IMG/VR virus record: IMGVR_UViG_3300008120_000016
Span: 1-64,000 of that record
Direction: 5' to 3' (one strand)
Source of the DNA: a virus
Length of the DNA stretch: 64,000 bases
Shown here: positions 1 to 64,000 of the stretch, piece by piece
Layout of the letters: each line of letters opens with the position of its first letter
Position numbering within the stretch: the stretch's first letter is position 1
Notes under the pieces: generated by a model
What the model was told of the DNA's origin: nothing
Databases searched by the model: none
Seen by the model: only the letters and a program-made list of their open reading frames with translations
Program-made: the position numbers and the translations under genes

Positions 1-178
1 ACATTTGATACAAAGGCATTTCTACTTTTTGTGCCATTGCCCAAAGATCAACAGGACCTAAATCTGTAGGTTCTGCACTCTTAAGGAGATTGGAAAGGTG
101 GTACGAATCTACGTGTGAGCTAGTCTGATAGCTGTTGTCACGTAGGAATATACCATTGTTTAAAACTGGAGTCGGCAT
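1..178 (-). CDS. Major capsid protein, N-terminal part (runs off the window edge)
   Basis: Hand translation from ATG at 178: MPTPVLNNGIFLRDNSYQTSSHVDSYHLSNLLKSAEPTDLGPVDLWAMAQKVEMPLYQM. It resembles the N-terminus of crAss-like capsid proteins as I recall it. Position after portal and scaffold-like gene matches crAss-like synteny. Confidence 0.78.
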   Translation of the reverse strand, partial: MPTPVLNNGIFLRDNSYQTSSHVDSYHLSNLLKSAEPTDLGPVDLWAMAQKVEMPLYQM

Positions 179-211
179 GTGACTTTAAATTTAAGGGGTT
201 AATAAAATTAT

Positions 212-1480
212 TTATCGTTTAAAAATATTTTGCGGTTTTGCTATTTTCCTTGGTTTCTTATCTTCTTCTTCTTCATGATAAGTAGAAATATTCTTTCTAG
301 ATTGTTCAGTTTTAAGTTGTCTTACAGTTTGTTCAACTGCTTGATTTTTTCCCTGTTTCATAAGACTATTACGATATTCATCAGGGTTTGAAAGTAACCA
401 AAGAGCTTCTGCAATAAGAGGATAATTAGGTTCAACATACTGATATCTTTCTAAAAGATGTCCTAAAAGATTTGTAGGACGACCACTAATAGAAGGATAT
501 TGAGGTTGTACAAGTCCACTATAAAGTTGAGCTTGTGTCTTTTTATCCAATCTTAGACCATTTATTTCACCTGGTCTCAAAGCTTCAAAAACATTTTGTT
601 GATATGCTTCTGCTGCTTCTTCTTGTTGTTGTTTTCTTAATTCTTGTTGTTCAACTTGATATCGAACAACTTCTTCCTGCATTGCATCCAGTTTTGGTTT
701 AAACTGTCTAGCTTTTTTTTCTAATACACCTACATCTTTCCAGGTATCTAACTCTTCTTCAATTTCATCTGGTGTGCCAAAATTTGTTGCTTGTAAATAA
801 TTTCTTACAATCATTTCTTGATCATACTCATCTGTAGGATCAAGTTCTCTAACTTGCTCAACAGCTGCTAAAGCTTGGAAAAGACCTTTAAGATCTTGAC
901 CTCCATCAGCAACATATTTAGCTGCATATTGCAACTCTTCAGGAAGTGATTCAAAGAACTCAGCTGGTGTTTGTGCAGCAACTTCTTGTTTAAGATTATT
1001 TATATTAGCTTGCCAAAGATCATCTACATCTTTTTCTGACAAACTTGATAAATAATCATCAAGTGATTGTTTGGTTTCATCATAATCATCAAATGCAAAC
1101 ATTTCATTTGCTTCGATTCTTTTTTTCAAAAACCCTACTAAACCTGACTTGTCTGTTCGAGGTCTTCCTCGATCAGATTTAGTTTCATCATCAAATTCAG
1201 GTGTAACACCTTCATCTAATATTTCTTCTAAATCTGCTTTAACTTCATCTTTTGCATCTACATTATTAGTAGTAGAATTAAAAGTTTCAGATGTTTTTTT
1301 AGTTTCATCCCCATCTAAGAAATCAAGACTTGTCTTTTTCTTACTGAAGATATTTGGTTTAATTTCTGTAGGTTCACTCGGAGTAATTATACTTTCTGCT
1401 CCAGGAGCTCCATCAAATAAACTATCTAAGTCTACATCTACTTGTTGTACGTTTGTTTGTACATTGTTTTCAATACTCAT
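212..1480 (-). CDS. Conserved crAss-like head-assembly (scaffold-like) protein
   Basis: 422 aa, very acidic N-half, coiled-coil Q/E-rich middle; lies between portal and capsid genes. Confidence 0.6.
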   Translation of the reverse strand: MSIENNVQTNVQQVDVDLDSLFDGAPGAESIITPSEPTEIKPNIFSKKKTSLDFLDGDETKKTSETFNSTTNNVDAKDEVKADLEEILDEGVTPEFDDETKSDRGRPRTDKSGLVGFLKKRIEANEMFAFDDYDETKQSLDDYLSSLSEKDVDDLWQANINNLKQEVAAQTPAEFFESLPEELQYAAKYVADGGQDLKGLFQALAAVEQVRELDPTDEYDQEMIVRNYLQATNFGTPDEIEEELDTWKDVGVLEKKARQFKPKLDAMQEEVVRYQVEQQELRKQQQEEAAEAYQQNVFEALRPGEINGLRLDKKTQAQLYSGLVQPQYPSISGRPTNLLGHLLERYQYVEPNYPLIAEALWLLSNPDEYRNSLMKQGKNQAVEQTVRQLKTEQSRKNISTYHEEEEDKKPRKIAKPQNIFKR

Positions 1481-1507
1481 ATTATTGGTTTTTTGGTTTT
1501 GTATTTC

Positions 1508-1523
1508 TACAATAAAAATATAC
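1508..1523 (-). promoter_or_regulatory. Candidate late-promoter motif GTATATTTTTATTGTA
   Basis: 15/16 identical to the motif at 38420-38435; both lie upstream of minus-strand structural or lysis blocks. Confidence 0.45.
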
Positions 1524-1592
1524 TAATTTAAACTCTAAAAATTTAAAAACATAAAAGAAAAAATAACAAACATATGGACTATATGGCTATAA

Positions 1593-4343
1593 TTATTTCT
1601 TCTTTTCTTTAGGTTTTGGTGCATCAAACTTATTTTTATTTTCACGGGCTATTTGAAGTTGTTTATCAGCTATTTCTTTTTGTGCCTGAAGCTTTTCCCT
1701 TTCAAGATTATTTTTTTCTTGATTTTGTATATTTTTATTTATTTCTTGCTCTCTTTTATAATTCATTGTGTCTGTATAATTTTCTTGCTTTTGAATTTTT
1801 TCTAAAGCATCTTGATAATCAGACTGTTGATTTTGATTAATATCTTGCATAGCTCCATACCCAGCTGCTCTAATTTCTGCAATAGTAACTTGAGCTTGTC
1901 TATCTTTAGCAGCTTCATCAGCTTTAAATTTCTGAGATTCTTGAAGTTGTTTTTCTTGTGCTGCGATTTGTTCTTGCTGAAGTTTTTGCTGATGTTCTTG
2001 TTCTTGTTGTTTAGCTTGTTGTACTTTTTCTTCAGCTTTCTTAAGAACACCTGTAAGTTCAGCTATTGACTCAGATTTAATAATACTTCCTAAATCATAA
2101 ATTGAGGCACCTGTAGCATTGTTATTTAGAGCTAGTTGTTTTAATTGCTCCATCATTGCACGAGAATTAGTTTTTGTAGTACAGAAAATATTAAGATCTC
2201 TCATTAACAAGTTAGTTCCTTCCATTTGGAAGTTAATTTTTTCATCTCCACCTGTAATATATTGAAGACGAATACTTGGTTTTTTAGAATGATAGTATTG
2301 AGCAAGATCAGTTCTCATCTGATGTACACGAGGCATCAAGTTGTCACTATGCTGTATAAAGTATTGTTCTGTTTGAGCATAGCTAGCATTCATAGCTTGT
2401 TCAACTCCTGTAGCAGTTTGTTGCTGAGCTATTTGCTGACCCATACGTTGTGGGTTTAAACCAATTACTTCAAATGCTTGATTTTTAAAATATGTACCAA
2501 GTTGAATCCTTGACATCAAACGTTGAGTTTGTTCAAGATTTAACACTTGATAGTGCTGGAAATTAAGAGCATTTTCTGTATTTGTAATAGATGTATCAAG
2601 TGGTAGCATTTGAAAGTTCTTCATTGCTACATATGCTTTTGATAGATTGTTCTTACCCCAGTCTTCACCCAATGAGTGACGAGGAAGAGCATTCTGGTCA
2701 AGCATAATCACTGTACCTAATTCATCTACAAGAATATCTGCTATTTGGTTGTTTACAATGTTATAACCTATCTGATAAGGCTTCATTAAGTCTACAAGAC
2801 TTACAGATCGCGTATTGCGATCAGAGAACACAGCCCCTTCTACAGGAAGTTTACAACCATAAAGAGTTGCATCACCTTTAAACTGGAAAGGAACTCTACC
2901 TGGTCTACCACCATTAAGTCCAAGATAAATAGGATTAATACCTCCTGGATTATTCATACCCCAAAATGCAGGTCTGTTAGGACCAATTTTAACTCCACCC
3001 CATACTTCATTAATCCATATCCAATCTATATGCTCACCAAAAATTAAGTTGTCTTTTGTTTTTTGTTTAAACAATTCCTGATTATAAAGTGGTTTTTCAC
3101 TCACTTTATATTCTTCAGATACTATTTCTTGTATTAAATCACCTTCTGATGTGATTTTTGTAAGGTGTCCCACTTTTCTTTGACTTTTCCAATAGATAGT
3201 TGAAACCCTAAGCATATAACTTTTACCGAAGTCTTGCATGTCCTCTGAGTCAGATAATATCCATTGGACAATGTCTCCAAATTGACTCCCGGCATCATAT
3301 AAGGAAGTGAACTGTCTATAAGCCAGTGAAGGCATTTGTGTGTTCCATTCATGTGTTCTTTTCGGATCATAATAACTACCGTCGTTTTGCATTCCTTGAA
3401 TAGCATACCCAGCTGATCTTGCTGGATAAATTGCTTCTAAAGCTTCCAATTGTTCATCAGTCATCATCCAACCGTACTTATCTACAACGTCAGAAATTGA
3501 CATCATATCTAGTTTACCTACCCAATTTCCTTGGGATATATAACGAACATCTGGAGATTTATGATAAAAAGTAAGAAGAGGATTCCAAAGTTCCATTTCA
3601 TAATCATCCTCCATCATATTAAAATGCCAAAACTCTCTATCTGTAATCAGCATATCACGAAAAGCACGTTCTTCAAGTTCTTGCATTTTAAATCTTTCTT
3701 CATCAACTTTCATTTGATGATCAGCCCATTCTTCAATCATCGATCTATAATCCTTTTTAAAAAAATCTTCTATTTCAGGAAGAGTTTTTAATTTTTCAGG
3801 ATTTAATTCTTGACCAGCTTCTTCTGAAGCAGGGTCAATACCCATTTCCATTAACTTATGAACTTGCTTTTGTTGAGCTTGTTGTAAAAGAACTTGTTCA
3901 ATCATTGCTCTTTTTTCTTCTAACATCTCATTATATGACATGTCATCAACTGCTCTAAACATTATTCTAGATGTTCTTTTAGAAAATTCATTACAAAGAA
4001 CATTAATAACATTAGGTATAATAGGATAAAACTTAAGCTCAAATGCTGATACATCCTCTTTAGTGAGAGTGTCAATCAAATCAGCCATTTCATTATCTTC
4101 TTCCACTATATAATCTTGCTTATCTATAATACCTTTAGCAAGTTTGTAGTTTTTCATTAGACGTCTTGCATTACGTCTAAGTTGTTTCATACCTTGAAAT
4201 TCTAACCAGTCAAGGTTCCAAGCTCTCCACTGATCATCTTTTTCTTTTTCTGTTACAAATTGAAAAGGCTGAATAAGAGTACCCATCTTATTGTACTCTA
4301 CTTTAGCACCCTTTTTTAACTGTAAGGCATTATATATTTGCAT
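1593..4343 (-). CDS. Portal protein (crAss-like)
   Basis: 916 aa, immediately downstream of the terminase; FYPIIPNVINVL and AMNASYAQTE motifs and long C-terminal coiled coil are typical of crAss-like portals. Confidence 0.85.
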   Translation of the reverse strand: MQIYNALQLKKGAKVEYNKMGTLIQPFQFVTEKEKDDQWRAWNLDWLEFQGMKQLRRNARRLMKNYKLAKGIIDKQDYIVEEDNEMADLIDTLTKEDVSAFELKFYPIIPNVINVLCNEFSKRTSRIMFRAVDDMSYNEMLEEKRAMIEQVLLQQAQQKQVHKLMEMGIDPASEEAGQELNPEKLKTLPEIEDFFKKDYRSMIEEWADHQMKVDEERFKMQELEERAFRDMLITDREFWHFNMMEDDYEMELWNPLLTFYHKSPDVRYISQGNWVGKLDMMSISDVVDKYGWMMTDEQLEALEAIYPARSAGYAIQGMQNDGSYYDPKRTHEWNTQMPSLAYRQFTSLYDAGSQFGDIVQWILSDSEDMQDFGKSYMLRVSTIYWKSQRKVGHLTKITSEGDLIQEIVSEEYKVSEKPLYNQELFKQKTKDNLIFGEHIDWIWINEVWGGVKIGPNRPAFWGMNNPGGINPIYLGLNGGRPGRVPFQFKGDATLYGCKLPVEGAVFSDRNTRSVSLVDLMKPYQIGYNIVNNQIADILVDELGTVIMLDQNALPRHSLGEDWGKNNLSKAYVAMKNFQMLPLDTSITNTENALNFQHYQVLNLEQTQRLMSRIQLGTYFKNQAFEVIGLNPQRMGQQIAQQQTATGVEQAMNASYAQTEQYFIQHSDNLMPRVHQMRTDLAQYYHSKKPSIRLQYITGGDEKINFQMEGTNLLMRDLNIFCTTKTNSRAMMEQLKQLALNNNATGASIYDLGSIIKSESIAELTGVLKKAEEKVQQAKQQEQEHQQKLQQEQIAAQEKQLQESQKFKADEAAKDRQAQVTIAEIRAAGYGAMQDINQNQQSDYQDALEKIQKQENYTDTMNYKREQEINKNIQNQEKNNLEREKLQAQKEIADKQLQIARENKNKFDAPKPKEKKK

Positions 4344-4348
4344 GATTC

Positions 4349-4453
4349 TTAATTAGTTATAATGTATGTAATACCAGTGATTCCTGTAGTATTGGTACAT
4401 ACAAATGTACCTGCGTTATAATCAGATATTGTTACTGTTCCTGTAGTCATCAT
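4349..4453 (-). CDS. Small Thr-rich ORF (34 aa) between terminase and portal
   Basis: MMTTGTVTISDYNAGTFVCTNTTGITGITYIITN; its ATG overlaps the terminase TGA (ATGA) and its stop is 5 nt before the portal ATG. Confidence 0.4.
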   Translation of the reverse strand: MMTTGTVTISDYNAGTFVCTNTTGITGITYIITN

Positions 4454-6651
4454 TTTAAATTTTTAAAAGCATTTCGAACTGATCTTCCTGAAATGCTTTT
4501 ATGTGTACCAATATATCTAAAGGGACTATAATTTAATTTACTAAATTTACCGGAGTTATCCAAATTTTCATTTGTAACTTCTGTACGTTTAGACATCCCT
4601 CTGTTAGCTTGTTGCACTTTAGCAAAAGCTACTAAAGCACAAAATGCTACAAGTCTATCTACGTTTAACCCATCTTGGTAATCCTGCATTTCTTTAAGAA
4701 GCATGGGATCAGGAATACGTTCTACACCATAAACAGTTTTAACAATTGATCCGTCTTCAAGTGTTTCATGATCAAGCTCCTCTTTTAAAAATTCTATACC
4801 ATATGATAAAAGATTACCTTTAAATAAAGTTCCCACGTTTTTCCATCCATATTCTTGAAAGACATTTGTATTAGCTCCTATATCTTTAAGAAATAACATC
4901 ATATTTTTAGGAACCAAATATCTTTGTTTTTTACGTTCCATCATATAATGTATAAATAAAGACACGTTATTTTCTACAAGTGTCCAAGCATTATACCATT
5001 CAATCATCATCTCAAGCCGTTCATGTGTCTTTTTTATATCATCAAACCTACCACACCAACTTGCTACAATAGTATCTCTTTCTATATGTTGTGATATCTT
5101 TTCTCCTTCTTTTTTTATTACTTCAACTGGATTTTTAAGAATATATATTGCACAAAGAGAATCAGATGTAGTTGTTTTACCTTCACCCACAGGATCTATG
5201 GATGCATAATACATTCCAAATGTTGGATCTTTAACCGGACGTTCATAAACACATATTACTCCTTCTTTATCTTCTGCTTTTTTAGATATTGGAAACTCCA
5301 TAATAGGAGTTTTTCTAGATGGTTTATCTATTACTTTTCCTTCAGCATCTCTGTACAAATCTAAATATTCAACAGGATATTGTTTATCTTCAATACGTTG
5401 GAGTTGTTTTGATACAAGATGTGGAGGGAATACTGACTCTTTTCTGGTAGCAAATGCTTCTTCTATAGTTGTAGGCTTCTGAGATATACGAAGCTGATAT
5501 TGATCAGGAGGAAGATCTTTATACCACTGAAGACGTTCTTCTTTTATAGCTTCTAGAGCTTCCTTTACTAATGAGTTTCCTGCCTCATCTATATATGGAG
5601 GCATACTCCATTGCTCAGGAATAAAAAGACCACTTTCACCAATAGTACCTTTATTATCAATTAAGTTAGTTGTAACAGCAAACATACCATATCTATGAGG
5701 ATATAGTATCATATCTTTTAAAGGCTTACACTGATCGAGATCACCCACTGATCCTGCTGCAATAAAAGTACCTGTTGTCACCATACCAGATTGCATAGCA
5801 GGTCTCATAAACTCATATGTATCCATCATCTTAGGAGCAATACCTGCTTCTTCATGAAAGAAATAAGTTACTGGACCACCCACACCATTTGTAGGATCTT
5901 TTTCAAATGATGTACCTGTAATAATAGATTTATTACCCTTGTATGTATCACGACCTCCAATTCTCACTTTAATTCTCTGTTGCCATGAGAATATCTTATC
6001 AGGTTCAGATGGTCTATACCAAGCTGTATGTTCATTTAGAAAGTTACGATATTCATTAAGCATTCTCCAAGATCCTTTCTCAGAGATATAATCTTTAAGA
6101 CTAGCACCTATTTTGTTTACAGAACCTTCTTCAAACCAATATTGATTAAGAAGTTTAGCCATATGAAAATAGGATGATGCAATCTGACGCTTCTTTAATA
6201 TTGGTAGATGTTTCCAATAAAGCTCACCCAAACACTCATATAAAGCCATATGATATTGGGCATCCCTTACTTTAGCAAAGTCAAATCTTTTTTCCTCCTT
6301 ATCATAAATAGGAAGAAAATTAAGCCACATGTAATAATCACGAGTTATGTACCAGGTTAATCCATCTTCTTTATAAATTACTCCATTTCTGCATTTATCT
6401 TTTTGATCATTCCAGTATGCAATAAAGTCTTTACTTTTAATAGGAGCATTACAATAATATCCTAATTTTTGAAACCTTCTAGCTTCGTTATTAAATTGCT
6501 TTGATATTGATACTGTAAATTTATATCCCTCATCTGGACCAGCATCTATAAAAACAGATCTTACAAAATCACGATACCCTTCCCTTGTATAAAATACAGT
6601 GGTTGTCCAATTTCCATTATCATATGTAGGTATCGTTTTATAACTATTCAT
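4450..6651 (-). CDS. terL: Terminase large subunit
   Basis: 733 aa; Walker A-like ILKKRQIASS, Walker B FFHEEAG, RNase H-like nuclease motifs YASIDPVGEG and NVDRLVAF. Confidence 0.92.
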   Translation of the reverse strand: MNSYKTIPTYDNGNWTTTVFYTREGYRDFVRSVFIDAGPDEGYKFTVSISKQFNNEARRFQKLGYYCNAPIKSKDFIAYWNDQKDKCRNGVIYKEDGLTWYITRDYYMWLNFLPIYDKEEKRFDFAKVRDAQYHMALYECLGELYWKHLPILKKRQIASSYFHMAKLLNQYWFEEGSVNKIGASLKDYISEKGSWRMLNEYRNFLNEHTAWYRPSEPDKIFSWQQRIKVRIGGRDTYKGNKSIITGTSFEKDPTNGVGGPVTYFFHEEAGIAPKMMDTYEFMRPAMQSGMVTTGTFIAAGSVGDLDQCKPLKDMILYPHRYGMFAVTTNLIDNKGTIGESGLFIPEQWSMPPYIDEAGNSLVKEALEAIKEERLQWYKDLPPDQYQLRISQKPTTIEEAFATRKESVFPPHLVSKQLQRIEDKQYPVEYLDLYRDAEGKVIDKPSRKTPIMEFPISKKAEDKEGVICVYERPVKDPTFGMYYASIDPVGEGKTTTSDSLCAIYILKNPVEVIKKEGEKISQHIERDTIVASWCGRFDDIKKTHERLEMMIEWYNAWTLVENNVSLFIHYMMERKKQRYLVPKNMMLFLKDIGANTNVFQEYGWKNVGTLFKGNLLSYGIEFLKEELDHETLEDGSIVKTVYGVERIPDPMLLKEMQDYQDGLNVDRLVAFCALVAFAKVQQANRGMSKRTEVTNENLDNSGKFSKLNYSPFRYIGTHKSISGRSVRNAFKNLK

Positions 6652-6865
6652 TAGTTATGTTTAATTTTTTATTAAGATCATTTAAGTCTCCTTTTGTTTT
6701 ATGTATAATATCAAGAAGAGTATTAAATGAACGACTTCTGATTATACCTTTAAGATTATAGTTGCTCCAATATTGAGTGTATTGTTCCCTAGGTATAGCA
6801 GCCCATTGCTCATTAAATGAACTATAGTGAAATACATAATCGTTTAAATATGACTGATCTTGCAT
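6644..6865 (-). CDS. Hypothetical protein
   Basis: 73 aa ORF overlapping the terL start by 8 nt. Confidence 0.6.
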   Translation of the reverse strand: MQDQSYLNDYVFHYSSFNEQWAAIPREQYTQYWSNYNLKGIIRSRSFNTLLDIIHKTKGDLNDLNKKLNITNE

Positions 6866-6879
6866 TTTTTAAATTTTAG

Positions 6880-6998
6880 CTGTAGGGGGAGGAGTCGAAC
6901 CTCCATGTTGACTATTCTCAACAAAAAGCTTATTTCTGTGGAGAATAACCAACACTATCGAGACAAGATAGCGTGTCTGCCAATTTCACCACCCTACA
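6880..6998 (-). tRNA. Atypical class II-like tRNA (nominal anticodon GTC; identity uncertain)
   Basis: Acceptor TGTAGGG/CCCTACA plus G73; Leu-type D arm GTGAAATTGGCAGACAC; anticodon stem CTATC/GATAG with loop TTGTCTC; T arm GGAGG-TTCGACT-CCTCC; variable arm of about 50 nt. Confidence 0.7.
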
Positions 6999-6999
6999 A

Positions 7000-7140
7000 T
7001 ATTGCAACTTTTGAACGATGTCAGTGAGAGTTGCCAACTCATCCTACATTACGATTAGGCTCTTGTTTGTGCATCAAGTATAGGTTCAAAAACCCATATC
7101 AAGATGCTAAGAGGAACTACGATCTAGTGGCCTACTAGCA
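7000..7140 (-). ncRNA. Putative structured RNA between the two tRNAs
   Basis: Stems CTAGT/ACTAG, CTCTT/AAGAG enclosing GCATC/GATGC and TATGGGTT/AACCTATA, plus GAGTT/AACTC; no ORF. Confidence 0.4.
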
Positions 7141-7145
7141 CTTTG

Positions 7146-7217
7146 TTGCGAGGGTAGGACTCGAACCTACGACCTTGAGATTATGAGACTCACGAGCTAC
7201 CTCTGCTCTACCTCGCA
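7146..7217 (-). tRNA. tRNA-Met(CAT), initiator-like D arm
   Basis: TGCGAGG/CCTCGCA acceptor, GAGC/GCTC D stem, loop CTCATAA, T arm GTAGG-TTCGAGT-CCTAC; CCA not encoded. Confidence 0.9.
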
Positions 7218-7219
7218 AT

Positions 7220-7774
7220 TTATTTTTTTAAATCATCTACAGTTTTAATAATAAGACCAAAAGGAATACCATAAAAAGCTGTTTTAGTTTCTCTAACACC
7301 TAAATCAAGTACCAACTCTCTACTTTGATATTTTTCTAATATATCTTTTTTATACAAACCACAAATTATAAATTTTAATTCAGTGGGATGTTTTATAACA
7401 ATTATTTCATCTCTTACAGGAACAACTTGTATTAAAGGAAACTTACCATATTCTACTGTTTTTACTCCGCAATTAAGTCCTATTTTATTAAAATCCTCAA
7501 CATCATATTTACTTGAATCTCCTACTTCCCAATCTATAATTTCTACTCCCAATAACTTTTCTAAAGCTGCTTCTCCTAATAAACCAGTGGTATATCTTTT
7601 TTCTAATTTATTAAAATCACCCTTATACCCTTTTTCTTGTTTCTTTCGTTCAGCAATTAAAGTAGCTAAATTTTTTACTTTAATTTCTATAGACTCGTCT
7701 AAATAAACTTTAGGTAGATTTTTTACAATAGGACTAACTAAAGTTTGATAATTTAATTCAATTTGTGCTACCAT
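7220..7774 (-). CDS. Hypothetical protein, possible PD-(D/E)xK-like nuclease fold
   Basis: 184 aa; the GLLGEAALEKLL...DVEDF...CGVKT pattern is reminiscent of restriction-endonuclease-fold proteins (inference). Confidence 0.4.
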   Translation of the reverse strand: MVAQIELNYQTLVSPIVKNLPKVYLDESIEIKVKNLATLIAERKKQEKGYKGDFNKLEKRYTTGLLGEAALEKLLGVEIIDWEVGDSSKYDVEDFNKIGLNCGVKTVEYGKFPLIQVVPVRDEIIVIKHPTELKFIICGLYKKDILEKYQSRELVLDLGVRETKTAFYGIPFGLIIKTVDDLKK

Positions 7775-7776
7775 AA

Positions 7777-8289
7777 TTATTGATCGTATGCTAAATTTTG
7801 TCCACCTCTTACAGATGATTGTTGCTCTTCCATTAAATCTTTATACACTCCTTTAAAAGATTGTCTCACCATATCAAATCTTTCTGCTATTCTTAATAAT
7901 GCTGTAGCAGATCCGTCTCTGCCAGATGTTGGTTTTTCAGTGGCCATAAATGTAGCCATATTGTCTAGTGCAATTTTAATACCTTGATATGCTCTATATG
8001 TAGGAGTTTCGTAAAGCTTCTGACAATTTTTTAAAGCTTTATATATTAAATCATCTTCTGTACTAAACTCAGCATCTATTTCTCTTAATATTAATTCTTC
8101 TTTATCTTGTTCAGGAACATCAAAAAAAGGATTAAGATCTGGATTAGGGCAAGTCATATAAAATAAATAAGAATACACCTTAATATAATCATCAGGATAT
8201 TCTTCCATTATATCTTTTAAAAACTTTAAAGTGTAGCAATGCTCACTTGGAATCAACTTACCATTTTGTATATCAAATAATCTAATCAT
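7777..8289 (-). CDS. Conserved crAss-like protein (possible terminase small subunit)
   Basis: 170 aa; MIRLFDIQNGK...YLFYMTCPNPDLNPFF...VRGGQNLAYDQ recognised as a conserved crAss-like gene near terL. The function is a guess. Confidence 0.45.
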   Translation of the reverse strand: MIRLFDIQNGKLIPSEHCYTLKFLKDIMEEYPDDYIKVYSYLFYMTCPNPDLNPFFDVPEQDKEELILREIDAEFSTEDDLIYKALKNCQKLYETPTYRAYQGIKIALDNMATFMATEKPTSGRDGSATALLRIAERFDMVRQSFKGVYKDLMEEQQSSVRGGQNLAYDQ

Positions 8290-8291
8290 AT

Positions 8292-8516
8292 TTATTTATT
8301 TTGAGGTTGTCTTAATAAATCTCTTCTTGCAGAAGACATGCTCATTTTTCTTAATAATAAATGTCCATTTAACTCATGGTCATGTACCCACGTAATTATT
8401 TTATTTTTTTTATGATTTTCATTTAAATAACATTTTCTTGCTGAATTACCAGCTTCTATAATATTATTTTCATAATCATCAAGTATGCTACTTAGCATGG
8501 GAATTTCTTCACTCAT
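8292..8516 (-). CDS. Hypothetical protein
   Basis: 74 aa ORF packed in the operon. Confidence 0.5.
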   Translation of the reverse strand: MSEEIPMLSSILDDYENNIIEAGNSARKCYLNENHKKNKIITWVHDHELNGHLLLRKMSMSSARRDLLRQPQNK

Positions 8517-8814
8517 TGTTTTTATTTTTTAAAAAGTCCATATTTCTAACAGCACCTTTACCCCATCTACCCTTATTCGGTTTCCAATCATCAGGTATTA
8601 CTGGAACTAAAGGTTCACCTGCTGTAGGATTGCCATAAATTATTAAATCATTTTGATCCACTGTACGTACAACTCCTGTCTCATACATACGTACAACAAA
8701 CTGAGGATTAGATGTTACACTTCCTGATATCATAAACATAACAAGACATTCTCCAAGCCCTTTGGCATATCCATCAAAAGGATTGTGTATTTCATGTATT
8801 GTTTGTGTTATCAT
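8509..8814 (-). CDS. Hypothetical protein
   Basis: 101 aa ORF overlapping its neighbours. Confidence 0.6.
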   Translation of the reverse strand: MITQTIHEIHNPFDGYAKGLGECLVMFMISGSVTSNPQFVVRMYETGVVRTVDQNDLIIYGNPTAGEPLVPVIPDDWKPNKGRWGKGAVRNMDFLKNKNNE

Positions 8815-9182
8815 ACTGCATATAAAATTGATAATGTATGTAATCTTCCAGCTGCCTCAAACATTGCATTTATTGTAGCAGGATCTTGTCTTGTTGCATA
8901 TTCTCTTTCTAATTGAGAACAAGAATGTAACATTTCATGCAACATTTTTAATTCTTCATCATTCACTTTGTCTTGAAGATAATTAAGAACATTTTCTGCA
9001 AGAGACCACATTGTAGCACATTTTCCATGAGGATATACATCTGATCTAAGATCTTTAACTGTATCAACAAGAAGCTCAGACATTTGTAAATACATTTTAG
9101 AAACACGTTCTCTTTGAGCTATGTTTATTTCTTTTTTATGTTGTGCTATTGTCACCAACATTTTAATTACATCAAACCACAT
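8811..9182 (-). CDS. Hypothetical helical protein
   Basis: 123 aa ORF overlapping its neighbours. Confidence 0.6.
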   Translation of the reverse strand: MWFDVIKMLVTIAQHKKEINIAQRERVSKMYLQMSELLVDTVKDLRSDVYPHGKCATMWSLAENVLNYLQDKVNDEELKMLHEMLHSCSQLEREYATRQDPATINAMFEAAGRLHTLSILYAV

Positions 9183-9996
9183 TCTTTAAGTTTTTATCTT
9201 CTAACCAATGAATAAGAGAGATGGCTTCCTGTTTTAAATAAGGAAGGTCATATTGAATTACATCCAATACAATAGGATTCCCATCATTATCAAGAGCAGT
9301 AATAGGATTATCAAATTTGTCCCTCCCAGCTTCCTCGAACAAAATGTGATGAATAGTGAGAGATCCTGGACGAAGCTTAGGATTATGCTTAAGAATAATA
9401 TAGAGATACATGCTAAGCTGAAGAGCATAATGATTAATATGGCAATCGTCAAGATGGTTAACAGGAGGATCCATTTTTTGAGTGACCCCTTCCCAATCGG
9501 TAAAGCCTTCAAGTTTTATTTCTTTATTTGTTTTATAATCGGTGATATGTACTTCACCATTTATTACTTCAACTAAATCAGATTGTCCGCATATACCAGC
9601 ACTTTTCAAATATACTAAATGTTCAGGATAAATACCATCTGTTAGTTTTTGATTAGGACTATGTTTAACCCCCTCGATTTCGATGGGTTTAAAAACTGGT
9701 ATTGTATGTCCATGTCTTTCCATATTCTGGAAAGAACATATATCAGATTCTCTACAATTATGATACCATGTCCCAAGTGTTGTTGCTCTGTTAGCTTCAG
9801 CTTTCCAAGCTTGTCTAATTTCTTCTGGTGTCATTCCATACCACTTACTCTTTTTATTTACAGAACACTTTCTAGAAATTTCATCAGCTTTAAAAGGTTG
9901 CTTAAACTTAGATACTAAACTTGTAACACTTAACCAATTTGTACCATCATCACTAACATATTCATGTTTGTCAGGATAAAATTTGATTATGCTCAT
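9172..9996 (-). CDS. PD-(D/E)xK (Cas4/RecB-like) exonuclease
   Basis: GICGQSDLV...HITDYKT and YALQLSMY motifs. Confidence 0.8.
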   Translation of the reverse strand: MSIIKFYPDKHEYVSDDGTNWLSVTSLVSKFKQPFKADEISRKCSVNKKSKWYGMTPEEIRQAWKAEANRATTLGTWYHNCRESDICSFQNMERHGHTIPVFKPIEIEGVKHSPNQKLTDGIYPEHLVYLKSAGICGQSDLVEVINGEVHITDYKTNKEIKLEGFTDWEGVTQKMDPPVNHLDDCHINHYALQLSMYLYIILKHNPKLRPGSLTIHHILFEEAGRDKFDNPITALDNDGNPIVLDVIQYDLPYLKQEAISLIHWLEDKNLKNVV

Positions 9997-10325
9997 ATTC
10001 CTAATTTTTGTTTTAATTTATCTTCCTCTTCTTCAGATAGTTCTGCTTTCCATTTACCAAGAGGACATTCTGAACTAAGAGCTCTAGTCTTTAGTGAAAG
10101 ACTACATCCACATCCACCTTTCTTTTCATTACAACATGGCTGCGTTCCAGGCACCATACACCCGTCACCTTGCACATCTAAAAGTTCACATTCACCACAA
10201 ATTTGCATTCTATGTTGTGCAATCTCTTCTACATCTTCTTTCTTAAATATAGAGTTGGTAATTCCCTCAAGAATCTGACCCTTGCTCTTCCATATCTTTA
10301 TTATGTTTTTTCCTAGACTTGACAT
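9993..10325 (-). CDS. Cys-rich putative Zn-binding protein
   Basis: RMQICGEC, PCC, GCGCSL...KTR...SECPLGKW pattern. Confidence 0.65.
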   Translation of the reverse strand: MSSLGKNIIKIWKSKGQILEGITNSIFKKEDVEEIAQHRMQICGECELLDVQGDGCMVPGTQPCCNEKKGGCGCSLSLKTRALSSECPLGKWKAELSEEEEDKLKQKLGI

Positions 10326-10692
10326 TAGCTTTAGTTTTATGTAGTTTAATAAAGTCTTTTCTTTGGTTTTCTTCTGTTATGACTTTCTGTACAGCTTTTA
10401 AATTAAACAAGTTTTCAGATACTTTAAATCTTGAAATCATTTGTTGCACACCTCTCTGTTTATTTTTTTCTTCCCATCCTTCATAAGATTTTATTTTTCC
10501 TTCTAACTTCCAATGTTTAATTGTAAAGTCTCCAAGGTTTGTTATATGTATTCTTGGATGAGATAAATCCGATAAACTTTTTCTTACCTCTTCCCAATAA
10601 TAGTTTATTACAGATTCAACTAAACCCTCTGATTCATTTAGTTCTTTAGCTACTTCTTTAATAAACTCTTTACTCTTGATTGGTCTCAACAC
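10267..10692 (-). CDS. HU/IHF-like DNA-binding protein
   Basis: SKEFIKEVAKEL...VESVINYYWEEVRKSL...RIHITNLGDF matches the HU fold pattern. Confidence 0.6.
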   Translation of the reverse strand: MLRPIKSKEFIKEVAKELNESEGLVESVINYYWEEVRKSLSDLSHPRIHITNLGDFTIKHWKLEGKIKSYEGWEEKNKQRGVQQMISRFKVSENLFNLKAVQKVITEENQRKDFIKLHKTKANVKSRKKHNKDMEEQGSDS

Positions 10693-11041
10693 TTAAAAAT
10701 TTAAAGTCAAGTAGAACGTTTCCTAATGCTTGTATTTTTAAATCAGGATTAATATAAATTTTCTTTTTATTCTTACCTTCTTTTTTAATTAAGTCTTTCT
10801 TTTCAGCTTTTGTTAAACAGTTTCTAACTGATTGTGTAGAAGAAAAAATTTCTTTAGTATGAGCTTTATTACAAAAACTTGTAAGCTCTTGGTCTCCTTC
10901 TATAGTTAAATATGTTAAACAATCTAAATCTGAATCACTAATCGTTATCTTATTTAAATAACAATGAGTAAGTAGTTGATATTTTACAATATCCCACTTA
11001 TTCATTCTTACTTTTTTGTTTATTTGGTTTACTAGTGCCAT
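10670..11041 (-). CDS. Conserved protein with probable winged HTH
   Basis: QSVRNCLTKAEKKDLIKKEG...IYINP. Confidence 0.5.
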   Translation of the reverse strand: MALVNQINKKVRMNKWDIVKYQLLTHCYLNKITISDSDLDCLTYLTIEGDQELTSFCNKAHTKEIFSSTQSVRNCLTKAEKKDLIKKEGKNKKKIYINPDLKIQALGNVLLDFKFLSVETNQE

Positions 11042-11475
11042 TATAAATCTAGTTTAAAACTGACATAATCTTCTTTTGTATTTTCCCAGTTTTTGTATGT
11101 TAGTATTTCTGTAGCTCCAAAGTTTTGGAATATTTTCCAACTGGCTCCTTTTCTTGCTTCACCAGTTAAATAGTTGTAATCAGAATTAGTCCCCCATTCT
11201 ATAGCCAATCTTATAAGCTCATGACCTAAACCTTTACCCCTGTGATTTGGTAAAACAGTGAAACCATCTATGTGCAGCACGTTGGTTGATTGCCACGACA
11301 ACAAAATCTCACCGATCAAATCTAGTTTTTCTTTAAGCCATATACCTTGGAAGTTTTTTTCTTCCTGTAACATATAAAGTTTATACGAAGGTTCCCATCT
11401 TAATTGAGCTGGATGCTCTTTTTCAAACTTTATTGTTTCCTTATAATCTTTAAGCTTATAGACGGGGGACATCAT
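11041..11475 (-). CDS. GNAT-family acetyltransferase
   Basis: Acetyl-CoA-binding motif A: FTVLPNHRGKGLGHELI. Confidence 0.8.
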   Translation of the reverse strand: MMSPVYKLKDYKETIKFEKEHPAQLRWEPSYKLYMLQEEKNFQGIWLKEKLDLIGEILLSWQSTNVLHIDGFTVLPNHRGKGLGHELIRLAIEWGTNSDYNYLTGEARKGASWKIFQNFGATEILTYKNWENTKEDYVSFKLDL

Positions 11476-11478
11476 TCT

Positions 11479-11793
11479 TTACTTCTTTTTCAATCCTCTT
11501 TCTTTTTTAGCAGGAGTTTCTTCTACCATAACTTCATCTCCCACTTTAAATCCTTGCTCAGCTAATTCAGGATTGTTTTGAATATCTTCATCAGTGATGG
11601 TATGAGGCTTACCTTGTGAAGATGGATTTGTCATCTGTGCAATAAAACTTAAAGCTTTTAACTCTTCAGCTCTAGCTACAGCTAACTTAGTGTTTAATTC
11701 TTGAAGATGAAGTTGCTGACCTTTCACTTCAATTTGCTCTTTAAGAAATTCTAAGATTTCTTCTTTTGTTGGAACTTTTTGTTCTTCTGACAT
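11479..11793 (-). CDS. Hypothetical coiled-coil protein
   Basis: 104 aa ORF in the operon. Confidence 0.6.
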   Translation of the reverse strand: MSEEQKVPTKEEILEFLKEQIEVKGQQLHLQELNTKLAVARAEELKALSFIAQMTNPSSQGKPHTITDEDIQNNPELAEQGFKVGDEVMVEETPAKKERGLKKK

Positions 11794-11810
11794 AACTATG
11801 GGTTTTTGGT

Positions 11811-12140
11811 TTATAATTCAAAATTATCGTCTTCATCTGGAGGAGGTGGGGGAAAATCAATTCCATATATAGTACCGTAATTATTATAATAGTCCTCAAA
11901 TATTTTAGCAAACTGCTCAAAATGAGTATCTATAATATACGTGTTACCGTTTCTTAAAAATACAGTGGTGCAGTTAAACACTTCACTATCTGGCTCATCT
12001 GTAGTCATCTTAATAACATCTACACTACCTAAATCAAATAAAAAAGGTAGCCATTTACCTTTATCTTCTATACCTAGACTATCTGCTTTCTCTTTATCAA
12101 GAGAATAACATTGAACTTTACACCTGTGTACTACTTTCAT
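11811..12140 (-). CDS. Hypothetical protein
   Basis: 109 aa ORF with a Pro/acidic tail. Confidence 0.6.
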   Translation of the reverse strand: MKVVHRCKVQCYSLDKEKADSLGIEDKGKWLPFLFDLGSVDVIKMTTDEPDSEVFNCTTVFLRNGNTYIIDTHFEQFAKIFEDYYNNYGTIYGIDFPPPPPDEDDNFEL

Positions 12141-12355
12141 ATTGATTGACTTTTTCTTGGTGATTGATTATATTGTGAATAGTTCATAAACTTACTCCTA
12201 TTGTTTTGCTTAATCATATTATAAGCAAGCATTCTTTCAGCTAACCCATCTCTAACATCAATTACAGGTATGTTTACTGGCATACCATACTTGTTTGTTG
12301 TTTGAAGATAATGACTAAGTTTATCTTCCACTTCAACCTTTTTCATTTGTTCCAT
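12137..12355 (-). CDS. Hypothetical protein, first gene of the leftward operon
   Basis: 72 aa ORF just downstream of a TAnnTTTG box. Confidence 0.55.
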   Translation of the reverse strand: MEQMKKVEVEDKLSHYLQTTNKYGMPVNIPVIDVRDGLAERMLAYNMIKQNNRSKFMNYSQYNQSPRKSQSI

Positions 12356-12386
12356 ACTATAATATACTTTAAATGTTTAAACTTAA

Positions 12387-12394
12387 CAAATTTA
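12387..12394 (-). promoter_or_regulatory. Bacteroidota sigma-type -7 box (TAAATTTG)
   Basis: Matches the TAnnTTTG consensus 32 nt upstream of the ATG at 12355. Confidence 0.55.
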
Positions 12395-12492
12395 CTTATA
12401 AATATTTTTAACAACATTTTTTATTTATCCCCACCTTGTTAATATACCCTCCCCCCTTATTTCTTTTGTGATAGAGGATGTGAATACTTTCC

Positions 12493-12555
12493 TAGCCAGA
12501 AGCCCCCGGCTGGCTCACAGCTTGGGGGTACCCCCTCAAAGCTGAGGAGGAAAGC
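12493..12555. repeat. GC-rich inverted-repeat cluster incl. perfect palindrome GGGGGTACCCCC (12524-12535)
   Basis: AGCCAG/CTGGCT stem, 12-bp palindrome and CCTCA/TGAGG stem in the intergenic divergence point. Confidence 0.7.
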
Positions 12556-12679
12556 TGAAAACATGGAAAAAAAATCAAACCACAATCCTAGGAAGAAGAA
12601 CAACACACAGAGACACAGAGACAAAGTTCTTTTCCTTTGTAATCTTGATAACTCTATTCACTAACTAAAATCTATTCAA

Positions 12680-12970
12680 ATGAAAAAGAGTGTACAAATC
12701 TTCATCGGTGGCAGAGAGCTGTCTGTCACTAAACTATTATCAGCGTTATTGTTCATAGCATCCATAATATGGTTTGTTATGGGCATAATACAAATCGAAC
12801 CTCAACAGTTAAAGGGACTATTCTTAATCCTAACAACTGGTACATGGATGACAGCATCTGCTTACATATGGCAGATGGCATACCCTGAACACTACAGAAA
12901 CTACAATTATGCAATACTGATATTTAGTATCACAGTGTTGGCATCAATTGGTTATCAGTGGGCTGTATAA
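12680..12970 (+). CDS. Small multi-pass membrane protein
   Basis: 96 aa with three hydrophobic segments. Confidence 0.65.
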   Translation: MKKSVQIFIGGRELSVTKLLSALLFIASIIWFVMGIIQIEPQQLKGLFLILTTGTWMTASAYIWQMAYPEHYRNYNYAILIFSITVLASIGYQWAV

Positions 12971-12985
12971 CAGCTCAATCTCATT

Positions 12986-13013
12986 AAGCCCTTATTTCCA
13001 TAAGGGCTTTTTT
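12986..13013 (+). terminator. Rho-independent terminator
   Basis: AAGCCCTTAT-TTCC-ATAAGGGCTT followed by a T-tract. Confidence 0.75.
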
Positions 13014-13118
13014 CCTTTATAATATTGGAGAATAGTCACAGGGCTTAACATTTAAACCTGTTATAAATAAGAGCACTATCTCTCCTTATTATATATTCCT
13101 TAACCAAAAAGCAAAAAC

Positions 13119-13292
13119 ATGAAAAAGCTTTTAACACTCATCATTGTAATTGGATTATTTACTAGCTGTACACGCTACACTGTAGACGGTGTCACTAGTG
13201 GAGGTTGCGGAGTTTGGTATGAAAAAAAGTTCAAACCAAACAAAGTACCCAAACAAAGAAACATTCACAACAGAATGCCAGTAATCCATTAA
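13119..13292 (+). CDS. Small putative lipoprotein (57 aa)
   Basis: Hand translation MKKLLTLIIVIGLFTSC...; classic signal II with lipobox. Confidence 0.6.
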   Translation: MKKLLTLIIVIGLFTSCTRYTVDGVTSGGCGVWYEKKFKPNKVPKQRNIHNRMPVIH

Positions 13293-13368
13293 TTCATTTA
13301 AGACCCTTTAATTAGGGTCTTTTCAAATTCCTTTATAAACTCGGTATATATATTCCTTAATCTTAAAA

Positions 13369-13683
13369 ATGTTTAAAATGAAAAAAGAAGGAGCAGTTAT
13401 TTTAATTGCAGCCATTTTAGTAGGCTGCTTAACATTTGCGTTATCAGTTGGATGCAGCAGTAAATCAGGTCAAAGAACTAAAAAGAAGTTCAGAACTATT
13501 GACAACAGCATCAAAATCACATTTGTTGATTCCGTAGACGGTAGACCTACATACTATGTAGAGTTTCCAGACGGAAGAGGGTTGGATCAAATGTATCCAG
13601 AAGAAATCGCCAACAGTCTCAACACCGGTCACTGGAGTTATGATGAGACATTGATTATTGTTGGAGAAGATTCTGCACCTTAA
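13369..13683 (+). CDS. Putative lipoprotein
   Basis: Hydrophobic N-terminus ending LSVGC-SS. Confidence 0.6.
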   Translation: MFKMKKEGAVILIAAILVGCLTFALSVGCSSKSGQRTKKKFRTIDNSIKITFVDSVDGRPTYYVEFPDGRGLDQMYPEEIANSLNTGHWSYDETLIIVGEDSAP

Positions 13684-13729
13684 ACCTTATTAGTTAGGTT
13701 AGGAATGAGTAGGGACTTAACAGTCCCGA

Positions 13730-13774
13730 AAAATATATTCCAATCTCAACTTTCAGTTGAGAACACCTTTATAA
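13730..13774 (+). promoter_or_regulatory. Conserved-flank triloop hairpin element 1 (candidate virion-RNAP promoter)
   Basis: AAAATATATTCCAA-TCTCAACT-TTC-AGTTGAGA-ACACCTTTATAA. Confidence 0.6.
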
Positions 13775-13876
13775 TCTTGATATAATAATTATATAATAGC
13801 AGCATTATATAGTTAAGTGGTTATTTTTTTCCTTTAATAATTCGATAGTTATTTCTTAACCAAAAAATTATTTAAA

Positions 13877-14305
13877 ATGAAAAGCGAAAAACTATTCGGA
13901 TTTAGTTCCATTAGAATTAACGGTCAAGTATGCTTGACCACGAACATCACAATCTCTGCTGCCACAACACTCAACGCAGAAATGCAAGAACTCCGAGATA
14001 TGGGAGTATCTGTATGGCACACACCAAAATTAGTTGGTAGAAAAGGTAAACAGAAAGAAAAACAGTTTATCCAAATCCAACATAACACATTCGATTTTCT
14101 CCAACATTCTGCTGTTAGAACTGCAGTTCAACTATTCCTCGAGAAAGTGTATTTAGAACGCATCAGATGCAAATACTCTAAATATCACAAATCCGAGCAA
14201 ACCAATATTACTCCGCAAGAATACTACGAGTATGAAGGATTAAATTGGGATGAACCAACAGAACAACCGGTTGCAGACTTCAACATTGAAGACATTGATT
14301 TTTAA
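13877..14305 (+). CDS. Hypothetical early protein
   Basis: 142 aa ORF with an acidic tail, own upstream element and terminator. Confidence 0.65.
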   Translation: MKSEKLFGFSSIRINGQVCLTTNITISAATTLNAEMQELRDMGVSVWHTPKLVGRKGKQKEKQFIQIQHNTFDFLQHSAVRTAVQLFLEKVYLERIRCKYSKYHKSEQTNITPQEYYEYEGLNWDEPTEQPVADFNIEDIDF

Positions 14306-14399
14306 GAGTGTTCATAATCACAGCCTTCTATTTCTATAGAGGGCTCTTTTTTTCCTTTATTAAATCGGTACATATTCTTTAACCTTAAATTGATTTGCT

Positions 14400-14612
14400 A
14401 TGATGCACTTCTTATTCTCTACAGAAATCGTTTCTTCATTTGAGAACGATGTTGACATTCACGTCGAATTTAAAGACGTATTGGTAGCTGCTGCTGATTA
14501 TGAAAAAGCAGTAGAAACATTGGAGTACATTTGTAACTACCGAAACGAGTACAAGTATTCTCAATTAGCAACCTACAACTATATTGGTTGTTATGAGAAT
14601 GATGAGTATTAA
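14400..14612 (+). CDS. Hypothetical early protein
   Basis: 70 aa acidic ORF. Confidence 0.55.
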   Translation: MMHFLFSTEIVSSFENDVDIHVEFKDVLVAAADYEKAVETLEYICNYRNEYKYSQLATYNYIGCYENDEY

Positions 14613-14667
14613 CCTCTTTAGGTTAAGAATCCCCGAAGCAGTACAATCTGTTAGGGGATTTTTTTCT

Positions 14668-14706
14668 AAAATATATTCCATTCACCTACGGTGAACACCT
14701 TTATAA
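14668..14706 (+). promoter_or_regulatory. Conserved-flank triloop hairpin element 2
   Basis: AAAATATATTCCAT-TCACC-TAC-GGTGA-ACACCTTTATAA. Confidence 0.6.
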
Positions 14707-14803
14707 TATTGGATAATAATAGTATCGTGTACCGTGTATCGTGGTACATTTTACCTTTTGAAAATAGGTATTTATATTTCTTAATCCATTAAAAAAATAA
14801 CAA

Positions 14804-15322
14804 ATGGAAAATCTGATTAAAAAATCATTAGAATTGGCAGGATTTCAAAACGTCGAAGCTCTTACAAAAGTTGTGTCTTTATCTCCCAATCCAAGGGTAG
14901 CCGCAGAAGTATTGTTAAACTGTCACACACCAATGACACCTGAAAACTTTGGGTTTTATTGGACTCGTAAGTATGACAGTGATAAACAAGTTACAATCAG
15001 TTCTGTAGATGAATTGGCTAATACCGTAACCTATCTCGTGTATACATACGCGACCCAAACGGTTTGGTTTCCAACAGAAGCTGATTATAAAGCCGAAAAC
15101 TTTGTTATTGAAAAACCTGAAAAGAGTTACACTAGTAGGAACATCAGAACAAAGGGCTATAAGTATGAAGAAAACACTGAAAACATTGAGTCATTCCTTG
15201 GAAATCATACCAAATCAGATGCAGGAAAATTCTATAAATGGCTCGAAGAGTCAGAATTGTATGTTAACCCCAAACTGCAAGAGGCTATTGCTGCTGTAGA
15301 TAAGGATCTTATTGACTTCTAA
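14804..15322 (+). CDS. Hypothetical early protein
   Basis: 172 aa ORF. Confidence 0.65.
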   Translation: MENLIKKSLELAGFQNVEALTKVVSLSPNPRVAAEVLLNCHTPMTPENFGFYWTRKYDSDKQVTISSVDELANTVTYLVYTYATQTVWFPTEADYKAENFVIEKPEKSYTSRNIRTKGYKYEENTENIESFLGNHTKSDAGKFYKWLEESELYVNPKLQEAIAAVDKDLIDF

Positions 15323-15372
15323 ATGTTTGTTTTCCTGTTTGTTTGAAGGGCTGCACATTAGTGTAGCTCTTT

Positions 15373-15410
15373 AAAATTATTCCAATCCCCTTCGGGGAAC
15401 ACCTTTATAA
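15373..15410 (+). promoter_or_regulatory. Conserved-flank triloop hairpin element 3
   Basis: AAAATTATTCCAA-TCCCC-TTC-GGGGA-ACACCTTTATAA. Confidence 0.6.
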
Positions 15411-15512
15411 GCTTGGCAGTTTATAGTTTATTGGACATTTTGTAGTTTGTAGTTATTATTTTTCCTTTATTAAATCGTATTTTATTATTCACCCTCTAAA
15501 TCCCCATTCAAA

Positions 15513-16025
15513 ATGGCAACAGAGAAACTTACTATTAGCAGCGTAGACAATTTCCAACAGAGATTTGGTTCAACAGACTACGCAATGTTTAACGCAACTA
15601 CTCCTAATGGAGATAGTATTGTAACGGGTATTTCTTATACCCTATTACAAAGCCGTGGTATTAACACAGACTTGCTTGATTCTTTAGCAGGTTCTCTTAT
15701 CCTTGTAAACGATTCTACGGATATCCGTACAGGAGAGTTTATTGAGGGTAATGAAAGGGTTCGTAAAGTAGCAGAGAAAGAACCCGGAAATTCAGTTCTC
15801 CTTGTTTCAAAGGCTAATGGCTCTATTATTAAATCAGAGCTTTATTCTACTGAAACCAAAGATTTAGCTTCTTCCACACAGGCTAAATTCAAAGTAGAAA
15901 TGGAGAAAGAGAGAGTACTTCAGGCAGCCCGTCGTACTGCAGCAAAGTTTGCTATTAAAGCTGAACCCACAGTTGCAGCTCCTAAAACTGAAGCAGCCCT
16001 TGACACGAACGAAGACCCGTTCTAA
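15513..16025 (+). CDS. Hypothetical protein (possible ssDNA-binding-like)
   Basis: 170 aa; beta-rich core and an acidic C-terminal tip ending DPF, similar to SSB tails (inference). Confidence 0.45.
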   Translation: MATEKLTISSVDNFQQRFGSTDYAMFNATTPNGDSIVTGISYTLLQSRGINTDLLDSLAGSLILVNDSTDIRTGEFIEGNERVRKVAEKEPGNSVLLVSKANGSIIKSELYSTETKDLASSTQAKFKVEMEKERVLQAARRTAAKFAIKAEPTVAAPKTEAALDTNEDPF

Positions 16026-16043
16026 TAAGCCGGTTGAACTATT

Positions 16044-16075
16044 AAGAGAGCCTATCTAACAATAGGCTCTCTTTT
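16044..16075 (+). terminator. Rho-independent terminator
   Basis: AAGAGAGCCTAT/ATAGGCTCTCTT stem followed by Ts. Confidence 0.75.
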
Positions 16076-16165
16076 ATTAGAACGAACAACACACCAACTT
16101 CGTTGACATAGGGACAATGTACGGACAATAAACCGTGTGCTGTGTGTAGTGTATCGTGTGATATA

Positions 16166-16181
16166 TGTTCCACGTGAAACA
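16166..16181. promoter_or_regulatory. parS: parS-like centromere site TGTTCCACGTGAAACA
   Basis: One mismatch from the perfect bacterial parS palindrome TGTTTCACGTGAAACA; intergenic. Confidence 0.7.
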
Positions 16182-16374
16182 TAAAGGAACCAAAACAGAA
16201 CAACGTGTGAAAATTGGATAGGTTGTGGGTTTAGGTTCCTTTTATTTTTGTTTAGTTAAATGGTATAAGTAATTGATTTGTAGTGACGTGTATGAACGAT
16301 AGTCAAGCACACCGTAATATTTCAATACCTTTATATATCAAATTTAACAAACTACAAATCGGATTAAATAGCTA

Positions 16375-16382
16375 TAAATTTG
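16375..16382 (+). promoter_or_regulatory. Bacteroidota -7 box (TAAATTTG) upstream of the large ORF-free structured region
   Basis: TAnnTTTG match; a second, divergent copy lies on the minus strand at 16339-16346. Confidence 0.55.
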
Positions 16383-16388
16383 CCAATC

Positions 16389-17364
16389 TTGCTTCTCTCT
16401 GTTCAGAAGGGTTTAATAGACGTATTAACCGTTGTAAATGACAGATATTCCGGTAAGTTCCCGGACGTAATAGGAAACAGTTGTTCCTATGTAGGCTGAT
16501 ATATCTGAATATATATCCGTTAAGTGATCTGTCCTATGATCTGGTCACCTTTTAAGTAAGGCGGTAGGGTAAACAGTCAAAACACTTAACGATAAGTATA
16601 CAGTTCAAACCTTCAGAGTTGTAAAATACTCACGGTGTATACGATAAGGGACTATGTCCTGAACTAATTGAACCGGCTGCTTATAGTCGTTAGGATAAAG
16701 TGGGTAACCACTATAAAGTGTGCAATGTTTAAACAAGCATTGTATGCACAGGGTTAAACCTGGCCGAGTAAGCATACGAGCAACACATTCAACGGAGATG
16801 TCTCTGAGAATGTACAGTCTTAGCATAGGCTGTTGAGTGAGAAATCACAATAGGAAAACTCGTAGTGATATGTGAAATGATTCCACCAAGAGTCAAATCA
16901 CGTTGATCAGATAGATGTTGCAGGGGTCTGGTAACAGGGTCCTCATCTATCCGTAGACTGGTAATCTACACTGGGATGTCGTGTACGTTTTGCTCAAAAG
17001 GCAGAAAGCACATTCTGACAACACATCCTGGATTATGCTATTGTTTAATTAATAACTAAATTAATTAAAGCAAAAGTTTGTCAGGTGTTTGTGTGAAACC
17101 ATCTTATCTGTATGAAATATGACAGCACAATGAGTACCGCAAGGAAAATTGTGAAATCTAGAGAGTATATCTAAGGAGCTGCAGGGATGTAGCTTGGAAC
17201 TATCCCGTTCACTTGGTAGAAATCAAAGTTTATGTAGCACAAACAAAGATCCTTCTGGAGAGAAGTCAAACACTGATGGTCCCATTTACAGGTTAGTAAT
17301 AACTTGTGTGTGTATGCAATGGTAACGTTGCTAAAATAATGGGAGGAAAGGTCAACACTCAGCC
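16389..17364 (+). ncRNA. Large structured non-coding RNA candidate (GOLLD/ROOL-class?)
   Basis: About 975 nt, GC-enriched, no credible ORF; many stems capped by GNRA-type loops (GTGG-GTAA-CCAC, GTGA-GAAA-TCAC, CTG-GTAA-CAG, CC-GCAA-GG, GTTA-GTAA-TAAC); promoter box at the 5' end; ends CACTCAGCC before a T-run. Confidence 0.7.
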
Positions 17365-17404
17365 TTTTATTTACTTTGTATTTCTAAATCCATAAATATA
17401 TACA

Positions 17405-17725
17405 ATGAAACAATTTTTCAATTTTAAAACGAAAAAAGAAGAAAATCCGTTAGAGAAAATTACAAGGTTTTTTATAAACCCTTATATGCCTCAAAACTAC
17501 AAGCTTCTTAAGCTTAAAGACAAGTATAAAGAAATACTTGCTCATGAAACACAGATAGTTACAGAAGATGGGTATATTCCGTGTGTTTCTTTTCCTATTG
17601 AGTATCTTGTAAATGATACAGCATTTATTGAATGGAGGTCAGATTATCAATTCATCATTAACAGTTCAATCTACTGTAAAATAGTATCAGATGACACTAT
17701 TCGTATTGATACAGTGAAATTCTAA
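17405..17725 (+). CDS. Hypothetical protein
   Basis: 106 aa ORF. Confidence 0.55.
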   Translation: MKQFFNFKTKKEENPLEKITRFFINPYMPQNYKLLKLKDKYKEILAHETQIVTEDGYIPCVSFPIEYLVNDTAFIEWRSDYQFIINSSIYCKIVSDDTIRIDTVKF

Positions 17726-17743
17726 ACCATTAAATAAATAAGT

Positions 17744-17959
17744 ATGAATGCAAGAGAGTTTTTTTTGATGCTTCCTTATAAAATAAAGATCGAAATACTA
17801 AGATCTGCTATAAGAGAAGATTTCCCAGTCTTTATTGGTTTGTCACGTTATGCACTAGAAGCACCTCTCAGTGAGGGTGGTATAGAAACAGAAGTGATCC
17901 AAGCTATTGAAGAAGAGTATAACCTGTACATGGAGGGTGCAAAAATGAGCTCTGAGTAA
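17744..17959 (+). CDS. Hypothetical protein
   Basis: 71 aa ORF. Confidence 0.5.
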   Translation: MNAREFFLMLPYKIKIEILRSAIREDFPVFIGLSRYALEAPLSEGGIETEVIQAIEEEYNLYMEGAKMSSE

Positions 17960-18031
17960 TACCATAATATTATTAAGGTATTACTATAGAGCTCAAATTT
18001 GAGCCCTACTATTTTTTAATCTTTAAATTGT

Positions 18032-18304
18032 TTGCAAATGCAAAACGAATTATTAATTATGCTAGCAACAGCTATGCCAAAAGAGTTATTATTTGAAAAA
18101 ATAGAAGAAGCTATTGCTGAATACAAAGAAGCAAAGCTATTAGGTAAAAATCTTGACGAAGCTGAAAAATCTATTGGGTTTGCTTGTCACCTGATGATTA
18201 TGAACTTAATCACAAAAGGAGAATTATCTGGTTCATTAGATGTGATCAACAAGATAAAAGAGATGAAACAAAGAGATGATTTTTTTAAAATGGATAAAAA
18301 CTGA
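18032..18304 (+). CDS. Hypothetical helical protein
   Basis: 90 aa ORF; true start may be an internal ATG. Confidence 0.55.
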   Translation: MQMQNELLIMLATAMPKELLFEKIEEAIAEYKEAKLLGKNLDEAEKSIGFACHLMIMNLITKGELSGSLDVINKIKEMKQRDDFFKMDKN

Positions 18305-18309
18305 TTATA

Positions 18310-18534
18310 ATGGAAAAATTAATTCGATTTTCAATCTTATCATTAACCTACCTTACATTGTTAATACTATTCTATTGTGCAATTCCTACTGTTAGTTGGA
18401 TTTTTGGGGGAGAATTTCTCTCAGTAGCACAGCACCCTATGCATGTGCTATTTGTAGGTGTGCTTTTAATAGTAATGCTCGGTGTAATATTCTCAGAGTG
18501 TTTTGATTCTAATTTTCGTAGTAAAAAAAGTTAA
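18310..18534 (+). CDS. Small two-TM membrane protein
   Basis: Two hydrophobic segments. Confidence 0.55.
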   Translation: MEKLIRFSILSLTYLTLLILFYCAIPTVSWIFGGEFLSVAQHPMHVLFVGVLLIVMLGVIFSECFDSNFRSKKS

Positions 18535-18537
18535 ATT

Positions 18538-18684
18538 ATGGAAGATCAACACAAATTAGAACCACCACCTGAGCAAATTAACATTGAAACAGGTAAGAAA
18601 ATGTGGGTAATTGATGGTTATAAAATCTGGGCTCGTACATATCAAGAAGCCTTAGAGTTATTACCAATGATTCAATCATTTTAA
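18538..18684 (+). CDS. Small hypothetical protein (48 aa)
   Basis: Hand translation MEDQHKLEPPPEQINIETGKKMWVIDGYKIWARTYQEALELLPMIQSF. Confidence 0.5.
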   Translation: MEDQHKLEPPPEQINIETGKKMWVIDGYKIWARTYQEALELLPMIQSF

Positions 18685-18877
18685 AATGTGCAGTATAATG
18701 CAAAAAATTAAAAAAATTCTCTTCGGAGAAAGAATTAAGGGGGAAAAACTTCCCCCTTTTAAACCATTGAAAGAAAGACCAATGGACGAAAAAGATTTTT
18801 ACAAATGGTGCAAAGAATTTAATGTATCGTCAAGATCAAATCGTAAACCAATTTATTTAAACTAAAACAAACCAGAA

Positions 18878-19654
18878 ATGGCTACAAAAATTGCTACAGC
18901 AAAACAGTTTTACAAAGAAGCATTAAAAAATATTAAATGGCTTTCTTTAACAGGTAATATTAAATTTAATTACCTGGCAGGTATTAACAGAGCTATTAAT
19001 CCTGGTCAAGTGACTAAGCTTGCTAAATCATTAGAAATGATGGGTATTATTAGACCTGTTGTTATAGCCGAATTATCATTTGTAAATGGTAAATTGTCTA
19101 AATACATAATAGACGGTCAGCATATTTTTAACGCATTGATTAGACTTGGTTGGGAAATACCATATGTTATTATTAAAGTGGATAGTAAACAAGATCTTGT
19201 AGAGAAAATAGCAATGTTAAATGCTAGTTCTAAAACATGGAGTATGCAAGATTATGTAACTGCCTGGTCAAGCTTAAAAGAAGATTATGTAAAGCTAAAT
19301 CATTATTTTCAAGTGTATGATTTAGAAATAACAGAACTTGCTGCCATTCTTATGGGTAATATAAGAGGTGGTGGTAACATAACAAAAATTCTTAAGGCAG
19401 GTGAGTTTAGAATTATTAATGAGCAAAAAAACGTAGGTATTCTTAACAATCTTACAGACATGCTCAAGGTGGTACCAAGAATGAACAGATTTGAAAACAG
19501 ATATGCTGTTAAAGAGTATGTTAAATTCTTGAGATCTACACCTAAATATGATCATAAAGTATTTTTAGCAAAGCTTTCTAAAAACAAAGAAAAGTTTATT
19601 CTTGCTACACAAGAAGAAGGTAAACTTTCTGAACTCTTTGAAAAGCTTTCTTAA
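18878..19654 (+). CDS. ParB/Srx-like N-terminal domain protein
   Basis: NRAIN...VTKLAKSLEMMGIIRPVVI...YIIDGQH motif of the ParB/sulfiredoxin fold. Confidence 0.7.
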   Translation: MATKIATAKQFYKEALKNIKWLSLTGNIKFNYLAGINRAINPGQVTKLAKSLEMMGIIRPVVIAELSFVNGKLSKYIIDGQHIFNALIRLGWEIPYVIIKVDSKQDLVEKIAMLNASSKTWSMQDYVTAWSSLKEDYVKLNHYFQVYDLEITELAAILMGNIRGGGNITKILKAGEFRIINEQKNVGILNNLTDMLKVVPRMNRFENRYAVKEYVKFLRSTPKYDHKVFLAKLSKNKEKFILATQEEGKLSELFEKLS

Positions 19655-19656
19655 GA

Positions 19657-19936
19657 AGCTGAGGCTAGCGTTGGTTAGAACCTACATATGTTCATGACTT
19701 TGTAGGATTGGGGGGCACATTCTTGCCCTAAGCGATTAGAAATTAGGACTGATCACCCATGAGTGTGTGCTAGACAGGATTCTAGCTAATCAGGGATGAA
19801 ACCTTGTAATGGTGGATAATCAACCACTCCCAAGCCTGGGTTGCATTTATGCGTATACTACCATATGTAGGGATTTAATCTGCTACAATTGACTAGTTAC
19901 TGGGTATCACAAGAGGTGGGTTAAGCCTCTTTTTTT
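19657..19936 (+). ncRNA. Putative structured RNA ending in an intrinsic terminator
   Basis: GC-enriched ORF-free stretch with stems CCTACA/TGTAGG, GGGCA/TGCCC, CTAGA/TCTAG, GTGG/CCAC and CCCA/TGGG; terminator AAGAGG/CCTCTT plus Ts at 19911-19936. Confidence 0.45.
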
Positions 19937-19947
19937 AATTTTGTTAT

Positions 19948-20226
19948 ATGAAGAATCCAAGACTCAAAGGAGGATATGGTATGGTAACAAGCAATGTTCT
20001 TAGAAACCCGGACATTTCCTTAAGAGACAAAGGACTCTATTCATATTTAGCTACATATGCAAATTCTGATAATATACTAACAGTTAGTATAAACAGAGCA
20101 GCAAATGAATGCGGTGTTGATGAATCTACTATAAAAAGAATCCTTGACAGTTTAAAGAAACAAGGAATAATTATCCGTGAACAAAGAGAACAAGGTAAAA
20201 GTTACAAAACCACACTTGTAAAATAA
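19948..20226 (+). CDS. Winged HTH DNA-binding protein
   Basis: DISLRDKGLYSYL...SINRAANECGVDESTIKRILDSLKKQGII resembles the HTH of phage replication initiators. Confidence 0.7.
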   Translation: MKNPRLKGGYGMVTSNVLRNPDISLRDKGLYSYLATYANSDNILTVSINRAANECGVDESTIKRILDSLKKQGIIIREQREQGKSYKTTLVK

Positions 20227-20535
20227 TTATGTAAACTTACACTATAGGTTTGCATGGACTTCCCTATTTGTATATACTATAGTATGATACTATTAGGTTC
20301 TCAGTCCACACCTTATTTATCTGACGTCAGGAGCCTATAGAGTATTAACGTGAAGCAACAGATGTACTATGACCAGCTAGTAGTGTCCCTGACATGATCA
20401 ATTAGGCCTGGGAAAACACGAAGACTCAGTAATTATGGGATCTATCGCAGACAACTTAGAACTATAGTCCCTGATGTGGATAAATTTGGTAATATTGTGG
20501 ATTTTTACATAAATTTGGTATTAAAACCAATTATT

Positions 20536-20676
20536 ATGTACAAAAGAGTAGCACGAAACATCAGTAAAGAAGGAAATTCTTACAGAGTTCGTTATCAAAA
20601 AAATGGTAAACGATTTTCAAAGTTCTTTTCTAAAAGAACAGAAGCAATAGCTTATAAGAAAAAAGTTATTGGTTGA
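20536..20676 (+). CDS. Small basic protein, AP2/Arm-like DNA-binding domain
   Basis: MYKRVARNISKEGNSYRVRYQKNGKRFSKFFSKRTEAIAY; start reassigned to the ATG at 20536. Confidence 0.5.
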   Translation: MYKRVARNISKEGNSYRVRYQKNGKRFSKFFSKRTEAIAYKKKVIG

Positions 20677-20687
20677 AATTGTTTAGA

Positions 20688-20762
20688 AGTCAAGTAGCTC
20701 AGTTTGGTCAGAGCATCCGTCTGATACGCGGAGGGTCATAGGTTCAAATCCTGTCTTGACTA
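20688..20762 (+). tRNA. tRNA-Ile(GAT)
   Basis: AGTCAAG/CTTGACT acceptor, TCCGT-CTGATAC-GCGGA anticodon arm, GGTTCAAATCC T loop. Confidence 0.93.
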
Positions 20763-20768
20763 CAAACT

Positions 20769-21176
20769 GGGGGTGCCCGGTATTGACAGCAAATGGAAGG
20801 TAAGCACACACGCAGAGGTAAGGGTCTATTCCTCTATAATCAATGATTCAAATTTTAAGCGACAACACAACTGTTGAACTTTCTGACTACACTTTCGAAT
20901 CTCTGCTTGCAGAACTCGAAACTTCTGAGCTTGAATTAGCTTAAGTTAGGCGAGGAGCTATCCTGGGAACAGAAAATAGCACATAGTTTTCCTGATTTTG
21001 TCCTTGTGACATAAAACTTAATAGAAAATCAGGTGGTGGAGCTGTTCTAGCTGGTTTGCTAGTTCCTCATACGGTGCAAAATGTTTGGGATCTTTCCAGC
21101 ATTTAGTACTAAGCGTGTGATACGTTGTGTTTATTGTTTCTTTGTTTGGACAGGGGTTCGACTCCCCTCACCTCCA
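20769..21176 (+). ncRNA. ssrA: tmRNA
   Basis: GGGGGTG/CACCTCC acceptor with G3:U70 and discriminator A; GAC after the D loop; CAGGGGTTCGACTCCCC T arm; internal tag ORF ending TTAGCTTAA. Confidence 0.93.
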
Positions 21177-21243
21177 CTGGTGTTTTCCGTCAAGCTAAGA
21201 ATATCCTGATGTTTCTACATTGGGATTTTTTTAATTTTATATT

Positions 21244-21588
21244 ATGAAAAGTAAAAAATATCTTGAAGAAGAGAAAGGTGTAGGTACACCTAATAAAAAA
21301 TCTAAAGATTGGATTATAGAATATAAATGGAAATCTTTAGAAGAATATAACAAATACCCTAAAATGTGGTATAGAACTGATGTATATTCAGAAGATTGGA
21401 GACCTATTAAGTATAGTAATAAATTTCATACTTCTAAATCTGCTATACAATCAATAGACCAATTTATGAAAGTAGCTCAGTCTTATCATAAAAATGATTT
21501 ACTCACTGGTTTTTATGATGATAGGTTTGGTAAAGAATATAGAGTGAGAAATATTAAAACAAAAGAAATTATTAATTACCTAATTTAA
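21244..21588 (+). CDS. Hypothetical protein
   Basis: 114 aa ORF. Confidence 0.55.
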   Translation: MKSKKYLEEEKGVGTPNKKSKDWIIEYKWKSLEEYNKYPKMWYRTDVYSEDWRPIKYSNKFHTSKSAIQSIDQFMKVAQSYHKNDLLTGFYDDRFGKEYRVRNIKTKEIINYLI

Positions 21589-21593
21589 ATTTT

Positions 21594-21785
21594 ATGACTG
21601 TAAAAATTGATACTTCAAAAATAAATAGAGTAGAAATTATTAATCACGCAAAAAATAACCATTCTATTGGAAGGTTATTAACTTTGTATAAAGAACTATC
21701 TGATTTTGATAATATTGAAATTAGTATTCAAGATGACGGTAGAACTATGAAAATATTTTTAGATTCTCAAGAAAAAGAAAAATAA
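21594..21785 (+). CDS. Hypothetical protein
   Basis: 63 aa ORF, ending ISIQDDGRTMKIF. Confidence 0.55.
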   Translation: MTVKIDTSKINRVEIINHAKNNHSIGRLLTLYKELSDFDNIEISIQDDGRTMKIFLDSQEKEK

Positions 21786-21879
21786 ATTATGCAATACATA
21801 TTATTAGGATTGATGGTAACAGCGGCTGTAGTAGTTGTTGTAGGACTTGTAATGTATTTTGCACAAGAATTAAATAATT

Positions 21880-22110
21880 ATGGAAAACGAAAATCCAAAA
21901 CTTGAAAAAGCAACATTTGAATTTAGTCAAGAAGGTAATTGTGTAGATGGTGGCATGGAAGAACTTACTATTAGATGCGAGTCTTCGCTAGGAGTTGATA
22001 ATGATGAAGGTTGTTTCTATGTTTTAGAAACAGAAAGATGGTCTATTGATTCTGCAAAAGATTTACAGAAACTATTTGATAGAATCAGTAGTATACTTCC
22101 GAAAAAGTAA
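21880..22110 (+). CDS. Hypothetical acidic protein
   Basis: 76 aa ORF. Confidence 0.55.
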   Translation: MENENPKLEKATFEFSQEGNCVDGGMEELTIRCESSLGVDNDEGCFYVLETERWSIDSAKDLQKLFDRISSILPKK

Positions 22111-22115
22111 ATAAT

Positions 22116-22172
22116 GTACCTTATAGGGTACAAAATGAGCCAAAATGAGTAATATAATACCTGTTAGGGTAT
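22116..22172. repeat. Tandem imperfect palindromes with duplicated CAAAATGAG spacer
   Basis: GTACCTTATAGGGTAC (22116-22131) and TATACCTGTTAGGGTATA (22155-22172). Confidence 0.6.
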
Positions 22173-22185
22173 AAAATAAAATCAA

Positions 22186-22842
22186 ATGAAAGTGAATAAA
22201 AAAAGTAAATTCTATTTTCCCAAACCATTCAAAGAAGAAGTAATTAATTTCTTTAAATCACTACTTTTTTGGAGAGGTAGAAAGAAAGGTATAATTCACA
22301 CTATGGATATTAAATGGCATCATTTAAGAGCTGTGTTTTTTCCTAAAAACTTCCACGAGAAATATCATTATCTTGGATCTATTCCTTGGAAAGAAGATAG
22401 TGATTTATTTTTAGCTATGGAACCATTAGTAATATTTATGGATCATAAAGCTAAGCCTTGGTGGTGTCCAAGATGGGTGCTTAGGTTTTTACATTTGTTT
22501 GGTAATGATAACAGTATTGTAAGAGTGAGAAATAGAACCCTTGCTAATGTTAGTGATAAGTTAACTAAAGGACTTATGATTGTTGACTATAAAACTAAAT
22601 GGCAATGGTATGATCTTAGAATTAGTATCTATGGAACTGAACAAATGCATTGGTTAGCTGATGCAATAGAAGAAAAGTTTTATAAAGATGGTAGAAGAGA
22701 AGATATTTATTTAAAAATAAAACAACTTGATCCTACTACAAAGTTTTCTGTAGGTAATACATTTGATTCATTAAACAATGAACTTGAAAGACTTGAAGAA
22801 CTTCAAGAAAATAAAAAGATAAGAACAAATGAAAATTATTAA
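22186..22842 (+). CDS. Hypothetical protein
   Basis: 218 aa, aromatic-rich. Confidence 0.65.
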   Translation: MKVNKKSKFYFPKPFKEEVINFFKSLLFWRGRKKGIIHTMDIKWHHLRAVFFPKNFHEKYHYLGSIPWKEDSDLFLAMEPLVIFMDHKAKPWWCPRWVLRFLHLFGNDNSIVRVRNRTLANVSDKLTKGLMIVDYKTKWQWYDLRISIYGTEQMHWLADAIEEKFYKDGRREDIYLKIKQLDPTTKFSVGNTFDSLNNELERLEELQENKKIRTNENY

Positions 22843-22845
22843 TTT

Positions 22846-23043
22846 ATGCCAGATATTACTATGTGCAATGGTAATGATTGCCCACTAAAAGAAAATTGTT
22901 ATAGATATAAGGCTAAACCTAGTGAATTTAGACAATCATATTTCATACACCCACCGTATGATAAACAAAAAAATGAATGTCATAGTTTTTGGGATATGGA
23001 TTTATATTTTAAAATTAAAAAAGAAAATAATAATCATGAATAA
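22846..23043 (+). CDS. Small Cys-rich protein
   Basis: MPDITMC...CPLKENCYRY motif common in phages. Confidence 0.6.
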   Translation: MPDITMCNGNDCPLKENCYRYKAKPSEFRQSYFIHPPYDKQKNECHSFWDMDLYFKIKKENNNHE

Positions 23044-23584
23044 TGAATATTTAATTGAAGAGTTCAAAAAAGATCATATTGAACATGTATTAAATTACAT
23101 AAAAGAATCAGGTGGAATATTTCCTCATCTCACTGTATTAGCAGATATGAAAGATCCACAAAATGAAGATGAAGAAAAGCCAGCTATTATTCATATACCA
23201 ATTCCTAATGAATATATGGAATCTGGATTAAGAAAGCAGATTTTTGTAGATGAAGTAGTTCCTAAAATATTTGATGAAATAAAAAGCAGATTTATTGGCA
23301 GAGCTGTAGTATTTACTTCAGAAGCTTGGATGAGAAGTTCTCAAAAAGAAGATATTTCTGATTTTGAATATGAAGCACTACCTAAAAAAGAAATACTTTT
23401 GATTACAATTGATACTGAAGAAGGATCTGAGTTTTTAAATTATGAAATCATAAGAGAAGGAAAACAAGTGAATTCTGATGGAGATTTTACAGATAAAGTT
23501 AGACTTGAGAAAATGGAAAGTTTAAATGAAATGAAAGCTTTACAAGGTAGATTTAGTAATTTGTTTACCAAATTAAAAGATTGA
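23036..23584 (+). CDS. Hypothetical protein
   Basis: Start reassigned to MNNEYL at 23036; VVFTSEAWM motif. Confidence 0.6.
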   Translation: MNNEYLIEEFKKDHIEHVLNYIKESGGIFPHLTVLADMKDPQNEDEEKPAIIHIPIPNEYMESGLRKQIFVDEVVPKIFDEIKSRFIGRAVVFTSEAWMRSSQKEDISDFEYEALPKKEILLITIDTEEGSEFLNYEIIREGKQVNSDGDFTDKVRLEKMESLNEMKALQGRFSNLFTKLKD

Positions 23585-23587
23585 GAT

Positions 23588-23770
23588 ATGGGAATATTTA
23601 ATTTTAAAAAAGATAATGAAAAAGAGAAATTGGAAAAAGAAATATCTTTTTTAAAAAGTGAATTGGAAAATTGTGATAAGAAGCTAAAAGAAAAGCAAGA
23701 GCATATCAATAAAACCAATGCTTTTTGGAAAAAGAAACTTTATCAAAAGTCTCAAGAAAGTAAAAAATAA
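23588..23770 (+). CDS. Small coiled-coil protein
   Basis: 60 aa ORF. Confidence 0.5.
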   Translation: MGIFNFKKDNEKEKLEKEISFLKSELENCDKKLKEKQEHINKTNAFWKKKLYQKSQESKK

Positions 23771-23855
23771 TTATAGCTCTATAATCCGTTAATATAGATA
23801 AACTGTAAAAGTTTATAGTTAATATATGTTAGTTTTATATTATTAACTATAAATA

Positions 23856-24107
23856 ATGTTATATCAATTACCAAACGGAAAGGTAATAGAAATAAGTACA
23901 GAACAATATTTTGAAATGACAGATGAAGATCTGGAGTATTTAGTTGCTTATAATCACGGTGAATCATTAGAAAATCCTTGGTTTGGTTCAATTTTAAATA
24001 AACCTTCTAAAGCTGTTGATGAAAATTCAGAAATATTACCTGATCTTACATCTTTACCAGAAATAGATACATTTAAAGATTTAGATGTAGATGTACAAGA
24101 AGAGTAA
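23856..24107 (+). CDS. Conserved hypothetical protein
   Basis: MLYQLPNGKVIEISTEQY...ENPWFGS. Confidence 0.65.
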   Translation: MLYQLPNGKVIEISTEQYFEMTDEDLEYLVAYNHGESLENPWFGSILNKPSKAVDENSEILPDLTSLPEIDTFKDLDVDVQEE

Positions 24108-24174
24108 ATTGCTTAGTTAAAAATAACTAAGAGCCTCCATTAGGAGGTTTTTTTGTTAATTTCAATTTGCAATT

Positions 24175-24651
24175 ATGGGTAAAGTAAGAGTAGTTGGTGA
24201 TGACAAAGGTAATGTTATCAACATCTCACAAAACAATCCAGAGTACGGGTACATTCGGGTAGAACAAGAAACCATTCAAGTTGACGAAAGAGGATGGTTG
24301 AAATTTGTTAAAAGATCAGCATTACTTAAAGGTAAAGTAGAAGATCTTGAAAAAGCAGAATACAGTATAAACACTGTATTACCTGGTAAAATTATCGTCA
24401 TTGAATCTTTAACACCATTTAACGCACAAAATCCTGAGAAAAATATGAAAATTGCAGGACCAACGGGTGTTGTGTGTCGTATAGATGATCAACCTATTTA
24501 TAGGGATACTTTCTATACACCCAATTTAAATGCGTGTGATGAATTTATTTCACATAATAACAGTGATGAAATAAAGGATATAATGCATGCACAAACAGCA
24601 TTAGGGATTCTCACAACAAAGCAAGATCGTGTTCAAGATCTTAATTTGTAA
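24175..24651 (+). CDS. Conserved crAss-like hypothetical protein
   Basis: 158 aa beta-rich; NPEYGYIRVEQ...GKIIVIESLTPFN...CRIDDQPIYR. Confidence 0.65.
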   Translation: MGKVRVVGDDKGNVINISQNNPEYGYIRVEQETIQVDERGWLKFVKRSALLKGKVEDLEKAEYSINTVLPGKIIVIESLTPFNAQNPEKNMKIAGPTGVVCRIDDQPIYRDTFYTPNLNACDEFISHNNSDEIKDIMHAQTALGILTTKQDRVQDLNL

Positions 24652-24662
24652 TTAGCCAAATA

Positions 24663-24691
24663 AAAAGGGGAGAAGAAATTCTCCCTTTTTT
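24663..24691 (+). terminator. Rho-independent terminator
   Basis: GGGAGAA/TTCTCCC stem followed by Ts. Confidence 0.65.
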
Positions 24692-24717
24692 AATTCTTAA
24701 TTCATAAAAAACAAAAA

Positions 24718-25251
24718 ATGAAAAAGTTCAACTCTGAAAAAACAATTTCAGCTAACGCAAGTGGTATTATTATTTCTTATTCTGAACCTTACAAAAAGAA
24801 ATTTGTAAAATATGAAAATGAGTATGTTAAAAACATACAAGTAAATGGTACGGCAAAATATCAAAAAATTATCATTGAAAAAGTATTTAATGATAAACAA
24901 AAAGAGCTTTTTCTAAAAACTGTTTTAGGGTTTAATGCATACTCTAAAGAAGAAATATCTCAAATGAGTGAGAATAAAAAACAATCAATTGCTATTCAAT
25001 ATACCAAAACAAAAAGAATATTAAACAAATGGAAGCAAGAAATACTTTTTAAGGGAGTAGATGATTTATTGTTGTTTTTATTTCCTAAATCACCCATTGT
25101 AAAAGATATGGCAAATACAACAGGTTATTTAAAAGAATATGATAAAAAAGATGAAATTACTTTTAAAGAACTTGGTATTTCCAAAGATCAAATTGTTTCT
25201 AAACTAATGAATTATGGTATTTTACCTAAAAACTTTTATGAATTAGTATGA
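24718..25251 (+). CDS. Hypothetical protein
   Basis: 177 aa ORF. Confidence 0.6.
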   Translation: MKKFNSEKTISANASGIIISYSEPYKKKFVKYENEYVKNIQVNGTAKYQKIIIEKVFNDKQKELFLKTVLGFNAYSKEEISQMSENKKQSIAIQYTKTKRILNKWKQEILFKGVDDLLLFLFPKSPIVKDMANTTGYLKEYDKKDEITFKELGISKDQIVSKLMNYGILPKNFYELV

Positions 25252-25637
25252 TAAAAGCAAAATTAAAAAAGTGTGCTAAATGTGAAGAACTTAAACATAT
25301 TTGGAAATCACACGGTAAAGAAAAATATTGTAAGGAATGCTGGTATTCTATTGATAAGCCCAAATCTATTTCCCCTGTCTCTATTAAGAGACGGGGTGAA
25401 ATGGATAAGTATAGTAAACTTAGAGAAGCTTTTCTTGTTGTAAAGCCATTTTGTGAAGCAAAAATCAGTCATTGTACAGGAATAAGTACAGATGTGCATC
25501 ATAAATCAGGCAGAATTGGGGAAAATTATCTAAAAGTTGGTACTTGGTTGGCTGTGTGTAGAAACTGTCATAAATTTATTGAAGAAAATCCTGAAGAAGC
25601 TAAAGAATTGGGTTTTTCTACAAATAGATTAAATTGA
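25248..25637 (+). CDS. HNH-like / Zn-finger nuclease
   Basis: CAKC...CKEC plus CEAK...CTG...DVHHK...WLAVCRNCH. Confidence 0.7.
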   Translation: MIKAKLKKCAKCEELKHIWKSHGKEKYCKECWYSIDKPKSISPVSIKRRGEMDKYSKLREAFLVVKPFCEAKISHCTGISTDVHHKSGRIGENYLKVGTWLAVCRNCHKFIEENPEEAKELGFSTNRLN

Positions 25638-25642
25638 TTATT

Positions 25643-25810
25643 ATGGGAGAAGCAAAAATTACAAGAGAAATAAGATATGAACGATTATTACAACTTTCTC
25701 GTGAAAGACATAAGTCTAATATCGAAAAAAAACAAGTAAAAATTGTTTCTCCTATCAATAAAACAATTAATTGGGAAAAATTATCGAATTTTGTAAAAAA
25801 TAAAAAATGA
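25643..25810 (+). CDS. Small basic protein (55 aa)
   Basis: Hand translation MGEAKITREIRYERLLQLSRERHKS...; its stop overlaps the next ATG. Confidence 0.45.
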   Translation: MGEAKITREIRYERLLQLSRERHKSNIEKKQVKIVSPINKTINWEKLSNFVKNKK

Positions 25811-26070
25811 CAATAGATCAATTTAACAAAAAGTACGAAAATCATCTTGAAGATGGTCATTATGGTTTAGCAATTGGTGCACCAGAATTTGTAAAATGGT
25901 TAGACACAAAATTTGAAGAATTTATTAAAAAACCTGATTTTAAATTTTCACAAATTAAAGCAAAGTTTGGCTATGGTCGTTTCTACTGCGAAGGATTAAC
26001 CAATGAAGAAATTTATGAAGTAGAACAAAAGATAACAGATTTACATTCAGGTACAAAATTAGAATTTTAA
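25807..26070 (+). CDS. Conserved phage protein
   Basis: QIKAKFGYGRFY motif (QIKEKFG-LRFY family). Confidence 0.65.
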   Translation: MTIDQFNKKYENHLEDGHYGLAIGAPEFVKWLDTKFEEFIKKPDFKFSQIKAKFGYGRFYCEGLTNEEIYEVEQKITDLHSGTKLEF

Positions 26071-26168
26071 TGAAAACCTCAAAACGATTAGTTGTTGAAA
26101 CAATAGTATTTACTATTTTATGGATAACTGTAGCAACATGTCTTTATTACTTATGTAAAATTTAAAAT

Positions 26169-26426
26169 ATGTCATATTTTTTATCATTTTTAAGTGTATT
26201 TACAGCTGTATTGATTGCAGACATATGTTGGACTTTCTATTTTATTAAAATAGAAGAAAGGAAATCTGTTGGTGCAGGTTTATGGGGAGCCGGAGTATAT
26301 GTTTGTGGTGCATTTGCAGTTATACACTATACAACTGATAAAACTATGATAATTCCAGCAGTGTTAGGTGCATTTATAGGTACATGGGCTACAATAGAAT
26401 ATAAAAAAAGAAAAGAAAAAAAATAA
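26169..26426 (+). CDS. Small three-TM membrane protein
   Basis: Hydrophobic; GAFIGT motif. Confidence 0.6.
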   Translation: MSYFLSFLSVFTAVLIADICWTFYFIKIEERKSVGAGLWGAGVYVCGAFAVIHYTTDKTMIIPAVLGAFIGTWATIEYKKRKEKK

Positions 26427-26429
26427 ATT

Positions 26430-26810
26430 ATGTCTCATCCCTTACATCATTCAATTTCATCACAGAAAAAATGGGGAGGATTAGTAGATGATTACTTGCC
26501 CATACACAATTGGTTTGATGAAACCAAAGCTCATTACCCAGACATGAGACATCGTACCCTCAGACATCACGCTGAGGGTATTTTTTGGTGTGAAGAAAAG
26601 TTTGGAGTGTATATAACAAACTCTGATGGTAAAATGGTACCAGTAAGAGCATTAGGAGAACAACATGTAAAAGAAGATATTGGGTTTATTCCAACTATCA
26701 AAGAATATCTAGACAACATGAATATTGTTGGCTGGATGTATAAACCAGGAGATGGTAGAGCAATCGTAAAAGAAATAAACGAAAAAAAATTAGACTATGT
26801 CACTAAGTAA
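26430..26810 (+). CDS. His-rich conserved protein (DUF6915-like)
   Basis: HPLHHSISS...WGG...IHNWFD...RHR.LRHH.EGIF...EQHV.ED. Confidence 0.7.
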   Translation: MSHPLHHSISSQKKWGGLVDDYLPIHNWFDETKAHYPDMRHRTLRHHAEGIFWCEEKFGVYITNSDGKMVPVRALGEQHVKEDIGFIPTIKEYLDNMNIVGWMYKPGDGRAIVKEINEKKLDYVTK

Positions 26811-27513
26811 AAAAGCAGCAAAAGCTAAAAAAATAGAAGTAAAACTATCAGTACTTGAATGGTGTAAACAACAAGTAAAAGATGGAAAAGAACTTGTAAT
26901 CCACTGGGAAGGTGGTGGAGATTCAGGATGGGCACATTTTGAAATTGATGGACAAACTGTAGATAATGAATATACAGATCATCTTGTAGATATGATGTAT
27001 TCAGAACTTGATTATGGATCATGGGCAGGTGAATTTAATGCAACAGGTTTTGCAAAATTTGATCCAGCAGAAAATGCATTTGTAGGAATTGATGATTATC
27101 AAGAAGATGAAAGAATATGTTATGACTGTAACATTTCTTTTAAAGTTCCTAACAGTTTATGGTATGATAGAATACATTATCGTATAGAATGTAGTGCTGA
27201 TGAATCTGTATCAACTGAGATAGACTTTGCTATACAAAATGGATTTCTTAGTGATGAGCATAAAGAAATGGAACGGGTTCTTCAAGATGTACTTGATGAT
27301 GAAATACCAAAACTTATAGAGAAGTTTATTGAAGAAGGTAATGAATTTAGAGATATCTGGGAATCTGAAATGTTCTTAAAAACAGATGGTGAAGATAAAG
27401 GTGCTTATACTGAATTTAAAATAACAGAAATTGGTATAGGTACGTATAGATCTCAAGAAAAAGAAATAGTTCTTTATATTGAAGAAGATGAAATTGTTTC
27501 CGAAGATTTCTAA
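26797..27513 (+). CDS. Acidic protein (DUF6878-like N-terminus)
   Basis: WEGGGDSG...YGSWAGEF..G motif. Confidence 0.6.
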   Translation: MSLSKKAAKAKKIEVKLSVLEWCKQQVKDGKELVIHWEGGGDSGWAHFEIDGQTVDNEYTDHLVDMMYSELDYGSWAGEFNATGFAKFDPAENAFVGIDDYQEDERICYDCNISFKVPNSLWYDRIHYRIECSADESVSTEIDFAIQNGFLSDEHKEMERVLQDVLDDEIPKLIEKFIEEGNEFRDIWESEMFLKTDGEDKGAYTEFKITEIGIGTYRSQEKEIVLYIEEDEIVSEDF

Positions 27514-27525
27514 AAATTAATTGTT

Positions 27526-28248
27526 ATGAATTACGATAAACAAACGTATACAGTAAATAATAGAGAAGGTTTTTCATTGACAGATGCTTTACGTCTTTGG
27601 AAAACTAAATATGCAGAATTAAAAGACTTTAAAGAAGATGTAATTAAACATCCTAGTCTTAATGACTTTAGTCAATTTGTAGAAGATTCTTGGGATAATA
27701 TTGAACCTTTTAAAGTAGAAGATGCATTAAAGATAGAAAATGCAGAAGAAAGACGTACTTATTTTGATTGTATAGGTGTAGAAAAACTGTTCAAACAGCT
27801 TAGTCCAAAGCTTAGAGATAGACAAGAAATTACTAAGAAAAGAGCTAATTGGGACGAGGATAATAAAGAAAATTTTCGTACCTTTAAAGATGTATATGAG
27901 CTCTATGAAATAGAAGGTACAAAGCTTTATGACAAAGATAAGTGGGGTAGAACACCTAATCCAGTGTTTGCTGTACGTTGCTGGTGTACAACCACTGATA
28001 GAGAATATTGGTTGTATGTAAATAACCAAGCAGCTACAGGAAATAGTTGGTGGTCAGAACAAGCAGATAATGAATACGATGCTATACGTGCAATTGCTTG
28101 GACTATACGTATAGATATCACTAACCCTGAAAGAATATATAGACAGGGTGATGTGATTATAGTTAAAAAGTCTGATAAAAGTAAAGATGTAAGTCCCTAT
28201 CATCTGGAAAAAAAACAATATCTTGATTTAATGTATTCAGAAACTTAA
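27526..28248 (+). CDS. Conserved hypothetical protein
   Basis: NAEERR..FDCIG and AVRCWCTTTDREYWLYV...DAIRAIAWT motifs. Confidence 0.65.
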   Translation: MNYDKQTYTVNNREGFSLTDALRLWKTKYAELKDFKEDVIKHPSLNDFSQFVEDSWDNIEPFKVEDALKIENAEERRTYFDCIGVEKLFKQLSPKLRDRQEITKKRANWDEDNKENFRTFKDVYELYEIEGTKLYDKDKWGRTPNPVFAVRCWCTTTDREYWLYVNNQAATGNSWWSEQADNEYDAIRAIAWTIRIDITNPERIYRQGDVIIVKKSDKSKDVSPYHLEKKQYLDLMYSET

Positions 28249-28253
28249 TAGTT

Positions 28254-28733
28254 ATGGAAGAAAGATTAATTGGTCATGTAGGAGTTGATTCAGGTCAGCT
28301 CCTACTATGTGACCCATGTTATATAGAATCAGAATGGGAAAAAGAAGAATTTGCTGATATCAGAGTATATGAGCATAAAGTAACCAAAGATCGTTTGACA
28401 TTTGGTAAAGACTTTCCACATTATCAACACCCCATTGATAGGTATGATGGAAAGAATATGAATGAGCTAAATGCCACGGGTGAGTGGATTGAAATAGATA
28501 GACCAAATGCTATACATAATTTTAGTTATAACGCATGTTGTCAAGCTACATTATCTAATGAAGGACATGGTCAATTGAAATATAAAATGGGACATGCAGG
28601 TGTTGGTGTAGCATTTAGAACAGCATTTGGAGATGGTGTATATCCTGTATATGCTAAATATACTGATGATGGTACATTGAAAAGTGTAGAAGTAGTATTT
28701 TGGGAAGATGATGAAGAAGAAACTAATCCTTAA
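28254..28733 (+). CDS. DUF4241-like protein
   Basis: GVDSGQ...DPCY...FGDGVYPVYA motifs. Confidence 0.6.
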   Translation: MEERLIGHVGVDSGQLLLCDPCYIESEWEKEEFADIRVYEHKVTKDRLTFGKDFPHYQHPIDRYDGKNMNELNATGEWIEIDRPNAIHNFSYNACCQATLSNEGHGQLKYKMGHAGVGVAFRTAFGDGVYPVYAKYTDDGTLKSVEVVFWEDDEEETNP

Positions 28734-28974
28734 ATTAAATAAAATGGCAACAAAAAAAGAAACAGTTGATTTACAAAAAGTTTATGATAAGCTTGTAGAG
28801 CTTACAAATCAATTAATTGAAGCAACTGAAAAATTAGTTGATATTAAAGATGATACAGAATTAACAATTGCCGGAGCTGGTTTTAAAGCTGGTCAAGCAT
28901 ACGCAATTGTTGACAAAGTAGCAGAAGAACTTGAGGAGTTATCAGATGAAATTGATTATAAAATTAATCCTTAA
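28708..28974 (+). CDS. Hypothetical helical protein
   Basis: True start probably MATKKET (28744). Confidence 0.55.
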   Translation: MMKKKLILKLNKMATKKETVDLQKVYDKLVELTNQLIEATEKLVDIKDDTELTIAGAGFKAGQAYAIVDKVAEELEELSDEIDYKINP

Positions 28975-28985
28975 AATTAAATAGT

Positions 28986-29252
28986 ATGCAAAAGAAAACT
29001 TCAAAAGTTCTTGTCCTTGGACAAGGTGAAGGAAGAGATGCTACAGGAGAAATTAAAAAGCATGTTCTTGCTAGTAATTCTGGTATTCAATATGAACAAC
29101 ATAGAGAATCTATTGACTTTGAACTCAAAGCATTAGGTGTGCTTACACATGATGAGCATGCTAAAATGGTGTTTGAAGCAGGTCAATACAGAAGTTATAA
29201 TCAAGTGGAATTTAATCCATTTGATCAAACTGTACAAAGAGTATTTGATTAA
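28986..29252 (+). CDS. Small beta-rich protein with H..H and HDEH motifs
   Basis: GEG...KHVL...LTHDEHAKMVFEAGQY...QVEFNPF. Confidence 0.65.
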   Translation: MQKKTSKVLVLGQGEGRDATGEIKKHVLASNSGIQYEQHRESIDFELKALGVLTHDEHAKMVFEAGQYRSYNQVEFNPFDQTVQRVFD

Positions 29253-29261
29253 TAAAAAGTT

Positions 29262-30353
29262 ATGACCGAAAGAGAAAAAGTTCAGAACGATGCACTGAAC
29301 ATAGCTATTGGGAAGAATCGTTGTGGACTTGGAATCAGCATGGGTGTTGGTAAAACACTCATCGGTTTAAATTATATTGACTATTTACAAGGGGTTAATA
29401 TTAGGAAGCAAAGGGTGCTAGTAGTAGCACCCAAACTTTCTATATTTGATTCTTGGAAAAATGATGCTGAAAAGTTCAATATAAACATTGAAGATGTAGA
29501 GTTTACAACATATCTTTCTTTGCATAAAAAAGATCCAAATGATTATGATGTAGTGGTACTTGACGAATGTCATAGTTTGTTATATCCTCATCAATCTTTT
29601 TTAGGTGTATTTACTGGTAGAATACTAGGTCTTACCGGCACTCCTCCAAGACATCAGAATTCAGAAAAAGGAGAAATGGTAAATAAATATTGTCCGATAT
29701 CATTTCGTTATATAACTGATGATGCTATTGAAAGCAATATTTTAAATGACTATAGAATACTAGTTCATAAAATAAGACTTGGTAGTGCAAATAATTTGGA
29801 AGTAAATCTAAAGAATAAATCATTTTACACATCAGAACAAAAGAATTATTCTTATTGGACTCAAAGAATAATGGATGCTAATACTAAAAAACAAGAGCAA
29901 ATAGCGTCTATTATGAGAATGAAAGCTATGATGGAATATAAAACAAAAGAACAATATGCTAAACAACTATTAAACGAAATAGACGAAAAGTGTATTGTAT
30001 TTTGTAACACTCAAGAACAAGCTGATAGAATGTGTAATTTTTCATATCATTCTACAAATCCTGAATCTGAAGAAAATTTGGAAATGTTTAAGAATGATAA
30101 GATTGAAAAATTATCTTGTGTTTTGCAACTTAACGAAGGTGTGAATATTCCAAATCTTAGAGCTGGTATTATTATGCATTCATATGGTAATGAAAGAAAA
30201 TCATCTCAAAGAATTGGTAGATTATTGAGATTAAATCCGGATGAAACAGCTATAGTACACGTATTATGTTATGCAGGTACAGTAGATGAAAAATGGGTTG
30301 ATTCAGCATTAAAAGATTTTGATCAATCAAAAATTAAATATTTTAACAAATGA
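29262..30353 (+). CDS. SF2 (DExH) helicase
   Basis: MGVGKT, VVLDECH, GLTGTP, LNEGVNIP and QRIGRLLR motifs. Confidence 0.92.
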   Translation: MTEREKVQNDALNIAIGKNRCGLGISMGVGKTLIGLNYIDYLQGVNIRKQRVLVVAPKLSIFDSWKNDAEKFNINIEDVEFTTYLSLHKKDPNDYDVVVLDECHSLLYPHQSFLGVFTGRILGLTGTPPRHQNSEKGEMVNKYCPISFRYITDDAIESNILNDYRILVHKIRLGSANNLEVNLKNKSFYTSEQKNYSYWTQRIMDANTKKQEQIASIMRMKAMMEYKTKEQYAKQLLNEIDEKCIVFCNTQEQADRMCNFSYHSTNPESEENLEMFKNDKIEKLSCVLQLNEGVNIPNLRAGIIMHSYGNERKSSQRIGRLLRLNPDETAIVHVLCYAGTVDEKWVDSALKDFDQSKIKYFNK

Positions 30354-30742
30354 ATCATTTGTATATAAAATGCATTAAAGAAAATAATATACTTAAACCA
30401 GTATCATTAGCAGGATTAAAACAAAAAGAAGTATTTTTATCAGCTATACCTGATAAAGCAATAGTAGAATGTTTTTATGAAGTTCAGCATGATGATGGTA
30501 CATTACCACAACTTGCAAAGCTACACGTAATGATTAAACAATTATCTACTCATATAGGTGAAACGGCAGAAAATATGAAGCTGTTAATAAAAGATAGAGC
30601 TGGACTATGTATAGCTAGAGAAGTAGCAGGTAAAGAATATTTTCTTGCTAAATCATTTGGTGATTGCTCTAGGGACGAATTGTCCCTAGCAATACAAGCA
30701 GCTATAGAGATAGGACAAGAAGTTAATTTTATACTTTACTAG
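30350..30742 (+). CDS. NinB/Orf-like recombination protein
   Basis: QLAKLHVMIKQLS..IG...MK...KSFGDCSRDELS pattern (inference). Confidence 0.5.
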   Translation: MNHLYIKCIKENNILKPVSLAGLKQKEVFLSAIPDKAIVECFYEVQHDDGTLPQLAKLHVMIKQLSTHIGETAENMKLLIKDRAGLCIAREVAGKEYFLAKSFGDCSRDELSLAIQAAIEIGQEVNFILY

Positions 30743-31070
30743 CAAGACCCATAATCTCATCGTAAGTTGCATTTCTTGTTAATCCTTGATCCATAGCTGA
30801 TTTTTCAACAGTATTGATTAACAAACCTAGTGTAGTTACGTGATCTTTCCATTCTTCTTTAAAATGAGGATTAGGAACATCTTTTAATGCTTCAGCTTCT
30901 TTCTTATACTGTTCAAATTCTTCTTTTGTTTTGTCTTTTACTAAAAAATGCAAAGCTTGTTGTAATCTTTTAACATAACCAGTACCCAATTTTACAGTGA
31001 TTATGGCATCTTTGTTAATTACAGGATAAGTGAGTTTTTTTAACTCTTCCTCGCTTAAATTTTCATACAT
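30729..31070 (-). CDS. Hypothetical protein, lone antisense gene
   Basis: 113 aa; has its own TAAATTTG box at 31088-31095 (minus strand). Confidence 0.6.
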   Translation of the reverse strand: MYENLSEEELKKLTYPVINKDAIITVKLGTGYVKRLQQALHFLVKDKTKEEFEQYKKEAEALKDVPNPHFKEEWKDHVTTLGLLINTVEKSAMDQGLTRNATYDEIMGLASKV

Positions 31071-31105
31071 AATGGTATATTTTGAAACAAATTTAATCTA
31101 AAATT

Positions 31106-31822
31106 ATGACAGAACAAGTAAATCTTGAAGATGTTAAATTAAAACTTATTGAGAAGCTCAAACCTTCAGGTTGGGCTGGTAAACTGAAAGGATTTGTACA
31201 AAGTTCAGACTTTGACAAAATCTTAAAAGTGTTATATAAATTAAGAGAAGATGGTAAAAGGTTTACTCCACCTCTTAAATATGTATTTAGAGCATTTGAA
31301 GAGTGTCCTATAAATGATCTTAAAGTGGTAATGATTGGACAAGATCCATATCCACAACTTGGTGTAGCTGATGGCATATCTTTTTCTTGTAGTTTAACTG
31401 GTAAACCACAACCAAGTTTAAGACATATACTTCGTGCAGTGAATGAAACTGTACATGGGGAAATTGCTATAGATTATGATCCGGATCTTAAAAGATGGTC
31501 TAATCAAGGTGTATTAATGCTTAATTCAGCTCTTACGTGTGAAATAGATAAGATAGGTTCACATGTACCTATATGGAAAGAGTTTACAGCTTATGTATTA
31601 GATATACTAAACTATACAAATTCAGGACTAATATTTGTTTTGCTAGGTAAGCAATCTCAAGAGTTTGAATCATTAATTGGTCATCAGCATCATATTTTAA
31701 AAGTATCACATCCTGCATCAGCTGCGTATAGTGGTGGTAAATGGGATTGTAATGATGTATTTAATGAAATAAACAAAATAATCATAGGGCAAAATGGTAA
31801 AGATTTTGCTATTAAGTGGTAA
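31106..31822 (+). CDS. ung: Uracil-DNA glycosylase (family 1)
   Basis: KVVMIGQDPYP, GVLMLNSALT and VSHPASA motifs. Confidence 0.93.
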   Translation: MTEQVNLEDVKLKLIEKLKPSGWAGKLKGFVQSSDFDKILKVLYKLREDGKRFTPPLKYVFRAFEECPINDLKVVMIGQDPYPQLGVADGISFSCSLTGKPQPSLRHILRAVNETVHGEIAIDYDPDLKRWSNQGVLMLNSALTCEIDKIGSHVPIWKEFTAYVLDILNYTNSGLIFVLLGKQSQEFESLIGHQHHILKVSHPASAAYSGGKWDCNDVFNEINKIIIGQNGKDFAIKW

Positions 31823-31844
31823 TAACGGCTAATAACTAGTAATA

Positions 31845-31997
31845 ATGACAATAACTCTGGAAAATTTAGAAGACTTTAAAAAGCTATATGATGAAGCAAT
31901 TAAATCAGATAGTAAATATTTTGAATATGAAGGTCAACTAGTATTGACACATTATGCTAAGTATGTAATTGAATATTTAACAAACCAAAAAAAATAA
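31845..31997 (+). CDS. Small conserved phage protein (50 aa)
   Basis: Hand translation MTITLENLEDFKKLYDEAIKSDSKYFEYEGQLVLTHYAKYVIEYL... Confidence 0.55.
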   Translation: MTITLENLEDFKKLYDEAIKSDSKYFEYEGQLVLTHYAKYVIEYLTNQKK

Positions 31998-32000
31998 AAA

Positions 32001-32354
32001 ATGGCTATTAACAAAGTAGATTTAACAGTATCTCAATTATTAAATGACCTCAGTGAAGGTTTAACTTGGTTAAAGAAAGACGATCTTGGATATGGATCGA
32101 TTGAAGCAAAATATGGTGCTAATGAAAAACAAATCTTAGCTATTAGAAAGCATCCAAAGCTTAAAGATGCTGAAACAAATATTACTATATTTAATATTAT
32201 AGATGATACACAATCTTCAGCCTCCAAAGAATCTCAAACTTCCGGGTCAAGTTCAGATATGGAACAACAAAAAAATGATCTGGGCAGTGTTCAAACAAGA
32301 ATGGATAGAGTTGAAACCGCATTGGAAGCAGCTGACGTCTTTGCACAACTATGA
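32001..32354 (+). CDS. Hypothetical protein
   Basis: 117 aa; LKKDDLGYGSI...IRKHPKLK. Confidence 0.6.
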   Translation: MAINKVDLTVSQLLNDLSEGLTWLKKDDLGYGSIEAKYGANEKQILAIRKHPKLKDAETNITIFNIIDDTQSSASKESQTSGSSSDMEQQKNDLGSVQTRMDRVETALEAADVFAQL

Positions 32355-32358
32355 TAAT

Positions 32359-33717
32359 ATGAGTAATAATAGAGCAAATAGACCTAGTCCATCTGTCAGT
32401 GCAACAGTTCATTTAGCTGGAACTGTATTAGAAGGTAATGATGGTAGATTTTGGATGGTACAAGCAAATTCAGCAGGTGTAAAAAGATGGGTTCCTACTA
32501 GTCTTAAAATACCTAATGCTCAACAAGCAACAGCATCCGTACAAACTCCAAAACCGCAAATAGAAAAACTTTTACAAAATTTTAAACAATCACAAATGTC
32601 AAAAACTAAGACAATTACTAAGAGAACAACTCAAGAAGTAAGACACATTGAGACTTCCTTGATTAATAAGGAAGAAGTATTTAAGATGTTAGCATTAGCA
32701 GAAGCCACAGGATTACCGTTATTGTTAGTAGGTGAACCAGGTGTTGCTAAAACTAAAACTATTATCGAGTATGCTAAAGCGTGGTTAAATAGAGATGGTA
32801 AAATGACAGCTGAGGACTTTGCTAATAAAATGTACATCTTAGAAACTGATGAGGGTACTAAAGCATCAGAAATTAAGGGTATGCCAGATCTTGGTAAGTT
32901 ATTTACTCAAAATACTTATGAGATCAGTGCTCCTGTAGCAGAAGCAGACATTGTGATTATTAACGAGGTAGATAAGGCATCTAGTGCAATTCGTAATGCT
33001 ATGCTAGGTGTAATGAACGAGAAGTTTCTGTTTAATGGTAAGCATAAAATCCCTTGTAAATGGAAATTATTCATTGCAACTTGTAATGAAATTCCTAAAG
33101 AAGAAGAAAATTCTCCTTTTTGGGATCGTTTTATGCTTAAAATGACTGTTAATCGTGTATCTCCTGGTGAGATGAGTAAGTATTATGCAAAAGGTGCACG
33201 TAACTATCGTGAAAAGTTTGCAATTGGTATTCCTAGTGCAACAGAAATTGAAAGTGTTGAAATATCAAATACCAAGCTGGATAAATATCTTGAAGTAGGT
33301 TATCATAAAAGTTCTGATCGTACATTGACTTTTGTACCAAGACTTGCTAAAGCTGTATCTTATATCTGGGATATCAGTGTAGACAAAGCTCTTGTTAAAA
33401 CTGCTCAGATTATGATTGGTCAAAGTGCCGGTTCAGAGCTTCAAAATAAGTTGCTATCTCCTGAAGTTAAGGCAATTATGTCTAAAGTAGAGATGCTTCA
33501 TTCTCAAAGCAATAATGAAGCACTTGAACTAGCTGTAGCTGAAATTGAGAGCTTGATTAATACTTATGCAACAAGAGGAACAATTGATCAAGGACAAGTA
33601 GAAGAAATCGAAATGTCTTTGGGATATATCCTTGAGAATCACCCAGCTCGTAAAACAGCCCAATTGTCAAGTGAATTTGACAGTGTATTGAACGAATCAG
33701 TACCTGATCAGATCTAA
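32359..33717 (+). CDS. MoxR/RavA-like AAA+ ATPase with N-terminal extension
   Basis: GEPGVAKT Walker A, IIINEVDKAS Walker B, FWDRF arginine finger; start reassigned to 32359, alternative start at 32596. Confidence 0.88.
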   Translation: MSNNRANRPSPSVSATVHLAGTVLEGNDGRFWMVQANSAGVKRWVPTSLKIPNAQQATASVQTPKPQIEKLLQNFKQSQMSKTKTITKRTTQEVRHIETSLINKEEVFKMLALAEATGLPLLLVGEPGVAKTKTIIEYAKAWLNRDGKMTAEDFANKMYILETDEGTKASEIKGMPDLGKLFTQNTYEISAPVAEADIVIINEVDKASSAIRNAMLGVMNEKFLFNGKHKIPCKWKLFIATCNEIPKEEENSPFWDRFMLKMTVNRVSPGEMSKYYAKGARNYREKFAIGIPSATEIESVEISNTKLDKYLEVGYHKSSDRTLTFVPRLAKAVSYIWDISVDKALVKTAQIMIGQSAGSELQNKLLSPEVKAIMSKVEMLHSQSNNEALELAVAEIESLINTYATRGTIDQGQVEEIEMSLGYILENHPARKTAQLSSEFDSVLNESVPDQI

Positions 33718-33792
33718 TTTTTTCATAAATTGGCAACACTTAGTCCTTATAATACTAATTTAACTAAGTGTTGCTAATTTAAAATTTAATCT

Positions 33793-35286
33793 ATGGCTAA
33801 AGAATATAAAAATGTGTACACCATTTTAGAAAAAGTTAAAAAAGGTGAAATTGACACATATTACAAAGATAGAGATGGTTTATTTGGTCGAATTAACTTT
33901 TACAGAAAACCAGATCTTATTAAACCTCATTTACATTATTTAGATGAATCTAAAATTGAAAACATCTTTGATGCTTATATGACAGATAAAACAAGCATTA
34001 AAGAAAGTTTCAATAAGTTTCAAAAGTTGACTGATTTTAAAAATTTACCTCAAGATCAACAGCCTAATTTTGATAGTTTTTATACAAAGTTTCAAGAAAA
34101 TTATGAAAACTTTCCGGCACATATTGGTAAAGACATTTTTAAAATGTTTTACAATAAAATGGACAAGTTAAATTTTGAAGAAAGAAGTGATAAAAACTAT
34201 GCTCAATTTAAGATTTTAGAAAGATCAAATAATCCTGTGGCTAAAATTATGACTGAGAACTCAAATTTGAGGTCAGCTATTTTTGCTCGTAATCTTGTTA
34301 GTTATTTTATAACTAGGATGACTATGATGGAATATATTGATCCAAATGCTTGTGAAGATTTAAAAAACGGTTTAGAAGGCAAATCTGAATTTGACAATAC
34401 TAATATAGATAATGTATTAGAAACAATGTGTGATTCTCGTTCAGGTAAAAACATGTTAGAAGATGCGTTACAAAAAGCTAAGCAAGATTGTGATAACATT
34501 AATAACACAATGTCTGAAGAATTACAAGAACAAATGTTTGAAGCTGCAGCTGATGACAGAGAAGCCGGCAAACTAAGTCCAGATTATATTCAAACAGTTA
34601 CAAGAAATTTGGAAAAAGTGAATATGTCTATTAATTCACTTAAAAATAAGATTAAGAAACTATTGGATAAATCAATTAGTTATTTTAGCTCTAAGAAAAT
34701 AACTACTTATGAAGATTTATTTAGTAGTGATAATCTAGGTGGCTTAGAAGACTATGAATTACTACATCCAAAACTTCGTAAGTTGTTTGTAGAAGATTTG
34801 CAAATCAAAGACACTAAATCTATTGGTAAAATAAACATTTATATAGATGTTTCAGGATCAATGGGAAGTGGCTGTGGTGTTACAAATCAAAAAGGTGATG
34901 GTATAACCAAAATTGATTTTGCCAAATCATTTGTTGCAATGCTTAAAAAACACGATTTGTTAGATCAAGTTTATATTTTTGACGGTAGAGTTAGAAACTA
35001 TAAAAGTGACATTATTAGCATTGCTATGTTAGGATGTAATGGTGGTACTTCTATTGATACTTGTATGCAACATATTCTAAAAGAAAACAAAAATGCTTTG
35101 ATTATTACAGATGCTGAAGATAGATGCTCTGTATATTCTGATAAAGCATTTTTTATTGGTGTTGCAGGATCTGACTTTACATATTTTAACGAAGATGTTT
35201 TACAAAAATATAGTGAGAACGATCAAATTGTAGTTTTTGATGGTGCTAAAATCATCAAAGTTAACCAGTATGGTCATACTGTATAA
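33793..35286 (+). CDS. von Willebrand factor A domain protein (ViaA-like partner)
   Basis: MIDAS motif IDVSGSM, GGT and IITDAE. Confidence 0.85.
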   Translation: MAKEYKNVYTILEKVKKGEIDTYYKDRDGLFGRINFYRKPDLIKPHLHYLDESKIENIFDAYMTDKTSIKESFNKFQKLTDFKNLPQDQQPNFDSFYTKFQENYENFPAHIGKDIFKMFYNKMDKLNFEERSDKNYAQFKILERSNNPVAKIMTENSNLRSAIFARNLVSYFITRMTMMEYIDPNACEDLKNGLEGKSEFDNTNIDNVLETMCDSRSGKNMLEDALQKAKQDCDNINNTMSEELQEQMFEAAADDREAGKLSPDYIQTVTRNLEKVNMSINSLKNKIKKLLDKSISYFSSKKITTYEDLFSSDNLGGLEDYELLHPKLRKLFVEDLQIKDTKSIGKINIYIDVSGSMGSGCGVTNQKGDGITKIDFAKSFVAMLKKHDLLDQVYIFDGRVRNYKSDIISIAMLGCNGGTSIDTCMQHILKENKNALIITDAEDRCSVYSDKAFFIGVAGSDFTYFNEDVLQKYSENDQIVVFDGAKIIKVNQYGHTV

Positions 35287-35291
35287 ATAAA

Positions 35292-35315
35292 AAGGGCCCC
35301 AATAAAAGGGCCCTT
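35292..35315. terminator. Bidirectional terminator between convergent blocks
   Basis: AAGGGCCC/GGGCCCTT stem flanked by A and T tracts. Confidence 0.65.
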
Positions 35316-35376
35316 ATTTATTTCCTGTAGACAGGCAGGGTAAAGGTAAGGTCTAACAGGATGAGAAAGAGAAATA

Positions 35377-35502
35377 TTACTTTCCTTGTCCACGATATTT
35401 AGACACAGATTTATCTTTAGGTCCACGTGACTTAGCAGCTTTGCCACCTTTACGTTTACCAAATGTAACTTTTCTTGAATCGGTTATTTTACCTTTTGCC
35501 AT
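35377..35502 (-). CDS. Small basic K/G-rich protein (41 aa)
   Basis: Hand translation MAKGKITDSRKVTFGKRKGGKAAKSRGPKDKSVSKYRGQGK. Confidence 0.6.
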   Translation of the reverse strand: MAKGKITDSRKVTFGKRKGGKAAKSRGPKDKSVSKYRGQGK

Positions 35503-35511
35503 TTTCAATCA

Positions 35512-35736
35512 TTAAGGTCTGGTTGTAGTTGTGGTAGGTGCAGGAGGAGCTACTGTTGTAGTCGGAGTAACACCACCATCACCATCTTTATTACTTGTGG
35601 TAACACAGCATAAGTCTGCTGGAACCTCATACCAAACGGCAGGTCCATTAGGATATGATCCATTTGTTAGGATCAAGCTCCCAGGTACAATTTTACCCTC
35701 TTTAGTGTACCTTACAAATGCTCTTTTCTTTGCCAT
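35512..35736 (-). CDS. Small protein with Thr/Pro-rich tail
   Basis: AFVRYTKEGKIVPGSLIL...WYEVPADLCC...TTTTTRP. Confidence 0.6.
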   Translation of the reverse strand: MAKKRAFVRYTKEGKIVPGSLILTNGSYPNGPAVWYEVPADLCCVTTSNKDGDGGVTPTTTVAPPAPTTTTTRP

Positions 35737-35790
35737 AAAATAAATTTATAAGTTAATAATATATACAATTATAATTTAAGGAATTTTTTG

Positions 35791-36726
35791 TTAATAACCA
35801 ACTATATTTCTGATATAGACACTATCGTTTTGGTTTGAATAGCGACAATTACCAATCCACCATATTCCTGGTTTATAATAAGATAATCCCATTATAGGAG
35901 CATTTGGGCTAGAACCACCATCAAAATATTCTGTAACAAAAGTAGAACAGTCTGGAGTCCATTCAGATTGATGATAAAGTCCAAAAGCATGACCTGCTTC
36001 ATGTGAAGTTGCTTCCCAAATTAACTTCTGTTTATACTGCAATGCTTTACTAAACACAAAACTTGGTACTTCTTCTCCCCAAGTAAAAGATCCTATCCAA
36101 GCAACACCACCTGCACAAGGTGTAGGTCCACAATACCATTCATCACTTTGTGTAATTACAACTCTATGTCTTTTACCTGGAGAAACACTAAAATATACAG
36201 ACGAATCAGTTGTAACTGTAACAGGAAACTGAGAGTAATCTTTTGTTACCTCATTTAGTATGTTAGCTATTTCAATTTCACCTAATCCAGAAGAAGTAAC
36301 TGTAAATGGAGGGTTTTGTCGTGCAGTAGTCCAATAAAAGTCATTTACCAAATGACCATCAAAATCTAAGTAGATAACCCATACATTAGGTTCTTTAGGA
36401 GGATCTTCGGGTTTTGTTACATCGCAAGCATCTCCTACACCATTATTATCTATATCTTCTTGACCTGGATTGAATATAAAAGGACAATTGTCTCTATTAT
36501 TTCTTACACCGTCCCCGTCATCATCATTTGGTTGGAACTTCTCAATTCTACGAAAACCTATTTTAGGATTTCTTGCTGTAGTATTATAGTTACCATGTAA
36601 AAAGTCACAACTTATATGTTGTTCTTCTTTTTTTGCAACTTCTCTATGTTTAGTACATCCTACAGCAACAAGCAAAATGATTGTAAGAATTAATACAATC
36701 AATACAATCAAAACATGATTACGCAT
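35791..36726 (-). CDS. Lipoprotein metzincin-type zinc metallopeptidase with TSP3-like Ca-binding repeats
   Basis: Lipobox VAVGC; DDDGDGVRNNRDNC and DIDNNGVGDACD repeats; HEAGHAFGLYH zinc motif; APIMG Met-turn. Confidence 0.8.
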   Translation of the reverse strand: MRNHVLIVLIVLILTIILLVAVGCTKHREVAKKEEQHISCDFLHGNYNTTARNPKIGFRRIEKFQPNDDDGDGVRNNRDNCPFIFNPGQEDIDNNGVGDACDVTKPEDPPKEPNVWVIYLDFDGHLVNDFYWTTARQNPPFTVTSSGLGEIEIANILNEVTKDYSQFPVTVTTDSSVYFSVSPGKRHRVVITQSDEWYCGPTPCAGGVAWIGSFTWGEEVPSFVFSKALQYKQKLIWEATSHEAGHAFGLYHQSEWTPDCSTFVTEYFDGGSSPNAPIMGLSYYKPGIWWIGNCRYSNQNDSVYIRNIVGY

Positions 36727-36728
36727 AG

Positions 36729-37145
36729 TTAGATTTTAGAAAGTTGGAAATGCATCCCATCCTTTCTTTTCCATGTACCACCCCAGTCGAATCCAGCATC
36801 TGTAAAGCATTTTACAAATCCTGCAGAAAGTTTAGGAACTTGATTCAAACCGTTTTCAAAGGCATTTACATCTACAGCTATACCCCAGCTGTGAAGAGAC
36901 ATGGAACTAAGTCCACGTTTTTTACGGATATTAAAACAACCATCCCAGGTCTTAAGCTCAGATACGTGTCCTGTAGAAATAAGATTTTGAAAAGCTTGAG
37001 ATAGTGGTTGCACCAAATCTCTATTGCAATAAATCTTTCTAGGAATAAAGCCAATTTCAAGATTAGAAGGAACATCCCAAACAATCATTGCTTTTTGAAG
37101 AGTGGGATCACCATATTTTTTTAATGCTTGAGCTGAAGTTACCAT
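36729..37145 (-). CDS. Endolysin, peptidase M15 family
   Basis: SLHSWGIAVDVN and DGMHFQ motifs. Confidence 0.88.
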   Translation of the reverse strand: MVTSAQALKKYGDPTLQKAMIVWDVPSNLEIGFIPRKIYCNRDLVQPLSQAFQNLISTGHVSELKTWDGCFNIRKKRGLSSMSLHSWGIAVDVNAFENGLNQVPKLSAGFVKCFTDAGFDWGGTWKRKDGMHFQLSKI

Positions 37146-37175
37146 AATTTAATGATTTTTTTCCAGTATGAGTGA

Positions 37176-37790
37176 TTATTTAAGTTTTATTTTCCAGTAT
37201 AATTGTGCACCATATTGTACTTGACCATTACGATCAATACCTATTGTAGCACCATATATTTGATCTTTTTTACTTTTAAACAAAGCTCCAGCACTAATTT
37301 GACTAGGGGTGTTAACAGGATTACCTTGCAAAAGTCCACCAATATACAATTGATTTTTCTTTTTTTCAGGAATTGTAATAGTATTTGTAATAACTGGATA
37401 CTTTAAATTGTATTCAGTGTATCTTCCAAGTAGAAAATTTCTACTCACTGTATCTACAATATGTACATATCCAATTGAATCTATTTTAATTGAATCTGAA
37501 TGAATATTAGAAGCTAAGAATTTTTCAGCTAGATCAGTATATTGCTTTACAAGTTTGCTATAATTAGTATCAGGAAGATATTCAGTATTCCATTGTTCAA
37601 TTGGTACAGGAACTGTTTTAATAAGTTGAGGTTTAGAATAAACTGTACTGTCTTTATATACCCATACAGTGTCCCTGGTTATTACAGGTTTTACAACATC
37701 TGTATTTTTACCACAAGTTTGAAACAAAATAATGGAAAGTAATACTAATACTACTATGCTAACAAAATTAGTTTTAATAAATTGATTCAT
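37176..37790 (-). CDS. Putative spanin-like membrane/lipoprotein
   Basis: N-terminal hydrophobic stretch ending ILFQTC; beta-rich C-terminus; adjacent to the endolysin. Start reassigned to 37790. Confidence 0.5.
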   Translation of the reverse strand: MNQFIKTNFVSIVVLVLLSIILFQTCGKNTDVVKPVITRDTVWVYKDSTVYSKPQLIKTVPVPIEQWNTEYLPDTNYSKLVKQYTDLAEKFLASNIHSDSIKIDSIGYVHIVDTVSRNFLLGRYTEYNLKYPVITNTITIPEKKKNQLYIGGLLQGNPVNTPSQISAGALFKSKKDQIYGATIGIDRNGQVQYGAQLYWKIKLK

Positions 37791-37791
37791 A

Positions 37792-38034
37792 TTAATCAGA
37801 TTGAACTTCTCCTTCTTGAATATGTACAGGTTCTTCAGAAAAAAAGTTAGAAAGTACTTTTCCAACTACACCTATTATTAAAGAAGCAATAGCCAGTCCT
37901 TTATGATCTGTAATCATAGAAGACATTGAAGTGATAGAAAAAATACCTAGCAGAGCATCTCCTATTTTTCTAGCAAATTTAGGAGTGGGAGCCCAATAAG
38001 ATTTAACTTTAAATTTTGTAGTTTTTTTAGTCAT
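37792..38034 (-). CDS. Putative holin
   Basis: 80 aa, two TM segments, PTPKFARKIGD, next to the lysis genes. Confidence 0.55.
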   Translation of the reverse strand: MTKKTTKFKVKSYWAPTPKFARKIGDALLGIFSITSMSSMITDHKGLAIASLIIGVVGKVLSNFFSEEPVHIQEGEVQSD

Positions 38035-38347
38035 TTTGAGCTATATATTTTTTTGGATCATATATTTCCTCATGCTTAAAATACTTATCATGATAAAGTT
38101 CAGGTGTATATGTTACAGGTCTAGCTTTGTTATTTCCAAAAACAGATTGTTCTAAGAATCGAACATCTTTTTCAAGCTGCTCTATTTTTGTTTTATCAAT
38201 GTTTGATTGTGCCAATAAAGCTTTTATATCACTTCTCATCTCTGTCACATCTCTCCAAATCATCATTGATAGAATAGACACAAGGGTAGGAAACAGATAT
38301 AATTTTATGCCATTGACAATTGAATTCTTGGATGAATTTGTAGTCAT
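38027..38347 (-). CDS. Single-TM coiled-coil protein (lysis cassette)
   Basis: One TM segment followed by a coiled coil. Confidence 0.55.
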   Translation of the reverse strand: MTTNSSKNSIVNGIKLYLFPTLVSILSMMIWRDVTEMRSDIKALLAQSNIDKTKIEQLEKDVRFLEQSVFGNNKARPVTYTPELYHDKYFKHEEIYDPKKYIAQND

Positions 38348-38402
38348 TTCACAAAAAAATATAAATAAATAAAAAAAGTTTAACGGTATTTACAAATTTC
38401 TA

Positions 38403-38410
38403 TAAATTTG
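38403..38410 (+). promoter_or_regulatory. Bacteroidota -7 box (TAAATTTG) for the replication operon
   Basis: TAnnTTTG match 76 nt upstream of 38486. Confidence 0.5.
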
Positions 38411-38419
38411 CTCCCCCCG

Positions 38420-38435
38420 TACAATAATAATATAC
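38420..38435 (-). promoter_or_regulatory. Candidate late-promoter motif GTATATTATTATTGTA
   Basis: Near-identical to 1508-1523. Confidence 0.45.
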
Positions 38436-38485
38436 GAACTTTTTAAGTAAAAATCTAAAATAATTATTTAAGAATACACTTAGTC

Positions 38486-38962
38486 ATGAAGAAAAATTCA
38501 ATTGAATTATTAAAGGCAGAAAAAGAAATAATTAATGACTTTTTATCAAAGTTTTACAATAATATAGGATATTACCCCACTGTATTAACTAAATACGGTC
38601 ATGTGACGGGAGATGGAAGTCCTAAAATATTAAAACTTAGCGAGTTAGAAGAGTTATTTGAACCTTTTCTTCCGGTGGTTTATGAAAGAAAATATAGAAT
38701 AACAGCAAAATTTAGACTACGAGAACTTGTTGATTTAAGATTTATATTTTATTTCATAGCTAATAAAATGCTAGGGTATAAACTTACAGAAATAGGAAGA
38801 TATCTTAAACAAGATCATACAACAGTAATTCATGGTATAAAAGAATATAATAAGTTGTATGAAACAAGTCCACTTTTTAGAGAGAAAACCCTCCAATTAA
38901 TTAACCTTGTAAAAAATAAACAAAATGAGCCACAAGCATTGGAAGAGTTTGATAAAACATAA
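38486..38962 (+). CDS. DnaA domain IV-like HTH protein
   Basis: LTEIGRYLKQDHTTVIHGI matches the DnaA C-terminal signature. Confidence 0.75.
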   Translation: MKKNSIELLKAEKEIINDFLSKFYNNIGYYPTVLTKYGHVTGDGSPKILKLSELEELFEPFLPVVYERKYRITAKFRLRELVDLRFIFYFIANKMLGYKLTEIGRYLKQDHTTVIHGIKEYNKLYETSPLFREKTLQLINLVKNKQNEPQALEEFDKT

Positions 38963-39491
38963 CATTACACCTAACCAACTGTTTTTATTAGATTGTTACA
39001 AAAGTAAAATAAAACCTGTTTTAATTAATGAAGATGCAGAATTATTTGCTTGTGTAAGCAAAGAATTAATTGACGAAAAAGGTGAATTAACTCCAAAAGC
39101 TTTAAAAGTTTTAAACGACTATGAAACATTAATAGGTAAAAAAGAAAAAGAAGTTGCTGAAAATGTTTTAGGAAATGAGTTTGAAGCTAAAATTATGGAG
39201 TACAGAGACAGATTTCCTGCTAAAAGACTTCCGTCTGGTTTAGCAGCAAGGCAAAATGTCAAAGATTTAAAAGAAAGATTTATTTGGTTCTTTAAAACTT
39301 ATCCTCAATATGACTGGGATCTTGTTTTAGATGCTACAGATCTGTACAATGAAGAGTTTGAGAAAAAGAATTATCTGTTTATGAGAACCAGTATGTATTT
39401 TATTAAAAAAAATAATGGTAAAGAAGAGTGTTCACAATTAGCAGATTATTGTCAAATGATTATTGATAACCCTAAATTATTAGAAAGATGA
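38925..39491 (+). CDS. Conserved protein upstream of DnaB (possible initiator/loader)
   Basis: YRDRFPAKRLPSG..AR...RTSMYFIKK; position suggests a role in replication initiation. Confidence 0.45.
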   Translation: MSHKHWKSLIKHNITPNQLFLLDCYKSKIKPVLINEDAELFACVSKELIDEKGELTPKALKVLNDYETLIGKKEKEVAENVLGNEFEAKIMEYRDRFPAKRLPSGLAARQNVKDLKERFIWFFKTYPQYDWDLVLDATDLYNEEFEKKNYLFMRTSMYFIKKNNGKEECSQLADYCQMIIDNPKLLER

Positions 39492-39679
39492 CATTAAGTA
39501 AACGATTATTTTTATCACTCATTTTATCATGTATTATCAGTGTATTGTCTTATTTATTTATCAATTTTTTCATTGTAAAAATTAGCATTTTAAAGTTTAT
39601 TTTTATTGAATTTATTTTGCTTGGTTCAAAAAAATTGTTTAAATTTACAGACTCTAAACTAGATAAACCAATACGATGA
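39488..39679 (+). CDS. Small two-TM protein
   Basis: Hydrophobic 63 aa ORF overlapping both neighbours. Confidence 0.5.
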   Translation: MTLSKRLFLSLILSCIISVLSYLFINFFIVKISILKFIFIEFILLGSKKLFKFTDSKLDKPIR

Positions 39680-40731
39680 GTATTTTAAGCATGGGTATTA
39701 ATCATAGACCCTTTGGTATTAAAACTTATGTGGAAATACTAGAAGAAGGTCTTCAATACATTGAAGATAGACGTTCTGGAAAAATAAAATCATTTATGTT
39801 ACCTTGGTCTGGATTAAACAGAGCAGGTGTAGCTGGATTAGAGTGGGGATCTATGATGACAATAGGAGCTCGTCCTGGTTCTGGTAAAACAATGTTTGTG
39901 TCTCAAATACTAAGAGAATGCAAACTTCTTAATCCAACACAAGATTTTAATATTTTAGAATTTCAATTTGAGATGGGTGCAAAACAAACTGCATCCAGAG
40001 ATTTTGCATCACAAGTAGGACTAGATTATAATCAAGTATTAAGTACTTACAAGCAAGTTGATGATTTTGCTTTAAAACAAATGAAGCAATATCTTGATGA
40101 TACTAAAGCTTTTCAAAAATTTGGTAATCATAGAGTTCAAATTAACAATCCCCTTACCGTAAAGGATATGGAAAAAGCAATTTACACTTGCTATGAAGGT
40201 CTGGGTAAAAAACCATTGATTGTTAGTATTGATCACAGTTGGTTAATTAAAAAAGATATAAACGAAAAGGAAAAAATAGCTACTTTATACAACACTGTTG
40301 AAATGTTGATGAAAGTAAAAAATAATGTTCCTATTATAGTTTTTATGATTTCTCAACTTAATAGAAGTATTGATGAAGCAATTAGAAAAATCCCCGGCAA
40401 TATTGCTAATTATCCTACAAGCAGTGATATATTTGGTGGTGATGCTTTAATGCAAGGCAGTGATATGGTATTAGTATTAACAAGACCTTTTAAAGCTGAT
40501 ATTGAGATATATGGTCGTAAAGAATATCATTGTAAAACTGATGATATATTTGGTCATATTCTTAAATCAAGAAATAGTGCTGATGATACTAACTTAATAT
40601 TTTTAAAAGCTGAGTTTGCAAAACAAAGAATGATTGAAGTTGCCGAACCTGTTGCATCAAACCCTACCGGAAATGCACCACAACGTAGAACAACAAATAG
40701 ATTTAATTCATCAACACAACCAACACCTTAA
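39676..40731 (+). CDS. dnaB: DnaB-like replicative helicase
   Basis: GARPGSGKT, VSIDH, MISQLNR and DIFGGDALMQGSD motifs. Confidence 0.9.
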   Translation: MSILSMGINHRPFGIKTYVEILEEGLQYIEDRRSGKIKSFMLPWSGLNRAGVAGLEWGSMMTIGARPGSGKTMFVSQILRECKLLNPTQDFNILEFQFEMGAKQTASRDFASQVGLDYNQVLSTYKQVDDFALKQMKQYLDDTKAFQKFGNHRVQINNPLTVKDMEKAIYTCYEGLGKKPLIVSIDHSWLIKKDINEKEKIATLYNTVEMLMKVKNNVPIIVFMISQLNRSIDEAIRKIPGNIANYPTSSDIFGGDALMQGSDMVLVLTRPFKADIEIYGRKEYHCKTDDIFGHILKSRNSADDTNLIFLKAEFAKQRMIEVAEPVASNPTGNAPQRRTTNRFNSSTQPTP

Positions 40732-40742
40732 AAATAATATTT

Positions 40743-41303
40743 ATGGCTATAATGCATACAATGGCTGAAGATGAAAAAGCCAATTATAAAGCACAGAAAT
40801 TAAAAGAAGTAAGAGATTATCATTCCGAATTAATTAAAAATTTGGGAATCGGTTACACTGATTTTAATATGAAAACTCAATTTAGAGATCAGTATGGAAG
40901 AATAGTAGTTGGTATTTTTCCTTCAGAATTTAAAAAAATCAAAGGATTTTATTTTGAATTAGTTGATTTTGATCTTATTCCTTCAACATCTGATCGTAGT
41001 GTTTATAGAGTTCCTCCTTCAAGTTCATTTGATGATGAATATGAGTTAAGCTCAAAAGGACAATATCTCGTTCCACTTGAAGAATTAAAAGTAATTAGTT
41101 CAAAGCCTGTTGTTAATAATACAACAACCGCAGAAGATAAAAGCATATTTAAAATTACTCAAAAAGCACAAGAGTCAAATAGTCCAATAAAAGAAGATGC
41201 ACCCTATAGTGATATGACTATTAGAGATTATGTAGCAATACATAAAGGACAACCTGTGAGTAATAAAGAATGGCTTAATCAATTAATTAAACAATTACCT
41301 TAA
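40743..41303 (+). CDS. Conserved hypothetical protein
   Basis: 186 aa; C-terminal DMTIRDYVAIHKGQPVSNKEWLN. Confidence 0.6.
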   Translation: MAIMHTMAEDEKANYKAQKLKEVRDYHSELIKNLGIGYTDFNMKTQFRDQYGRIVVGIFPSEFKKIKGFYFELVDFDLIPSTSDRSVYRVPPSSSFDDEYELSSKGQYLVPLEELKVISSKPVVNNTTTAEDKSIFKITQKAQESNSPIKEDAPYSDMTIRDYVAIHKGQPVSNKEWLNQLIKQLP

Positions 41304-41305
41304 AT

Positions 41306-41989
41306 ATGGCACAAGGAATCCTAATCATTGCAGAGTCCGGTACTGGTAAATCAACCAGTATTGAGACGTTAAACCCTCAAGAAACATTTATTATAAATGT
41401 TGCAAACAAACCACTTCCATTCAAAGGATGGAGAAAAAAGTATGTTACATGGAGTAAAGAAAACCCTGGGGGTAATCTTTATGACAAGGCTGGTCCAGAA
41501 AACATTGAAGCATGTTTACGTTACATTAATGAAAAACGACCTGAAATTAAAAACATTGTTGTAGATGATTTTCAGTACATGAGCTCATTTGAATTTTTCG
41601 ATAAGGCAAATGAGAAAGGTTATGAAAAATTTACCCAAATCGGTGCTCATCTAGCTCGTATTGCACGTATGCCAAAAGATATGAGAGAAGATTTGCTTAT
41701 ATTTTTCTTAACACATGCTGAGGAAGCTACTGATTTAGAAGGTAAACGTAAGTATAAGGCAAAAACTATTGGTAAAATGGTTGATGAAAAACTTACATTG
41801 GAAGGATTATTTTCTATAGTTTTGTTTGGCAAAGCTAAGAAAAACAAAGATGGACAAATTCGTTATGTATTTGAAACTCAAACTACGGGTGATAATACAT
41901 GCAAAAGTCCAAAAGGTATGTTTGATAATTTCGAAATACCAAATGATTTGGCTTTTATTGTAAACTCTATAAAAGACTATGAGAATTAA
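41306..41989 (+). CDS. AAA_24 / Sak4-like ATPase (recombinase)
   Basis: AESGTGKST, IVVDDFQY, FFLTH and TLEGLFSIVLF motifs. Confidence 0.82.
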   Translation: MAQGILIIAESGTGKSTSIETLNPQETFIINVANKPLPFKGWRKKYVTWSKENPGGNLYDKAGPENIEACLRYINEKRPEIKNIVVDDFQYMSSFEFFDKANEKGYEKFTQIGAHLARIARMPKDMREDLLIFFLTHAEEATDLEGKRKYKAKTIGKMVDEKLTLEGLFSIVLFGKAKKNKDGQIRYVFETQTTGDNTCKSPKGMFDNFEIPNDLAFIVNSIKDYEN

Positions 41990-42024
41990 AAACTCTATTA
42001 TTTAACAAAAAAAAAAACAAAAAC

Positions 42025-42642
42025 ATGTTTAAAACAGAAGGACAAGACATCAAAGGTGGTGGTCTTGAAAAATCTCTACAACCTGGTGTGGTTAAAGCAC
42101 ACATCTATAGTGCAACAGTTAAAACTGCAAGCACTGGTAAAAAAGCTTTAGAATTTGTTTTAGAAGGACCTGCTATTGAAAATTTTGAAGGTTGGGCTAT
42201 TGACAAAAATGATCAAGAAGGACCTAAATTTAAAGGTGCTTCTTCTAGAGTTAGTGCAACTATTTATTCAAACGACTTCAATAGTGATGATGTTAATAAG
42301 AATGAAATTCTTAGCAAAATCATTGTAATTTCTAATGAGCTTGGTTTAAGAAAAGAAATTGATGAATTAGCAAGTGATAAATCTATTACATCAATTGAAC
42401 AATGGGTTGAAAAAGCTGTTAGTATTCTCAAGGATCAAGATCTTTATTGGTTTTTAGCAGGTAAAGAAGATATTTATAATGATAAACTCATTGTAAAGCT
42501 TTCATTACCAAAATACAAATTTTGTTCAGCTGATGAAGCAAAATTGAATAAATTTGATAAAACTAATAAGTATCACTTTAGTCCTTATGCGACTAAACCT
42601 GTATCAAGTTTTGAACCAGCTAATGACGATTTTAGTATGTAA
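42025..42642 (+). CDS. Putative single-stranded DNA-binding protein
   Basis: Lies between the Sak4-like ATPase and primase; acidic tip NDDFSM. Confidence 0.5.
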   Translation: MFKTEGQDIKGGGLEKSLQPGVVKAHIYSATVKTASTGKKALEFVLEGPAIENFEGWAIDKNDQEGPKFKGASSRVSATIYSNDFNSDDVNKNEILSKIIVISNELGLRKEIDELASDKSITSIEQWVEKAVSILKDQDLYWFLAGKEDIYNDKLIVKLSLPKYKFCSADEAKLNKFDKTNKYHFSPYATKPVSSFEPANDDFSM

Positions 42643-42681
42643 TTCCTCTCGGTTTGTCATAGTTTTAGAGTTTAGAAATGC

Positions 42682-42716
42682 AAGAGGCTTGTTTCTACAA
42701 GCCTCTTAATTTTTTT
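42682..42716 (+). terminator. Rho-independent terminator
   Basis: AAGAGGCTTGT/ACAAGCCTCTT stem followed by Ts. Confidence 0.7.
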
Positions 42717-42728
42717 AATATTTTAGAT

Positions 42729-43712
42729 ATGTTTAAAACAAAAAACCTCGTAAATGATGTTAATGACGTTCCTGTTACATGGATATTTGAACATTTTTGT
42801 AATCTAAAAGAAAAACTTAAAGGTCAAGATGTTAAAATAAAATCTTTATTTAATGAAGAGAAAACACCTAGTATGTGTATTTATACTGATGAGTATAATA
42901 CCTATAGGTATAAAGATTTTTCATCCGGTAAATCAGGTAGTGCTATTAATTTAGTAAAGGATTTACATTCTTACACATATCATCAAGCTTGTAATAAAAT
43001 AGTTGAAATATATAATGATTATATTTTACATAAAGGAAAATATGATGTTGAATTATTTGAACAAGCTTCAAAGTATAAAGTAACTAAATTTACAGTTAGA
43101 CAATGGACTACACAAGATGAATACTATTGGACACAATATAACATTGGTTCAAGATTATTACACGAGCACAATGTCCGGCCTCTTTCTGTTTATTGTATGC
43201 AAAAAGATGATACAGAATTATGTATTAAAGGTTTGTATATATATGGTTATTTAAAAGAAGATGGTACACTTTATAAAATTTATCAGCCTAAAACACTTGA
43301 TAAAAAATTTATTAAAGTTAAATCCTACATACAAGGATTAGAACAATGTAAACCACCTTATAAGAATTTACTAATAACTTCAAGTTTAAAAGATTTGATG
43401 TCTATAAAATCTTTAAAACTTTCAAACATTAATGTTGTTGCCGCAGATTCAGAAAATAGTATGATCGAATCTGCTTATATAGAATCTTGGCAAAATCAAT
43501 ATGAAAACATATTAATTATGTTTGATAATGATGATGCAGGTATTCAGGCAATGGTTAAATACAAAGAAAAATATCCATTTATTAAAGTAGCTTTACTACC
43601 TTTAAGTAAAGATATTTCTGATAGTATAAAAGACCATGGAGTCAAAAAAGTTAAAGAGTATCTTGTGCCAATATTAAACAAGAAAATAAATGAAAAGGAA
43701 GAAAATAGTTAA
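42729..43712 (+). CDS. DNA primase (Toprim)
   Basis: EEKTPSMCIY...YKDFSSG, ITSSLKD and MFDNDDAG motifs; start reassigned to 42729. Confidence 0.85.
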   Translation: MFKTKNLVNDVNDVPVTWIFEHFCNLKEKLKGQDVKIKSLFNEEKTPSMCIYTDEYNTYRYKDFSSGKSGSAINLVKDLHSYTYHQACNKIVEIYNDYILHKGKYDVELFEQASKYKVTKFTVRQWTTQDEYYWTQYNIGSRLLHEHNVRPLSVYCMQKDDTELCIKGLYIYGYLKEDGTLYKIYQPKTLDKKFIKVKSYIQGLEQCKPPYKNLLITSSLKDLMSIKSLKLSNINVVAADSENSMIESAYIESWQNQYENILIMFDNDDAGIQAMVKYKEKYPFIKVALLPLSKDISDSIKDHGVKKVKEYLVPILNKKINEKEENS

Positions 43713-44094
43713 TAAACCTAAAAAAGCTACAACACCAAAACCTAGAAATGCAGGCACTATGACAGAGTCAGCTTTTTGGGGGTTTATTAGAAGTGCTTTG
43801 AGACAAAAGTCTAGATGGTGGAAACCCATTACACAATGTAAACAAAAATCTAGAAGACCTTATAGAGGTCCTAACAAAAGACAAAAGTTTGAATATCAGT
43901 GTAATAGTTGTAAAAATTGGTTTCCAGAAAAAAACATCAATGTAGATCATATTGTACCTGCCGGTACACTCAAATGTGCTAACGATCTTCCAGGGTTTGT
44001 AGAAAGGCTATTTTGTGAAGCTGGAGCTTTACAAGTGCTTTGCACAACTTGTCATGATTTAAAAACTAAAAATGAAAAAAATGGCTATCATTGA
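43690..44094 (+). CDS. HNH-type endonuclease
   Basis: CNSC...NVDHIVPAG...LQVLCTTCH. Confidence 0.78.
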   Translation: MKRKKIVNKPKKATTPKPRNAGTMTESAFWGFIRSALRQKSRWWKPITQCKQKSRRPYRGPNKRQKFEYQCNSCKNWFPEKNINVDHIVPAGTLKCANDLPGFVERLFCEAGALQVLCTTCHDLKTKNEKNGYH

Positions 44095-44275
44095 AGAAGA
44101 TAAAATTCAATTATATCAAGAATTAATTGATGAAGTAGTAGCTGAAATACATCTTGGTTTACAAGAAAGAGATACAGAAGCTATTGAAGAACTTCTTAGA
44201 TTTTGTCCTACAGAAAATCTGATAGGATATTTACCAGAAAGATATCATAAAAACTTCAAACCTTTATTAAAATGA
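44072..44275 (+). CDS. Hypothetical protein
   Basis: DTEAIEELLRFCP...LIGYLPE. Confidence 0.6.
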   Translation: MKKMAIIEEDKIQLYQELIDEVVAEIHLGLQERDTEAIEELLRFCPTENLIGYLPERYHKNFKPLLK

Positions 44276-44484
44276 ATTCTGAAAAAATAAAAAAACACAA
44301 AGATTTATTAAGTCAAGTTATTGATATTAATAATACTCTTATTGAAATACAGGAAGAAAAATTTAAAATTCTTACTGATTTTTTAGAATATGAAGAAGCT
44401 TTAACAACCGACAAAGCTACAGCAGCAAGAATTAAATCACTTTTAATAAGTATAGGTGTATGGCAGACTTCCACAACACAATAA
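44272..44484 (+). CDS. Hypothetical protein
   Basis: 70 aa ORF. Confidence 0.5.
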   Translation: MNSEKIKKHKDLLSQVIDINNTLIEIQEEKFKILTDFLEYEEALTTDKATAARIKSLLISIGVWQTSTTQ

Positions 44485-44672
44485 TGGGTAAAAAATTCTA
44501 TCAAGCTGATGTTCCTGAGTTTATACATCAATTAAAAAGAATTGCAGATGCACTAGAAAAAGAAAAAAAAGAAGAAGAATTAGGAGATAAGTATAGTGCA
44601 ATAAAATCATTTGTTAAACTACACCCTGATGATAAAGAATTAGGGAAAAAAATTAGAGAAATATGGAGCTAG
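44460..44672 (+). CDS. Hypothetical protein
   Basis: FHNTIMGKKFY..DVPE..HQLKRIADALE. Confidence 0.6.
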   Translation: MADFHNTIMGKKFYQADVPEFIHQLKRIADALEKEKKEEELGDKYSAIKSFVKLHPDDKELGKKIREIWS

Positions 44673-45691
44673 AAACAATTATGGAAGAGTCTATTAAAAA
44701 TTTAGAAAATGATTTTTATTCTAAACCTTTTGATTTTTCTTATAGCAGTTTGAATAAACTTATGTGGAATCCACAAGCTTTTTATCAAATGTATGTATTA
44801 GGAAATAGAGAGGAGAAAACTGAATCATATCTTGTTAATGGTAAAGTAATTCACTGTCTTCTTTTAGAACCAGAAAAGTTTGATGAGCAATTTATTGTTT
44901 CACCAAGCGTACTTCCTACAGGAAATACTAAAATAGTAGTAGACTCTGTATTTAGACATGCTGTTGAATTACAATCACAAGGTGATCAAAGAACAGAGTT
45001 TGTAGATTTTACTGATGCTGTGTTAGATGTATTGGTTGATATGAATCTTCATCAAGCACTTAAAACAGATCAACAGCGTATAGATAAAGTTTATACTTCA
45101 GAAGCTATAAATTATTGGAATTTTCTTGTAACTAAAGGAAATAAAACTCTTATTGATCAAGAAACTTATAATTTTTGTAAAACAGCAGTTGATATTGTAA
45201 AAACTGACGATATTATCTGTTCATTAATTGGTTGCAATAAGAACGACTTTGATAATAAAGAAGTGTTTAATGAGATACCACTAAGATCAATTATAAATGA
45301 TAAAAACTTTGGTATTAAGGGTATTATTGACAATTTAGTTATTGATCATGACAAGAAAATTTTGTATATTAATGATATAAAGACAAGCTCAAAAGATCTT
45401 AAAGATTTTTCTGAATCTATCGAATTTTATAATTATTGGTTACAAGCTTCAATTTATATAGCACTTGTTAGTAGTAATTTTATGGCACTAATAGACATGG
45501 GTTATGAACTCAAGTTTCATTTTGTTGTTATAGATAGAAACTATCAAACATATGCTTTTCCATTGACAAATCAAACTAGAGAAGCATGGTTTAAAAAGTT
45601 AACAACAGTGTTAGAGAAAGCAGAATGGCATTATTCAAATAAAAGTTATACATTGCCTTATGAATTTGCTCTACAAACAGTTACACTTTAA
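44663..45691 (+). CDS. PD-(D/E)xK exonuclease (RecE/ExoVIII-like)
   Basis: SYSSL...GKVIHCLLLEP, KGIIDNL...INDIKT and YWLQASIY motifs. Confidence 0.85.
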   Translation: MELETIMEESIKNLENDFYSKPFDFSYSSLNKLMWNPQAFYQMYVLGNREEKTESYLVNGKVIHCLLLEPEKFDEQFIVSPSVLPTGNTKIVVDSVFRHAVELQSQGDQRTEFVDFTDAVLDVLVDMNLHQALKTDQQRIDKVYTSEAINYWNFLVTKGNKTLIDQETYNFCKTAVDIVKTDDIICSLIGCNKNDFDNKEVFNEIPLRSIINDKNFGIKGIIDNLVIDHDKKILYINDIKTSSKDLKDFSESIEFYNYWLQASIYIALVSSNFMALIDMGYELKFHFVVIDRNYQTYAFPLTNQTREAWFKKLTTVLEKAEWHYSNKSYTLPYEFALQTVTL

Positions 45692-45704
45692 ACAAGATAA
45701 TGAA

Positions 45705-46265
45705 ATGATAGATAAACTCTATGGTAAATATTTTCAAAAATCAAGATCATTTTTATTTCCTGCTTTAGGAATTAAAAAGCAGAGTCATATAACTCCTTCT
45801 GGAACCTATTTATGCATAGAAGATAAAATCCGAGTTGAGGATTTGAAATTAATATGTACTTACAGGGATGATGGATCACAGGGATTTAAAACTTTTGAAG
45901 AGCAAATGCTCGTCGGAAATCCACTATTTGTTGAAAAATTTAAAGTGGATGGGTTTAGTATCTATGTGTTTGATTTAGAAATATATTCACAAGATTATAT
46001 CAATTTTTTATTAGGTAAATATTCAAAATTATCAAATCAATTAAAAAAAGCTATTAGATTGTATTATGGTGAAAGTTCACCAGAATATAAATTTATAGAT
46101 AGCTATTTATACCCGGATAAATATTTTGAAGTTTATGCTAAACTTTTAGGAGTTAGCATAAGTACATTGAAAAAAATTGGAGAATTATGTAATCCTGTAG
46201 ATATTGATAAAGAAACATTAAAAATTCCCTTAGAAGAGCTATCTAAATTAAATAAAATGATATAG
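45705..46265 (+). CDS. Conserved hypothetical protein
   Basis: YFQKSRSFLFPALGI...; start reassigned to 45705. Confidence 0.6.
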   Translation: MIDKLYGKYFQKSRSFLFPALGIKKQSHITPSGTYLCIEDKIRVEDLKLICTYRDDGSQGFKTFEEQMLVGNPLFVEKFKVDGFSIYVFDLEIYSQDYINFLLGKYSKLSNQLKKAIRLYYGESSPEYKFIDSYLYPDKYFEVYAKLLGVSISTLKKIGELCNPVDIDKETLKIPLEELSKLNKMI

Positions 46266-46285
46266 ATTTGTAAAAAAACCAATCA

Positions 46286-46681
46286 ATGGAAAAAACAATG
46301 TTATTAATTACTTCAAGTTGGGGAAGTAAGAAAACTTTTAAAATGATCCCAGCTAGTTCAAATTCAGTGTATAATGAAGTTATTTTTGATTTAGATAGTA
46401 AAGTTCTTGCTTTAATATCTAAAGAGAAAAAAGACTCATTACATATGCTACCTAAGCTTAATGAATTTGGAGATCCTGAAATTATGAAAATCGGTAAACG
46501 TGCTAATGGTAAAGAATTTAAGGAAGAACGTAAAAACTTAGAAACTTACTATGAATATTATATTGAAGATTTAAATGAGATTAAATATTTTATTGATAAA
46601 GTTGCTATTAATGCTGCTGATTTTAATTTTAATCAATATCTTGAATCTTCTGAAAAAGCACACGTATCATCACTTTTATAA
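46286..46681 (+). CDS. Conserved hypothetical protein
   Basis: 131 aa; preceded by a TAGATTTG box at 46263-46270. Confidence 0.6.
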   Translation: MEKTMLLITSSWGSKKTFKMIPASSNSVYNEVIFDLDSKVLALISKEKKDSLHMLPKLNEFGDPEIMKIGKRANGKEFKEERKNLETYYEYYIEDLNEIKYFIDKVAINAADFNFNQYLESSEKAHVSSLL

Positions 46682-46698
46682 CCCATCAGCATAGAAGG

Positions 46699-46725
46699 AA
46701 GGCAGACATTTGTCTGCCTTTTTTT
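46699..46725 (+). terminator. Rho-independent terminator
   Basis: AAGGCAGACA/TGTCTGCCTT stem followed by Ts. Confidence 0.75.
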
Positions 46726-46766
46726 GTCACATGTCACGGGGAAACAGCTTAACTGAATTATATCAT

Positions 46767-48692
46767 ATGAATGATATACACTACGTAATGGACTATGAAA
46801 CAATTTGTAATTGTTTTATTGCCGTTTTTGAACATTATAAAACTGATGAAAGAAAGGTTTTTGTTATTCATGACTCACGTAATGACTTGCCTGATTTTAT
46901 TAACTTTTTAAATGAAAATAAAAGTAGAAATCAATGGCATATTTCATTTAACGGATTAAGTTTTGATGCACAAATAACACAAAAAATAATTGATAAACAA
47001 AAAGAACTCTTAAAGCTTAATACTCAACAAATTGTAGAGTTTATTTACAATTATGCTCAAAGTGTAATTAGCAAATCAAACAAAAATGAATTCTTAGAAT
47101 ATGCTCCATATAAGCTTAAAATAAAGCAAATTGATCTTTTTAAGCTTAACCACTGGGATAATAAAGCTAAGATGAGTGGTTTAAAATGGATACAATATTC
47201 TATGGATTGGCAGAATGTAGAAGAAATGCCACATCCTCACTTTGAACCTGTGACAGATGTTCACACTTTGAATTCAATAATTAACTATTGTATAAATGAT
47301 GTTAAATCGACCAAACAAGTATTAAGTCTATCAAAAGAACAAATACTTTTAAGAAAAACTTTAACAAATGAATACAATATTGATTTATTTAATGCATCAG
47401 AACCTAGAATATCTAAAGAACTCTTTCTTTATTTCTTAGAAAAGAAAACCGGTATTGAAAAATCTCACTTAAAAACACTTCGGACACCTAGATCACACAT
47501 TGTATTAGCAGATTGCATACTACCTTACGTAAGTTTTCAAACTCCTGAATTTAAAAAAGTCATAGATTATTTTAAATCTAAAATTATTACATCTACTAAA
47601 GATGGGTTTAAATATAGTTTAGATTTTAAAGGAGTTAAAACAGACTATGGTTTAGGTGGTATACATGGTGCAGCATCAGCAGGTGTATATGAAGCTAAGC
47701 CCGGATGGACAATAATGACATCGGACGTTACTAGTTTCTATCCTAATCTAGCTATTAAAAATGGTTTTCACCCAGCTCATCTTCCTCAGAAAGAGTTTTG
47801 TGAGCTGTATGAATGGTTCTTTGAGGAAAGAAAAAAGTATCCTAAAACTGATCCAAAAAACTATGTGTATAAGATTATCCTTAATAGTACATATGGTTTG
47901 ACAGGTGACGAAAATAGTTTCCTATATGACCCCAAGATGACTATGCAGATTACTATTAATGGTCAGCTATTATTATCAAAACTTGCAGAAATGTTAAGTT
48001 TTGCTATTCCAGAAGGTCAGCCTCTTATGCTAAACACGGATGGTTTAGAAATGATGATTCCAAGTGATAAAGTAGAAATATATATGAAAGCATGTGAAGA
48101 GTGGGAAAAACTTACACAACTTTCATTAGAGCATGATCAATATAGCAAAATGATCATACGAGATGTAAATAACTACATGGCTGTAAACACAGCAGGAAAA
48201 GTAAAATGTAAAGGTGCTTTTGAATGGGAAGATTTAGAAAAAAAGAAAGTAGCTATTCTTCATAAGAATAAATCTTTTTTGATTATTCCTAAAGCTATAT
48301 ATGCATTCTTTGTTCATGGTACAAAACCAGAGGATTTCTTAAAAGATAATCAAAATATCTTTGATTATTGTGCCGGTGTAAAAGCTAAAGCTGGTTGGTA
48401 TTTTGAAGAAAGAAAGTTAGAAAATGGCGAATTAGTTATTCAAAAGTTACAAAAAATCATAAGATATTATATTTCTAATAACGGTAGTAAACTAGTAAAA
48501 TGCCATAATGATGGTAGAGAAATACAAGTAGAATCCGGTGAATGGTTACAAACAACAATTAATAAAATTGATGATGTTGATATTAGCAAGTATAATATTA
48601 ATACGAAATATTATTTACAAGAGATTTATAAAGAAATAGAAAACATACAAAACGTTTCTTATAAATCGTTTAAACAATTATCTTTATTTTAA
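46767..48692 (+). CDS. polB: DNA polymerase family B with 3'-5' exonuclease
   Basis: YVMDYET (exo I), SFNGLSFD (exo II), SDVTSFYP, KIILNSTYG and NTDG motifs; start reassigned to 46767. Confidence 0.93.
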   Translation: MNDIHYVMDYETICNCFIAVFEHYKTDERKVFVIHDSRNDLPDFINFLNENKSRNQWHISFNGLSFDAQITQKIIDKQKELLKLNTQQIVEFIYNYAQSVISKSNKNEFLEYAPYKLKIKQIDLFKLNHWDNKAKMSGLKWIQYSMDWQNVEEMPHPHFEPVTDVHTLNSIINYCINDVKSTKQVLSLSKEQILLRKTLTNEYNIDLFNASEPRISKELFLYFLEKKTGIEKSHLKTLRTPRSHIVLADCILPYVSFQTPEFKKVIDYFKSKIITSTKDGFKYSLDFKGVKTDYGLGGIHGAASAGVYEAKPGWTIMTSDVTSFYPNLAIKNGFHPAHLPQKEFCELYEWFFEERKKYPKTDPKNYVYKIILNSTYGLTGDENSFLYDPKMTMQITINGQLLLSKLAEMLSFAIPEGQPLMLNTDGLEMMIPSDKVEIYMKACEEWEKLTQLSLEHDQYSKMIIRDVNNYMAVNTAGKVKCKGAFEWEDLEKKKVAILHKNKSFLIIPKAIYAFFVHGTKPEDFLKDNQNIFDYCAGVKAKAGWYFEERKLENGELVIQKLQKIIRYYISNNGSKLVKCHNDGREIQVESGEWLQTTINKIDDVDISKYNINTKYYLQEIYKEIENIQNVSYKSFKQLSLF

Positions 48693-48704
48693 AAATCAAC
48701 AACT

Positions 48705-49550
48705 ATGCCTCCTAAAGTTCCTATTTACACAGAACAACAATTAAGACAAGTACCTCTCCCTACACATGGTGGGAGATATGCTGTTGTTCCACACGGGGAT
48801 GTTATAGACGAAGTTAAAAAACAGCTTAATAATGCTGGATTAACAATTAGAGAAGTTATTTATAAAATGACTTCGGACGGACAAGTAGCTCAAGGTATTT
48901 ATTATCTTGAAGAGGCTACAATACAAGAAATGGGTATGATGTTTGCCTGGTCTAATAGTTATAATAAAACTATGAGATTTAAATGTGCAATAGGTGCTCA
49001 TGTATTTGTTTGTGGTAATGGTGTTTTACGTGGAGATATGGGAAATTATTCTCGTAAACATTCTGGTACAGCAAAGCAAGATGTGTTTAATCAAATTCAA
49101 GATCAGATAACAAATGCATTATCTCATTATAATTCATTAATAGCTGATAAGCAATTGTTAGAAAATGTTATTCTTACTCCTAGAGATAAGGGTCAAATAT
49201 TAGGAGAATTATTTGCTAACGATGAGATTCTTACTCTTACTCAAGTAGGTATTGTAAAACGTGAGATAGACAAGCCGTCCCACAATTACAATTCACATTT
49301 GAATTCAGCGTGGACTATGTATAATCACATTACACTAGCCCTAAAAGAATCACATCCATCCACTTATTTAAAAGATCATGAAAGAGTTCATGAATACTTT
49401 GTAAATAAATATGGTCAGTTAGTAACTGCTAAAATTCCTATGGAAGAAGTTGCTGATGTTCAAGGAGAACCAGATTTTGAAGAGCAATCTGTGTTATCTT
49501 TACCTGGATCTGATTTTGATATTGATAAATTAGGTGTGAATTTTATGTAA
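48705..49550 (+). CDS. DUF932/DUF945-like protein
   Basis: YAVVPH, NSY, CGNG, SRKHSG and SAWTMYNHIT motifs. Confidence 0.72.
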   Translation: MPPKVPIYTEQQLRQVPLPTHGGRYAVVPHGDVIDEVKKQLNNAGLTIREVIYKMTSDGQVAQGIYYLEEATIQEMGMMFAWSNSYNKTMRFKCAIGAHVFVCGNGVLRGDMGNYSRKHSGTAKQDVFNQIQDQITNALSHYNSLIADKQLLENVILTPRDKGQILGELFANDEILTLTQVGIVKREIDKPSHNYNSHLNSAWTMYNHITLALKESHPSTYLKDHERVHEYFVNKYGQLVTAKIPMEEVADVQGEPDFEEQSVLSLPGSDFDIDKLGVNFM

Positions 49551-49707
49551 TACTAACTAAACTAAAGGGGGGTGAAAACCCCCTTCTAGTTTATATTAAA
49601 CTATTAATATGATAGAACACAAAAATTATCAAAGAAAAAATACTTTTACAGGTTGGGTGTATCATATTTATCTTGTAATTTTATCAATGTTTAGTAATCC
49701 AAGATAA

Positions 49708-50403
49708 ATGATAATAGGTATTAATGGTTATAGTGGTTCTGGAAAAGACACATTAGGTGTATTAATACAATATATAAATTGTTTTAATGTAGGAGAAGTA
49801 TCTATAGAAGATATACTAAATGATTATACATCTCATCAATGGTGGCTTGAAGAACAATCAGGTTGGGAAATTAAAAAATATGCCGGCAAACTTAAAACCA
49901 TAGGATCTTTGTTAACAGGGATACCAGTTGAAAAGTTTGAGGATCAAGAATTCAAAAAAACAAGACTCTCAAGTGAATGGAACATTCACGGTATGCCAAT
50001 GACAGTGAGAGAATTTTTGCAGAAACTTGGTACTGATGCATTAAGAGATGGGTTACACTCAAATGCATGGGTAAATGCTTTATTTGCTGATTATAAAAAA
50101 GAATTTTCAGAGTGCGGTGTTAGTAAAGCAGGTACAACAATAAATTGTGCAAAATACCCAAACTGGGTTATTACAGATGTTAGATTCCCTAACGAAGCTA
50201 AAGCCATTAAAGATAGAGGTGGGGTAATGATTAGAATTGATAGACCATTTGTAAAACCTATTAATAATCATCCATCAGAAATAAGTTTAGATACTTGGAA
50301 ATTTGATTACAAAATTGCAAACGTCTCAGATTTAGTATCTCTAAAGTTTACAATTAAAAACATTTTAGAAGAAGTTAATGAAAATAATAAAACAAAAAAC
50401 TAA
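49708..50403 (+). CDS. Deoxynucleoside monophosphate kinase
   Basis: GYSGSGKDT, REFLQKLGT, ITDVRFPNE and HPSE motifs. Confidence 0.88.
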   Translation: MIIGINGYSGSGKDTLGVLIQYINCFNVGEVSIEDILNDYTSHQWWLEEQSGWEIKKYAGKLKTIGSLLTGIPVEKFEDQEFKKTRLSSEWNIHGMPMTVREFLQKLGTDALRDGLHSNAWVNALFADYKKEFSECGVSKAGTTINCAKYPNWVITDVRFPNEAKAIKDRGGVMIRIDRPFVKPINNHPSEISLDTWKFDYKIANVSDLVSLKFTIKNILEEVNENNKTKN

Positions 50404-51229
50404 AACCCTTATAACAAAAGATAATGGGAGAAGCTCTGATGCAGTTTCTCCCAATTTTGTCTATGGATGTTTAGGAGGTTGTATGAACAGTTATTGTTAT
50501 GTAGGTAGATATAATCACGATAAGGTGTATATAAATGAAAACACAGGTGATATATTATTATCTATAGATAGTTGGGTTGAACAACAACCATGGCCTAAAA
50601 CTCCTAATCAATGTGATGATAAATATTATGTAATTGATATAGGATGTAGTACAGATGTACCTCTAATGAGTAAGCACTATGATTGGCAAAAAGTGTTTAA
50701 TCATTTTAATTTTCATGATAAAATTAAAAGCACATTTGCCACTAAGTATCCATCAATGTTTGATCCTACTAAATATAATTTAGACGAAAATAAACATAGA
50801 ATTAGGGTGAGCTTAATGCCTCAGAAATATAGTAATGTACTAGAACCCAACACTGATCTTATATTTGATCGCATACAATCTATACCAAGGCTACAGAAGT
50901 ATATGGAAGTGCATATAAACTTCAGTCCTATTATCTTCCATGATGGATGGTTATACGAATATGACGAATTGTTTAGGGAAATAGCATATTCAAAAATTGA
51001 TACAAAATGTGAATGTATTTTTCTTACTTATAATGATATACAATATGAAAGAAATGCTCCTATTGTAAATCATTTATGCTGGAAACCAGAAATACAAGAA
51101 AAGAAAGATTCACATTATGCACCCGATAATATTAGATACAAATGGCAATTAAAAAGAGATATGATTGCAGATTTTACTAATTTGTACTCTAGATATTTTA
51201 ATCCTTCAAATATTAGATATATTTTTTAA
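50378..51229 (+). CDS. Spore photoproduct lyase-like radical SAM protein
   Basis: GRSSDAVSPNFVYGCLGGCMNSYCY, FATKY, RIRVSLMP, VHINFSPII and NIRY motifs. Confidence 0.78.
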   Translation: MKIIKQKTKTLITKDNGRSSDAVSPNFVYGCLGGCMNSYCYVGRYNHDKVYINENTGDILLSIDSWVEQQPWPKTPNQCDDKYYVIDIGCSTDVPLMSKHYDWQKVFNHFNFHDKIKSTFATKYPSMFDPTKYNLDENKHRIRVSLMPQKYSNVLEPNTDLIFDRIQSIPRLQKYMEVHINFSPIIFHDGWLYEYDELFREIAYSKIDTKCECIFLTYNDIQYERNAPIVNHLCWKPEIQEKKDSHYAPDNIRYKWQLKRDMIADFTNLYSRYFNPSNIRYIF

Positions 51230-51231
51230 TC

Positions 51232-51549
51232 ATGAAACCATTAGCAAGAGAATTTTTATTAAAAAGAGGGTTCTGTTGCCATAATGGTTGCAAATATTGT
51301 CCTTATATGAATACAGTAAGTGAAGCTGAAGAAACATTTTGTATGTTTAAATTAGGAATGGAAGGTTCCTACATGACATCTTTAATAACTACAATATTTA
51401 AAGGTGATATGAATCATAGATTTAAATTAGCCAAGGGCTATCCAGATTTAGTAGAAGTATGTAATAGATACAATAATGAGTCAGGATACTGGCAAGAGTT
51501 AGTAGAAAGATGGAATTCTTTAAATCCTAATCATAAACTTGTATATTAA
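51232..51549 (+). CDS. Protein with an N-terminal CCHNGCKYCPY Zn-finger-like motif
   Basis: LLKRGFCCHNGCKYCPY (DUF5522-like) in frame with a further ~80 aa. Confidence 0.6.
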   Translation: MKPLAREFLLKRGFCCHNGCKYCPYMNTVSEAEETFCMFKLGMEGSYMTSLITTIFKGDMNHRFKLAKGYPDLVEVCNRYNNESGYWQELVERWNSLNPNHKLVY

Positions 51550-51812
51550 TGAATGAAGGTATTGGAGAAGATAATCTGTGTGTTAAGGTTTACGATCCGA
51601 CGGGTCCTAAACTTATTGCTGTTTATGAAAGCTTGCGAAAAGCATCAAACAGACTAGGTGTTACATATAAAGTTGCTAAAAATGCAACTGTTAATAAGAA
51701 TAGAATACATTCTCCATTATTAAACATGGATGTAGCTGTTCGAGTAAATAAAAAAGGACCTGAAGATATTTTACTAATATCTAAAACGACTAGTAAAGGT
51801 AAATTAGATTAG
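51549..51812 (+). CDS. NUMOD1-like DNA-binding protein
   Basis: LIAVYESLRKASNRLGV. Confidence 0.5.
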   Translation: MNEGIGEDNLCVKVYDPTGPKLIAVYESLRKASNRLGVTYKVAKNATVNKNRIHSPLLNMDVAVRVNKKGPEDILLISKTTSKGKLD

Positions 51813-51818
51813 AAAACA

Positions 51819-51852
51819 ATAGTAAAGTGGTCAATTTAGACCACTTTACTAT
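51819..51852. terminator. Bidirectional terminator between convergent modules
   Basis: 14-bp perfect stem ATAGTAAAGTGGTC/GACCACTTTACTAT. Confidence 0.78.
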
Positions 51853-54800
51853 CTTTTCTGTAAGTTTTCAAATGCTTTAAGAGCATCTTCTGGATGTATA
51901 GTTCTTCCCGTGTATCCTACAAATGATCTCATAAATTCAGCTACAATTTTAGCATCCCCTTTATCTTTTAATCCACTTTGATCTACGTCTTTTTTATAGT
52001 ATAAACTACCTTCAAAATTAAAGAATGGAGTAGCATCTAATAAATGCATTCCTAAAAGTTTACTAATTTTAATATAACGTGTGGTTTCATTAAAAAGAAG
52101 TGATGGATTACTATAAACTCCTTTAATCTCATCAAGACCGGCATACGGTAAGAATTGTTCTGTTTCTGATTTTACTTTTAAAAGAATGAATAATGTAGCT
52201 CTATGTGCCCAGTTCTTTTCTTTAAGTTTTTTGAAACGATCTGGATCATCTGGATCCCATCCCAGTAACAAACTAGTAACTGCTATGATGCTTAATACAA
52301 TTGCTATATCTGCAAGTGTTCTTTTAATAGCTCTTTTTTCAAAATCAGAATAATTTTCCCAATTTACAAGGTTGTTCCAATTAAATTTAACAAGATCCTT
52401 TCCCCAACTTTGTATAAAAGTTATATAAAAACCTTGCTCAGGTGACATGCTTTCGTAATCAGCCCTTCTTTCACCCCATCTGTTAACTCCAATAGGTAAG
52501 AAGTATTTTCTAAAGAAAAATGCCATACGACCAAGAGATGTTTTTTCAGCATATGATCTGTCAAACTTAGCATAAGAACCATTTAATCTTTTCTGCATTG
52601 CATGCAGCTTTCCTATAATATTGCTAAATTCACTACTGCCAAGTTGAAATACATTTTTGTACTCATCTTTAACAACTAAAACACCTTCTTTATCTTGTTC
52701 AAAAAGATCTAATAAATTAACATCTAAACTATCCCATTCTTCAAGTGCTTTTAATTTTAATTCACTAATTTCTCTAGGTGTTAAATTTTCAACATCTGTT
52801 CCTATTTTTAGTGTAATAAAGTCTTCTTTGTCTACCATTTTTCCATCATAAAGACGAACGTTTTTCATAAAGGCAATGAAAGATTTCATTTGAATTTCCC
52901 ACTCACCCCAGACTTTACCGGCAAACAAACCCAATTGTAATATATTTTTTGCTTTATTAAAGTTTGTTTTTTGCCCATATTCATTTTCAAATTCTCCTTG
53001 TATAGGATCAAAATATTCCATAATTTGACCCCAAAATGAAAGCATTCCTACTTTAGTGTAATCGGACATCAAGTCTTTAATAGCTGAACCATATTTACCA
53101 CTTCCATATATATCACTATGAGCTGATCCATATTCTTTCATAGTGTACAATTTACCACCTATACCTTCCACCATGTTTTGAATATTACCACTTATCCAGT
53201 TTGTAGCCCAGTTTAATGGAGCAGCACCTAACATTGTAAAGCTACTTAAACCCATCAAAGCATTTACAGCTTTTTGTGAGTTAACTCCTAATACATCAAT
53301 TCCTTGAAAATATTCTTCGTTATACATTACAGAATTTACAAAACTCTTTAATGTATCTAATCTAATATTAGTTCCTTTATTTATACGAGCAGCCTCAAGT
53401 TCAGGTATATACTTTTTATAAATATTATTTAATATCAGATTTCTTTGTTCTGTTTTAGGTTGGTTTGCTTTATCACCAAGTATAGATTCTAATCCGTTAA
53501 TAAAAGCTAAATCTTTTTCTAGTTCCTTTTTACGAGTAACTGAACCTAGATAACCTAACACTCCTCCCCAAACATTATAACTTGCATTTTCAGCTTCACC
53601 CTTTGTACTAAATCTAACAGGGACATATTTAATTTCTTCATTGTCCATTGTAGCTAGTTTAGCTATGTCATTTCTACTATCTGCTTCTTGTGTAGGGATA
53701 CCAGTTTGATCAACATCCTGATCTGTACGAGTAAATGCTCTTTTTATATATTGTCCAAAACTAGTAAGTCTAGATTGAGTTTTGCTTGTTATATTTTCAC
53801 CTTTAGTTTCAATTGTTCTTTCTAAACCTTGTTTTTCTAAAAACGGAACAGCTAATCCTAATCTTTGACTTAATTCTATTTCTTGTTGTGATTCAAGCAT
53901 CTTACTAGAAATATAGATTAAGTTTTCATAATCAACTTTTTCCATTTGATCAGCAGTACCATTGTTAACTCGATTGCGTAATTCAACAAAATCTTTATTT
54001 AAATAAGGATGATCTACACCATATTCTTTACGATATGCCTCATTTGTTTTTGGTTTGAATCTATTTTTAACATCCAAATTATTAGGATCTCTTAGAAGTA
54101 TTTTTTGCCCTTTTTCATTAATATAAAAATCTCTTTGAACTGATTTTACAAAATGTGACCCAGGTTTTATTTCAATATATTTTTCAACAGGCATACTTCT
54201 CAACCATTGTGATGTTGGAGTATCTGTCCTTGCAACACGTTTTCTTCCATCTTCATCCTCATATAGCACTTTAACCTTAATAATATGGTTATTCATGTAC
54301 CACTCTGACTCCTTAAATTCTTCTAAATATGTACCTTCTTGTTTTAACTGATCCATTGTGATCATTCGAGAATCAGCAAACATTTGCATTTGTTTTTCTA
54401 ACTCTTCATCATAATATTTTGTTCTTTCTTTTTTACTCATTGAAAAAATTTCATCATTTATTTCTTTGAGTCTTTTTAATTTTTTAGCAAAATCAGGATC
54501 TGCTAACATCCGCATATCAATTCGTTGTTGAGCTTTTTCACGGAGTTCATCAAGCTCACGTTGACTATAGTCAAATCCATTATTTTTAGCATAATACAAA
54601 GCATCTACACGATTTTTTTCTTCACGTGTATAACCATTAAATATGCTAACTTCAGATGTATCTTTTAAGTATTCTAATCTTGTTTCAATCTCTTTAAGCT
54701 TTTTAGCTGATTCTTTACTAAGCATAGTACCTCTTACATAACCATCTTTATCTTTATATGTACCTGTTAAATTGCGAAGTTGTTTGTATAAATCACTAAT

Positions 54801-57800
54801 TTCATCTGATTGAGTTCCTAGAATCTCTGCTCTTTCTTTGAAAAGCTCATCTCTTTTTTTATAAAACTCATCACTAATTACAATTCTTGTATTACTTGCT
54901 TCCCAAAGTTTAAATTGCTCGCTATCTTCACCATACTTAAGCTTAGCTTTTTCACGAGATCTTTCATAAAACTCTGTTTGTTCTACAAATTCGTAAAGAT
55001 TTTTCTTATCTATATCGTATTGCTCTAATATATTAGCAATTTTTAAAGCATCACCTGTTTTTGGATTACCACGTTCATCAACTTTTTCTCTTATTGAAGC
55101 TTTTTCTTCAGTTATTTCTTGAAGTCTTTTTAAATAATCAGGATTAAAAGCACCATTTAATTTTTCCTCTTCTGTAAATTCGTTTTCTAACTGAAGAATG
55201 CGATTTTGTAAATTTGCATTTATTTCTCGTATAGTAGTTTCTACACCTTGATACATTACTTTTGTATCTAAAGGTTTAGTCATTCTATAATATTCATCAG
55301 TAAATCCTGTTTGTAAATATCTTTTTTCAAAATCTTTTAAATCTTTTCTTGCTTTTGTAATCTCACTTTTATTTTTTCCTTCTTGTGCTTTCTTTAGAGC
55401 ATATACTTTCTTGTTATAATCAGAATATAATCTTTCATCAAACTCACTTTTAAAATAAAGAACATTCATCGATTTGCCAGTGTTTACATTAAATTCATCA
55501 ACTACATATGTAAGAGACTGATTTAATGTTTTAACATCTAACATTTGCCCATAAATGTCCCATCTTTTTTGAAGTTGTTTACTTAAGTCATCTCTTACTT
55601 TTTTATTTTCAAGTCTAACTCTATCTAAAGATGCTTTTAATTTTTTAGCAGCACCAGCAAGAATAATATCAGGATTTCCTATTGTAGCAAACACCCTAGA
55701 CCAGAAAACACCAGCATCACCTCTATCTCCTTTTAATAACTCAGCTATTACTTTTTCTGATGGTAAGTTATCACGTTCTTCTTTTAATACTTCTGCTCTT
55801 TTAAAATCTTTTCTAACTTTTGCTGCAGCAATTAATTCATTATACTCTCTAACAATAGTGTTTAGTGAATCTTTGTTAAATACATCTAGTAACATATCAC
55901 TTACCATTGGAGTAATAGTGGTAACGTAATCATTGTTAACACTAGAAATTAAACCAACTAATTGTGAAAGTTTTTCATACACTGGATTATTTTGAGATGC
56001 ACCTGGCATATAACCGAGCAAATCTTCAAACATATTTCTGTAACCTGTTAGAAAATCTCTAATCTTCATCATTTCACTCAATCTTTGAGAAGCACCTGCA
56101 TTACTAGTAGGTGTAAGTTCTTTCAAAGATTCAAAATATTGAATAGTTTGTTCGATAATAGGTACACTTGAGTCAATCATATCAAGGAAACTTTTTTGCA
56201 TATTTGCAAACTGACCAGGTGTTATATTATCAAAATCTTCAAAAAGATCTAAAGCTGTTTTAACTTTTAAACGTTGTGAAGAAACTTTATTTGACTTTGT
56301 AGTAACATCTTCTAAAGCTTTAAATAAATTATCTTGATCTTTATTTTTTTCAAATTTTCTACCAATTTCAATTAATCTAGCGTATGCTTTTACAAAAGCT
56401 TCTTTTAATTTTTCCTTTTTTATTTTATTAATGTTATCTAAACGAGTATCTCTTATATCAATTTTTACTTCTTCTTTTATAGATGCATCGTTAGACGTAT
56501 CTAAATTAGGAAAATAATAACTTGCAAGATTACTATTAAAAGTAACATTCTCAATTAACTCAGGTCTTACTTCAGTAACCTTTTTTGTAGTATTATCTAA
56601 ACGATAAGGAACTCCTATTACATTTAAAGATCCTACTCGTACACCGGCCTCCATTAACATTTTTTTGTAAATAGAAAGCTGTTGTCCATACTTTTGTTTA
56701 TTACTTCTTTGTTTATCTACTAATTCTTTTAATGTTGTAGGATCATTTAAAACACCTGTAGGACTTAATTTATTAATAGCACTATGAAATTCTTCAACTA
56801 ACCCTTCTTTAACATAAGGTTTTTCTCCAAAGTTTTTAAGAAATTTAGTTTTAAAATCATAAATATCAACTGTACCATCCGGTTTTATTACAATAATATC
56901 TAGCTGACCACCTATTTTACCATTACTTATAGATATTTCACTCATAATAACTGAACCATCTTTTTTAATTTCTCTAAGCATACCCATAATTCCTGGATTA
57001 TGAATATCTCCAAAAATTAATGATTCAAGTGATTTTCGATCAATTAATCTATAAACATCCGGGCTTACATGTTCTGGGTTATCAAAATCAATTTTATTTC
57101 CCAAAATTAAATTTTCTACAATTGTGTGAATACCAGTACCGAATAATCTTTTAGATGTTGCTTCAGAAGCTTTAAATAATAAATCAATCAATCTTGGGTT
57201 CAATAATCCTTCAAATACACTTTTATCAAAAGTCCCATCTACAATATTATTTATTAAAAAATCCTTTACTTGTTCAGCTATTTCTATATTTGATTTACTT
57301 GTATCAATTATACCTGCTGGTATTGCATTTAACCATGCATCAGACAATTGCATTAATACACTTGGGTCTTCAAGCTCACTTATAAAATCACTACCTATAA
57401 TAGTAGTTACACTATTCATTACATTATCTTCACTAAAATCAGCATGAATATATTTATGACTATCTTTATTAAAACCAGTTTTAGCAACATAAGCAACAAT
57501 TTTTTGTAATGTTGCTTTCTGTGCATCATTCATTGGTTGAGATTCGTAAATATTCTTTTCTTCATCTGTTAGCTGATTGTAAATTTCAGATGATTTTAAA
57601 TTTGTATTTAACAATTCCATTTCACCAGAAAAAAACATTTCTTGCAATATTTCAAAAGAATCTTTTTTCACTTTAACTTTATTAATAAGACTCATTATCA
57701 TATCAATCAAAGTCTGCAACCAACCTCTTTTTTCTTTCTTTTTCATTTCATTAGCTAACTCTTTAGCTAAAGCTTCTTTACGAATTTTATCAAATCTAAC

Positions 57801-58523
57801 TTTACCATCTGGTGTGCGATAGTTAGGATTATTTTTATATTTTGCAAGTGTACTTTTATAAGTACTTGTAGTTCTAACTTTATCTAATGCTTCAATCAAT
57901 GCCTCATTATCTTGAGGCAACATATCTAAAAAGAAGTGCATAGCTTCTTCAGGAAGAGCTACATCCATCTTTCCAGATTGAATTTGAACCATTCTTTCTG
58001 CAAAATCAGCTATACCATTAGAACCATATTTTTTAATTAAATCGTCTTGTTCTAAAATTTTAACTCCAATGCGACTAAGAAAATCCTTACATAAATCAGT
58101 TAATGACTTTGATTGACTTCTATGATAAGTTGCAAGGCTGTTCCATTTATTAAGACTATCTTCATTGATTGTAACATAGTCTCCTTTATATTCTAACACT
58201 GAACCATACTTATCAGTGTATTTAGCTAGTTCGTTAGAAATATCTATATTTTGATTTAATGGATACCATTTACGACCATTTTCTTCTACAGGTTCACCAT
58301 AAATTATACTATCATTATTTAAAACATTTATAAGTTCATCCCATTTTAATAATGGTAATTTTTGTAAATCTTCTAAAGCTTCTCTATTTGTAAGTAATTC
58401 ACGAGCTTTTTCAAAAGACGGAATCTCAGAATTGTTACGGATAAAAGATAACATAGCTCTATCTTCACCAAGCTGTTCAACTAGTGATTTCCATTCTTTA
58501 CTACTTTTATTAGGGCAAACCAT
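51849..58523 (-). CDS. Giant virion/ejection-type protein with an internal PD-(D/E)xK nuclease domain
   Basis: 2224 aa, directly downstream of the RNAP gene; GTGIHTIVE...GGQLDII...DIYDFKT...YGQQLSIY motifs; helical hydrophobic C-terminus. Confidence 0.7.
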   Translation of the reverse strand: MVCPNKSSKEWKSLVEQLGEDRAMLSFIRNNSEIPSFEKARELLTNREALEDLQKLPLLKWDELINVLNNDSIIYGEPVEENGRKWYPLNQNIDISNELAKYTDKYGSVLEYKGDYVTINEDSLNKWNSLATYHRSQSKSLTDLCKDFLSRIGVKILEQDDLIKKYGSNGIADFAERMVQIQSGKMDVALPEEAMHFFLDMLPQDNEALIEALDKVRTTSTYKSTLAKYKNNPNYRTPDGKVRFDKIRKEALAKELANEMKKKEKRGWLQTLIDMIMSLINKVKVKKDSFEILQEMFFSGEMELLNTNLKSSEIYNQLTDEEKNIYESQPMNDAQKATLQKIVAYVAKTGFNKDSHKYIHADFSEDNVMNSVTTIIGSDFISELEDPSVLMQLSDAWLNAIPAGIIDTSKSNIEIAEQVKDFLINNIVDGTFDKSVFEGLLNPRLIDLLFKASEATSKRLFGTGIHTIVENLILGNKIDFDNPEHVSPDVYRLIDRKSLESLIFGDIHNPGIMGMLREIKKDGSVIMSEISISNGKIGGQLDIIVIKPDGTVDIYDFKTKFLKNFGEKPYVKEGLVEEFHSAINKLSPTGVLNDPTTLKELVDKQRSNKQKYGQQLSIYKKMLMEAGVRVGSLNVIGVPYRLDNTTKKVTEVRPELIENVTFNSNLASYYFPNLDTSNDASIKEEVKIDIRDTRLDNINKIKKEKLKEAFVKAYARLIEIGRKFEKNKDQDNLFKALEDVTTKSNKVSSQRLKVKTALDLFEDFDNITPGQFANMQKSFLDMIDSSVPIIEQTIQYFESLKELTPTSNAGASQRLSEMMKIRDFLTGYRNMFEDLLGYMPGASQNNPVYEKLSQLVGLISSVNNDYVTTITPMVSDMLLDVFNKDSLNTIVREYNELIAAAKVRKDFKRAEVLKEERDNLPSEKVIAELLKGDRGDAGVFWSRVFATIGNPDIILAGAAKKLKASLDRVRLENKKVRDDLSKQLQKRWDIYGQMLDVKTLNQSLTYVVDEFNVNTGKSMNVLYFKSEFDERLYSDYNKKVYALKKAQEGKNKSEITKARKDLKDFEKRYLQTGFTDEYYRMTKPLDTKVMYQGVETTIREINANLQNRILQLENEFTEEEKLNGAFNPDYLKRLQEITEEKASIREKVDERGNPKTGDALKIANILEQYDIDKKNLYEFVEQTEFYERSREKAKLKYGEDSEQFKLWEASNTRIVISDEFYKKRDELFKERAEILGTQSDEISDLYKQLRNLTGTYKDKDGYVRGTMLSKESAKKLKEIETRLEYLKDTSEVSIFNGYTREEKNRVDALYYAKNNGFDYSQRELDELREKAQQRIDMRMLADPDFAKKLKRLKEINDEIFSMSKKERTKYYDEELEKQMQMFADSRMITMDQLKQEGTYLEEFKESEWYMNNHIIKVKVLYEDEDGRKRVARTDTPTSQWLRSMPVEKYIEIKPGSHFVKSVQRDFYINEKGQKILLRDPNNLDVKNRFKPKTNEAYRKEYGVDHPYLNKDFVELRNRVNNGTADQMEKVDYENLIYISSKMLESQQEIELSQRLGLAVPFLEKQGLERTIETKGENITSKTQSRLTSFGQYIKRAFTRTDQDVDQTGIPTQEADSRNDIAKLATMDNEEIKYVPVRFSTKGEAENASYNVWGGVLGYLGSVTRKKELEKDLAFINGLESILGDKANQPKTEQRNLILNNIYKKYIPELEAARINKGTNIRLDTLKSFVNSVMYNEEYFQGIDVLGVNSQKAVNALMGLSSFTMLGAAPLNWATNWISGNIQNMVEGIGGKLYTMKEYGSAHSDIYGSGKYGSAIKDLMSDYTKVGMLSFWGQIMEYFDPIQGEFENEYGQKTNFNKAKNILQLGLFAGKVWGEWEIQMKSFIAFMKNVRLYDGKMVDKEDFITLKIGTDVENLTPREISELKLKALEEWDSLDVNLLDLFEQDKEGVLVVKDEYKNVFQLGSSEFSNIIGKLHAMQKRLNGSYAKFDRSYAEKTSLGRMAFFFRKYFLPIGVNRWGERRADYESMSPEQGFYITFIQSWGKDLVKFNWNNLVNWENYSDFEKRAIKRTLADIAIVLSIIAVTSLLLGWDPDDPDRFKKLKEKNWAHRATLFILLKVKSETEQFLPYAGLDEIKGVYSNPSLLFNETTRYIKISKLLGMHLLDATPFFNFEGSLYYKKDVDQSGLKDKGDAKIVAEFMRSFVGYTGRTIHPEDALKAFENLQKR

Positions 58524-58541
58524 TTATAAATAATTTAATTT

Positions 58542-61500
58542 TTAACAAGATAATCTTTTCAAAAACTCTTCAATTTTTTCACCAGATAGTTTTTCAGCAT
58601 CGTATTTCTTTTGAATATCTTGAACTGATTTAACTTTTTCAAATATCACTCTAGCAGAATCAAGATTATTATTTAAATACGAAGCAATTGTATATTCAAT
58701 ACTATCTTTAGAATAATCTGTAATAGAACCAATTTTAGATAAACTTAGGATATCCTTTCTCATACCATTTTCATCACCCCATTTCATAGCTTTATTACTA
58801 TCCAAAGATATAATAATACCTTTAGATGTTACAACATAATCTGTATTTCTGTAATTAATAATATTAGCTTTATTTGCCATTGCCTGGAGATTATCCTTAG
58901 ATACACTCTTTTTAGCAGCAGTTCCTTCTTTTAATGGATTATATATTTGAATTGTGTTATTTTTATTAAACTTAGTTACTATATACACTTCATCTTGATA
59001 CTTAACATATCTACCTGGTTCAATTTCAAAAGTTTTAACTGGTTCATTTTTAACCTCTGTTTTGGATTCAGAAACATATTGTATACCTGTTTTTAAATCA
59101 ACATCTTCTATGTAAATTTCTCCACTCTCTTTATCAGTTAAATAATACAAACCATTGTCTTGTAATAACCATTTCGATGTCTGAGGAGCATTTTCTCTTC
59201 TACCTGTAACAGGATTATAAAATACTTTAAACTTAGTTGCACTTGTAAAGAATTCTTTAGGAGCAACGTTGTTTGACTTTGATAAATATGTTTTATAAGC
59301 AGCTACATCGTCATCACTTATAACCTTTACACCTTTACCAGATGGTTTAGCAATAGGGGTAGTAGATTTAATTGCTGGTTTAGAACCTTCTAATTGTTTT
59401 TCTAATTCGTTTATTTCATCACTTGTATAATCTAAAATTACCTTAGAAAGTTTATCAAAAGCATATTTAAACTCAGAATCTACTTTAAATACTTTTTCAC
59501 CTTTCTTTCTTGATCCTATATAAATTTCATTTTCTTCTTTGTCGTACATAAAAAGATCATCCCCTGTAGGTTTAGGAAAAACATCCATTTCACCAGCACC
59601 AGTTCCAAAAGGAACATAATAAAACTGACCTTCTACATTTAATAAACCTTTAGAAACTTTTTTACCTCCAATAGCTGTAATAAATTGGTCTACTCCTTCT
59701 TTACCTTTTAATATGACAACGTCAGCAGGTTTGGTTCTTTTCATTGCTTTATCAGATATGCCAGGTAATCTACCATGTCCGTAGATAGAATATGTAGCTC
59801 CTATTTCATTTAAATAATCAATAAATGGAGTATCTACACCTTCCATATCACCTACTATAAAAGTATAATCTCCTGCATCGTGTACCTTTTTAATAGCAAA
59901 TTTTGTATCTTCTTCTAAAGGTTTTCCTTTTAAAGTACCATTTCTAGCTAACATAACATGACCTCTTTCACTATCACTAAAAACATAAATAGTTTTTTCA
60001 CTATTGGGTGTTTTTTGAACTTTCCAATCTATAGGTTTTCCTTGACGATCATTAGGTAATTCTTTTTTCCATCTCGCAAGTATTTCTTTTGCTGATGTAT
60101 GAGTAGAACTTTTTCCATTATAATCTGTGACCTCACCAATAAAGAATTTTGCATCTTTTCTCATAGCTACATCAGCATCTGTACCACGTGAAGCACTTGG
60201 ACGATTCCATTTAAATACTTTTACTTCAGATAATCCTGGAGAACTTTCATCTCTTATACTTTTACCAGGCTTATCTTTTATTCTTTCATTAATTAAATCA
60301 ACAAGTACGTGTGCATGACTTCTATAGCCTGCTTTAAAGTATACAAAAGTTTTATTATCAAGTCTTCCTGAATCAATTACCCCAAGTATCCAATCTCTTC
60401 TTTCAGGTTGCACATCAAAAAAGTCTTCTTTTCTCAACCACTTTTCATAATTATTAGCAGCTTCTATAATACCATCCATTCCATCTTGAACAGTTTTAAT
60501 AGAACCTTGAAATCCTTTTTCACTCCAAGGATTTCCAAAATGTAAATTTTCATCTACACCTGGAATATCATCACCGGGATTAGGTCTCATTGAATAAATA
60601 CCTTCCTTACGTCTAGCTGCTTGTTTAGTTTCAAAAGTACCAGCTTTAATTACTAATCTTGTTTGATTACCCAAAGGTGTCATAACATTTCCTGGTTGTG
60701 CAGAAGATGTTTGTGTAATAATCTTTTTAAAATCAAGTTTATACTTACGAGTGTACCATTTACCAAGACTACTTTTATCTCCGGTTAATGTATCTTTTGA
60801 AATTCCAGTGTAGAATATAGGATTATTTGAACGAAACATGCTCCAAAAATGTTTATAGACATCACTTTTTTGTTTCGTACCAAAATCAGCTATTAAATTC
60901 TGATAACTTTCAAAGGCATATCCGTATAATTTATTAATTATTTGAATAGGTGCTACCGATGTATAACTTACATCAGAAGTATTCATGCCAGATTGAAAAA
61001 TTGAATATAAAGCAAGATCTTTAAAAAAACTAACTACTAATCTATCTATATCATCTTTAGGTTCAATATTTACCAAACTTTCAAACTGACTAATAATACT
61101 TTGTTTTTCTATTGGGTTAGAACTATTTTCAACTAATTTAAAAGTATTTAATCGATTATTATTCTCTCCTATTTGTAATACTATATTTTTAATAAAAGGA
61201 TATCTTTCAGCTAATGAATTAAAAGCTAAAACGTCAGCACCAGAAACATTGTCTTTTATTTTTCTAGTTTTTAATTCATACCAATTATCAACCATTTTAG
61301 TAGTAGTAACTAATTCTAATAAATACTCATTTAAATCTTTATCAGTATTAAATGTTTCTTTAAAAAATTTAGTACCTTCTTCAGATTTGTCTAAGCCATT
61401 TTGTAACAAGTAATTAGCAAAATCATTTTTTGCAGTTCGTGCTACTTTTGACATATCATCTTGAGAAATAATCTGTTTATTATCACGACTATCTCTCATT

Positions 61501-64000
61501 AAAGTTATTTCATTTAAAAGAAACTCATTAAAATCTTCATCATTTCTTATTGGAAATAACTCACTAAGAATTGATTTAATATCATCTCCAACATCTAAAG
61601 GACTAATAATACTATTCTTTTTAATATTTATTAAAGTTTCACTGCTTAAAATGTTTAAATTAAAGTCCACTGATCTTTCATACTCATCGTTTTTAGCATA
61701 AACTTCAAATGAACTTTTATAAGGATTTGTATCAAAATCTAAAAATCTTTGTGCTTCTGTCATACTGTTAGACTGCTCTCTTAAATTTAATAATTCTAAG
61801 AGCATAGACAGCTGTATAATTTTTCCTTTATCAGTTAATGTTGATATATCAAAATCAATTTCACCATTGTCTTCTCCTTTTTGAATACCTTTATACAACA
61901 TTTCTTCTGTAAAAAACTGATCGTAAGATCCATTTACAAAACTTATATTTCTTTCTAATGTTTTTTCTATTGCTTTTTTACTAGTATCTTGTTGAGCAAA
62001 TCCAAGTTCTAACAATGTTCTTTTTAAAGCTAATTGTCTTGAACCTTCATCTCCATCATAATTAAGCTGAGTATGAAGATTTTGATACATCGACAGGTTC
62101 TTAATGTATGTTCTAATGGCAGGTTGATTAACAAAATATAATATCTTTTTAGAAGACATCCCAGCATATTTCATATAAAATATAATAGGACTTAATTCTG
62201 TTACAACATTAGCTGCAAAAACATAATCATCTCTAGCAACATCTACAAAAGCATTAATAAACTCACTAAAAAACTCTGATTTTAATTGATTGTCTTCGTC
62301 AAATATGCTTGCAAAATTTATGTTTTCAATTAAACCTTTTGAATTTTTTTCAATGTAATTTGAATTAAAAAATGTTTTAATTTGACTTGAATTGAAAAAA
62401 TGAGAATTACCTTCTGCATTAGCAAGTTGAAACATTACATTAAAGGTATTTGCTTTAGCTGCAATACCTAAATCACTTTTACCTTTGAGAAGTGATATGA
62501 ATTTTCTTAAGTTTTTTTCTCGATCAAGAATATCTGAATTCTTATAATCTGTTTTAGGTCTATCTTTTCCTTCTTCCTTTCTACCAAGTTTCTCAAATAT
62601 TTCATCTATTATAGGTAATATGTGATAATTTTCTGATGGAGTTACTAGTTCCATGTAGTTAGCAGGATGTAAAATAATATCAGCCATTACATCATAAAGC
62701 TTATTTTGTATATTACCTTTTATGTGATTGTATTTATATAATCTATTATGAACTACTTCAATTTCTTTTGTAATATCATTATAAATACCATCAATATATT
62801 CTTTGTTCTGATCACGAACTAGTTTTAAATATTCTGTCTCAGAATTAAATAAATTTTCTATTGAATTTACAAGTGTTTCTAAACCTTGTTTTCTTGTGTC
62901 GACCCAAAGCATAGGATTAAATACATTAAGATTATTATCTTCCATGTATTTTTCATATTCTCCTATATCAAAAGTGATATTAGAACGAATTAAATTTTGT
63001 AATACACTATCTGGATGATCATTGTTTTCAGCTGTTCTTGATAATGCTGATTTCATATTATCTGCAGCCTCAGCATCCATTACAGCAATAATTGTCTGAA
63101 CTCTTCTTAATAAACGATTAAGTTTATCTCGTGTTTGAGTATCTTTTCTTAAAGCTTTTCTATATGTACGTTCTAAATCTTTATACTCTTGAAGCAAATC
63201 ATTGACGGTAGTTCTTCTTGCTAGTTTTAAATAACTCAAATCAGCAACAGCTTCTGCTTTTTTATCTTGTATGTTTTCTTGTAAAATAGAATCATTATAT
63301 TCAAAATTGATATAATTACCATTTTTATCCAGATTAGGATAGAACACAAACATCTTATCAATATCAAAGTCAGATCCGGATTTAATAACCACTTCAGATG
63401 GCATAATAATAGCATCACCTACACTAGCCGGTAAAAATTCTTTTACCATCATTACATCTAAAAAGTTTCTACCTTGTGTTGGAATCCTATAAGCAATCAT
63501 AGTAATTGCTTTTTCATTTTCTGCTCTCCAAGCATCATCTCGTATAGCTTGATTTAATCTCTCTCTTGTTCCAATTTTTGAACCATTCCAGTTAAGATTT
63601 AATAAATTTAACCATTGACCAGTGAGAGCTATTTTGACATCCATTTTACCAACAATAACATTATTTGCTATTTGTTGAACATCATAGTAATTTAATTCAG
63701 AATTACCATATGTCTCAACAGCTTTTTTACTATCATCCTTATTAAATATTGTAGGTTCTGATCCTGTAATAGCCATCTGAACTAACATAGATCCGTTAGT
63801 CTTATATCTTACTACTCTATTATTAATAGCAGATATAATTATTCCTTCAATAACTTGAGCTTGTACTGCAGCATCTAATGGAATTTCAAACTTACCTGTT
63901 GTTTCATTATATGAAAGAGCCTTTTTTACATTGCTGTCTTGATTCTTTTTATCTATCTCTTTAAAAAAGTATTCAACTAATTTATTTAAATCATTAACTT
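58542..64000 (-). CDS. Virion RNA polymerase (crAss-like), C-terminal >1800 aa; 5' end outside the window
   Basis: YRIPTQG and SGSDFDIDK (DFDID at 63357-63371) match the crAss-like/phi14:2 gp66-type catalytic signature. The frame stays open from 63788 to the window end. Confidence 0.88.
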   Translation of the reverse strand, partial: VNDLNKLVEYFFKEIDKKNQDSNVKKALSYNETTGKFEIPLDAAVQAQVIEGIIISAINNRVVRYKTNGSMLVQMAITGSEPTIFNKDDSKKAVETYGNSELNYYDVQQIANNVIVGKMDVKIALTGQWLNLLNLNWNGSKIGTRERLNQAIRDDAWRAENEKAITMIAYRIPTQGRNFLDVMMVKEFLPASVGDAIIMPSEVVIKSGSDFDIDKMFVFYPNLDKNGNYINFEYNDSILQENIQDKKAEAVADLSYLKLARRTTVNDLLQEYKDLERTYRKALRKDTQTRDKLNRLLRRVQTIIAVMDAEAADNMKSALSRTAENNDHPDSVLQNLIRSNITFDIGEYEKYMEDNNLNVFNPMLWVDTRKQGLETLVNSIENLFNSETEYLKLVRDQNKEYIDGIYNDITKEIEVVHNRLYKYNHIKGNIQNKLYDVMADIILHPANYMELVTPSENYHILPIIDEIFEKLGRKEEGKDRPKTDYKNSDILDREKNLRKFISLLKGKSDLGIAAKANTFNVMFQLANAEGNSHFFNSSQIKTFFNSNYIEKNSKGLIENINFASIFDEDNQLKSEFFSEFINAFVDVARDDYVFAANVVTELSPIIFYMKYAGMSSKKILYFVNQPAIRTYIKNLSMYQNLHTQLNYDGDEGSRQLALKRTLLELGFAQQDTSKKAIEKTLERNISFVNGSYDQFFTEEMLYKGIQKGEDNGEIDFDISTLTDKGKIIQLSMLLELLNLREQSNSMTEAQRFLDFDTNPYKSSFEVYAKNDEYERSVDFNLNILSSETLINIKKNSIISPLDVGDDIKSILSELFPIRNDEDFNEFLLNEITLMRDSRDNKQIISQDDMSKVARTAKNDFANYLLQNGLDKSEEGTKFFKETFNTDKDLNEYLLELVTTTKMVDNWYELKTRKIKDNVSGADVLAFNSLAERYPFIKNIVLQIGENNNRLNTFKLVENSSNPIEKQSIISQFESLVNIEPKDDIDRLVVSFFKDLALYSIFQSGMNTSDVSYTSVAPIQIINKLYGYAFESYQNLIADFGTKQKSDVYKHFWSMFRSNNPIFYTGISKDTLTGDKSSLGKWYTRKYKLDFKKIITQTSSAQPGNVMTPLGNQTRLVIKAGTFETKQAARRKEGIYSMRPNPGDDIPGVDENLHFGNPWSEKGFQGSIKTVQDGMDGIIEAANNYEKWLRKEDFFDVQPERRDWILGVIDSGRLDNKTFVYFKAGYRSHAHVLVDLINERIKDKPGKSIRDESSPGLSEVKVFKWNRPSASRGTDADVAMRKDAKFFIGEVTDYNGKSSTHTSAKEILARWKKELPNDRQGKPIDWKVQKTPNSEKTIYVFSDSERGHVMLARNGTLKGKPLEEDTKFAIKKVHDAGDYTFIVGDMEGVDTPFIDYLNEIGATYSIYGHGRLPGISDKAMKRTKPADVVILKGKEGVDQFITAIGGKKVSKGLLNVEGQFYYVPFGTGAGEMDVFPKPTGDDLFMYDKEENEIYIGSRKKGEKVFKVDSEFKYAFDKLSKVILDYTSDEINELEKQLEGSKPAIKSTTPIAKPSGKGVKVISDDDVAAYKTYLSKSNNVAPKEFFTSATKFKVFYNPVTGRRENAPQTSKWLLQDNGLYYLTDKESGEIYIEDVDLKTGIQYVSESKTEVKNEPVKTFEIEPGRYVKYQDEVYIVTKFNKNNTIQIYNPLKEGTAAKKSVSKDNLQAMANKANIINYRNTDYVVTSKGIIISLDSNKAMKWGDENGMRKDILSLSKIGSITDYSKDSIEYTIASYLNNNLDSARVIFEKVKSVQDIQKKYDAEKLSGEKIEEFLKRLSC

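Follow-up and report, generated by a model that had tools for sequence, protein, structure and literature searches.

The most abundant viruses of the human gut are found among the crAss-like phages, all of which, to our knowledge, carry a giant virion RNA polymerase (vRNAP) related to the eukaryotic RNAi polymerases. The question raised by the locus described here is how such an enzyme chooses its start sites on injected double-stranded DNA. The only functional study that we found concerns phage phi14:2, where the virion RNAP gp66 transcribes the early genes and, in vitro, uses only single-stranded or denatured DNA, and where no common motif was seen upstream of the early transcripts (bioRxiv 10.1101/2020.03.07.982082). 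A search of the literature turned up no description of a crAss early promoter.

The window, i.e. the whole stretch of 64,000 nucleotides that was analyzed, belongs to the 124.7-kb genome of an uncultured freshwater crAss-like phage, and carries three short DNA hairpins with fixed flanks ahead of early-type genes (Table 1). An earlier note on this DNA had read them as candidate promoters of the type used by phage N4, serving the phage's own virion RNAP and its single-stranded templates; the observation is confirmed by the present analysis, and the interpretation is partly supported. Each element consists of (A)TTCCA(N), a perfect stem, a 3-nt loop and ACACCTTTATAA, in that order. The pattern TATTCCAW-N(10-30)-ACACCTTTATAA matched at 13736-13774, 14674-14706 and 15378-15410, always on the plus strand and nowhere else in the 124,719 bases, while 100 shuffles gave 0 matches. 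A covariance model likewise returned exactly three copies from the whole genome, including element 1 (E=2.7e-4), a copy absent from the training set. The 5' flank AAAAT(A)TATTCCA is common to the window copies, as had been claimed, and the conserved 3' block proved longer than claimed, at about 19 nt (ACACCTTTATAA-NN-TTG(R)). The stems differ between the copies and pairing is intact in all three, the arms of element 1 being TCTCAACT/AGTTGAGA and the stem of element 2 reaching 6 bp if the flanking T14681-A14695 is counted. The 12-mer ends 103, 98 and 103 nt before the next ATG in elements 1, 2 and 3, respectively, in accordance with the roughly 100 nt noted earlier.

Table 1. Features of the early-type cluster and the candidate polymerase gene, in window coordinates.
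Feature	Start	End	Strand	Details
Hairpin-less 3' core	12630	12652	+	TTTTCCTTTGTAATCTTGATA; before the cluster's first gene
Hairpin-less core	13008	13032	+	T run + CCTTTATAATATTGGAG; directly 3' of terminator 12986-13009
Hairpin-less core	13324	13346	+	ATTCCTTTATAAACTCGGTA; before gene 13369; 16.1 bits
Hairpin GGGACT-TAAC-AGTCCC	13712	13727	+	3' of gene 13369-13683; without T run; precedes element 1
Hairpin element 1	13730	13781	+	found by pattern and covariance model; 5' flank AAAATATATTCCAA 13730-13743; stem 13744-13751 / 13755-13762, 8 bp; loop TTC 13752-13754; 3' block ACACCTTTATAATCTTGAT 13763-13781
Proximal box T7-CCTTTAATAATTCGATAGTTATTTCTTAACC	13824	13862	+	between element 1 and its gene
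142-aa gene	13877	14305	+	downstream of element 1; no family match
Proximal box T7-CCTTTATTAAATCGGTACATATTCTTTAACC	14346	14380	+	before gene 14400; spacer without hairpin element
Intrinsic-terminator-like hairpin ATCCCC...GGGGAT + T7	14629	14666	+	3' of gene 14400-14612, before element 2
Hairpin element 2	14668	14713	+	5' flank 14668-14681; stem TCACC 14682-14686 / GGTGA 14690-14694, 5 bp; loop TAC 14687-14689; 3' block 14695-14713
172-aa gene	14804	15322	+	downstream of element 2; no family match
Terminator-like hairpin	15347	15372	+	10 bp, two G-T pairs on the plus strand; 3' of gene 14804-15322, before element 3
Hairpin element 3	15373	15417	+	5' flank 15373-15385; stem TCCCC 15386-15390 / GGGGA 15394-15398, 5 bp; loop TTC 15391-15393; 3' block 15399-15417
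Proximal box T5-CCTTTATTAAATCGTATTTTATTATTCACCC	15458	15495	+	between element 3 and gene G
Gene G, 170 aa, SSB-like	15513	16025	+	directly downstream of element 3; OB fold, long helix, acidic disordered tail ending in PF
Giant DFDID protein, candidate virion RNAP	58545	64000	-	C-terminal 1818 of 3082 aa; gene extends to 67790, beyond the window

The position of the elements is promoter-like, as had been proposed: each lies 3' of the preceding gene's hairpin or terminator, 5' of a gene and on the same strand as that gene, and all are confined to the early-type cluster, where the small genes have a terminator each. The statement that every copy follows a terminator-like hairpin holds for copies 2 and 3, with a T run, and holds only in part for copy 1, where the T run is missing; the hairpin in front of element 3 shows a compensating G-to-A change in the relative L168. 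The element hairpin itself was rejected as an intrinsic terminator, since (R)AC(W)CC comes next in all copies with no T run, and a terminator scan called only the neighboring hairpins. When IMG/VR was scanned with the exact flanks, 22 single matches were obtained, all of them stemless and regarded as chance matches. The early region had no match among GenBank phages by megablast.

Nine genomes and metagenome contigs of related phages added 14 further distinct copies, and the set used here holds 20 copies, 17 of them distinct (from G000, G002-G006 and the metagenome contigs L168-L179). These 17 combine invariant flanks, with the invariant columns TT.CA and AC.CC.T, and 14 different stem sequences, the stems being 3-8 bp and the loops 3-4 nt long across the clade. 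In an ungapped alignment of nine sequences, 93% of the cells pair, with compensatory changes in four of the five stem pairs, a level reached by none of 500 shuffles and compared with 22-49% in slid controls. The earlier note had suggested a search of related genomes for flank conservation with stem covariation, and this is what was found, i.e. structure is conserved without stem sequence. In every relative whose vRNAP identity is 43% or more, the covariance model identified one to three copies, each of them within the early-type cluster; four complete genomes of relatives at 27-30% gave none. Neither this model nor the pattern revealed an element of this form in G007-G010, and when hairpins sharing 8-mer flanks were sought de novo in G007, G008 and G010, the output was dominated by AT-rich noise. 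The early region was read in 12 related genomes and contigs, and in each of them the homolog of gene G has a copy immediately in front of it. A mobile repeat was rejected because all relatives have the element fixed in front of the same gene. The element is the sole conserved signal in G004, where its distance to the ATG is about 45 nt. A flanked, covarying hairpin before the same gene across a clade constitutes a testable candidate for the start signal of an injected RNAP.

The 3' block is also distinctive on its own. With a PWM of the block applied to five genomes, three-quarters of the hairpin copies scored 20-26 bits and almost every other site at most 18.5 bits, the exceptions being one G003 copy nearer the runner-up (21.3 bits) and the G005 copy (16.7 bits), which was outscored by one site. 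The core of the block furthermore precedes at least four other early genes without any hairpin, and is found in this form also in G003, G004 and L176. Such recurrence before other genes of the cluster is as expected of a promoter core, and it also means that not every early gene needs the hairpin.

Whether this core could simply be a promoter for the host RNAP was examined by comparison with host-type boxes. True boxes of the form TTTG...TAAATTTG, the type seen at the phi14:2 middle promoters (P108-P110), are located at 12387(-), 16375, 20481/20510, 31088(-) and 38403, and none occurs inside the cluster at 12680-16030. The elements differ from these. By the Bacteroidota sigma-A criterion (TTTG at -33 and TAnnTTTG at -7, about 19 nt apart), the TAnnTTTG box is absent in and next to the elements, the 3' block being one base out of register, and no -33 TTTG is found at the right distance. 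Reading the block as a variant sigma-A promoter, and the inverted repeat as the site of a dimeric regulator, would accommodate the TATAA within the block and a sigma-70-type match in copy 1 (TTGAGA-18-TATAAT, 11 of 12 positions), yet it appears very improbable. That match is not kept in the other copies or in the relatives and was discarded, and a scan for sigma-70-type sites gave as many matches as did shuffled sequences. The operator was rejected as well, because the stems differ among the copies of one genome, so that no single sequence-specific dimer could bind all of them.

RNA contigs begin just downstream of the elements. Metatranscriptome contigs from two studies start at 15426 and 15432, and another at 14743, i.e. 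16-37 nt after the elements, about 24-45 nt beyond the start of the core and 34-55 nt beyond the loop centers, and upstream of the proximal boxes; these are assembled contigs with an RNA depth of 3-8, and their ends cannot show transcription starts. Stretches of zero RNA depth argue against DNA carry-over, and those regions of the early cluster that RNA does not cover (12101-13201 and most of 14303-14669) were excluded from the evidence. Among the RNA contigs listed, none bridges 15326-15426 and none crosses an element. Contig starts at this distance from the core would also fit a promoter located entirely 3' of the hairpin, and thereby a composite signal in which the 18-19-nt block alone is the early promoter, while the hairpin and the 5' box form a separate upstream module, either a structure that activates from upstream or a stop or insulator for phage polymerase arriving from the preceding gene. 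The hairpin-less cores, together with the location of every element immediately 3' of the end of the previous gene, agree with such a division; on the other hand, the hairpin lies within 0-2 nt of the 3' block and 1-2 nt of the 5' box in all 17 distinct copies, which suggests a single recognized unit. A canonical terminator already precedes two of the three window copies, and no hairpin element follows gene G, the last gene of the cluster, where a stop would be expected. We regard the composite signal as unlikely.

The loops bear on the strand, and on the kind of nucleic acid, in which the hairpin might act. DNA nearest-neighbor folding assigns equal stability to both strands. The top-strand loops of the window copies, TTC, TAC and TTC, read GAA, GTA and GAA on the bottom strand, just as reported before. 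Extended to the clade, the proposed rule of GNA loops on the template strand holds for 13 of the 17 distinct copies, with GAA, GTA, GAAA or GATA on the bottom strand (0 of 17 on the top strand), and breaks down in four, the top-strand loops of which are TAAA in three cases and TAT in one. Within the loop only the first T, a template-strand A, is constant. Loops of the G(N)A or GNNA type closed by C-G form a very stable class of DNA mini-hairpin, and exact GCGAAGC, GCGTAGC, GCGAAAGC or GCGATAGC is present in five copies. We know of no stable RNA class that includes the loops UUC and UAC, whereas their complements belong to the stable DNA class.

These properties bear on the idea that the element works in RNA, i.e. 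that the hairpin and its flanks are transcribed, by read-through from the upstream gene or after initiation at the TTCCA box, and serve as a processing site, a 5' stabilizer or a nut-like signal for antitermination past the many terminators of the cluster. The nut sites of phage lambda consist of boxA and the boxB RNA hairpin, and act in RNA downstream of the promoter together with a cognate protein. A conserved linear box beside a short, covarying hairpin in a terminator-rich early region has the same anatomy, and the contig 15426-16419 does read through the terminator at about 16040-16070. A processing site would likewise leave RNA ends just downstream. Furthermore, in three copies the top strand has a T-G pair at the base of the stem, and in G008, a more distant relative, a hairpin and a CCCTTTATCA block come after a 22-nt box ending in TCCAT. 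We nevertheless consider a role in RNA improbable. Unlike at lambda nut, no conserved sequence of promoter size precedes TTCCA in the clade, the space being filled by the terminator of the previous gene, and the RNA contigs listed leave the element uncrossed. In the stems as defined, every pair is Watson-Crick, with 0 G-U among about 65 pairs, while the neighboring terminators contain G-U. Several stems are marginal when folded as RNA (-0.8 to -2.3 kcal/mol), the class of the loops is a better fit to DNA than to RNA, and the element has no match in Rfam.

The proposed reader of the element is encoded in the window, as the earlier note stated. The DFDID motif of the 3082-aa giant protein is situated at nt 63371, and the protein aligns with crAss-like genes annotated as 'RNAP catalytic subunit' at 24-27% identity, with E down to 1e-23. 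By tblastn it matched 104 phage records, including crAss002, PhiCrAssBcn and Cellulophaga phages; a phmmer search of the giant proteins against PDB gave no match to 6VR4. On this similarity the protein is a distant homolog of the crAss-like virion RNAPs and a candidate virion RNA polymerase. Searches of PHROGs and Pfam with the early proteins and a 2224-aa protein returned nothing. A related-locus search with the protein of gene G gave no relatives, its alignment proved too weakly conserved for such a search, and phi14:2 g004 is not homologous to gene G.

The explanation that we tentatively favor is that the elements form a class of early promoters in which the hairpin is a structural part, and that the virion RNAP is their most likely reader. 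Its parts would be the 5' box ATTCCA(N), a hairpin of 3-8 bp with free sequence and kept pairing, and the 18-19-nt 3' block, with the consensus (R)AC(W)CCTTTATAA-NN-TTRG. Because the stem length varies between 3 and 8 bp, the two boxes come to constant spacing only if the hairpin is extruded, and negative supercoiling of the injected DNA may accordingly be what extrudes the inverted repeat. The extruded template (bottom) strand would usually present a loop of the kind G(N)A or GNNA, with C-G as the closing pair. The injected two-barrel polymerase, i.e. the DFDID protein, in need of a single-stranded template, could then bind the junction of the two flanks and initiate within, or just past, the 3' block. 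One hairpin promoter would always drive the SSB-like gene, the product of which could help to open the hairpin-less, T-tract versions of the core before other early genes.

In phage N4, the early promoters P1-P3 are read by the injected virion RNAP gp50; they have a stem of 5-7 bp, a 3-nt loop and a GC-rich heptamer centered at -11, act on the template strand, where a sheared G:A loop stabilizes the hairpin, start transcription about 11 nt downstream of the loop center, and need supercoil-driven extrusion as well as the host SSB (PMC4496689). The present elements resemble them in being few and upstream of early genes, in a phage that would inject its own RNAP, in having a short inverted repeat (8, 5 or 6, and 5 bp in the window) with a 3-nt loop, in tolerating any stem sequence provided that pairing is kept, and in most copies having a G..A-type loop on the template strand; the polymerase family, furthermore, requires a single-stranded template. 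Where N4 uses the SSB of its host, an SSB-like gene is here found directly downstream of one copy in every relative. The N4 analogy holds as regards a free, paired stem and a short loop. It is weakened by the conserved bases, which here are placed in the flanks and not in a GC-rich heptamer inside the hairpin, by non-uniform loops and stems of down to 3-4 bp, and by the copies of the 3' block that lack a hairpin. The start may also lie further from the hairpin, as a start near 15420-15432 would put the hairpin about 25-40 nt upstream. In addition, the candidate enzyme is an unrelated two-barrel DFDID polymerase, while that of N4 is a T7-like single-subunit enzyme.

A bolder version of the structural promoter is that this crAss-like clade has converged on N4-style promoters, with a two-step early program in which a phage SSB is the first product and would next open the hairpin-less cores. 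The two-barrel RNAP would then recognize the junction of a supercoil-extruded, template-strand mini-hairpin of the GCGNAGC type and the two fixed flanks. We find this convergence doubtful; if true, it would give the first defined promoter for this polymerase family. Confirmation of the hairpin promoter would mean a second, independent origin of DNA-hairpin promoters, and a rule for annotating early transcription units in crAss-like phages.

The overall layout is similar to that of phi14:2, with a homologous polymerase carrying the same DFDID motif and found by tblastn, a cluster of small early genes with a long and highly transcribed non-coding stretch behind it, and middle and tRNA genes with host-type TTTG/TAnnTTTG promoters. 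The early region of phi14:2 has no repeated hairpin with shared flanks, only one isolated 7-bp/GTA hairpin at 98030, whereas here the motif is obvious and conserved in the clade. Lastly, the early boxes of G008 (20-23 nt), strongly conserved upstream of a TCCAT and present in five copies, are also same-strand repeats confined to the early arm, and their TCCAT end recalls the 5' box described here. In two of the five, a hairpin and a TCCCTTTATCA block come next, and this hairpin would fall inside the transcript; the strongly conserved part is situated upstream of the hairpin in G008, and downstream of it in the present clade.

We confirm the hairpin element described in the earlier note, and covariation across its clade makes the case considerably stronger. 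Direct reading of window positions 13500-15700 found the three copies where they had been placed, with the perfectly paired stems and the distance of about 100 nt to the next ATG that had been claimed for them (see table). The pattern TATTCCAW-N(10-30)-ACACCTTTATAA has three matches, all on the plus strand, and no further match in the entire virus record (124,719 bases, the window being its initial 64 kb); 100 shuffles gave none. Two details are amended: the conserved 3' block is present and extends to about 19 nt, ending TTG(R), which exceeds the extent first given, and the terminator-like hairpin said to precede each copy has a T run before copies 2 and 3 and none before copy 1.

Coordinates of the features discussed, in window numbering
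Feature	Position	Strand	Details
Minus-strand block	1-12355	-	followed by the divergent junction
Element-like site	7818-7868	+	antisense within gene 7777-8289 (-), a conserved coding region
Junction element	12440-12560		non-coding, conserved; roughly TAGAGGATGT ... CAGAAGCCCCCGGCT ... GGGGGTACCCCC
Hairpin-less boxes	12630-15495	+	T run + CCTTTAWWAA + TCGRTA/TTGG, then TATTYCTTAAYC, 15-20 nt upstream of ATG
Early cluster	12680-16025	+	seven small genes, own hairpin after each
Element 1	13730-13781	+	stem 8 bp, loop TTC, 103 nt from element end to ATG
Element 2	14668-14713	+	stem 5-6 bp, loop TAC, 98 nt to ATG
Element 3	15373-15417	+	stem 5 bp, loop TTC, 103 nt to ATG
Gene G	15513-16025	+	170-aa SSB-like gene
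parS-like sequence	16166-16181		TGTTCCACGTGAAAC
Host-type box	16375		TAAATTTG, near the non-coding RNA
Non-coding RNA	16611-17365	+	natural ends 16642 and 17345, marked by adapter read-through
RNA-covered stretch	19608-19901		end of ParB-like gene and following 293-nt spacer
Tandem host-type promoter	20481 and 20510		TAAATTTG at both, the second a full TTTG-N-TAAATTTG unit; upstream of tRNA-Ile/tmRNA
tmRNA	20481-21179 region	+	3' end 21177 by adapter read-through, agreeing with ARAGORN
GSDFDIDK string	49500-49525	+	near C-terminus of 281-aa DUF932 protein (48705-49550)
Giant RNAP ORF	58545-67790	-	3082 aa, DFDID at nt 63371

The last early gene is followed by 1.35 kb in which no ORF is credible, and beyond this lie, in order, a ParB-like gene, a tRNA-Ile and a tmRNA; the parS-like sequence has a counterpart in the related contig L176 (about 1500), in the corresponding position behind gene G. 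The junction element recurs at the equivalent place in four related genomes (G002, G003, G004 and G005) and three metagenome contigs (L168, L171 and L173). A candidate for the DFDID RNA polymerase is indeed encoded, as had been stated: with tblastn, the giant ORF matched 104 phage records at 24-27% identity, including the crAss002 'RNAP catalytic subunit', the PhiCrAssBcn 'RNA polymerase' and Cellulophaga phages. Because of these matches to crAss-like RNAP records the phage is classed, by sequence, as a distant crAss-like one, and as freshwater from the habitat of the metatranscriptomes. The second GSDFDIDK string, though it matches the giant RNAP's catalytic motif letter for letter, is probably coincidental.

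Related genomes, in which the earlier note had suggested looking for conserved flanks with covarying stems, have both. Using the virion RNA polymerase (vRNAP) as query in IMG/VR, we obtained G001-G006 at 69-43% identity and others at 27-30%; copies were located by a relaxed pattern and the early regions then read directly. Two copies each were present in G002 and G003 and one each in G004, G005 and G006, with common flanks and differing stems, and homologues of gene G led to eight additional metagenome contigs with one or two elements apiece. The total is 20 copies (17 distinct) with 14 stem sequences, in which all pairs, as the stems are defined, are Watson-Crick. TT.CA is invariant in the 5' flank and AC.CC.T in the 3' flank, as is one T farther downstream. 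In the nine copies with a 5-bp stem and a 3-nt loop, pairing held in 93% of cells and four of the five pairs showed compensatory, both-sided changes; the observed covariation was matched by 0 of 500 shuffles, and shifting the partner by 1-3 columns lowered pairing to 22-49%. A covariance model trained on these nine had exactly three matches in the entire genome under study (G000) and recovered copies on which it had not been trained (copy 1 of G000, the two of G003 and that of G004). Four complete relatives with vRNAP identities of 27-30% gave no match. Scored with a PWM of the 3' block, most hairpin copies reached 20-26 bits and nearly all other sites at most 18.5 bits, the exception being the G005 copy (16.7 bits), which one other G005 site outscored. 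The best non-hairpin match (16-18.5 bits in G000, G002 and G003) is the element-like site of the table, composed of TTCCAT, an AT-rich near-palindrome and ACTCCTTTAAAAGATTG; this conserved sequence is found again in G005 (12.6 bits, not the top match) and G006 (pattern match). It has early-gene orientation in all four genomes scanned and could be either a chance likeness that coding constraint has preserved or a start signal for antisense transcription.

Stem length ranges from 3 to 8 bp, yet both flanks lie within 0-2 nt of the stem. Since the flanks abut stems of variable length, the boxes are equidistant only with the hairpin formed, which favours pairing within one strand, whether of DNA or of RNA, over a conventional two-box duplex promoter; the anatomy argues that the hairpin would have to form. 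A sequence-specific dimeric regulator was ruled out because copies within a single genome have unlike stems. Hairpin-less copies of the 3' block, preceded by a T run, are found ahead of the other cluster genes and in G003, G004 and L176; the block looks like a promoter core existing in two versions, with and without hairpin. Such blocks are compatible with a composite of a plain promoter core and a separate hairpin module, which sits less easily with flanks that abut the stem; we consider this composite, one of two main rivals to the favoured reading, unlikely.

A hairpin-less box precedes every early-cluster gene, its first part being the core that also forms the 3' block of the hairpin elements. 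In G002 (L127, ~11650-11870), G003 (L139, ~5700-5870, minus strand), L177 and L179, a conserved ORF-less stretch of about 200 nt, absent from G000, begins after a hairpin-less core box and ends, with CTTATAACTTTGA..GTAATACCACAACAGCCTTAGTCGGCA, at a terminator immediately ahead of the first hairpin element. We regard the stretch as a candidate for a small early RNA.

Folding of the three copies with DNA parameters gave the expected hairpin from either strand (-3.7 to -6.4 kcal/mol). Taken as RNA, several of the element stems would be of marginal stability (-0.8 to -2.3 kcal/mol). G-U pairs are absent from the stems as defined and present in adjacent terminators. Top-strand loops of the distinct copies are TTC (5), TAC (4), TAAA (4, two of which differ solely outside the hairpin core), TATC (2), TTTC (1) and TAT (1). 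The GNA loops proposed for the template strand hold up for most copies: G(N)1-2A loops, usually C-G closed, are found there in 13 of 17, with four exceptions, and on the coding strand in none. Five copies contain exactly GCGAAGC, GCGTAGC, GCGAAAGC or GCGATAGC, which we take to be classic, extraordinarily stable DNA mini-hairpins. The evidence leans towards a template-strand DNA hairpin, which we infer rather than assert because of the four loop exceptions and because the strands are equal in the energy model. A review credits the same sheared G:A geometry as in such mini-hairpins with the stability of the N4 promoter hairpin (PMC4496689).

The proposed likeness to N4 is partial: the element would resemble an N4 promoter in several respects but does not belong to that family, because its presumed polymerase is unrelated to that of N4 and the bases for recognition lie elsewhere, the conserved ones here sitting in the flanks and not in the hairpin. 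N4 transcription starts about 11 nt past the loop centre (PMC4496689), whereas a start near 15420-15432 would place the hairpin about 25-40 nt upstream. In phi14:2, whose RNAP is homologous to the giant DFDID protein, the virion RNAP transcribes early genes and in vitro uses only single-stranded or denatured DNA (bioRxiv 10.1101/2020.03.07.982082). No comparable hairpin repeat was found in the early region of phi14:2, and a literature search for a crAss early promoter found no paper describing one. In the more distant relative G008 (29% vRNAP identity; L193, 10800-13700), a 22-nt box, CATATTTACTTAAA-N4-TCCAT, occurs five times on one strand of the early cluster, and behind two of these boxes come a hairpin and a TCCCTTTATCA block. 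The element may exist there in a looser version whose conserved part lies upstream; if the box is a promoter, its hairpin would be transcribed.

Four freshwater metatranscriptomes contain parts of the region as assembled contigs (depth 3-8). Depth is zero at 12101-13201, 17973-19440 and 21276-22000, which identifies what is covered as RNA rather than DNA carry-over. RNA contigs of two studies start at 15426 and 15432, 16 and 22 nt past element 3 and ahead of its proximal box (T run plus short motif, 15458-15495), and another starts at 14743, 37 nt past element 2; among the contigs listed, none spans an element or links 15326 to 15426. Being assembled at such depth, they give a weak hint that transcription begins at the elements or shortly past them, and that proximal boxes are not the sole promoters. 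An RNA-level leader, processing or antitermination element is the other main rival. It would share the intrastrand pairing, and a processing site could likewise leave RNA ends shortly past the element; against it stand the marginal RNA stems and the contigs, none of those listed spanning an element. We hold it to be improbable. Of the readings weighed, the likeliest, proposed tentatively at somewhat below an even chance, is that the elements form a class of early promoters with a structural hairpin and that the injected two-barrel RNAP reads them.

One element lies directly upstream of the gene G homologue in all 12 related genomes or contigs with the early region read. Gene G has no Pfam or PHROG match, and its homologues form only 10 clusters among 5.8 billion proteins. 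The AlphaFold model (pLDDT 78) predicts an OB fold, a long helix towards the C-terminus and an acidic, disordered tail with PF at its end, resembling the C-terminal tip of SSB; the top Foldseek matches were without exception OB-fold proteins that bind single strands, bacterial SSBs and PrgE among them, at weak E-values (5e-3 to 0.1).

Elsewhere, TAAATTTG is enriched in G000 non-coding DNA (8 copies vs about 1.8 expected by our own base-composition estimate), preceding the divergent minus operon, the non-coding RNA region, the tRNA and tmRNA, and two further units; none of the eight lies in the early cluster. The phi14:2 middle promoters P108-P110 have TTTG and TAnnTTTG. These host-type boxes are a signal distinct from the hairpin element. 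Each of the four metatranscriptomes holds abundant tmRNA, and the non-coding RNA is very abundant (contig depth 44-103 vs 2-8 for early genes); Rfam GOLLD (RF02032) matches window positions 16971-17365, within the latter, over the full model (E=3.9e-21; its 83 bits fall short of the gathering score, 150). RNA contigs from three runs cover 19608-19901 at depth 13-26, which may be another small RNA.

Follow-up and report, generated by a model that had tools for sequence, protein, structure and literature searches.

What is encoded by nearly a thousand nucleotides of viral DNA in which no protein-coding gene can be recognized? The window, that is, the whole 64,000-nucleotide stretch of DNA analysed here, is the beginning of an IMG/VR virus record, which is 124.7 kb long and has a completeness rating of 96%. 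A first-pass annotation had described positions 16389-17364 as a GC-enriched island without a credible ORF, rich in stems closed by GNRA-type loops, and had proposed that it gives rise either to a long GOLLD-type RNA or to an RNA of a new class. The interval between the stop codon of the ORF at 15513-16025 and the ATG at 17405 (16026-17404) indeed lacks a credible ORF: the longest one in any frame has 73 amino acids and lies on the minus strand (16605-16826), and none of the small ORFs has a Pfam match. All of the listed stems and GNRA-type loops are found. By sequence inspection, stems with a GUAA and a GAAA loop are situated at 16700-16711 and 16837-16848, respectively; CC-GCAA-GG lies at 17137-17144 and another of the listed loops at 17294-17300. 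The further hairpins at 16470-16490 and 16719-16751 were verified as well, and the 3' end motif at 17356-17364 is followed by a T-run. The GC enrichment holds with respect to the downstream DNA (0.37-0.42 versus 0.29-0.33) but is modest, the upstream coding DNA being equally GC-rich.

The region 16388-17365 of the plus strand is predicted to be the gene of a noncoding RNA of about 977 nt that belongs to the GOLLD family, within a divergent branch of crAss-like phages that scores below the Rfam cut-off. This assignment, which is based on sequence comparison, is given a probability of roughly 0.85. When 15900-17600 was searched with Rfam models using permissive filters and E values up to 10, the GOLLD model (RF02032) matched 16971-17365 on the plus strand over its full length (model positions 1-416 of 416) with 83.3 bits and an E value of 1.3e-21, in agreement with the GOLLD alternative of the first-pass annotation. 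A comparison with the Rfam models using Infernal had been suggested there; while GOLLD matches, the ROOL, OLE, group I and group II intron models have no match in 15900-17600 at E values up to 10, and no self-cleaving ribozyme flanking the GOLLD was found in that interval at the same limit. The curated gathering cut-off of RF02032 is 150 bits, an annotation threshold rather than a biological criterion; because the score lies below it, routine annotation overlooks this GOLLD. At gathering thresholds, an Rfam scan of the window reports two tRNAs and a tmRNA only, leaving 16388-17365 unmatched. An RF02032 search of the phage's own genome and five relatives also gave no match, although cmscan finds the window copy (E 1e-21); the zeros from that genome search carry no weight, since the known copy was missed. 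The region was likewise unmatched by blastn against the phage collection and by nhmmer and blastn against 21 related loci.

Upon mapping the Rfam alignment onto the window coordinates, 67 of the 75 retained RF02032 pairs were found to be canonical. Base pairing and covariation both show the conserved helices P14-P27 of the 3' domain to be retained. The invariant motifs of GOLLD are all present, namely the core, the A-rich loop, the CGCAAG loop (17138-17143) and the 3' terminus (17357-17365). The terminus fits the model consensus at high posterior probability, bearing out the likeness to the GOLLD 3' end that the first-pass annotation had suggested. The first 580 nt are unmatched by Rfam because the RF02032 model spans the conserved 3' half of GOLLD only. 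This 5' part (16389-16970) folds at -176 kcal/mol, versus -143 +/- 7 kcal/mol for shuffled sequences; its folding z is -4.5 on the plus strand and -2.9 on the minus strand. The z of -4.5 in the 5' part and the covariance-model match of the 3' part (E 1e-21) indicate that the hairpins exceed what is expected by chance. The onset of homology and the last position of the Rfam match define the 5' and 3' edges, respectively; the RNA would accordingly extend over 16388-17365 and, at about 977 nt, lie at the large end of the GOLLD family. The total length implied by the cluster-2 relatives is likewise 950-1000 nt.

The 3' domain can be segmented into the elements of the model, all on the plus strand. 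Its first hairpin (16971-17031; model positions 1-62), probably P14, has 20 of 22 pairs canonical and an A-rich loop at about 16994-17000 that agrees with the consensus. It is followed by an AU-rich variable linker (17032-17066), which aligns to the unpaired linker of the model and is equivalent to J13/15; ARAGORN finds no tRNA in it. The core motif AAAGCAAAAGU (17067-17077) is identical in the Rfam consensus and in 13 of 13 aligned relatives. A long-range helix, formed by 17085-17094 and 17237-17246, encloses three sub-domains (17085-17246); nine of its ten pairs are canonical and all nine modelled pairs covary. Within it, canonical pairing, covariation and alignment define a hairpin with a conserved UGNAAUAUG-type loop (17108-17125) and a hairpin with a GCAA loop at 17139-17142 (17126-17153), probably L20, for which a kissing contact with J13/15 has been published in a solved GOLLD structure. 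The 3' sub-domain (17264-17343) has 23 of 23 pairs canonical and covaries strongly. It consists of a hairpin at 17264-17274 and a helix (17281-17286 with 17338-17343) around two hairpins, 17287-17308 and 17316-17331, the latter with a GUAA loop. The terminal hairpin and the conserved 3' end (17350-17365), identified by model match, pairing and alignment, are followed by a U-rich tract. A possible 5-bp hairpin (CUUCU/AGAAG, 17252-17265) is a competing alternative to the 3-bp hairpin modelled at 17264-17274; a loop-linker pseudoknot (L22 with J17/22) is present at this place in the solved structure.

A covariance model, R1, was built from the window's own 17057-17365 and its verified structure (309 positions, 59 pairs), and other GOLLD loci were gathered with a three-anchor motif pattern. 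As a single-sequence model, R1 gave 26 full-length matches among the loci from the three-anchor pattern; the full-length matches in motif-fetched loci numbered 26 + 13 + 30, and about 40 other phage GOLLDs were recovered. The six best R1 matches were verified by Rfam as GOLLD (85-104 bits), and R1 also recognises canonical GOLLDs that score 254-283 bits with Rfam. The ten Rfam-matched members of the subgroup score 77-118 bits, whereas the canonical prophage GOLLDs of this pool reach 254-283 bits; an eleventh member, L257, was unreported by the Rfam GOLLD search at E values up to 1e-4. A subgroup-specific pattern added 8 viral and 20 metagenomic stretches, with R1 matches in every one searched. 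Three loci, L024, L139 and L140, were rejected as GOLLDs, being chance matches of early pattern scans.

Among 12 distinct sequences, 91.6% of the paired cells were found to be paired, compared with 31-50% in controls with slid partners, 44 of the 59 pairs differ at both positions, and covariation scores 0.64 versus at most 0.14 in the controls; because the alignment had been fitted to the model, the pair counts are somewhat inflated in favour of the structure, yet the margin is large. Similarly low-scoring relatives thus show heavy compensatory change, suggesting that the fold is under purifying selection.

The nearest relatives are sub-threshold GOLLDs of TAG-recoded crAss-like phages (L181, L237 and L239) and of the contigs L248, L236 and L209. 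They score 72-95 bits with R1 and 77-104 bits with Rfam, and share a diagnostic sequence around L20. The phages carrying the GOLLDs of L181, L237 and L239 are only distantly related to the window phage, their TerL being 28-29% identical.

Upstream of the 3' domain is a structured 5' domain 583 nt long. For two thirds of it (16388-16766), homology to the corresponding domains of related GOLLDs was found. In pairwise alignments identity jumps from background to high exactly at 16388-16389, in agreement with the 5' edge that the first-pass annotation had placed at 16389. The 5'-most module, 5'a (16388-16703, plus strand), is matched by a profile of three sequences (L209, L236 and L248) at E 1.9e-21; L248 by itself matches the window from -668 to -345 relative to 17057 at E 6e-13. 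These three are the only loci with this module among 117 GOLLD loci. The start of the next module, 5'b (16646-16766, plus strand), is common to most subgroup members and is matched by a 15-sequence profile at E 2.6e-10. The remaining hairpin-rich part (16767-16970, plus strand; about 200 nt) is lineage-specific: a profile search found no counterpart in the relatives, which carry about 290 nt in its place. Its predicted hairpins include one with a GAAA loop at 16841-16844 and a long one at 16911-16953. RNAalifold run on the four sequences with the 5'-most module yielded 42 pairs, of which 11 show compensatory change, four sequences being too few for statistics. The best compensatory support within the 5' domain is found for the hairpins at 16596-16643 and 16450-16466.

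The reach of the Rfam model, 16971-17365 only, and the rarity of the 5'-most module would also fit an arrangement of two RNAs, in which a short GOLLD consisting of the 3' domain alone is preceded by an independent structured RNA or leader at 16388-16970. The 3' domain of another GOLLD can assemble by itself, as a decamer (PMC12990946). However, module and 3' domain are collinear and similarly spaced in all four carriers, the homology continues into the module common to most subgroup members, and neither a terminator nor a promoter was called between the two parts. Furthermore, the characterised GOLLDs all have a variable 5' domain of several hundred nucleotides (PMC12286853, PMC12990946). Separate RNAs are therefore considered improbable, and 16388-17365 is treated below as a single GOLLD RNA.

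The terminase encoded by the phage matches crAss-like phages only, with 25-27% identity to human-gut 'cr', Bacteroides, Flavobacterium and Cellulophaga phages. Judged by this, the phage is a distant crAss-like one, and its host is probably a member of the Bacteroidota. No GOLLD copy was found in 21 related loci identified via the ParB-like gene. Applied to the records of the relatives, R1 found the window's own copy alone, and when run directly on three complete relatives, 358 kb in all, it found nothing. As these three complete relatives lack it, the GOLLD gene is accessory in this lineage. Synteny shows that 12.4-18.5 kb of the window is a hypervariable island; in the relative L003, 2.1 kb of unrelated DNA replaces 4.9 kb of the island sequence. 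The island (12400-18500) contains small ORFs without family matches, and the genome is about 10 kb bigger than those of its complete relatives. The GOLLD gene has the same orientation as the surrounding small early-type genes. In three complete genomes of about 105 kb that carry a GOLLD, the terminase homologue is 28-29% identical to that of the window phage and contains five to nine in-frame TAG codons (G020:C1:69684-71570, G021:C1:22243-24120 and G022:C1:3572-5458), which implies that TAG is reassigned in the three carriers. Among the papers searched, none ties GOLLD to crAss-like phages.

The GOLLD env-38 (RF02032; 833 nt, from a marine metagenome) forms a 14-mer cage with D7 symmetry, as determined by cryo-EM (PDB 9MEE; PMC12286853). 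The 3' domain of the window copy resembles that of env-38 helix for helix and has the same invariant motifs. Both RNAs are of phage origin and have two domains with an unstructured linker, and in both the P21 region contains two neighbouring hairpins. The 5' domain of the window copy is longer (583 nt versus 420 nt) and aligns only partly even with those of the other subgroup GOLLDs compared. Whereas env-38 lies downstream of a tRNA-Met, the window copy has no neighbouring tRNA. The GOLLD of Streptococcus agalactiae, which is 700 nt long and thus about 280 nt shorter than the window copy, is a 12-mer (PDB 9L0R), and its 3' domain alone is a 10-mer (9LMF; PMC12990946).

The helix corresponding to the P21 region encloses two adjacent hairpins in all relatives. 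In the window these are a' (17176-17195, plus strand; 8-bp stem, loop GGGA at 17184-17187), found in the MFE fold, and b' (17197-17210, plus strand; 4-bp stem, loop UAUCCC at 17201-17206), found in the MFE fold and by comparison of the relatives. A hairpin whose stem is of another sequence occupies the position of a' in each of the relatives, and in L177 the stem is preserved via two compensatory changes. The alternative of drawing 17184-17206 as one hairpin, X1, is rejected, since the MFE fold and the compensatory changes in L177 favour two hairpins; the apparent stem of X1 is merely complementarity between the loops of a' and b'. From their position and loop type, and not by superposition on a solved structure, a' and b' are taken to correspond to P21a and P21b.

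In the solved env-38 cage, L21a and L21b are self-kissing loops that join the half-shells (PMC12286853), and the P21 region varies alongside cage stoichiometry (PMC12990946). Self-complementary loops of the env-38 type are absent from the window copy, where the two loops are instead mutually complementary: UCCC at 17203-17206 can pair with GGGA, giving a mutual run of 4 versus self-runs of 0 and 2. Fifteen sequences have self-complementary loops with a GC core (GGCA, CUGCAA or GUAGCU, with CGCAA), and most subgroup members belong to this class I, unlike the window. A Watson-Crick run of 3-4 between a and b, with self-runs of 0-2, is seen in seven sequences (the window and six others) of two letter-types, a number too small for statistics across loop classes. 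GGGA occurs with UCCA in L177, L248, the L257 group and L238, and UGGUA or UGGGA with ACCAA in L181 and L239; L248, which with L236 and L209 shares the window's 5'-most module, also shares its loop class, class II. In the remaining sequences loop a self-pairs over 2-4 nucleotides and loop b over 2. The GG:CC core of the a:b pairing is invariant, true covariation being confined to the flanking pairs, and class II may represent a single lineage.

Could the window copy be a decaying, non-functional remnant acquired with the accessory island? Its score below the cut-off, its absence from complete relatives, its location in a hypervariable region, the 200-nt stretch without a counterpart and the loss of self-complementarity in the kissing loops might all be read in this way. 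Nevertheless, the model is matched over its full length, with the invariant motifs in place and 67 of the 75 mapped pairs intact, and the compensatory change in comparably low-scoring relatives points to purifying selection on the fold. The re-coding of the loops is coordinated, a and b being still complementary, and recurs in seven sequences, and the folding signal is strong and strand-specific. Decay is thus quite improbable.

GOLLD genes are often located beside or around tRNA genes in phages and prophages, although adjacency is not strictly defining. The first-pass annotation had noted that such large RNAs occur in phages, often near tRNAs; the phage origin holds, whereas there is no adjacent tRNA such as most GOLLDs have. 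The nearest, a tRNA-Ile at 20688, is 3.3 kb from the GOLLD, and none lies in the linker. Immediately after this tRNA-Ile comes a phage tmRNA whose tag has 26 residues (20688-21179 for the two together); the tmRNA is syntenic in relatives without GOLLD (L003:11860-12270 and L005:12018-12414). Hatchet ribozymes above the Rfam cut-off are present at L005:3785-3919 (82 bits), in a close relative of the window phage, and on the minus strand at L248:1904-2084 (62 bits), the latter some 640 nt upstream of the GOLLD closest to the window copy in its 5' domain. Upstream of the subgroup GOLLD of L181 is a type III hammerhead match (L181:2074-2132) of 43.4 bits, compared with a cut-off of 48.5; a sub-threshold match to a permuted tmRNA lies at 13034-13294 of the same locus.

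The promoter box noted at the 5' edge does exist: the TAAATTTG box, of the form TAnnTTTG, occupies 16375-16382 on the plus strand, 6 nt before the start of the conserved RNA, a position that presumably fits a Bacteroidota -7 element. As a promoter it is a candidate only. The TANNTTTG motif has 90 matches in the window, where about 107 are expected, and no TAnnTTTG box is conserved upstream of L248 and L236; as it is neither enriched nor conserved, the box was dropped as a supported promoter. Two further features lie in the 360 nt at 16026-16388, outside the conserved RNA: a hairpin resembling a terminator, at about 16046-16076, and an inverted repeat with arms at 16182-16191 and 16234-16243 and a T-run after it.

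No canonical intrinsic terminator was called after 17365, and the ORF at 17405-17725 starts 39 nt later, so that read-through is possible. This proximity is what would be expected if the region were merely a long untranslated leader of that ORF; alternatively, the region might itself code for protein. But the longest ORF, of 73 amino acids and without a Pfam match, is on the opposite strand, relatives of the ORF 17405-17725 do not occur beside other GOLLDs, and conservation tracks RNA pairing rather than codons, which leaves both versions very improbable. Neither this ORF nor the one at 15513-16025 has relatives in the viral collection or belongs to a PHROG or Pfam family. The proposal of a new giant-RNA class unrelated to GOLLD, or of a ROOL, OLE or group I/II intron RNA, could draw on the fact that the region is unmatched at the Rfam gathering thresholds, but it is refuted by the full-length GOLLD match (E 1e-21), by the lack of any match to the ROOL, OLE and intron models and by the cross-recognition of canonical GOLLDs by R1, so that the new-class alternative of the first-pass annotation is unsupported.

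The RNA is, accordingly, a genuine member of the GOLLD family, a divergent variant and not a new class. ROOL RNA, another Rfam family, which forms an octameric cage, is similar in being a large ornate phage RNA and an RNA-only cage former of similar size class and genomic setting; it is unrelated in sequence and fold.

Very few natural RNAs are known to build closed cages without protein, GOLLD being among them, and a discrete RNA during lytic growth would be expected of a family member. By analogy with the solved structures, it is rather likely that copies of the window transcript would self-assemble as a closed cage made of RNA only, in which the caps would consist of 5' domains and the rings of 3' domains. 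How the half-cages would be joined is a more tentative matter. Loop a' (GGGA) might pair with loop b' (UCCC) of a partner chain, this cross-pairing replacing the two self-pairing loops of the env-38 cage; the complementarity of the loops suggests such a joint, at somewhat less than even odds. Dihedral symmetry would in that case oblige a chain to place both of its loops against a single partner rather than against two, so that the seam would differ, perhaps together with the number of subunits. In the S. agalactiae GOLLD, P21b is missing and L21 still kisses itself, whereas the window copy has both hairpins, with both loops re-coded. The changes in P21 of S. agalactiae accompany a changed cage stoichiometry, and the re-coding of the loops is read as architectural on these grounds. 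Alternatively, since GGGA fits the GNRA tetraloop pattern as well, it might bind a receptor rather than kiss another loop, or the a:b pairing could form within one chain. That GGGA/UCCC and the parallel UGGU/ACCA types mark a sub-type of GOLLD in which half-cages are joined by heterotypic kisses is possible, though doubtful.

If heterotypic kissing is true, it would create a seam different from those of the two solved architectures, possibly with another subunit number or with a form that can open or exist as a half-cage. The paired re-coding of the loops amounts to a natural experiment in how the cage assembles. crAss-like phages rank among the most abundant phages of the gut and of fresh water. 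A sizeable branch of GOLLD in the crAss-like phages of Bacteroidota is invisible to standard Rfam annotation. As complete relatives without the gene are available, a comparison of phages with and without it could reveal what the cage is for.

Follow-up and report, generated by a model that had tools for sequence, protein, structure and literature searches.

A distant crAss-like phage encodes a one-piece tmRNA with a long, acidic tag

The peptide tags encoded by tmRNAs are textbook short degrons. The commonest tag length overall is 10 residues (PMC11915505), and in a sample of Bacteroidota tmRNAs we found tags of 8-10 residues in 52 of 54 cases, nearly all of them ending in Ala-Ala. Longer tags have been described in Mycoplasma and Mesoplasma, where a 27-residue ssrA tag is read by Lon, a documented association of tag length with a change of protease (PMC8403727; PMC9382460). 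Phage tmRNAs have been listed several times (PMC4131195; PMC9004378; PMC7162821), among them those of mycobacteriophage Bxz1 and other cluster C1 phages (PMC4131195). Bxz1 (NC_004687) carries a one-piece tmRNA beside tRNA genes, with a strongly acidic tag of 25 residues that ends in a hydrophobic terminal pair other than Ala-Ala. The gut crAss-like phages offer a second point of comparison: in cr7_1 (NC_055895) and phages like it, the tmRNA lies in the early/middle gene region, and ARAGORN calls it as a small permuted (two-piece) molecule with a 13-residue tag. In the literature searched, no paper discusses long phage tmRNA tags, that of Bxz1 included.

Here we describe a tmRNA encoded in the first 64 kb (the window) of a 124.7-kb IMG/VR virus record that is estimated to be 96% complete. 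Matches to phage families were obtained for the portal, large terminase, DNA polymerase and helicases. The terminase shares about 25-27% identity with its counterparts in crAss-like phages of Bacteroides, Flavobacterium and Cellulophaga, which makes the virus a distant crAss-like phage; judged from this backbone alone, its host would belong to the Bacteroidota. Metagenome runs containing the stretch come from 17 studies and mostly carry lake or freshwater labels, with five labelled 'fungus metagenome'. ARAGORN calls three RNA genes in the window, including tRNA-Ile(GAT) and a one-piece tmRNA at 20769-21177(+) whose tag is coded by gene positions 93-176 (20861-20944 with the stop; Table 1). Rfam RF00023 matches 20769-21179 along the full model (model positions 1-374) at E 9e-32; the score, 85.6 bits, exceeds the gathering threshold of 47. 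The identification as a tmRNA, made in an earlier note from the letters of the sequence, is shared by both programs. Given their 5-nt spacing, the tRNA-Ile and tmRNA genes are probably co-transcribed. Just 5' of this unit are genes for a ParB-N-like protein (18878-19654(+), whose Pfam match is weak and under the cut-off) and an HTH_36 protein (19948-20226(+)); both proteins are conserved across the phage group and served as synteny anchors.

Table 1. Features of the tRNA/tmRNA unit, in window coordinates.
Feature	Position	Strand	Basis or remark
tRNA-Ile(GAT)	20688..20763	+	ARAGORN; Rfam RF00005, 68.1 bits; 5 nt 5' of tmRNA
One-piece tmRNA gene (ssrA), CCA not encoded	20769..21177	+	ARAGORN; Rfam RF00023; family alignment and RNAalifold
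Acceptor stem, 5' strand	20769..20775	+	G3 (20771) pairs with U70 (21173), the alanine identity pair
Pseudoknot 1, holding the non-conserved in-frame ATG (20843-20845)	20814..20849	+	Rfam structural alignment
Frame-setting sequence UAAGC 5' of the resume codon; A at -4 = 20857	20856..20860	+	Conserved -4 A
Tag reading frame, 27 codons, resume codon GAC (Asp)	20861..20941	+	ARAGORN and Rfam agree
Tag-frame stop, TAA	20942..20944	+	ARAGORN and sequence
Small hairpin at the helix-5 position, with the last sense codons and stop	20920..20947	+	RNAfold
T arm, acceptor stem 3' strand and discriminator A	21152..21177	+	Rfam; family alignment
Terminator-like hairpin with T run, 26 nt past the tmRNA	21203..21232	+	Consensus scan only

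Related IMG/VR contigs were fetched via the neighbouring proteins, and more via conserved RNA motifs, with family members identified by ARAGORN, Rfam and tblastn of the tags. The same tmRNA family occurs on at least 20 IMG/VR contigs, mostly with the same crAss-like backbone. Within this group the gene is accessory: two complete relatives have no tmRNA at all, while another complete relative has it. When the neighbours of 13 family loci were clustered, no protein family was found always to flank the tmRNA, and its position in the syntenic early-gene block varies.

The RNA has the architecture of a canonical bacterial tmRNA. Like the Bacteroidota molecules with ..YALAA or ..YAMAA tags, it combines a G3:U70 acceptor stem, a T arm, helix 2, pseudoknot 1, an A at -4, a resume codon starting with G and downstream pseudoknots, and its stop codon likewise sits beside a helix-5-like hairpin. 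Its covariance score above threshold, a tRNA-like domain with a 7-bp acceptor stem, a T arm and no anticodon arm, the defined resume codon and the in-frame stop place it in RF00023. In an alignment of 13 family members, 26 of 46 RNAalifold pairs show compensatory changes; co-variation extends to the T arm and helix 2 as well as to the acceptor stem, where pairs 4 and 5 switch from G-C to C-G in 3-4 of the 13 members and the G3:U70 pair is invariant in all of them. Hairpins resembling helix 5 were predicted by RNAfold in four family members, none of them significant singly against shuffles. In four freshwater metatranscriptome studies, contigs span 20812/20822-21177 with zero mismatches, and one ends exactly at 21177, the predicted 3' end, while 20769-20811 and the flanks are without such cover apart from one low-depth piece (20400-20548). 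This pattern fits a discrete, abundant RNA, with the proviso that contigs from RNA libraries are not strict proof of transcription. Comparative evidence of this kind, together with the analysis of the tag below, shows what we take to be a functional, phage-encoded one-piece tmRNA that adds a selected 27-residue peptide.

What sets it apart from the Bacteroidota tmRNAs is the tag, with 27 residues, a Leu-Ala end and a net charge of -8 against 9-10 residues and an Ala-Ala end, and its residence in a phage without SmpB. A cellular donor or host tmRNA was considered and rejected, as BLAST against 55 Bacteroidota tmRNAs found similarity confined to the 3' tRNA-like end, and a pattern built on the pseudoknot region matched 89 times in 185,579 species genomes, none of the matches being a tmRNA. 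An exact 22-mer from the 5' end of the tmRNA had no match in IMG/VR. In GenBank phages, blastn of the tmRNA region matched only the adjacent tRNA gene and the 3' tRNA-like end, and tblastn of both tag types (see below) returned nothing at E up to 10. The cr7_1-type tmRNAs, which share the Crassvirales backbone and the genomic region, align with that of the window only in the 3' tRNA-like end, and by BLAST the same is all that the window's family shares with the other sampled long-tag families.

Where translation resumes determines what the tag is, and here several lines of evidence converge. ARAGORN and an alignment to the Rfam consensus concur on GAC 20861. The spacer between pseudoknot 1 and this codon is 11 nt, the same as in E. 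coli tmRNA, and the A at -4 matches A86 of E. coli, the dominant frame determinant there (PMC2481249); it is retained in all family members checked. Resume codons across the family all start with G (GAC, GGC, GCT, GTA), and Asp as the resume codon has precedents, though few (PMC1168896). Frame 0 alone is open in 13 of 13 aligned members, the other two frames having stops in most; in the window the +1 frame is open by chance, yet it is stopped in most other members. Read from GAC, the tag has 27 residues, of which eight are Asp or Glu and none Lys or Arg (net charge -8), and ends in ELELA. The earlier note had proposed a frame of 28 codons at about 20858-20944, with eight acidic residues and an ELELA end: the frame, the acidic residues and the end are all borne out by the raw sequence, and the length becomes 27 codons because AGC 20858 is the -1 triplet. 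It had also pointed to an in-frame ATG at 20843 from which a 33-residue peptide could be made. The ATG is there, would give that length, and stands in a frame open from 20840, but it falls within pseudoknot 1 of a tmRNA whose identity is well supported, most relatives lack it (it occurs only in the window, L033/L445 and L049), and in several members a stop stands three codons ahead of the resume codon, so that we give an ordinary small gene almost no credence.

Across the family, tags have 23-28 codons in every member and fall mainly into two types. Type A tags, near that of the window, end in LELA, LALA or AVLA, and type B tags have their first residues in common with type A, a different body, and AVAA, AIAA or ALAA at the end. 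The last residue is always Ala and the penultimate one Ala, Leu or Phe, with net charges of -6 to -8 in the window's lineage versus -1 to -3 in the sister type. A comparison of tags across related phage tmRNAs, suggested at the outset as a check, thus yields a consistent picture of long tags with a C-terminal hydrophobic residue plus Ala throughout. A third type occurs in a tmRNA at L441:1501-1910(+), the tag of which has 23 residues, is acidic and ends in ATFA, recalling the ..AFA end of Mollicutes tags; it has a 7-residue core in common with type A.

The distribution of substitutions indicates that the tag is maintained as a peptide. In seven type A tags, variable sites number 10, 7 and 18 at first, second and third codon positions (P 0.02), and the bias holds for codons 1-16 taken by themselves (5, 3 and 11; P 0.024); pooled over five tags, pN/pS is 0.26. 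The Ser of codon 14 switches between TCT and AGT, and the Leu of codon 19 between CTT and TTG. Type B tags have the same trend in weaker form (12, 12 and 22; pN/pS 0.55; P 0.1 for the first 16 codons). At the level of peptide conservation, then, the third-position bias, the low pN/pS and the changes of Ser and Leu codon family are those of a translated frame. The end of the tag behaves differently: all ELELA members agree nucleotide for nucleotide over the five final sense codons plus stop, and the upstream codons have many synonymous changes, so conservation there may partly act on the RNA. Taken together, the sole open frame, the third-position bias, the conserved -4 A and the G-starting resume codons indicate, on comparative grounds, that the frame is translated from GAC 20861 and that its peptide is under selection, and a peptide under selection implies that something reads it.

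Two other explanations of the frame have to be weighed against this evidence. Resumption might take place well downstream, at codon 17, an Ala codon in the same frame (GCA 20909), which would give an ordinary 11-residue tag and leave the conservation upstream to RNA alone; the earlier note had named such a short tag as the outcome that would overturn its proposal. In both tag types an Ala codon does stand in frame 11-12 residues ahead of the stop, and Ala is the commonest first tag residue (PMC1168896), but there is no A at -4 before codon 17, which is 59 nt past pseudoknot 1, both programs put the resume codon at 20861, and RNA-level conservation does not explain the third-position bias of codons 1-16 or the TCT/AGT switch at codon 14. 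We therefore regard a downstream start as very improbable. Somewhat less remote, but still improbable, is that ribosome release alone matters; the long frame would then have arisen neutrally as a single-stranded region expanded, and nothing would read its peptide. In E. coli, tmRNA function is little affected by changes to the tag sequence (PMC2481249), and the accessory nature of the gene in these phages is in keeping with such a role, but the third-position bias, the pN/pS of 0.26 and the Ser codon-family switches show peptide selection, and the length is kept at 23-28 codons across divergent members.

Whether the tag is a degron is a separate question. The [LAV]-A-A terminus recognized by ClpXP is present in type B tags and is replaced in the window by E-L-A. 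In engineered tags, acidic residues near the end weaken ClpX recognition. E-L-A differs from LAA at two of the three positions that are important for E. coli ClpX (reviewed in PMC9382460). On the other hand, family ends are always hydrophobic plus Ala, with AVAA, AIAA and ALAA in the sisters, and the degron is thus altered rather than shown to be lost: the early description of a tag lacking the ALAA degron was right about the terminus and went too far if read as loss of the signal. A Leu-Ala end occurred in 5 of 64 sampled tags, all from the window's family. The idea that the tag appends a functional acidic helix fared less well. In its amphipathic form it finds no support, since shuffled versions reach the same maximal hydrophobic moment as the tag (P about 0.46); when AlphaFold was given the 34-residue read-through peptide as a single sequence, it did place a helix over tag residues 12-26, an observation that carries little weight.

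No SmpB, ClpP, Lon, S41 protease, GroES, GroEL or Hsp70 was found in the 96%-complete phage genome, so rescue and any proteolysis depend on host factors, and we infer that host SmpB, EF-Tu and AlaRS are used. The best explanation as a whole, which we think somewhat likelier to be right than wrong, is a working, host-dependent phage tmRNA with a tag that is a two-part degradation signal; by analogy, such a signal is the most likely role of the peptide itself, at roughly even confidence. A tRNA-Ile/tmRNA precursor would probably be made first; host AlaRS would then load alanine onto the tmRNA, and host SmpB and EF-Tu would bring it to ribosomes that have stalled on broken messages during infection. 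Translation would resume at GAC 20861, adding the 27-residue acidic peptide, and the ribosome would be released at TAA 20942. The C-terminal hydrophobic residue and Ala could serve as the handle for a host AAA+ or tail-specific protease, with the conserved acidic body as an extra binding site for the protease or an adaptor. Both parts have precedents, in the 27-residue Lon-specific Mycoplasma tag (PMC8403727; PMC9382460) and in the SspB site of the E. coli tag (PMC9382460). It counts against this reading that neither an adaptor gene nor a protease gene accompanies the tmRNA at the 13 family loci. Within the window's lineage, the shift from Ala-Ala to Leu-Ala and the greater acidity suggest a changed reader or a changed rate of degradation.

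An alternative that we consider distinctly less probable, yet worth keeping in view, is that the tag is not a degron and that the acidic peptide shields rescued proteins from host ClpXP, maintains their solubility or flags them for a reader that is not a protease, in line with the earlier note's suggestion that tagged proteins are protected or redirected. It draws on the replacement of Ala-Ala by Leu-Ala in the window's lineage and its more negative charge relative to the sister type, on the recurrence of long acidic tags in sequence-distinct phage tmRNA families, and on the fact that ELELA plus the stop is nucleotide-identical in a divergent tmRNA (below), which suggests a selected, exchangeable module. 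Moreover, phage growth in E. coli requires rescue and not the tag (PMC2481249), so a conserved phage tag calls for an explanation of its own. But the hydrophobic residue plus Ala persists in every member, with AVAA and ALAA in the sisters, which makes the family as a whole look degron-like; no partner gene is linked to the tmRNA at the 13 loci; the phage has none of the chaperonin, Hsp70, ClpP or Lon genes; and the tag has no significant similarity to any phage protein. A more specific and somewhat more doubtful proposal is that the Leu-Ala acidic tag is a phage-specific address label: the phage, out-competing the host tmRNA, would put on every rescued polypeptide an acidic tail that escapes ClpXP and is bound by a dedicated host or phage reader, and the ELELA-plus-stop module would be exchanged between divergent phage tmRNAs for that specificity.

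Mimicry of phage-protein C termini by the tag was examined and set aside: one of the three proteins described next shares a 4-residue word with the tag, and a blastp-short search with three tags over every ORF of the 124.7-kb genome returned no E better than 0.08, as expected by chance. The same genome encodes, at about 101700-102700 of G000:C1 (L142:1231-2185, -), three adjacent proteins of 43, 108 and 152 aa that share the same 23-residue C-terminal peptide; this peptide has no significant similarity to the tmRNA tag.

The divergent tmRNA mentioned above lies at L444:502-908(-), on IMG/VR contig 3300003890_000082. It departs from the window's family in its acceptor stem, in pseudoknot 1 and in its 28-residue acidic tag body, and the final 18 nt of its tag (ELELA plus stop) are exactly those of the family, which suggests, from these sequences, exchange of the tag 3' module between phage tmRNAs. 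A mosaic of another kind is seen at L049:2048-2449(-), where a 5' half that nearly matches those of L033 and the window, pseudoknot 1 included, is joined to a type B tag ending in AIAA. From the shared end in the one and the mosaic in the other, tag modules seem to be exchanged, or else the end is constrained as RNA plus peptide.

How unusual is such a tag? The length had been called abnormal, and relative to the Bacteroidota sample it is, being about three times as long; relative to phages it is not, as 30 of 42 distinct standard-form phage tags in our IMG/VR sample, which is biased by the search motifs, have at least 15 residues, many of them acidic. The tag falls into an informal class of phage-borne tags of at least 15 residues that are net acidic and conserved among related phages. 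The Bxz1 tag is likewise long and acidic, but it comes from another host phylum and phage type, and tblastn found no similarity between the tags; in the Bxz1 stretch L437 (NC_004687:98559-101995) the tmRNA belongs to a tRNA cluster and, like that of the window, is immediately preceded by a tRNA gene. The Mollicutes tag matches in length and differs in end and body, being hydrophobic/aromatic-rich, ..AFA-ending and cellular where that of the window is acidic, ELELA-ending and viral, with no sequence similarity, so that its likeness to a Lon tag of that type is one of analogy only.

The tmRNA family is a new one of a known kind of gene, and belongs to a recurrent, unstudied class of long phage tags. 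Within one family, the tag end changes from Ala-Ala to Leu-Ala while the body turns strongly acidic, and ELELA versus AVAA ends on near-identical RNAs (e.g. L033 versus L049) form natural tag pairs with which the reader of long phage tags could be sought. Should that reader be something other than the usual protease, every rescued protein of an infected cell would have its fate reprogrammed by the phage; if the usual protease reads the tag, the family would be a modest extension of known tag diversity.

Two observations bear on how such tags are called. A 512-nt family member at L004:4074-4585(+), with a large insertion in the pseudoknot region and a tag ending in AVLA, was missed by ARAGORN, as were several other members, and found by Rfam (88.7 bits), so censuses that use ARAGORN only undercount phage tmRNAs. 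In Sediminibacterium soli (L385, G002:C13:127665-128036), ARAGORN reports a basic tag of 19 residues, unlike all other sampled Bacteroidota, which may be a wrong resume-codon call.
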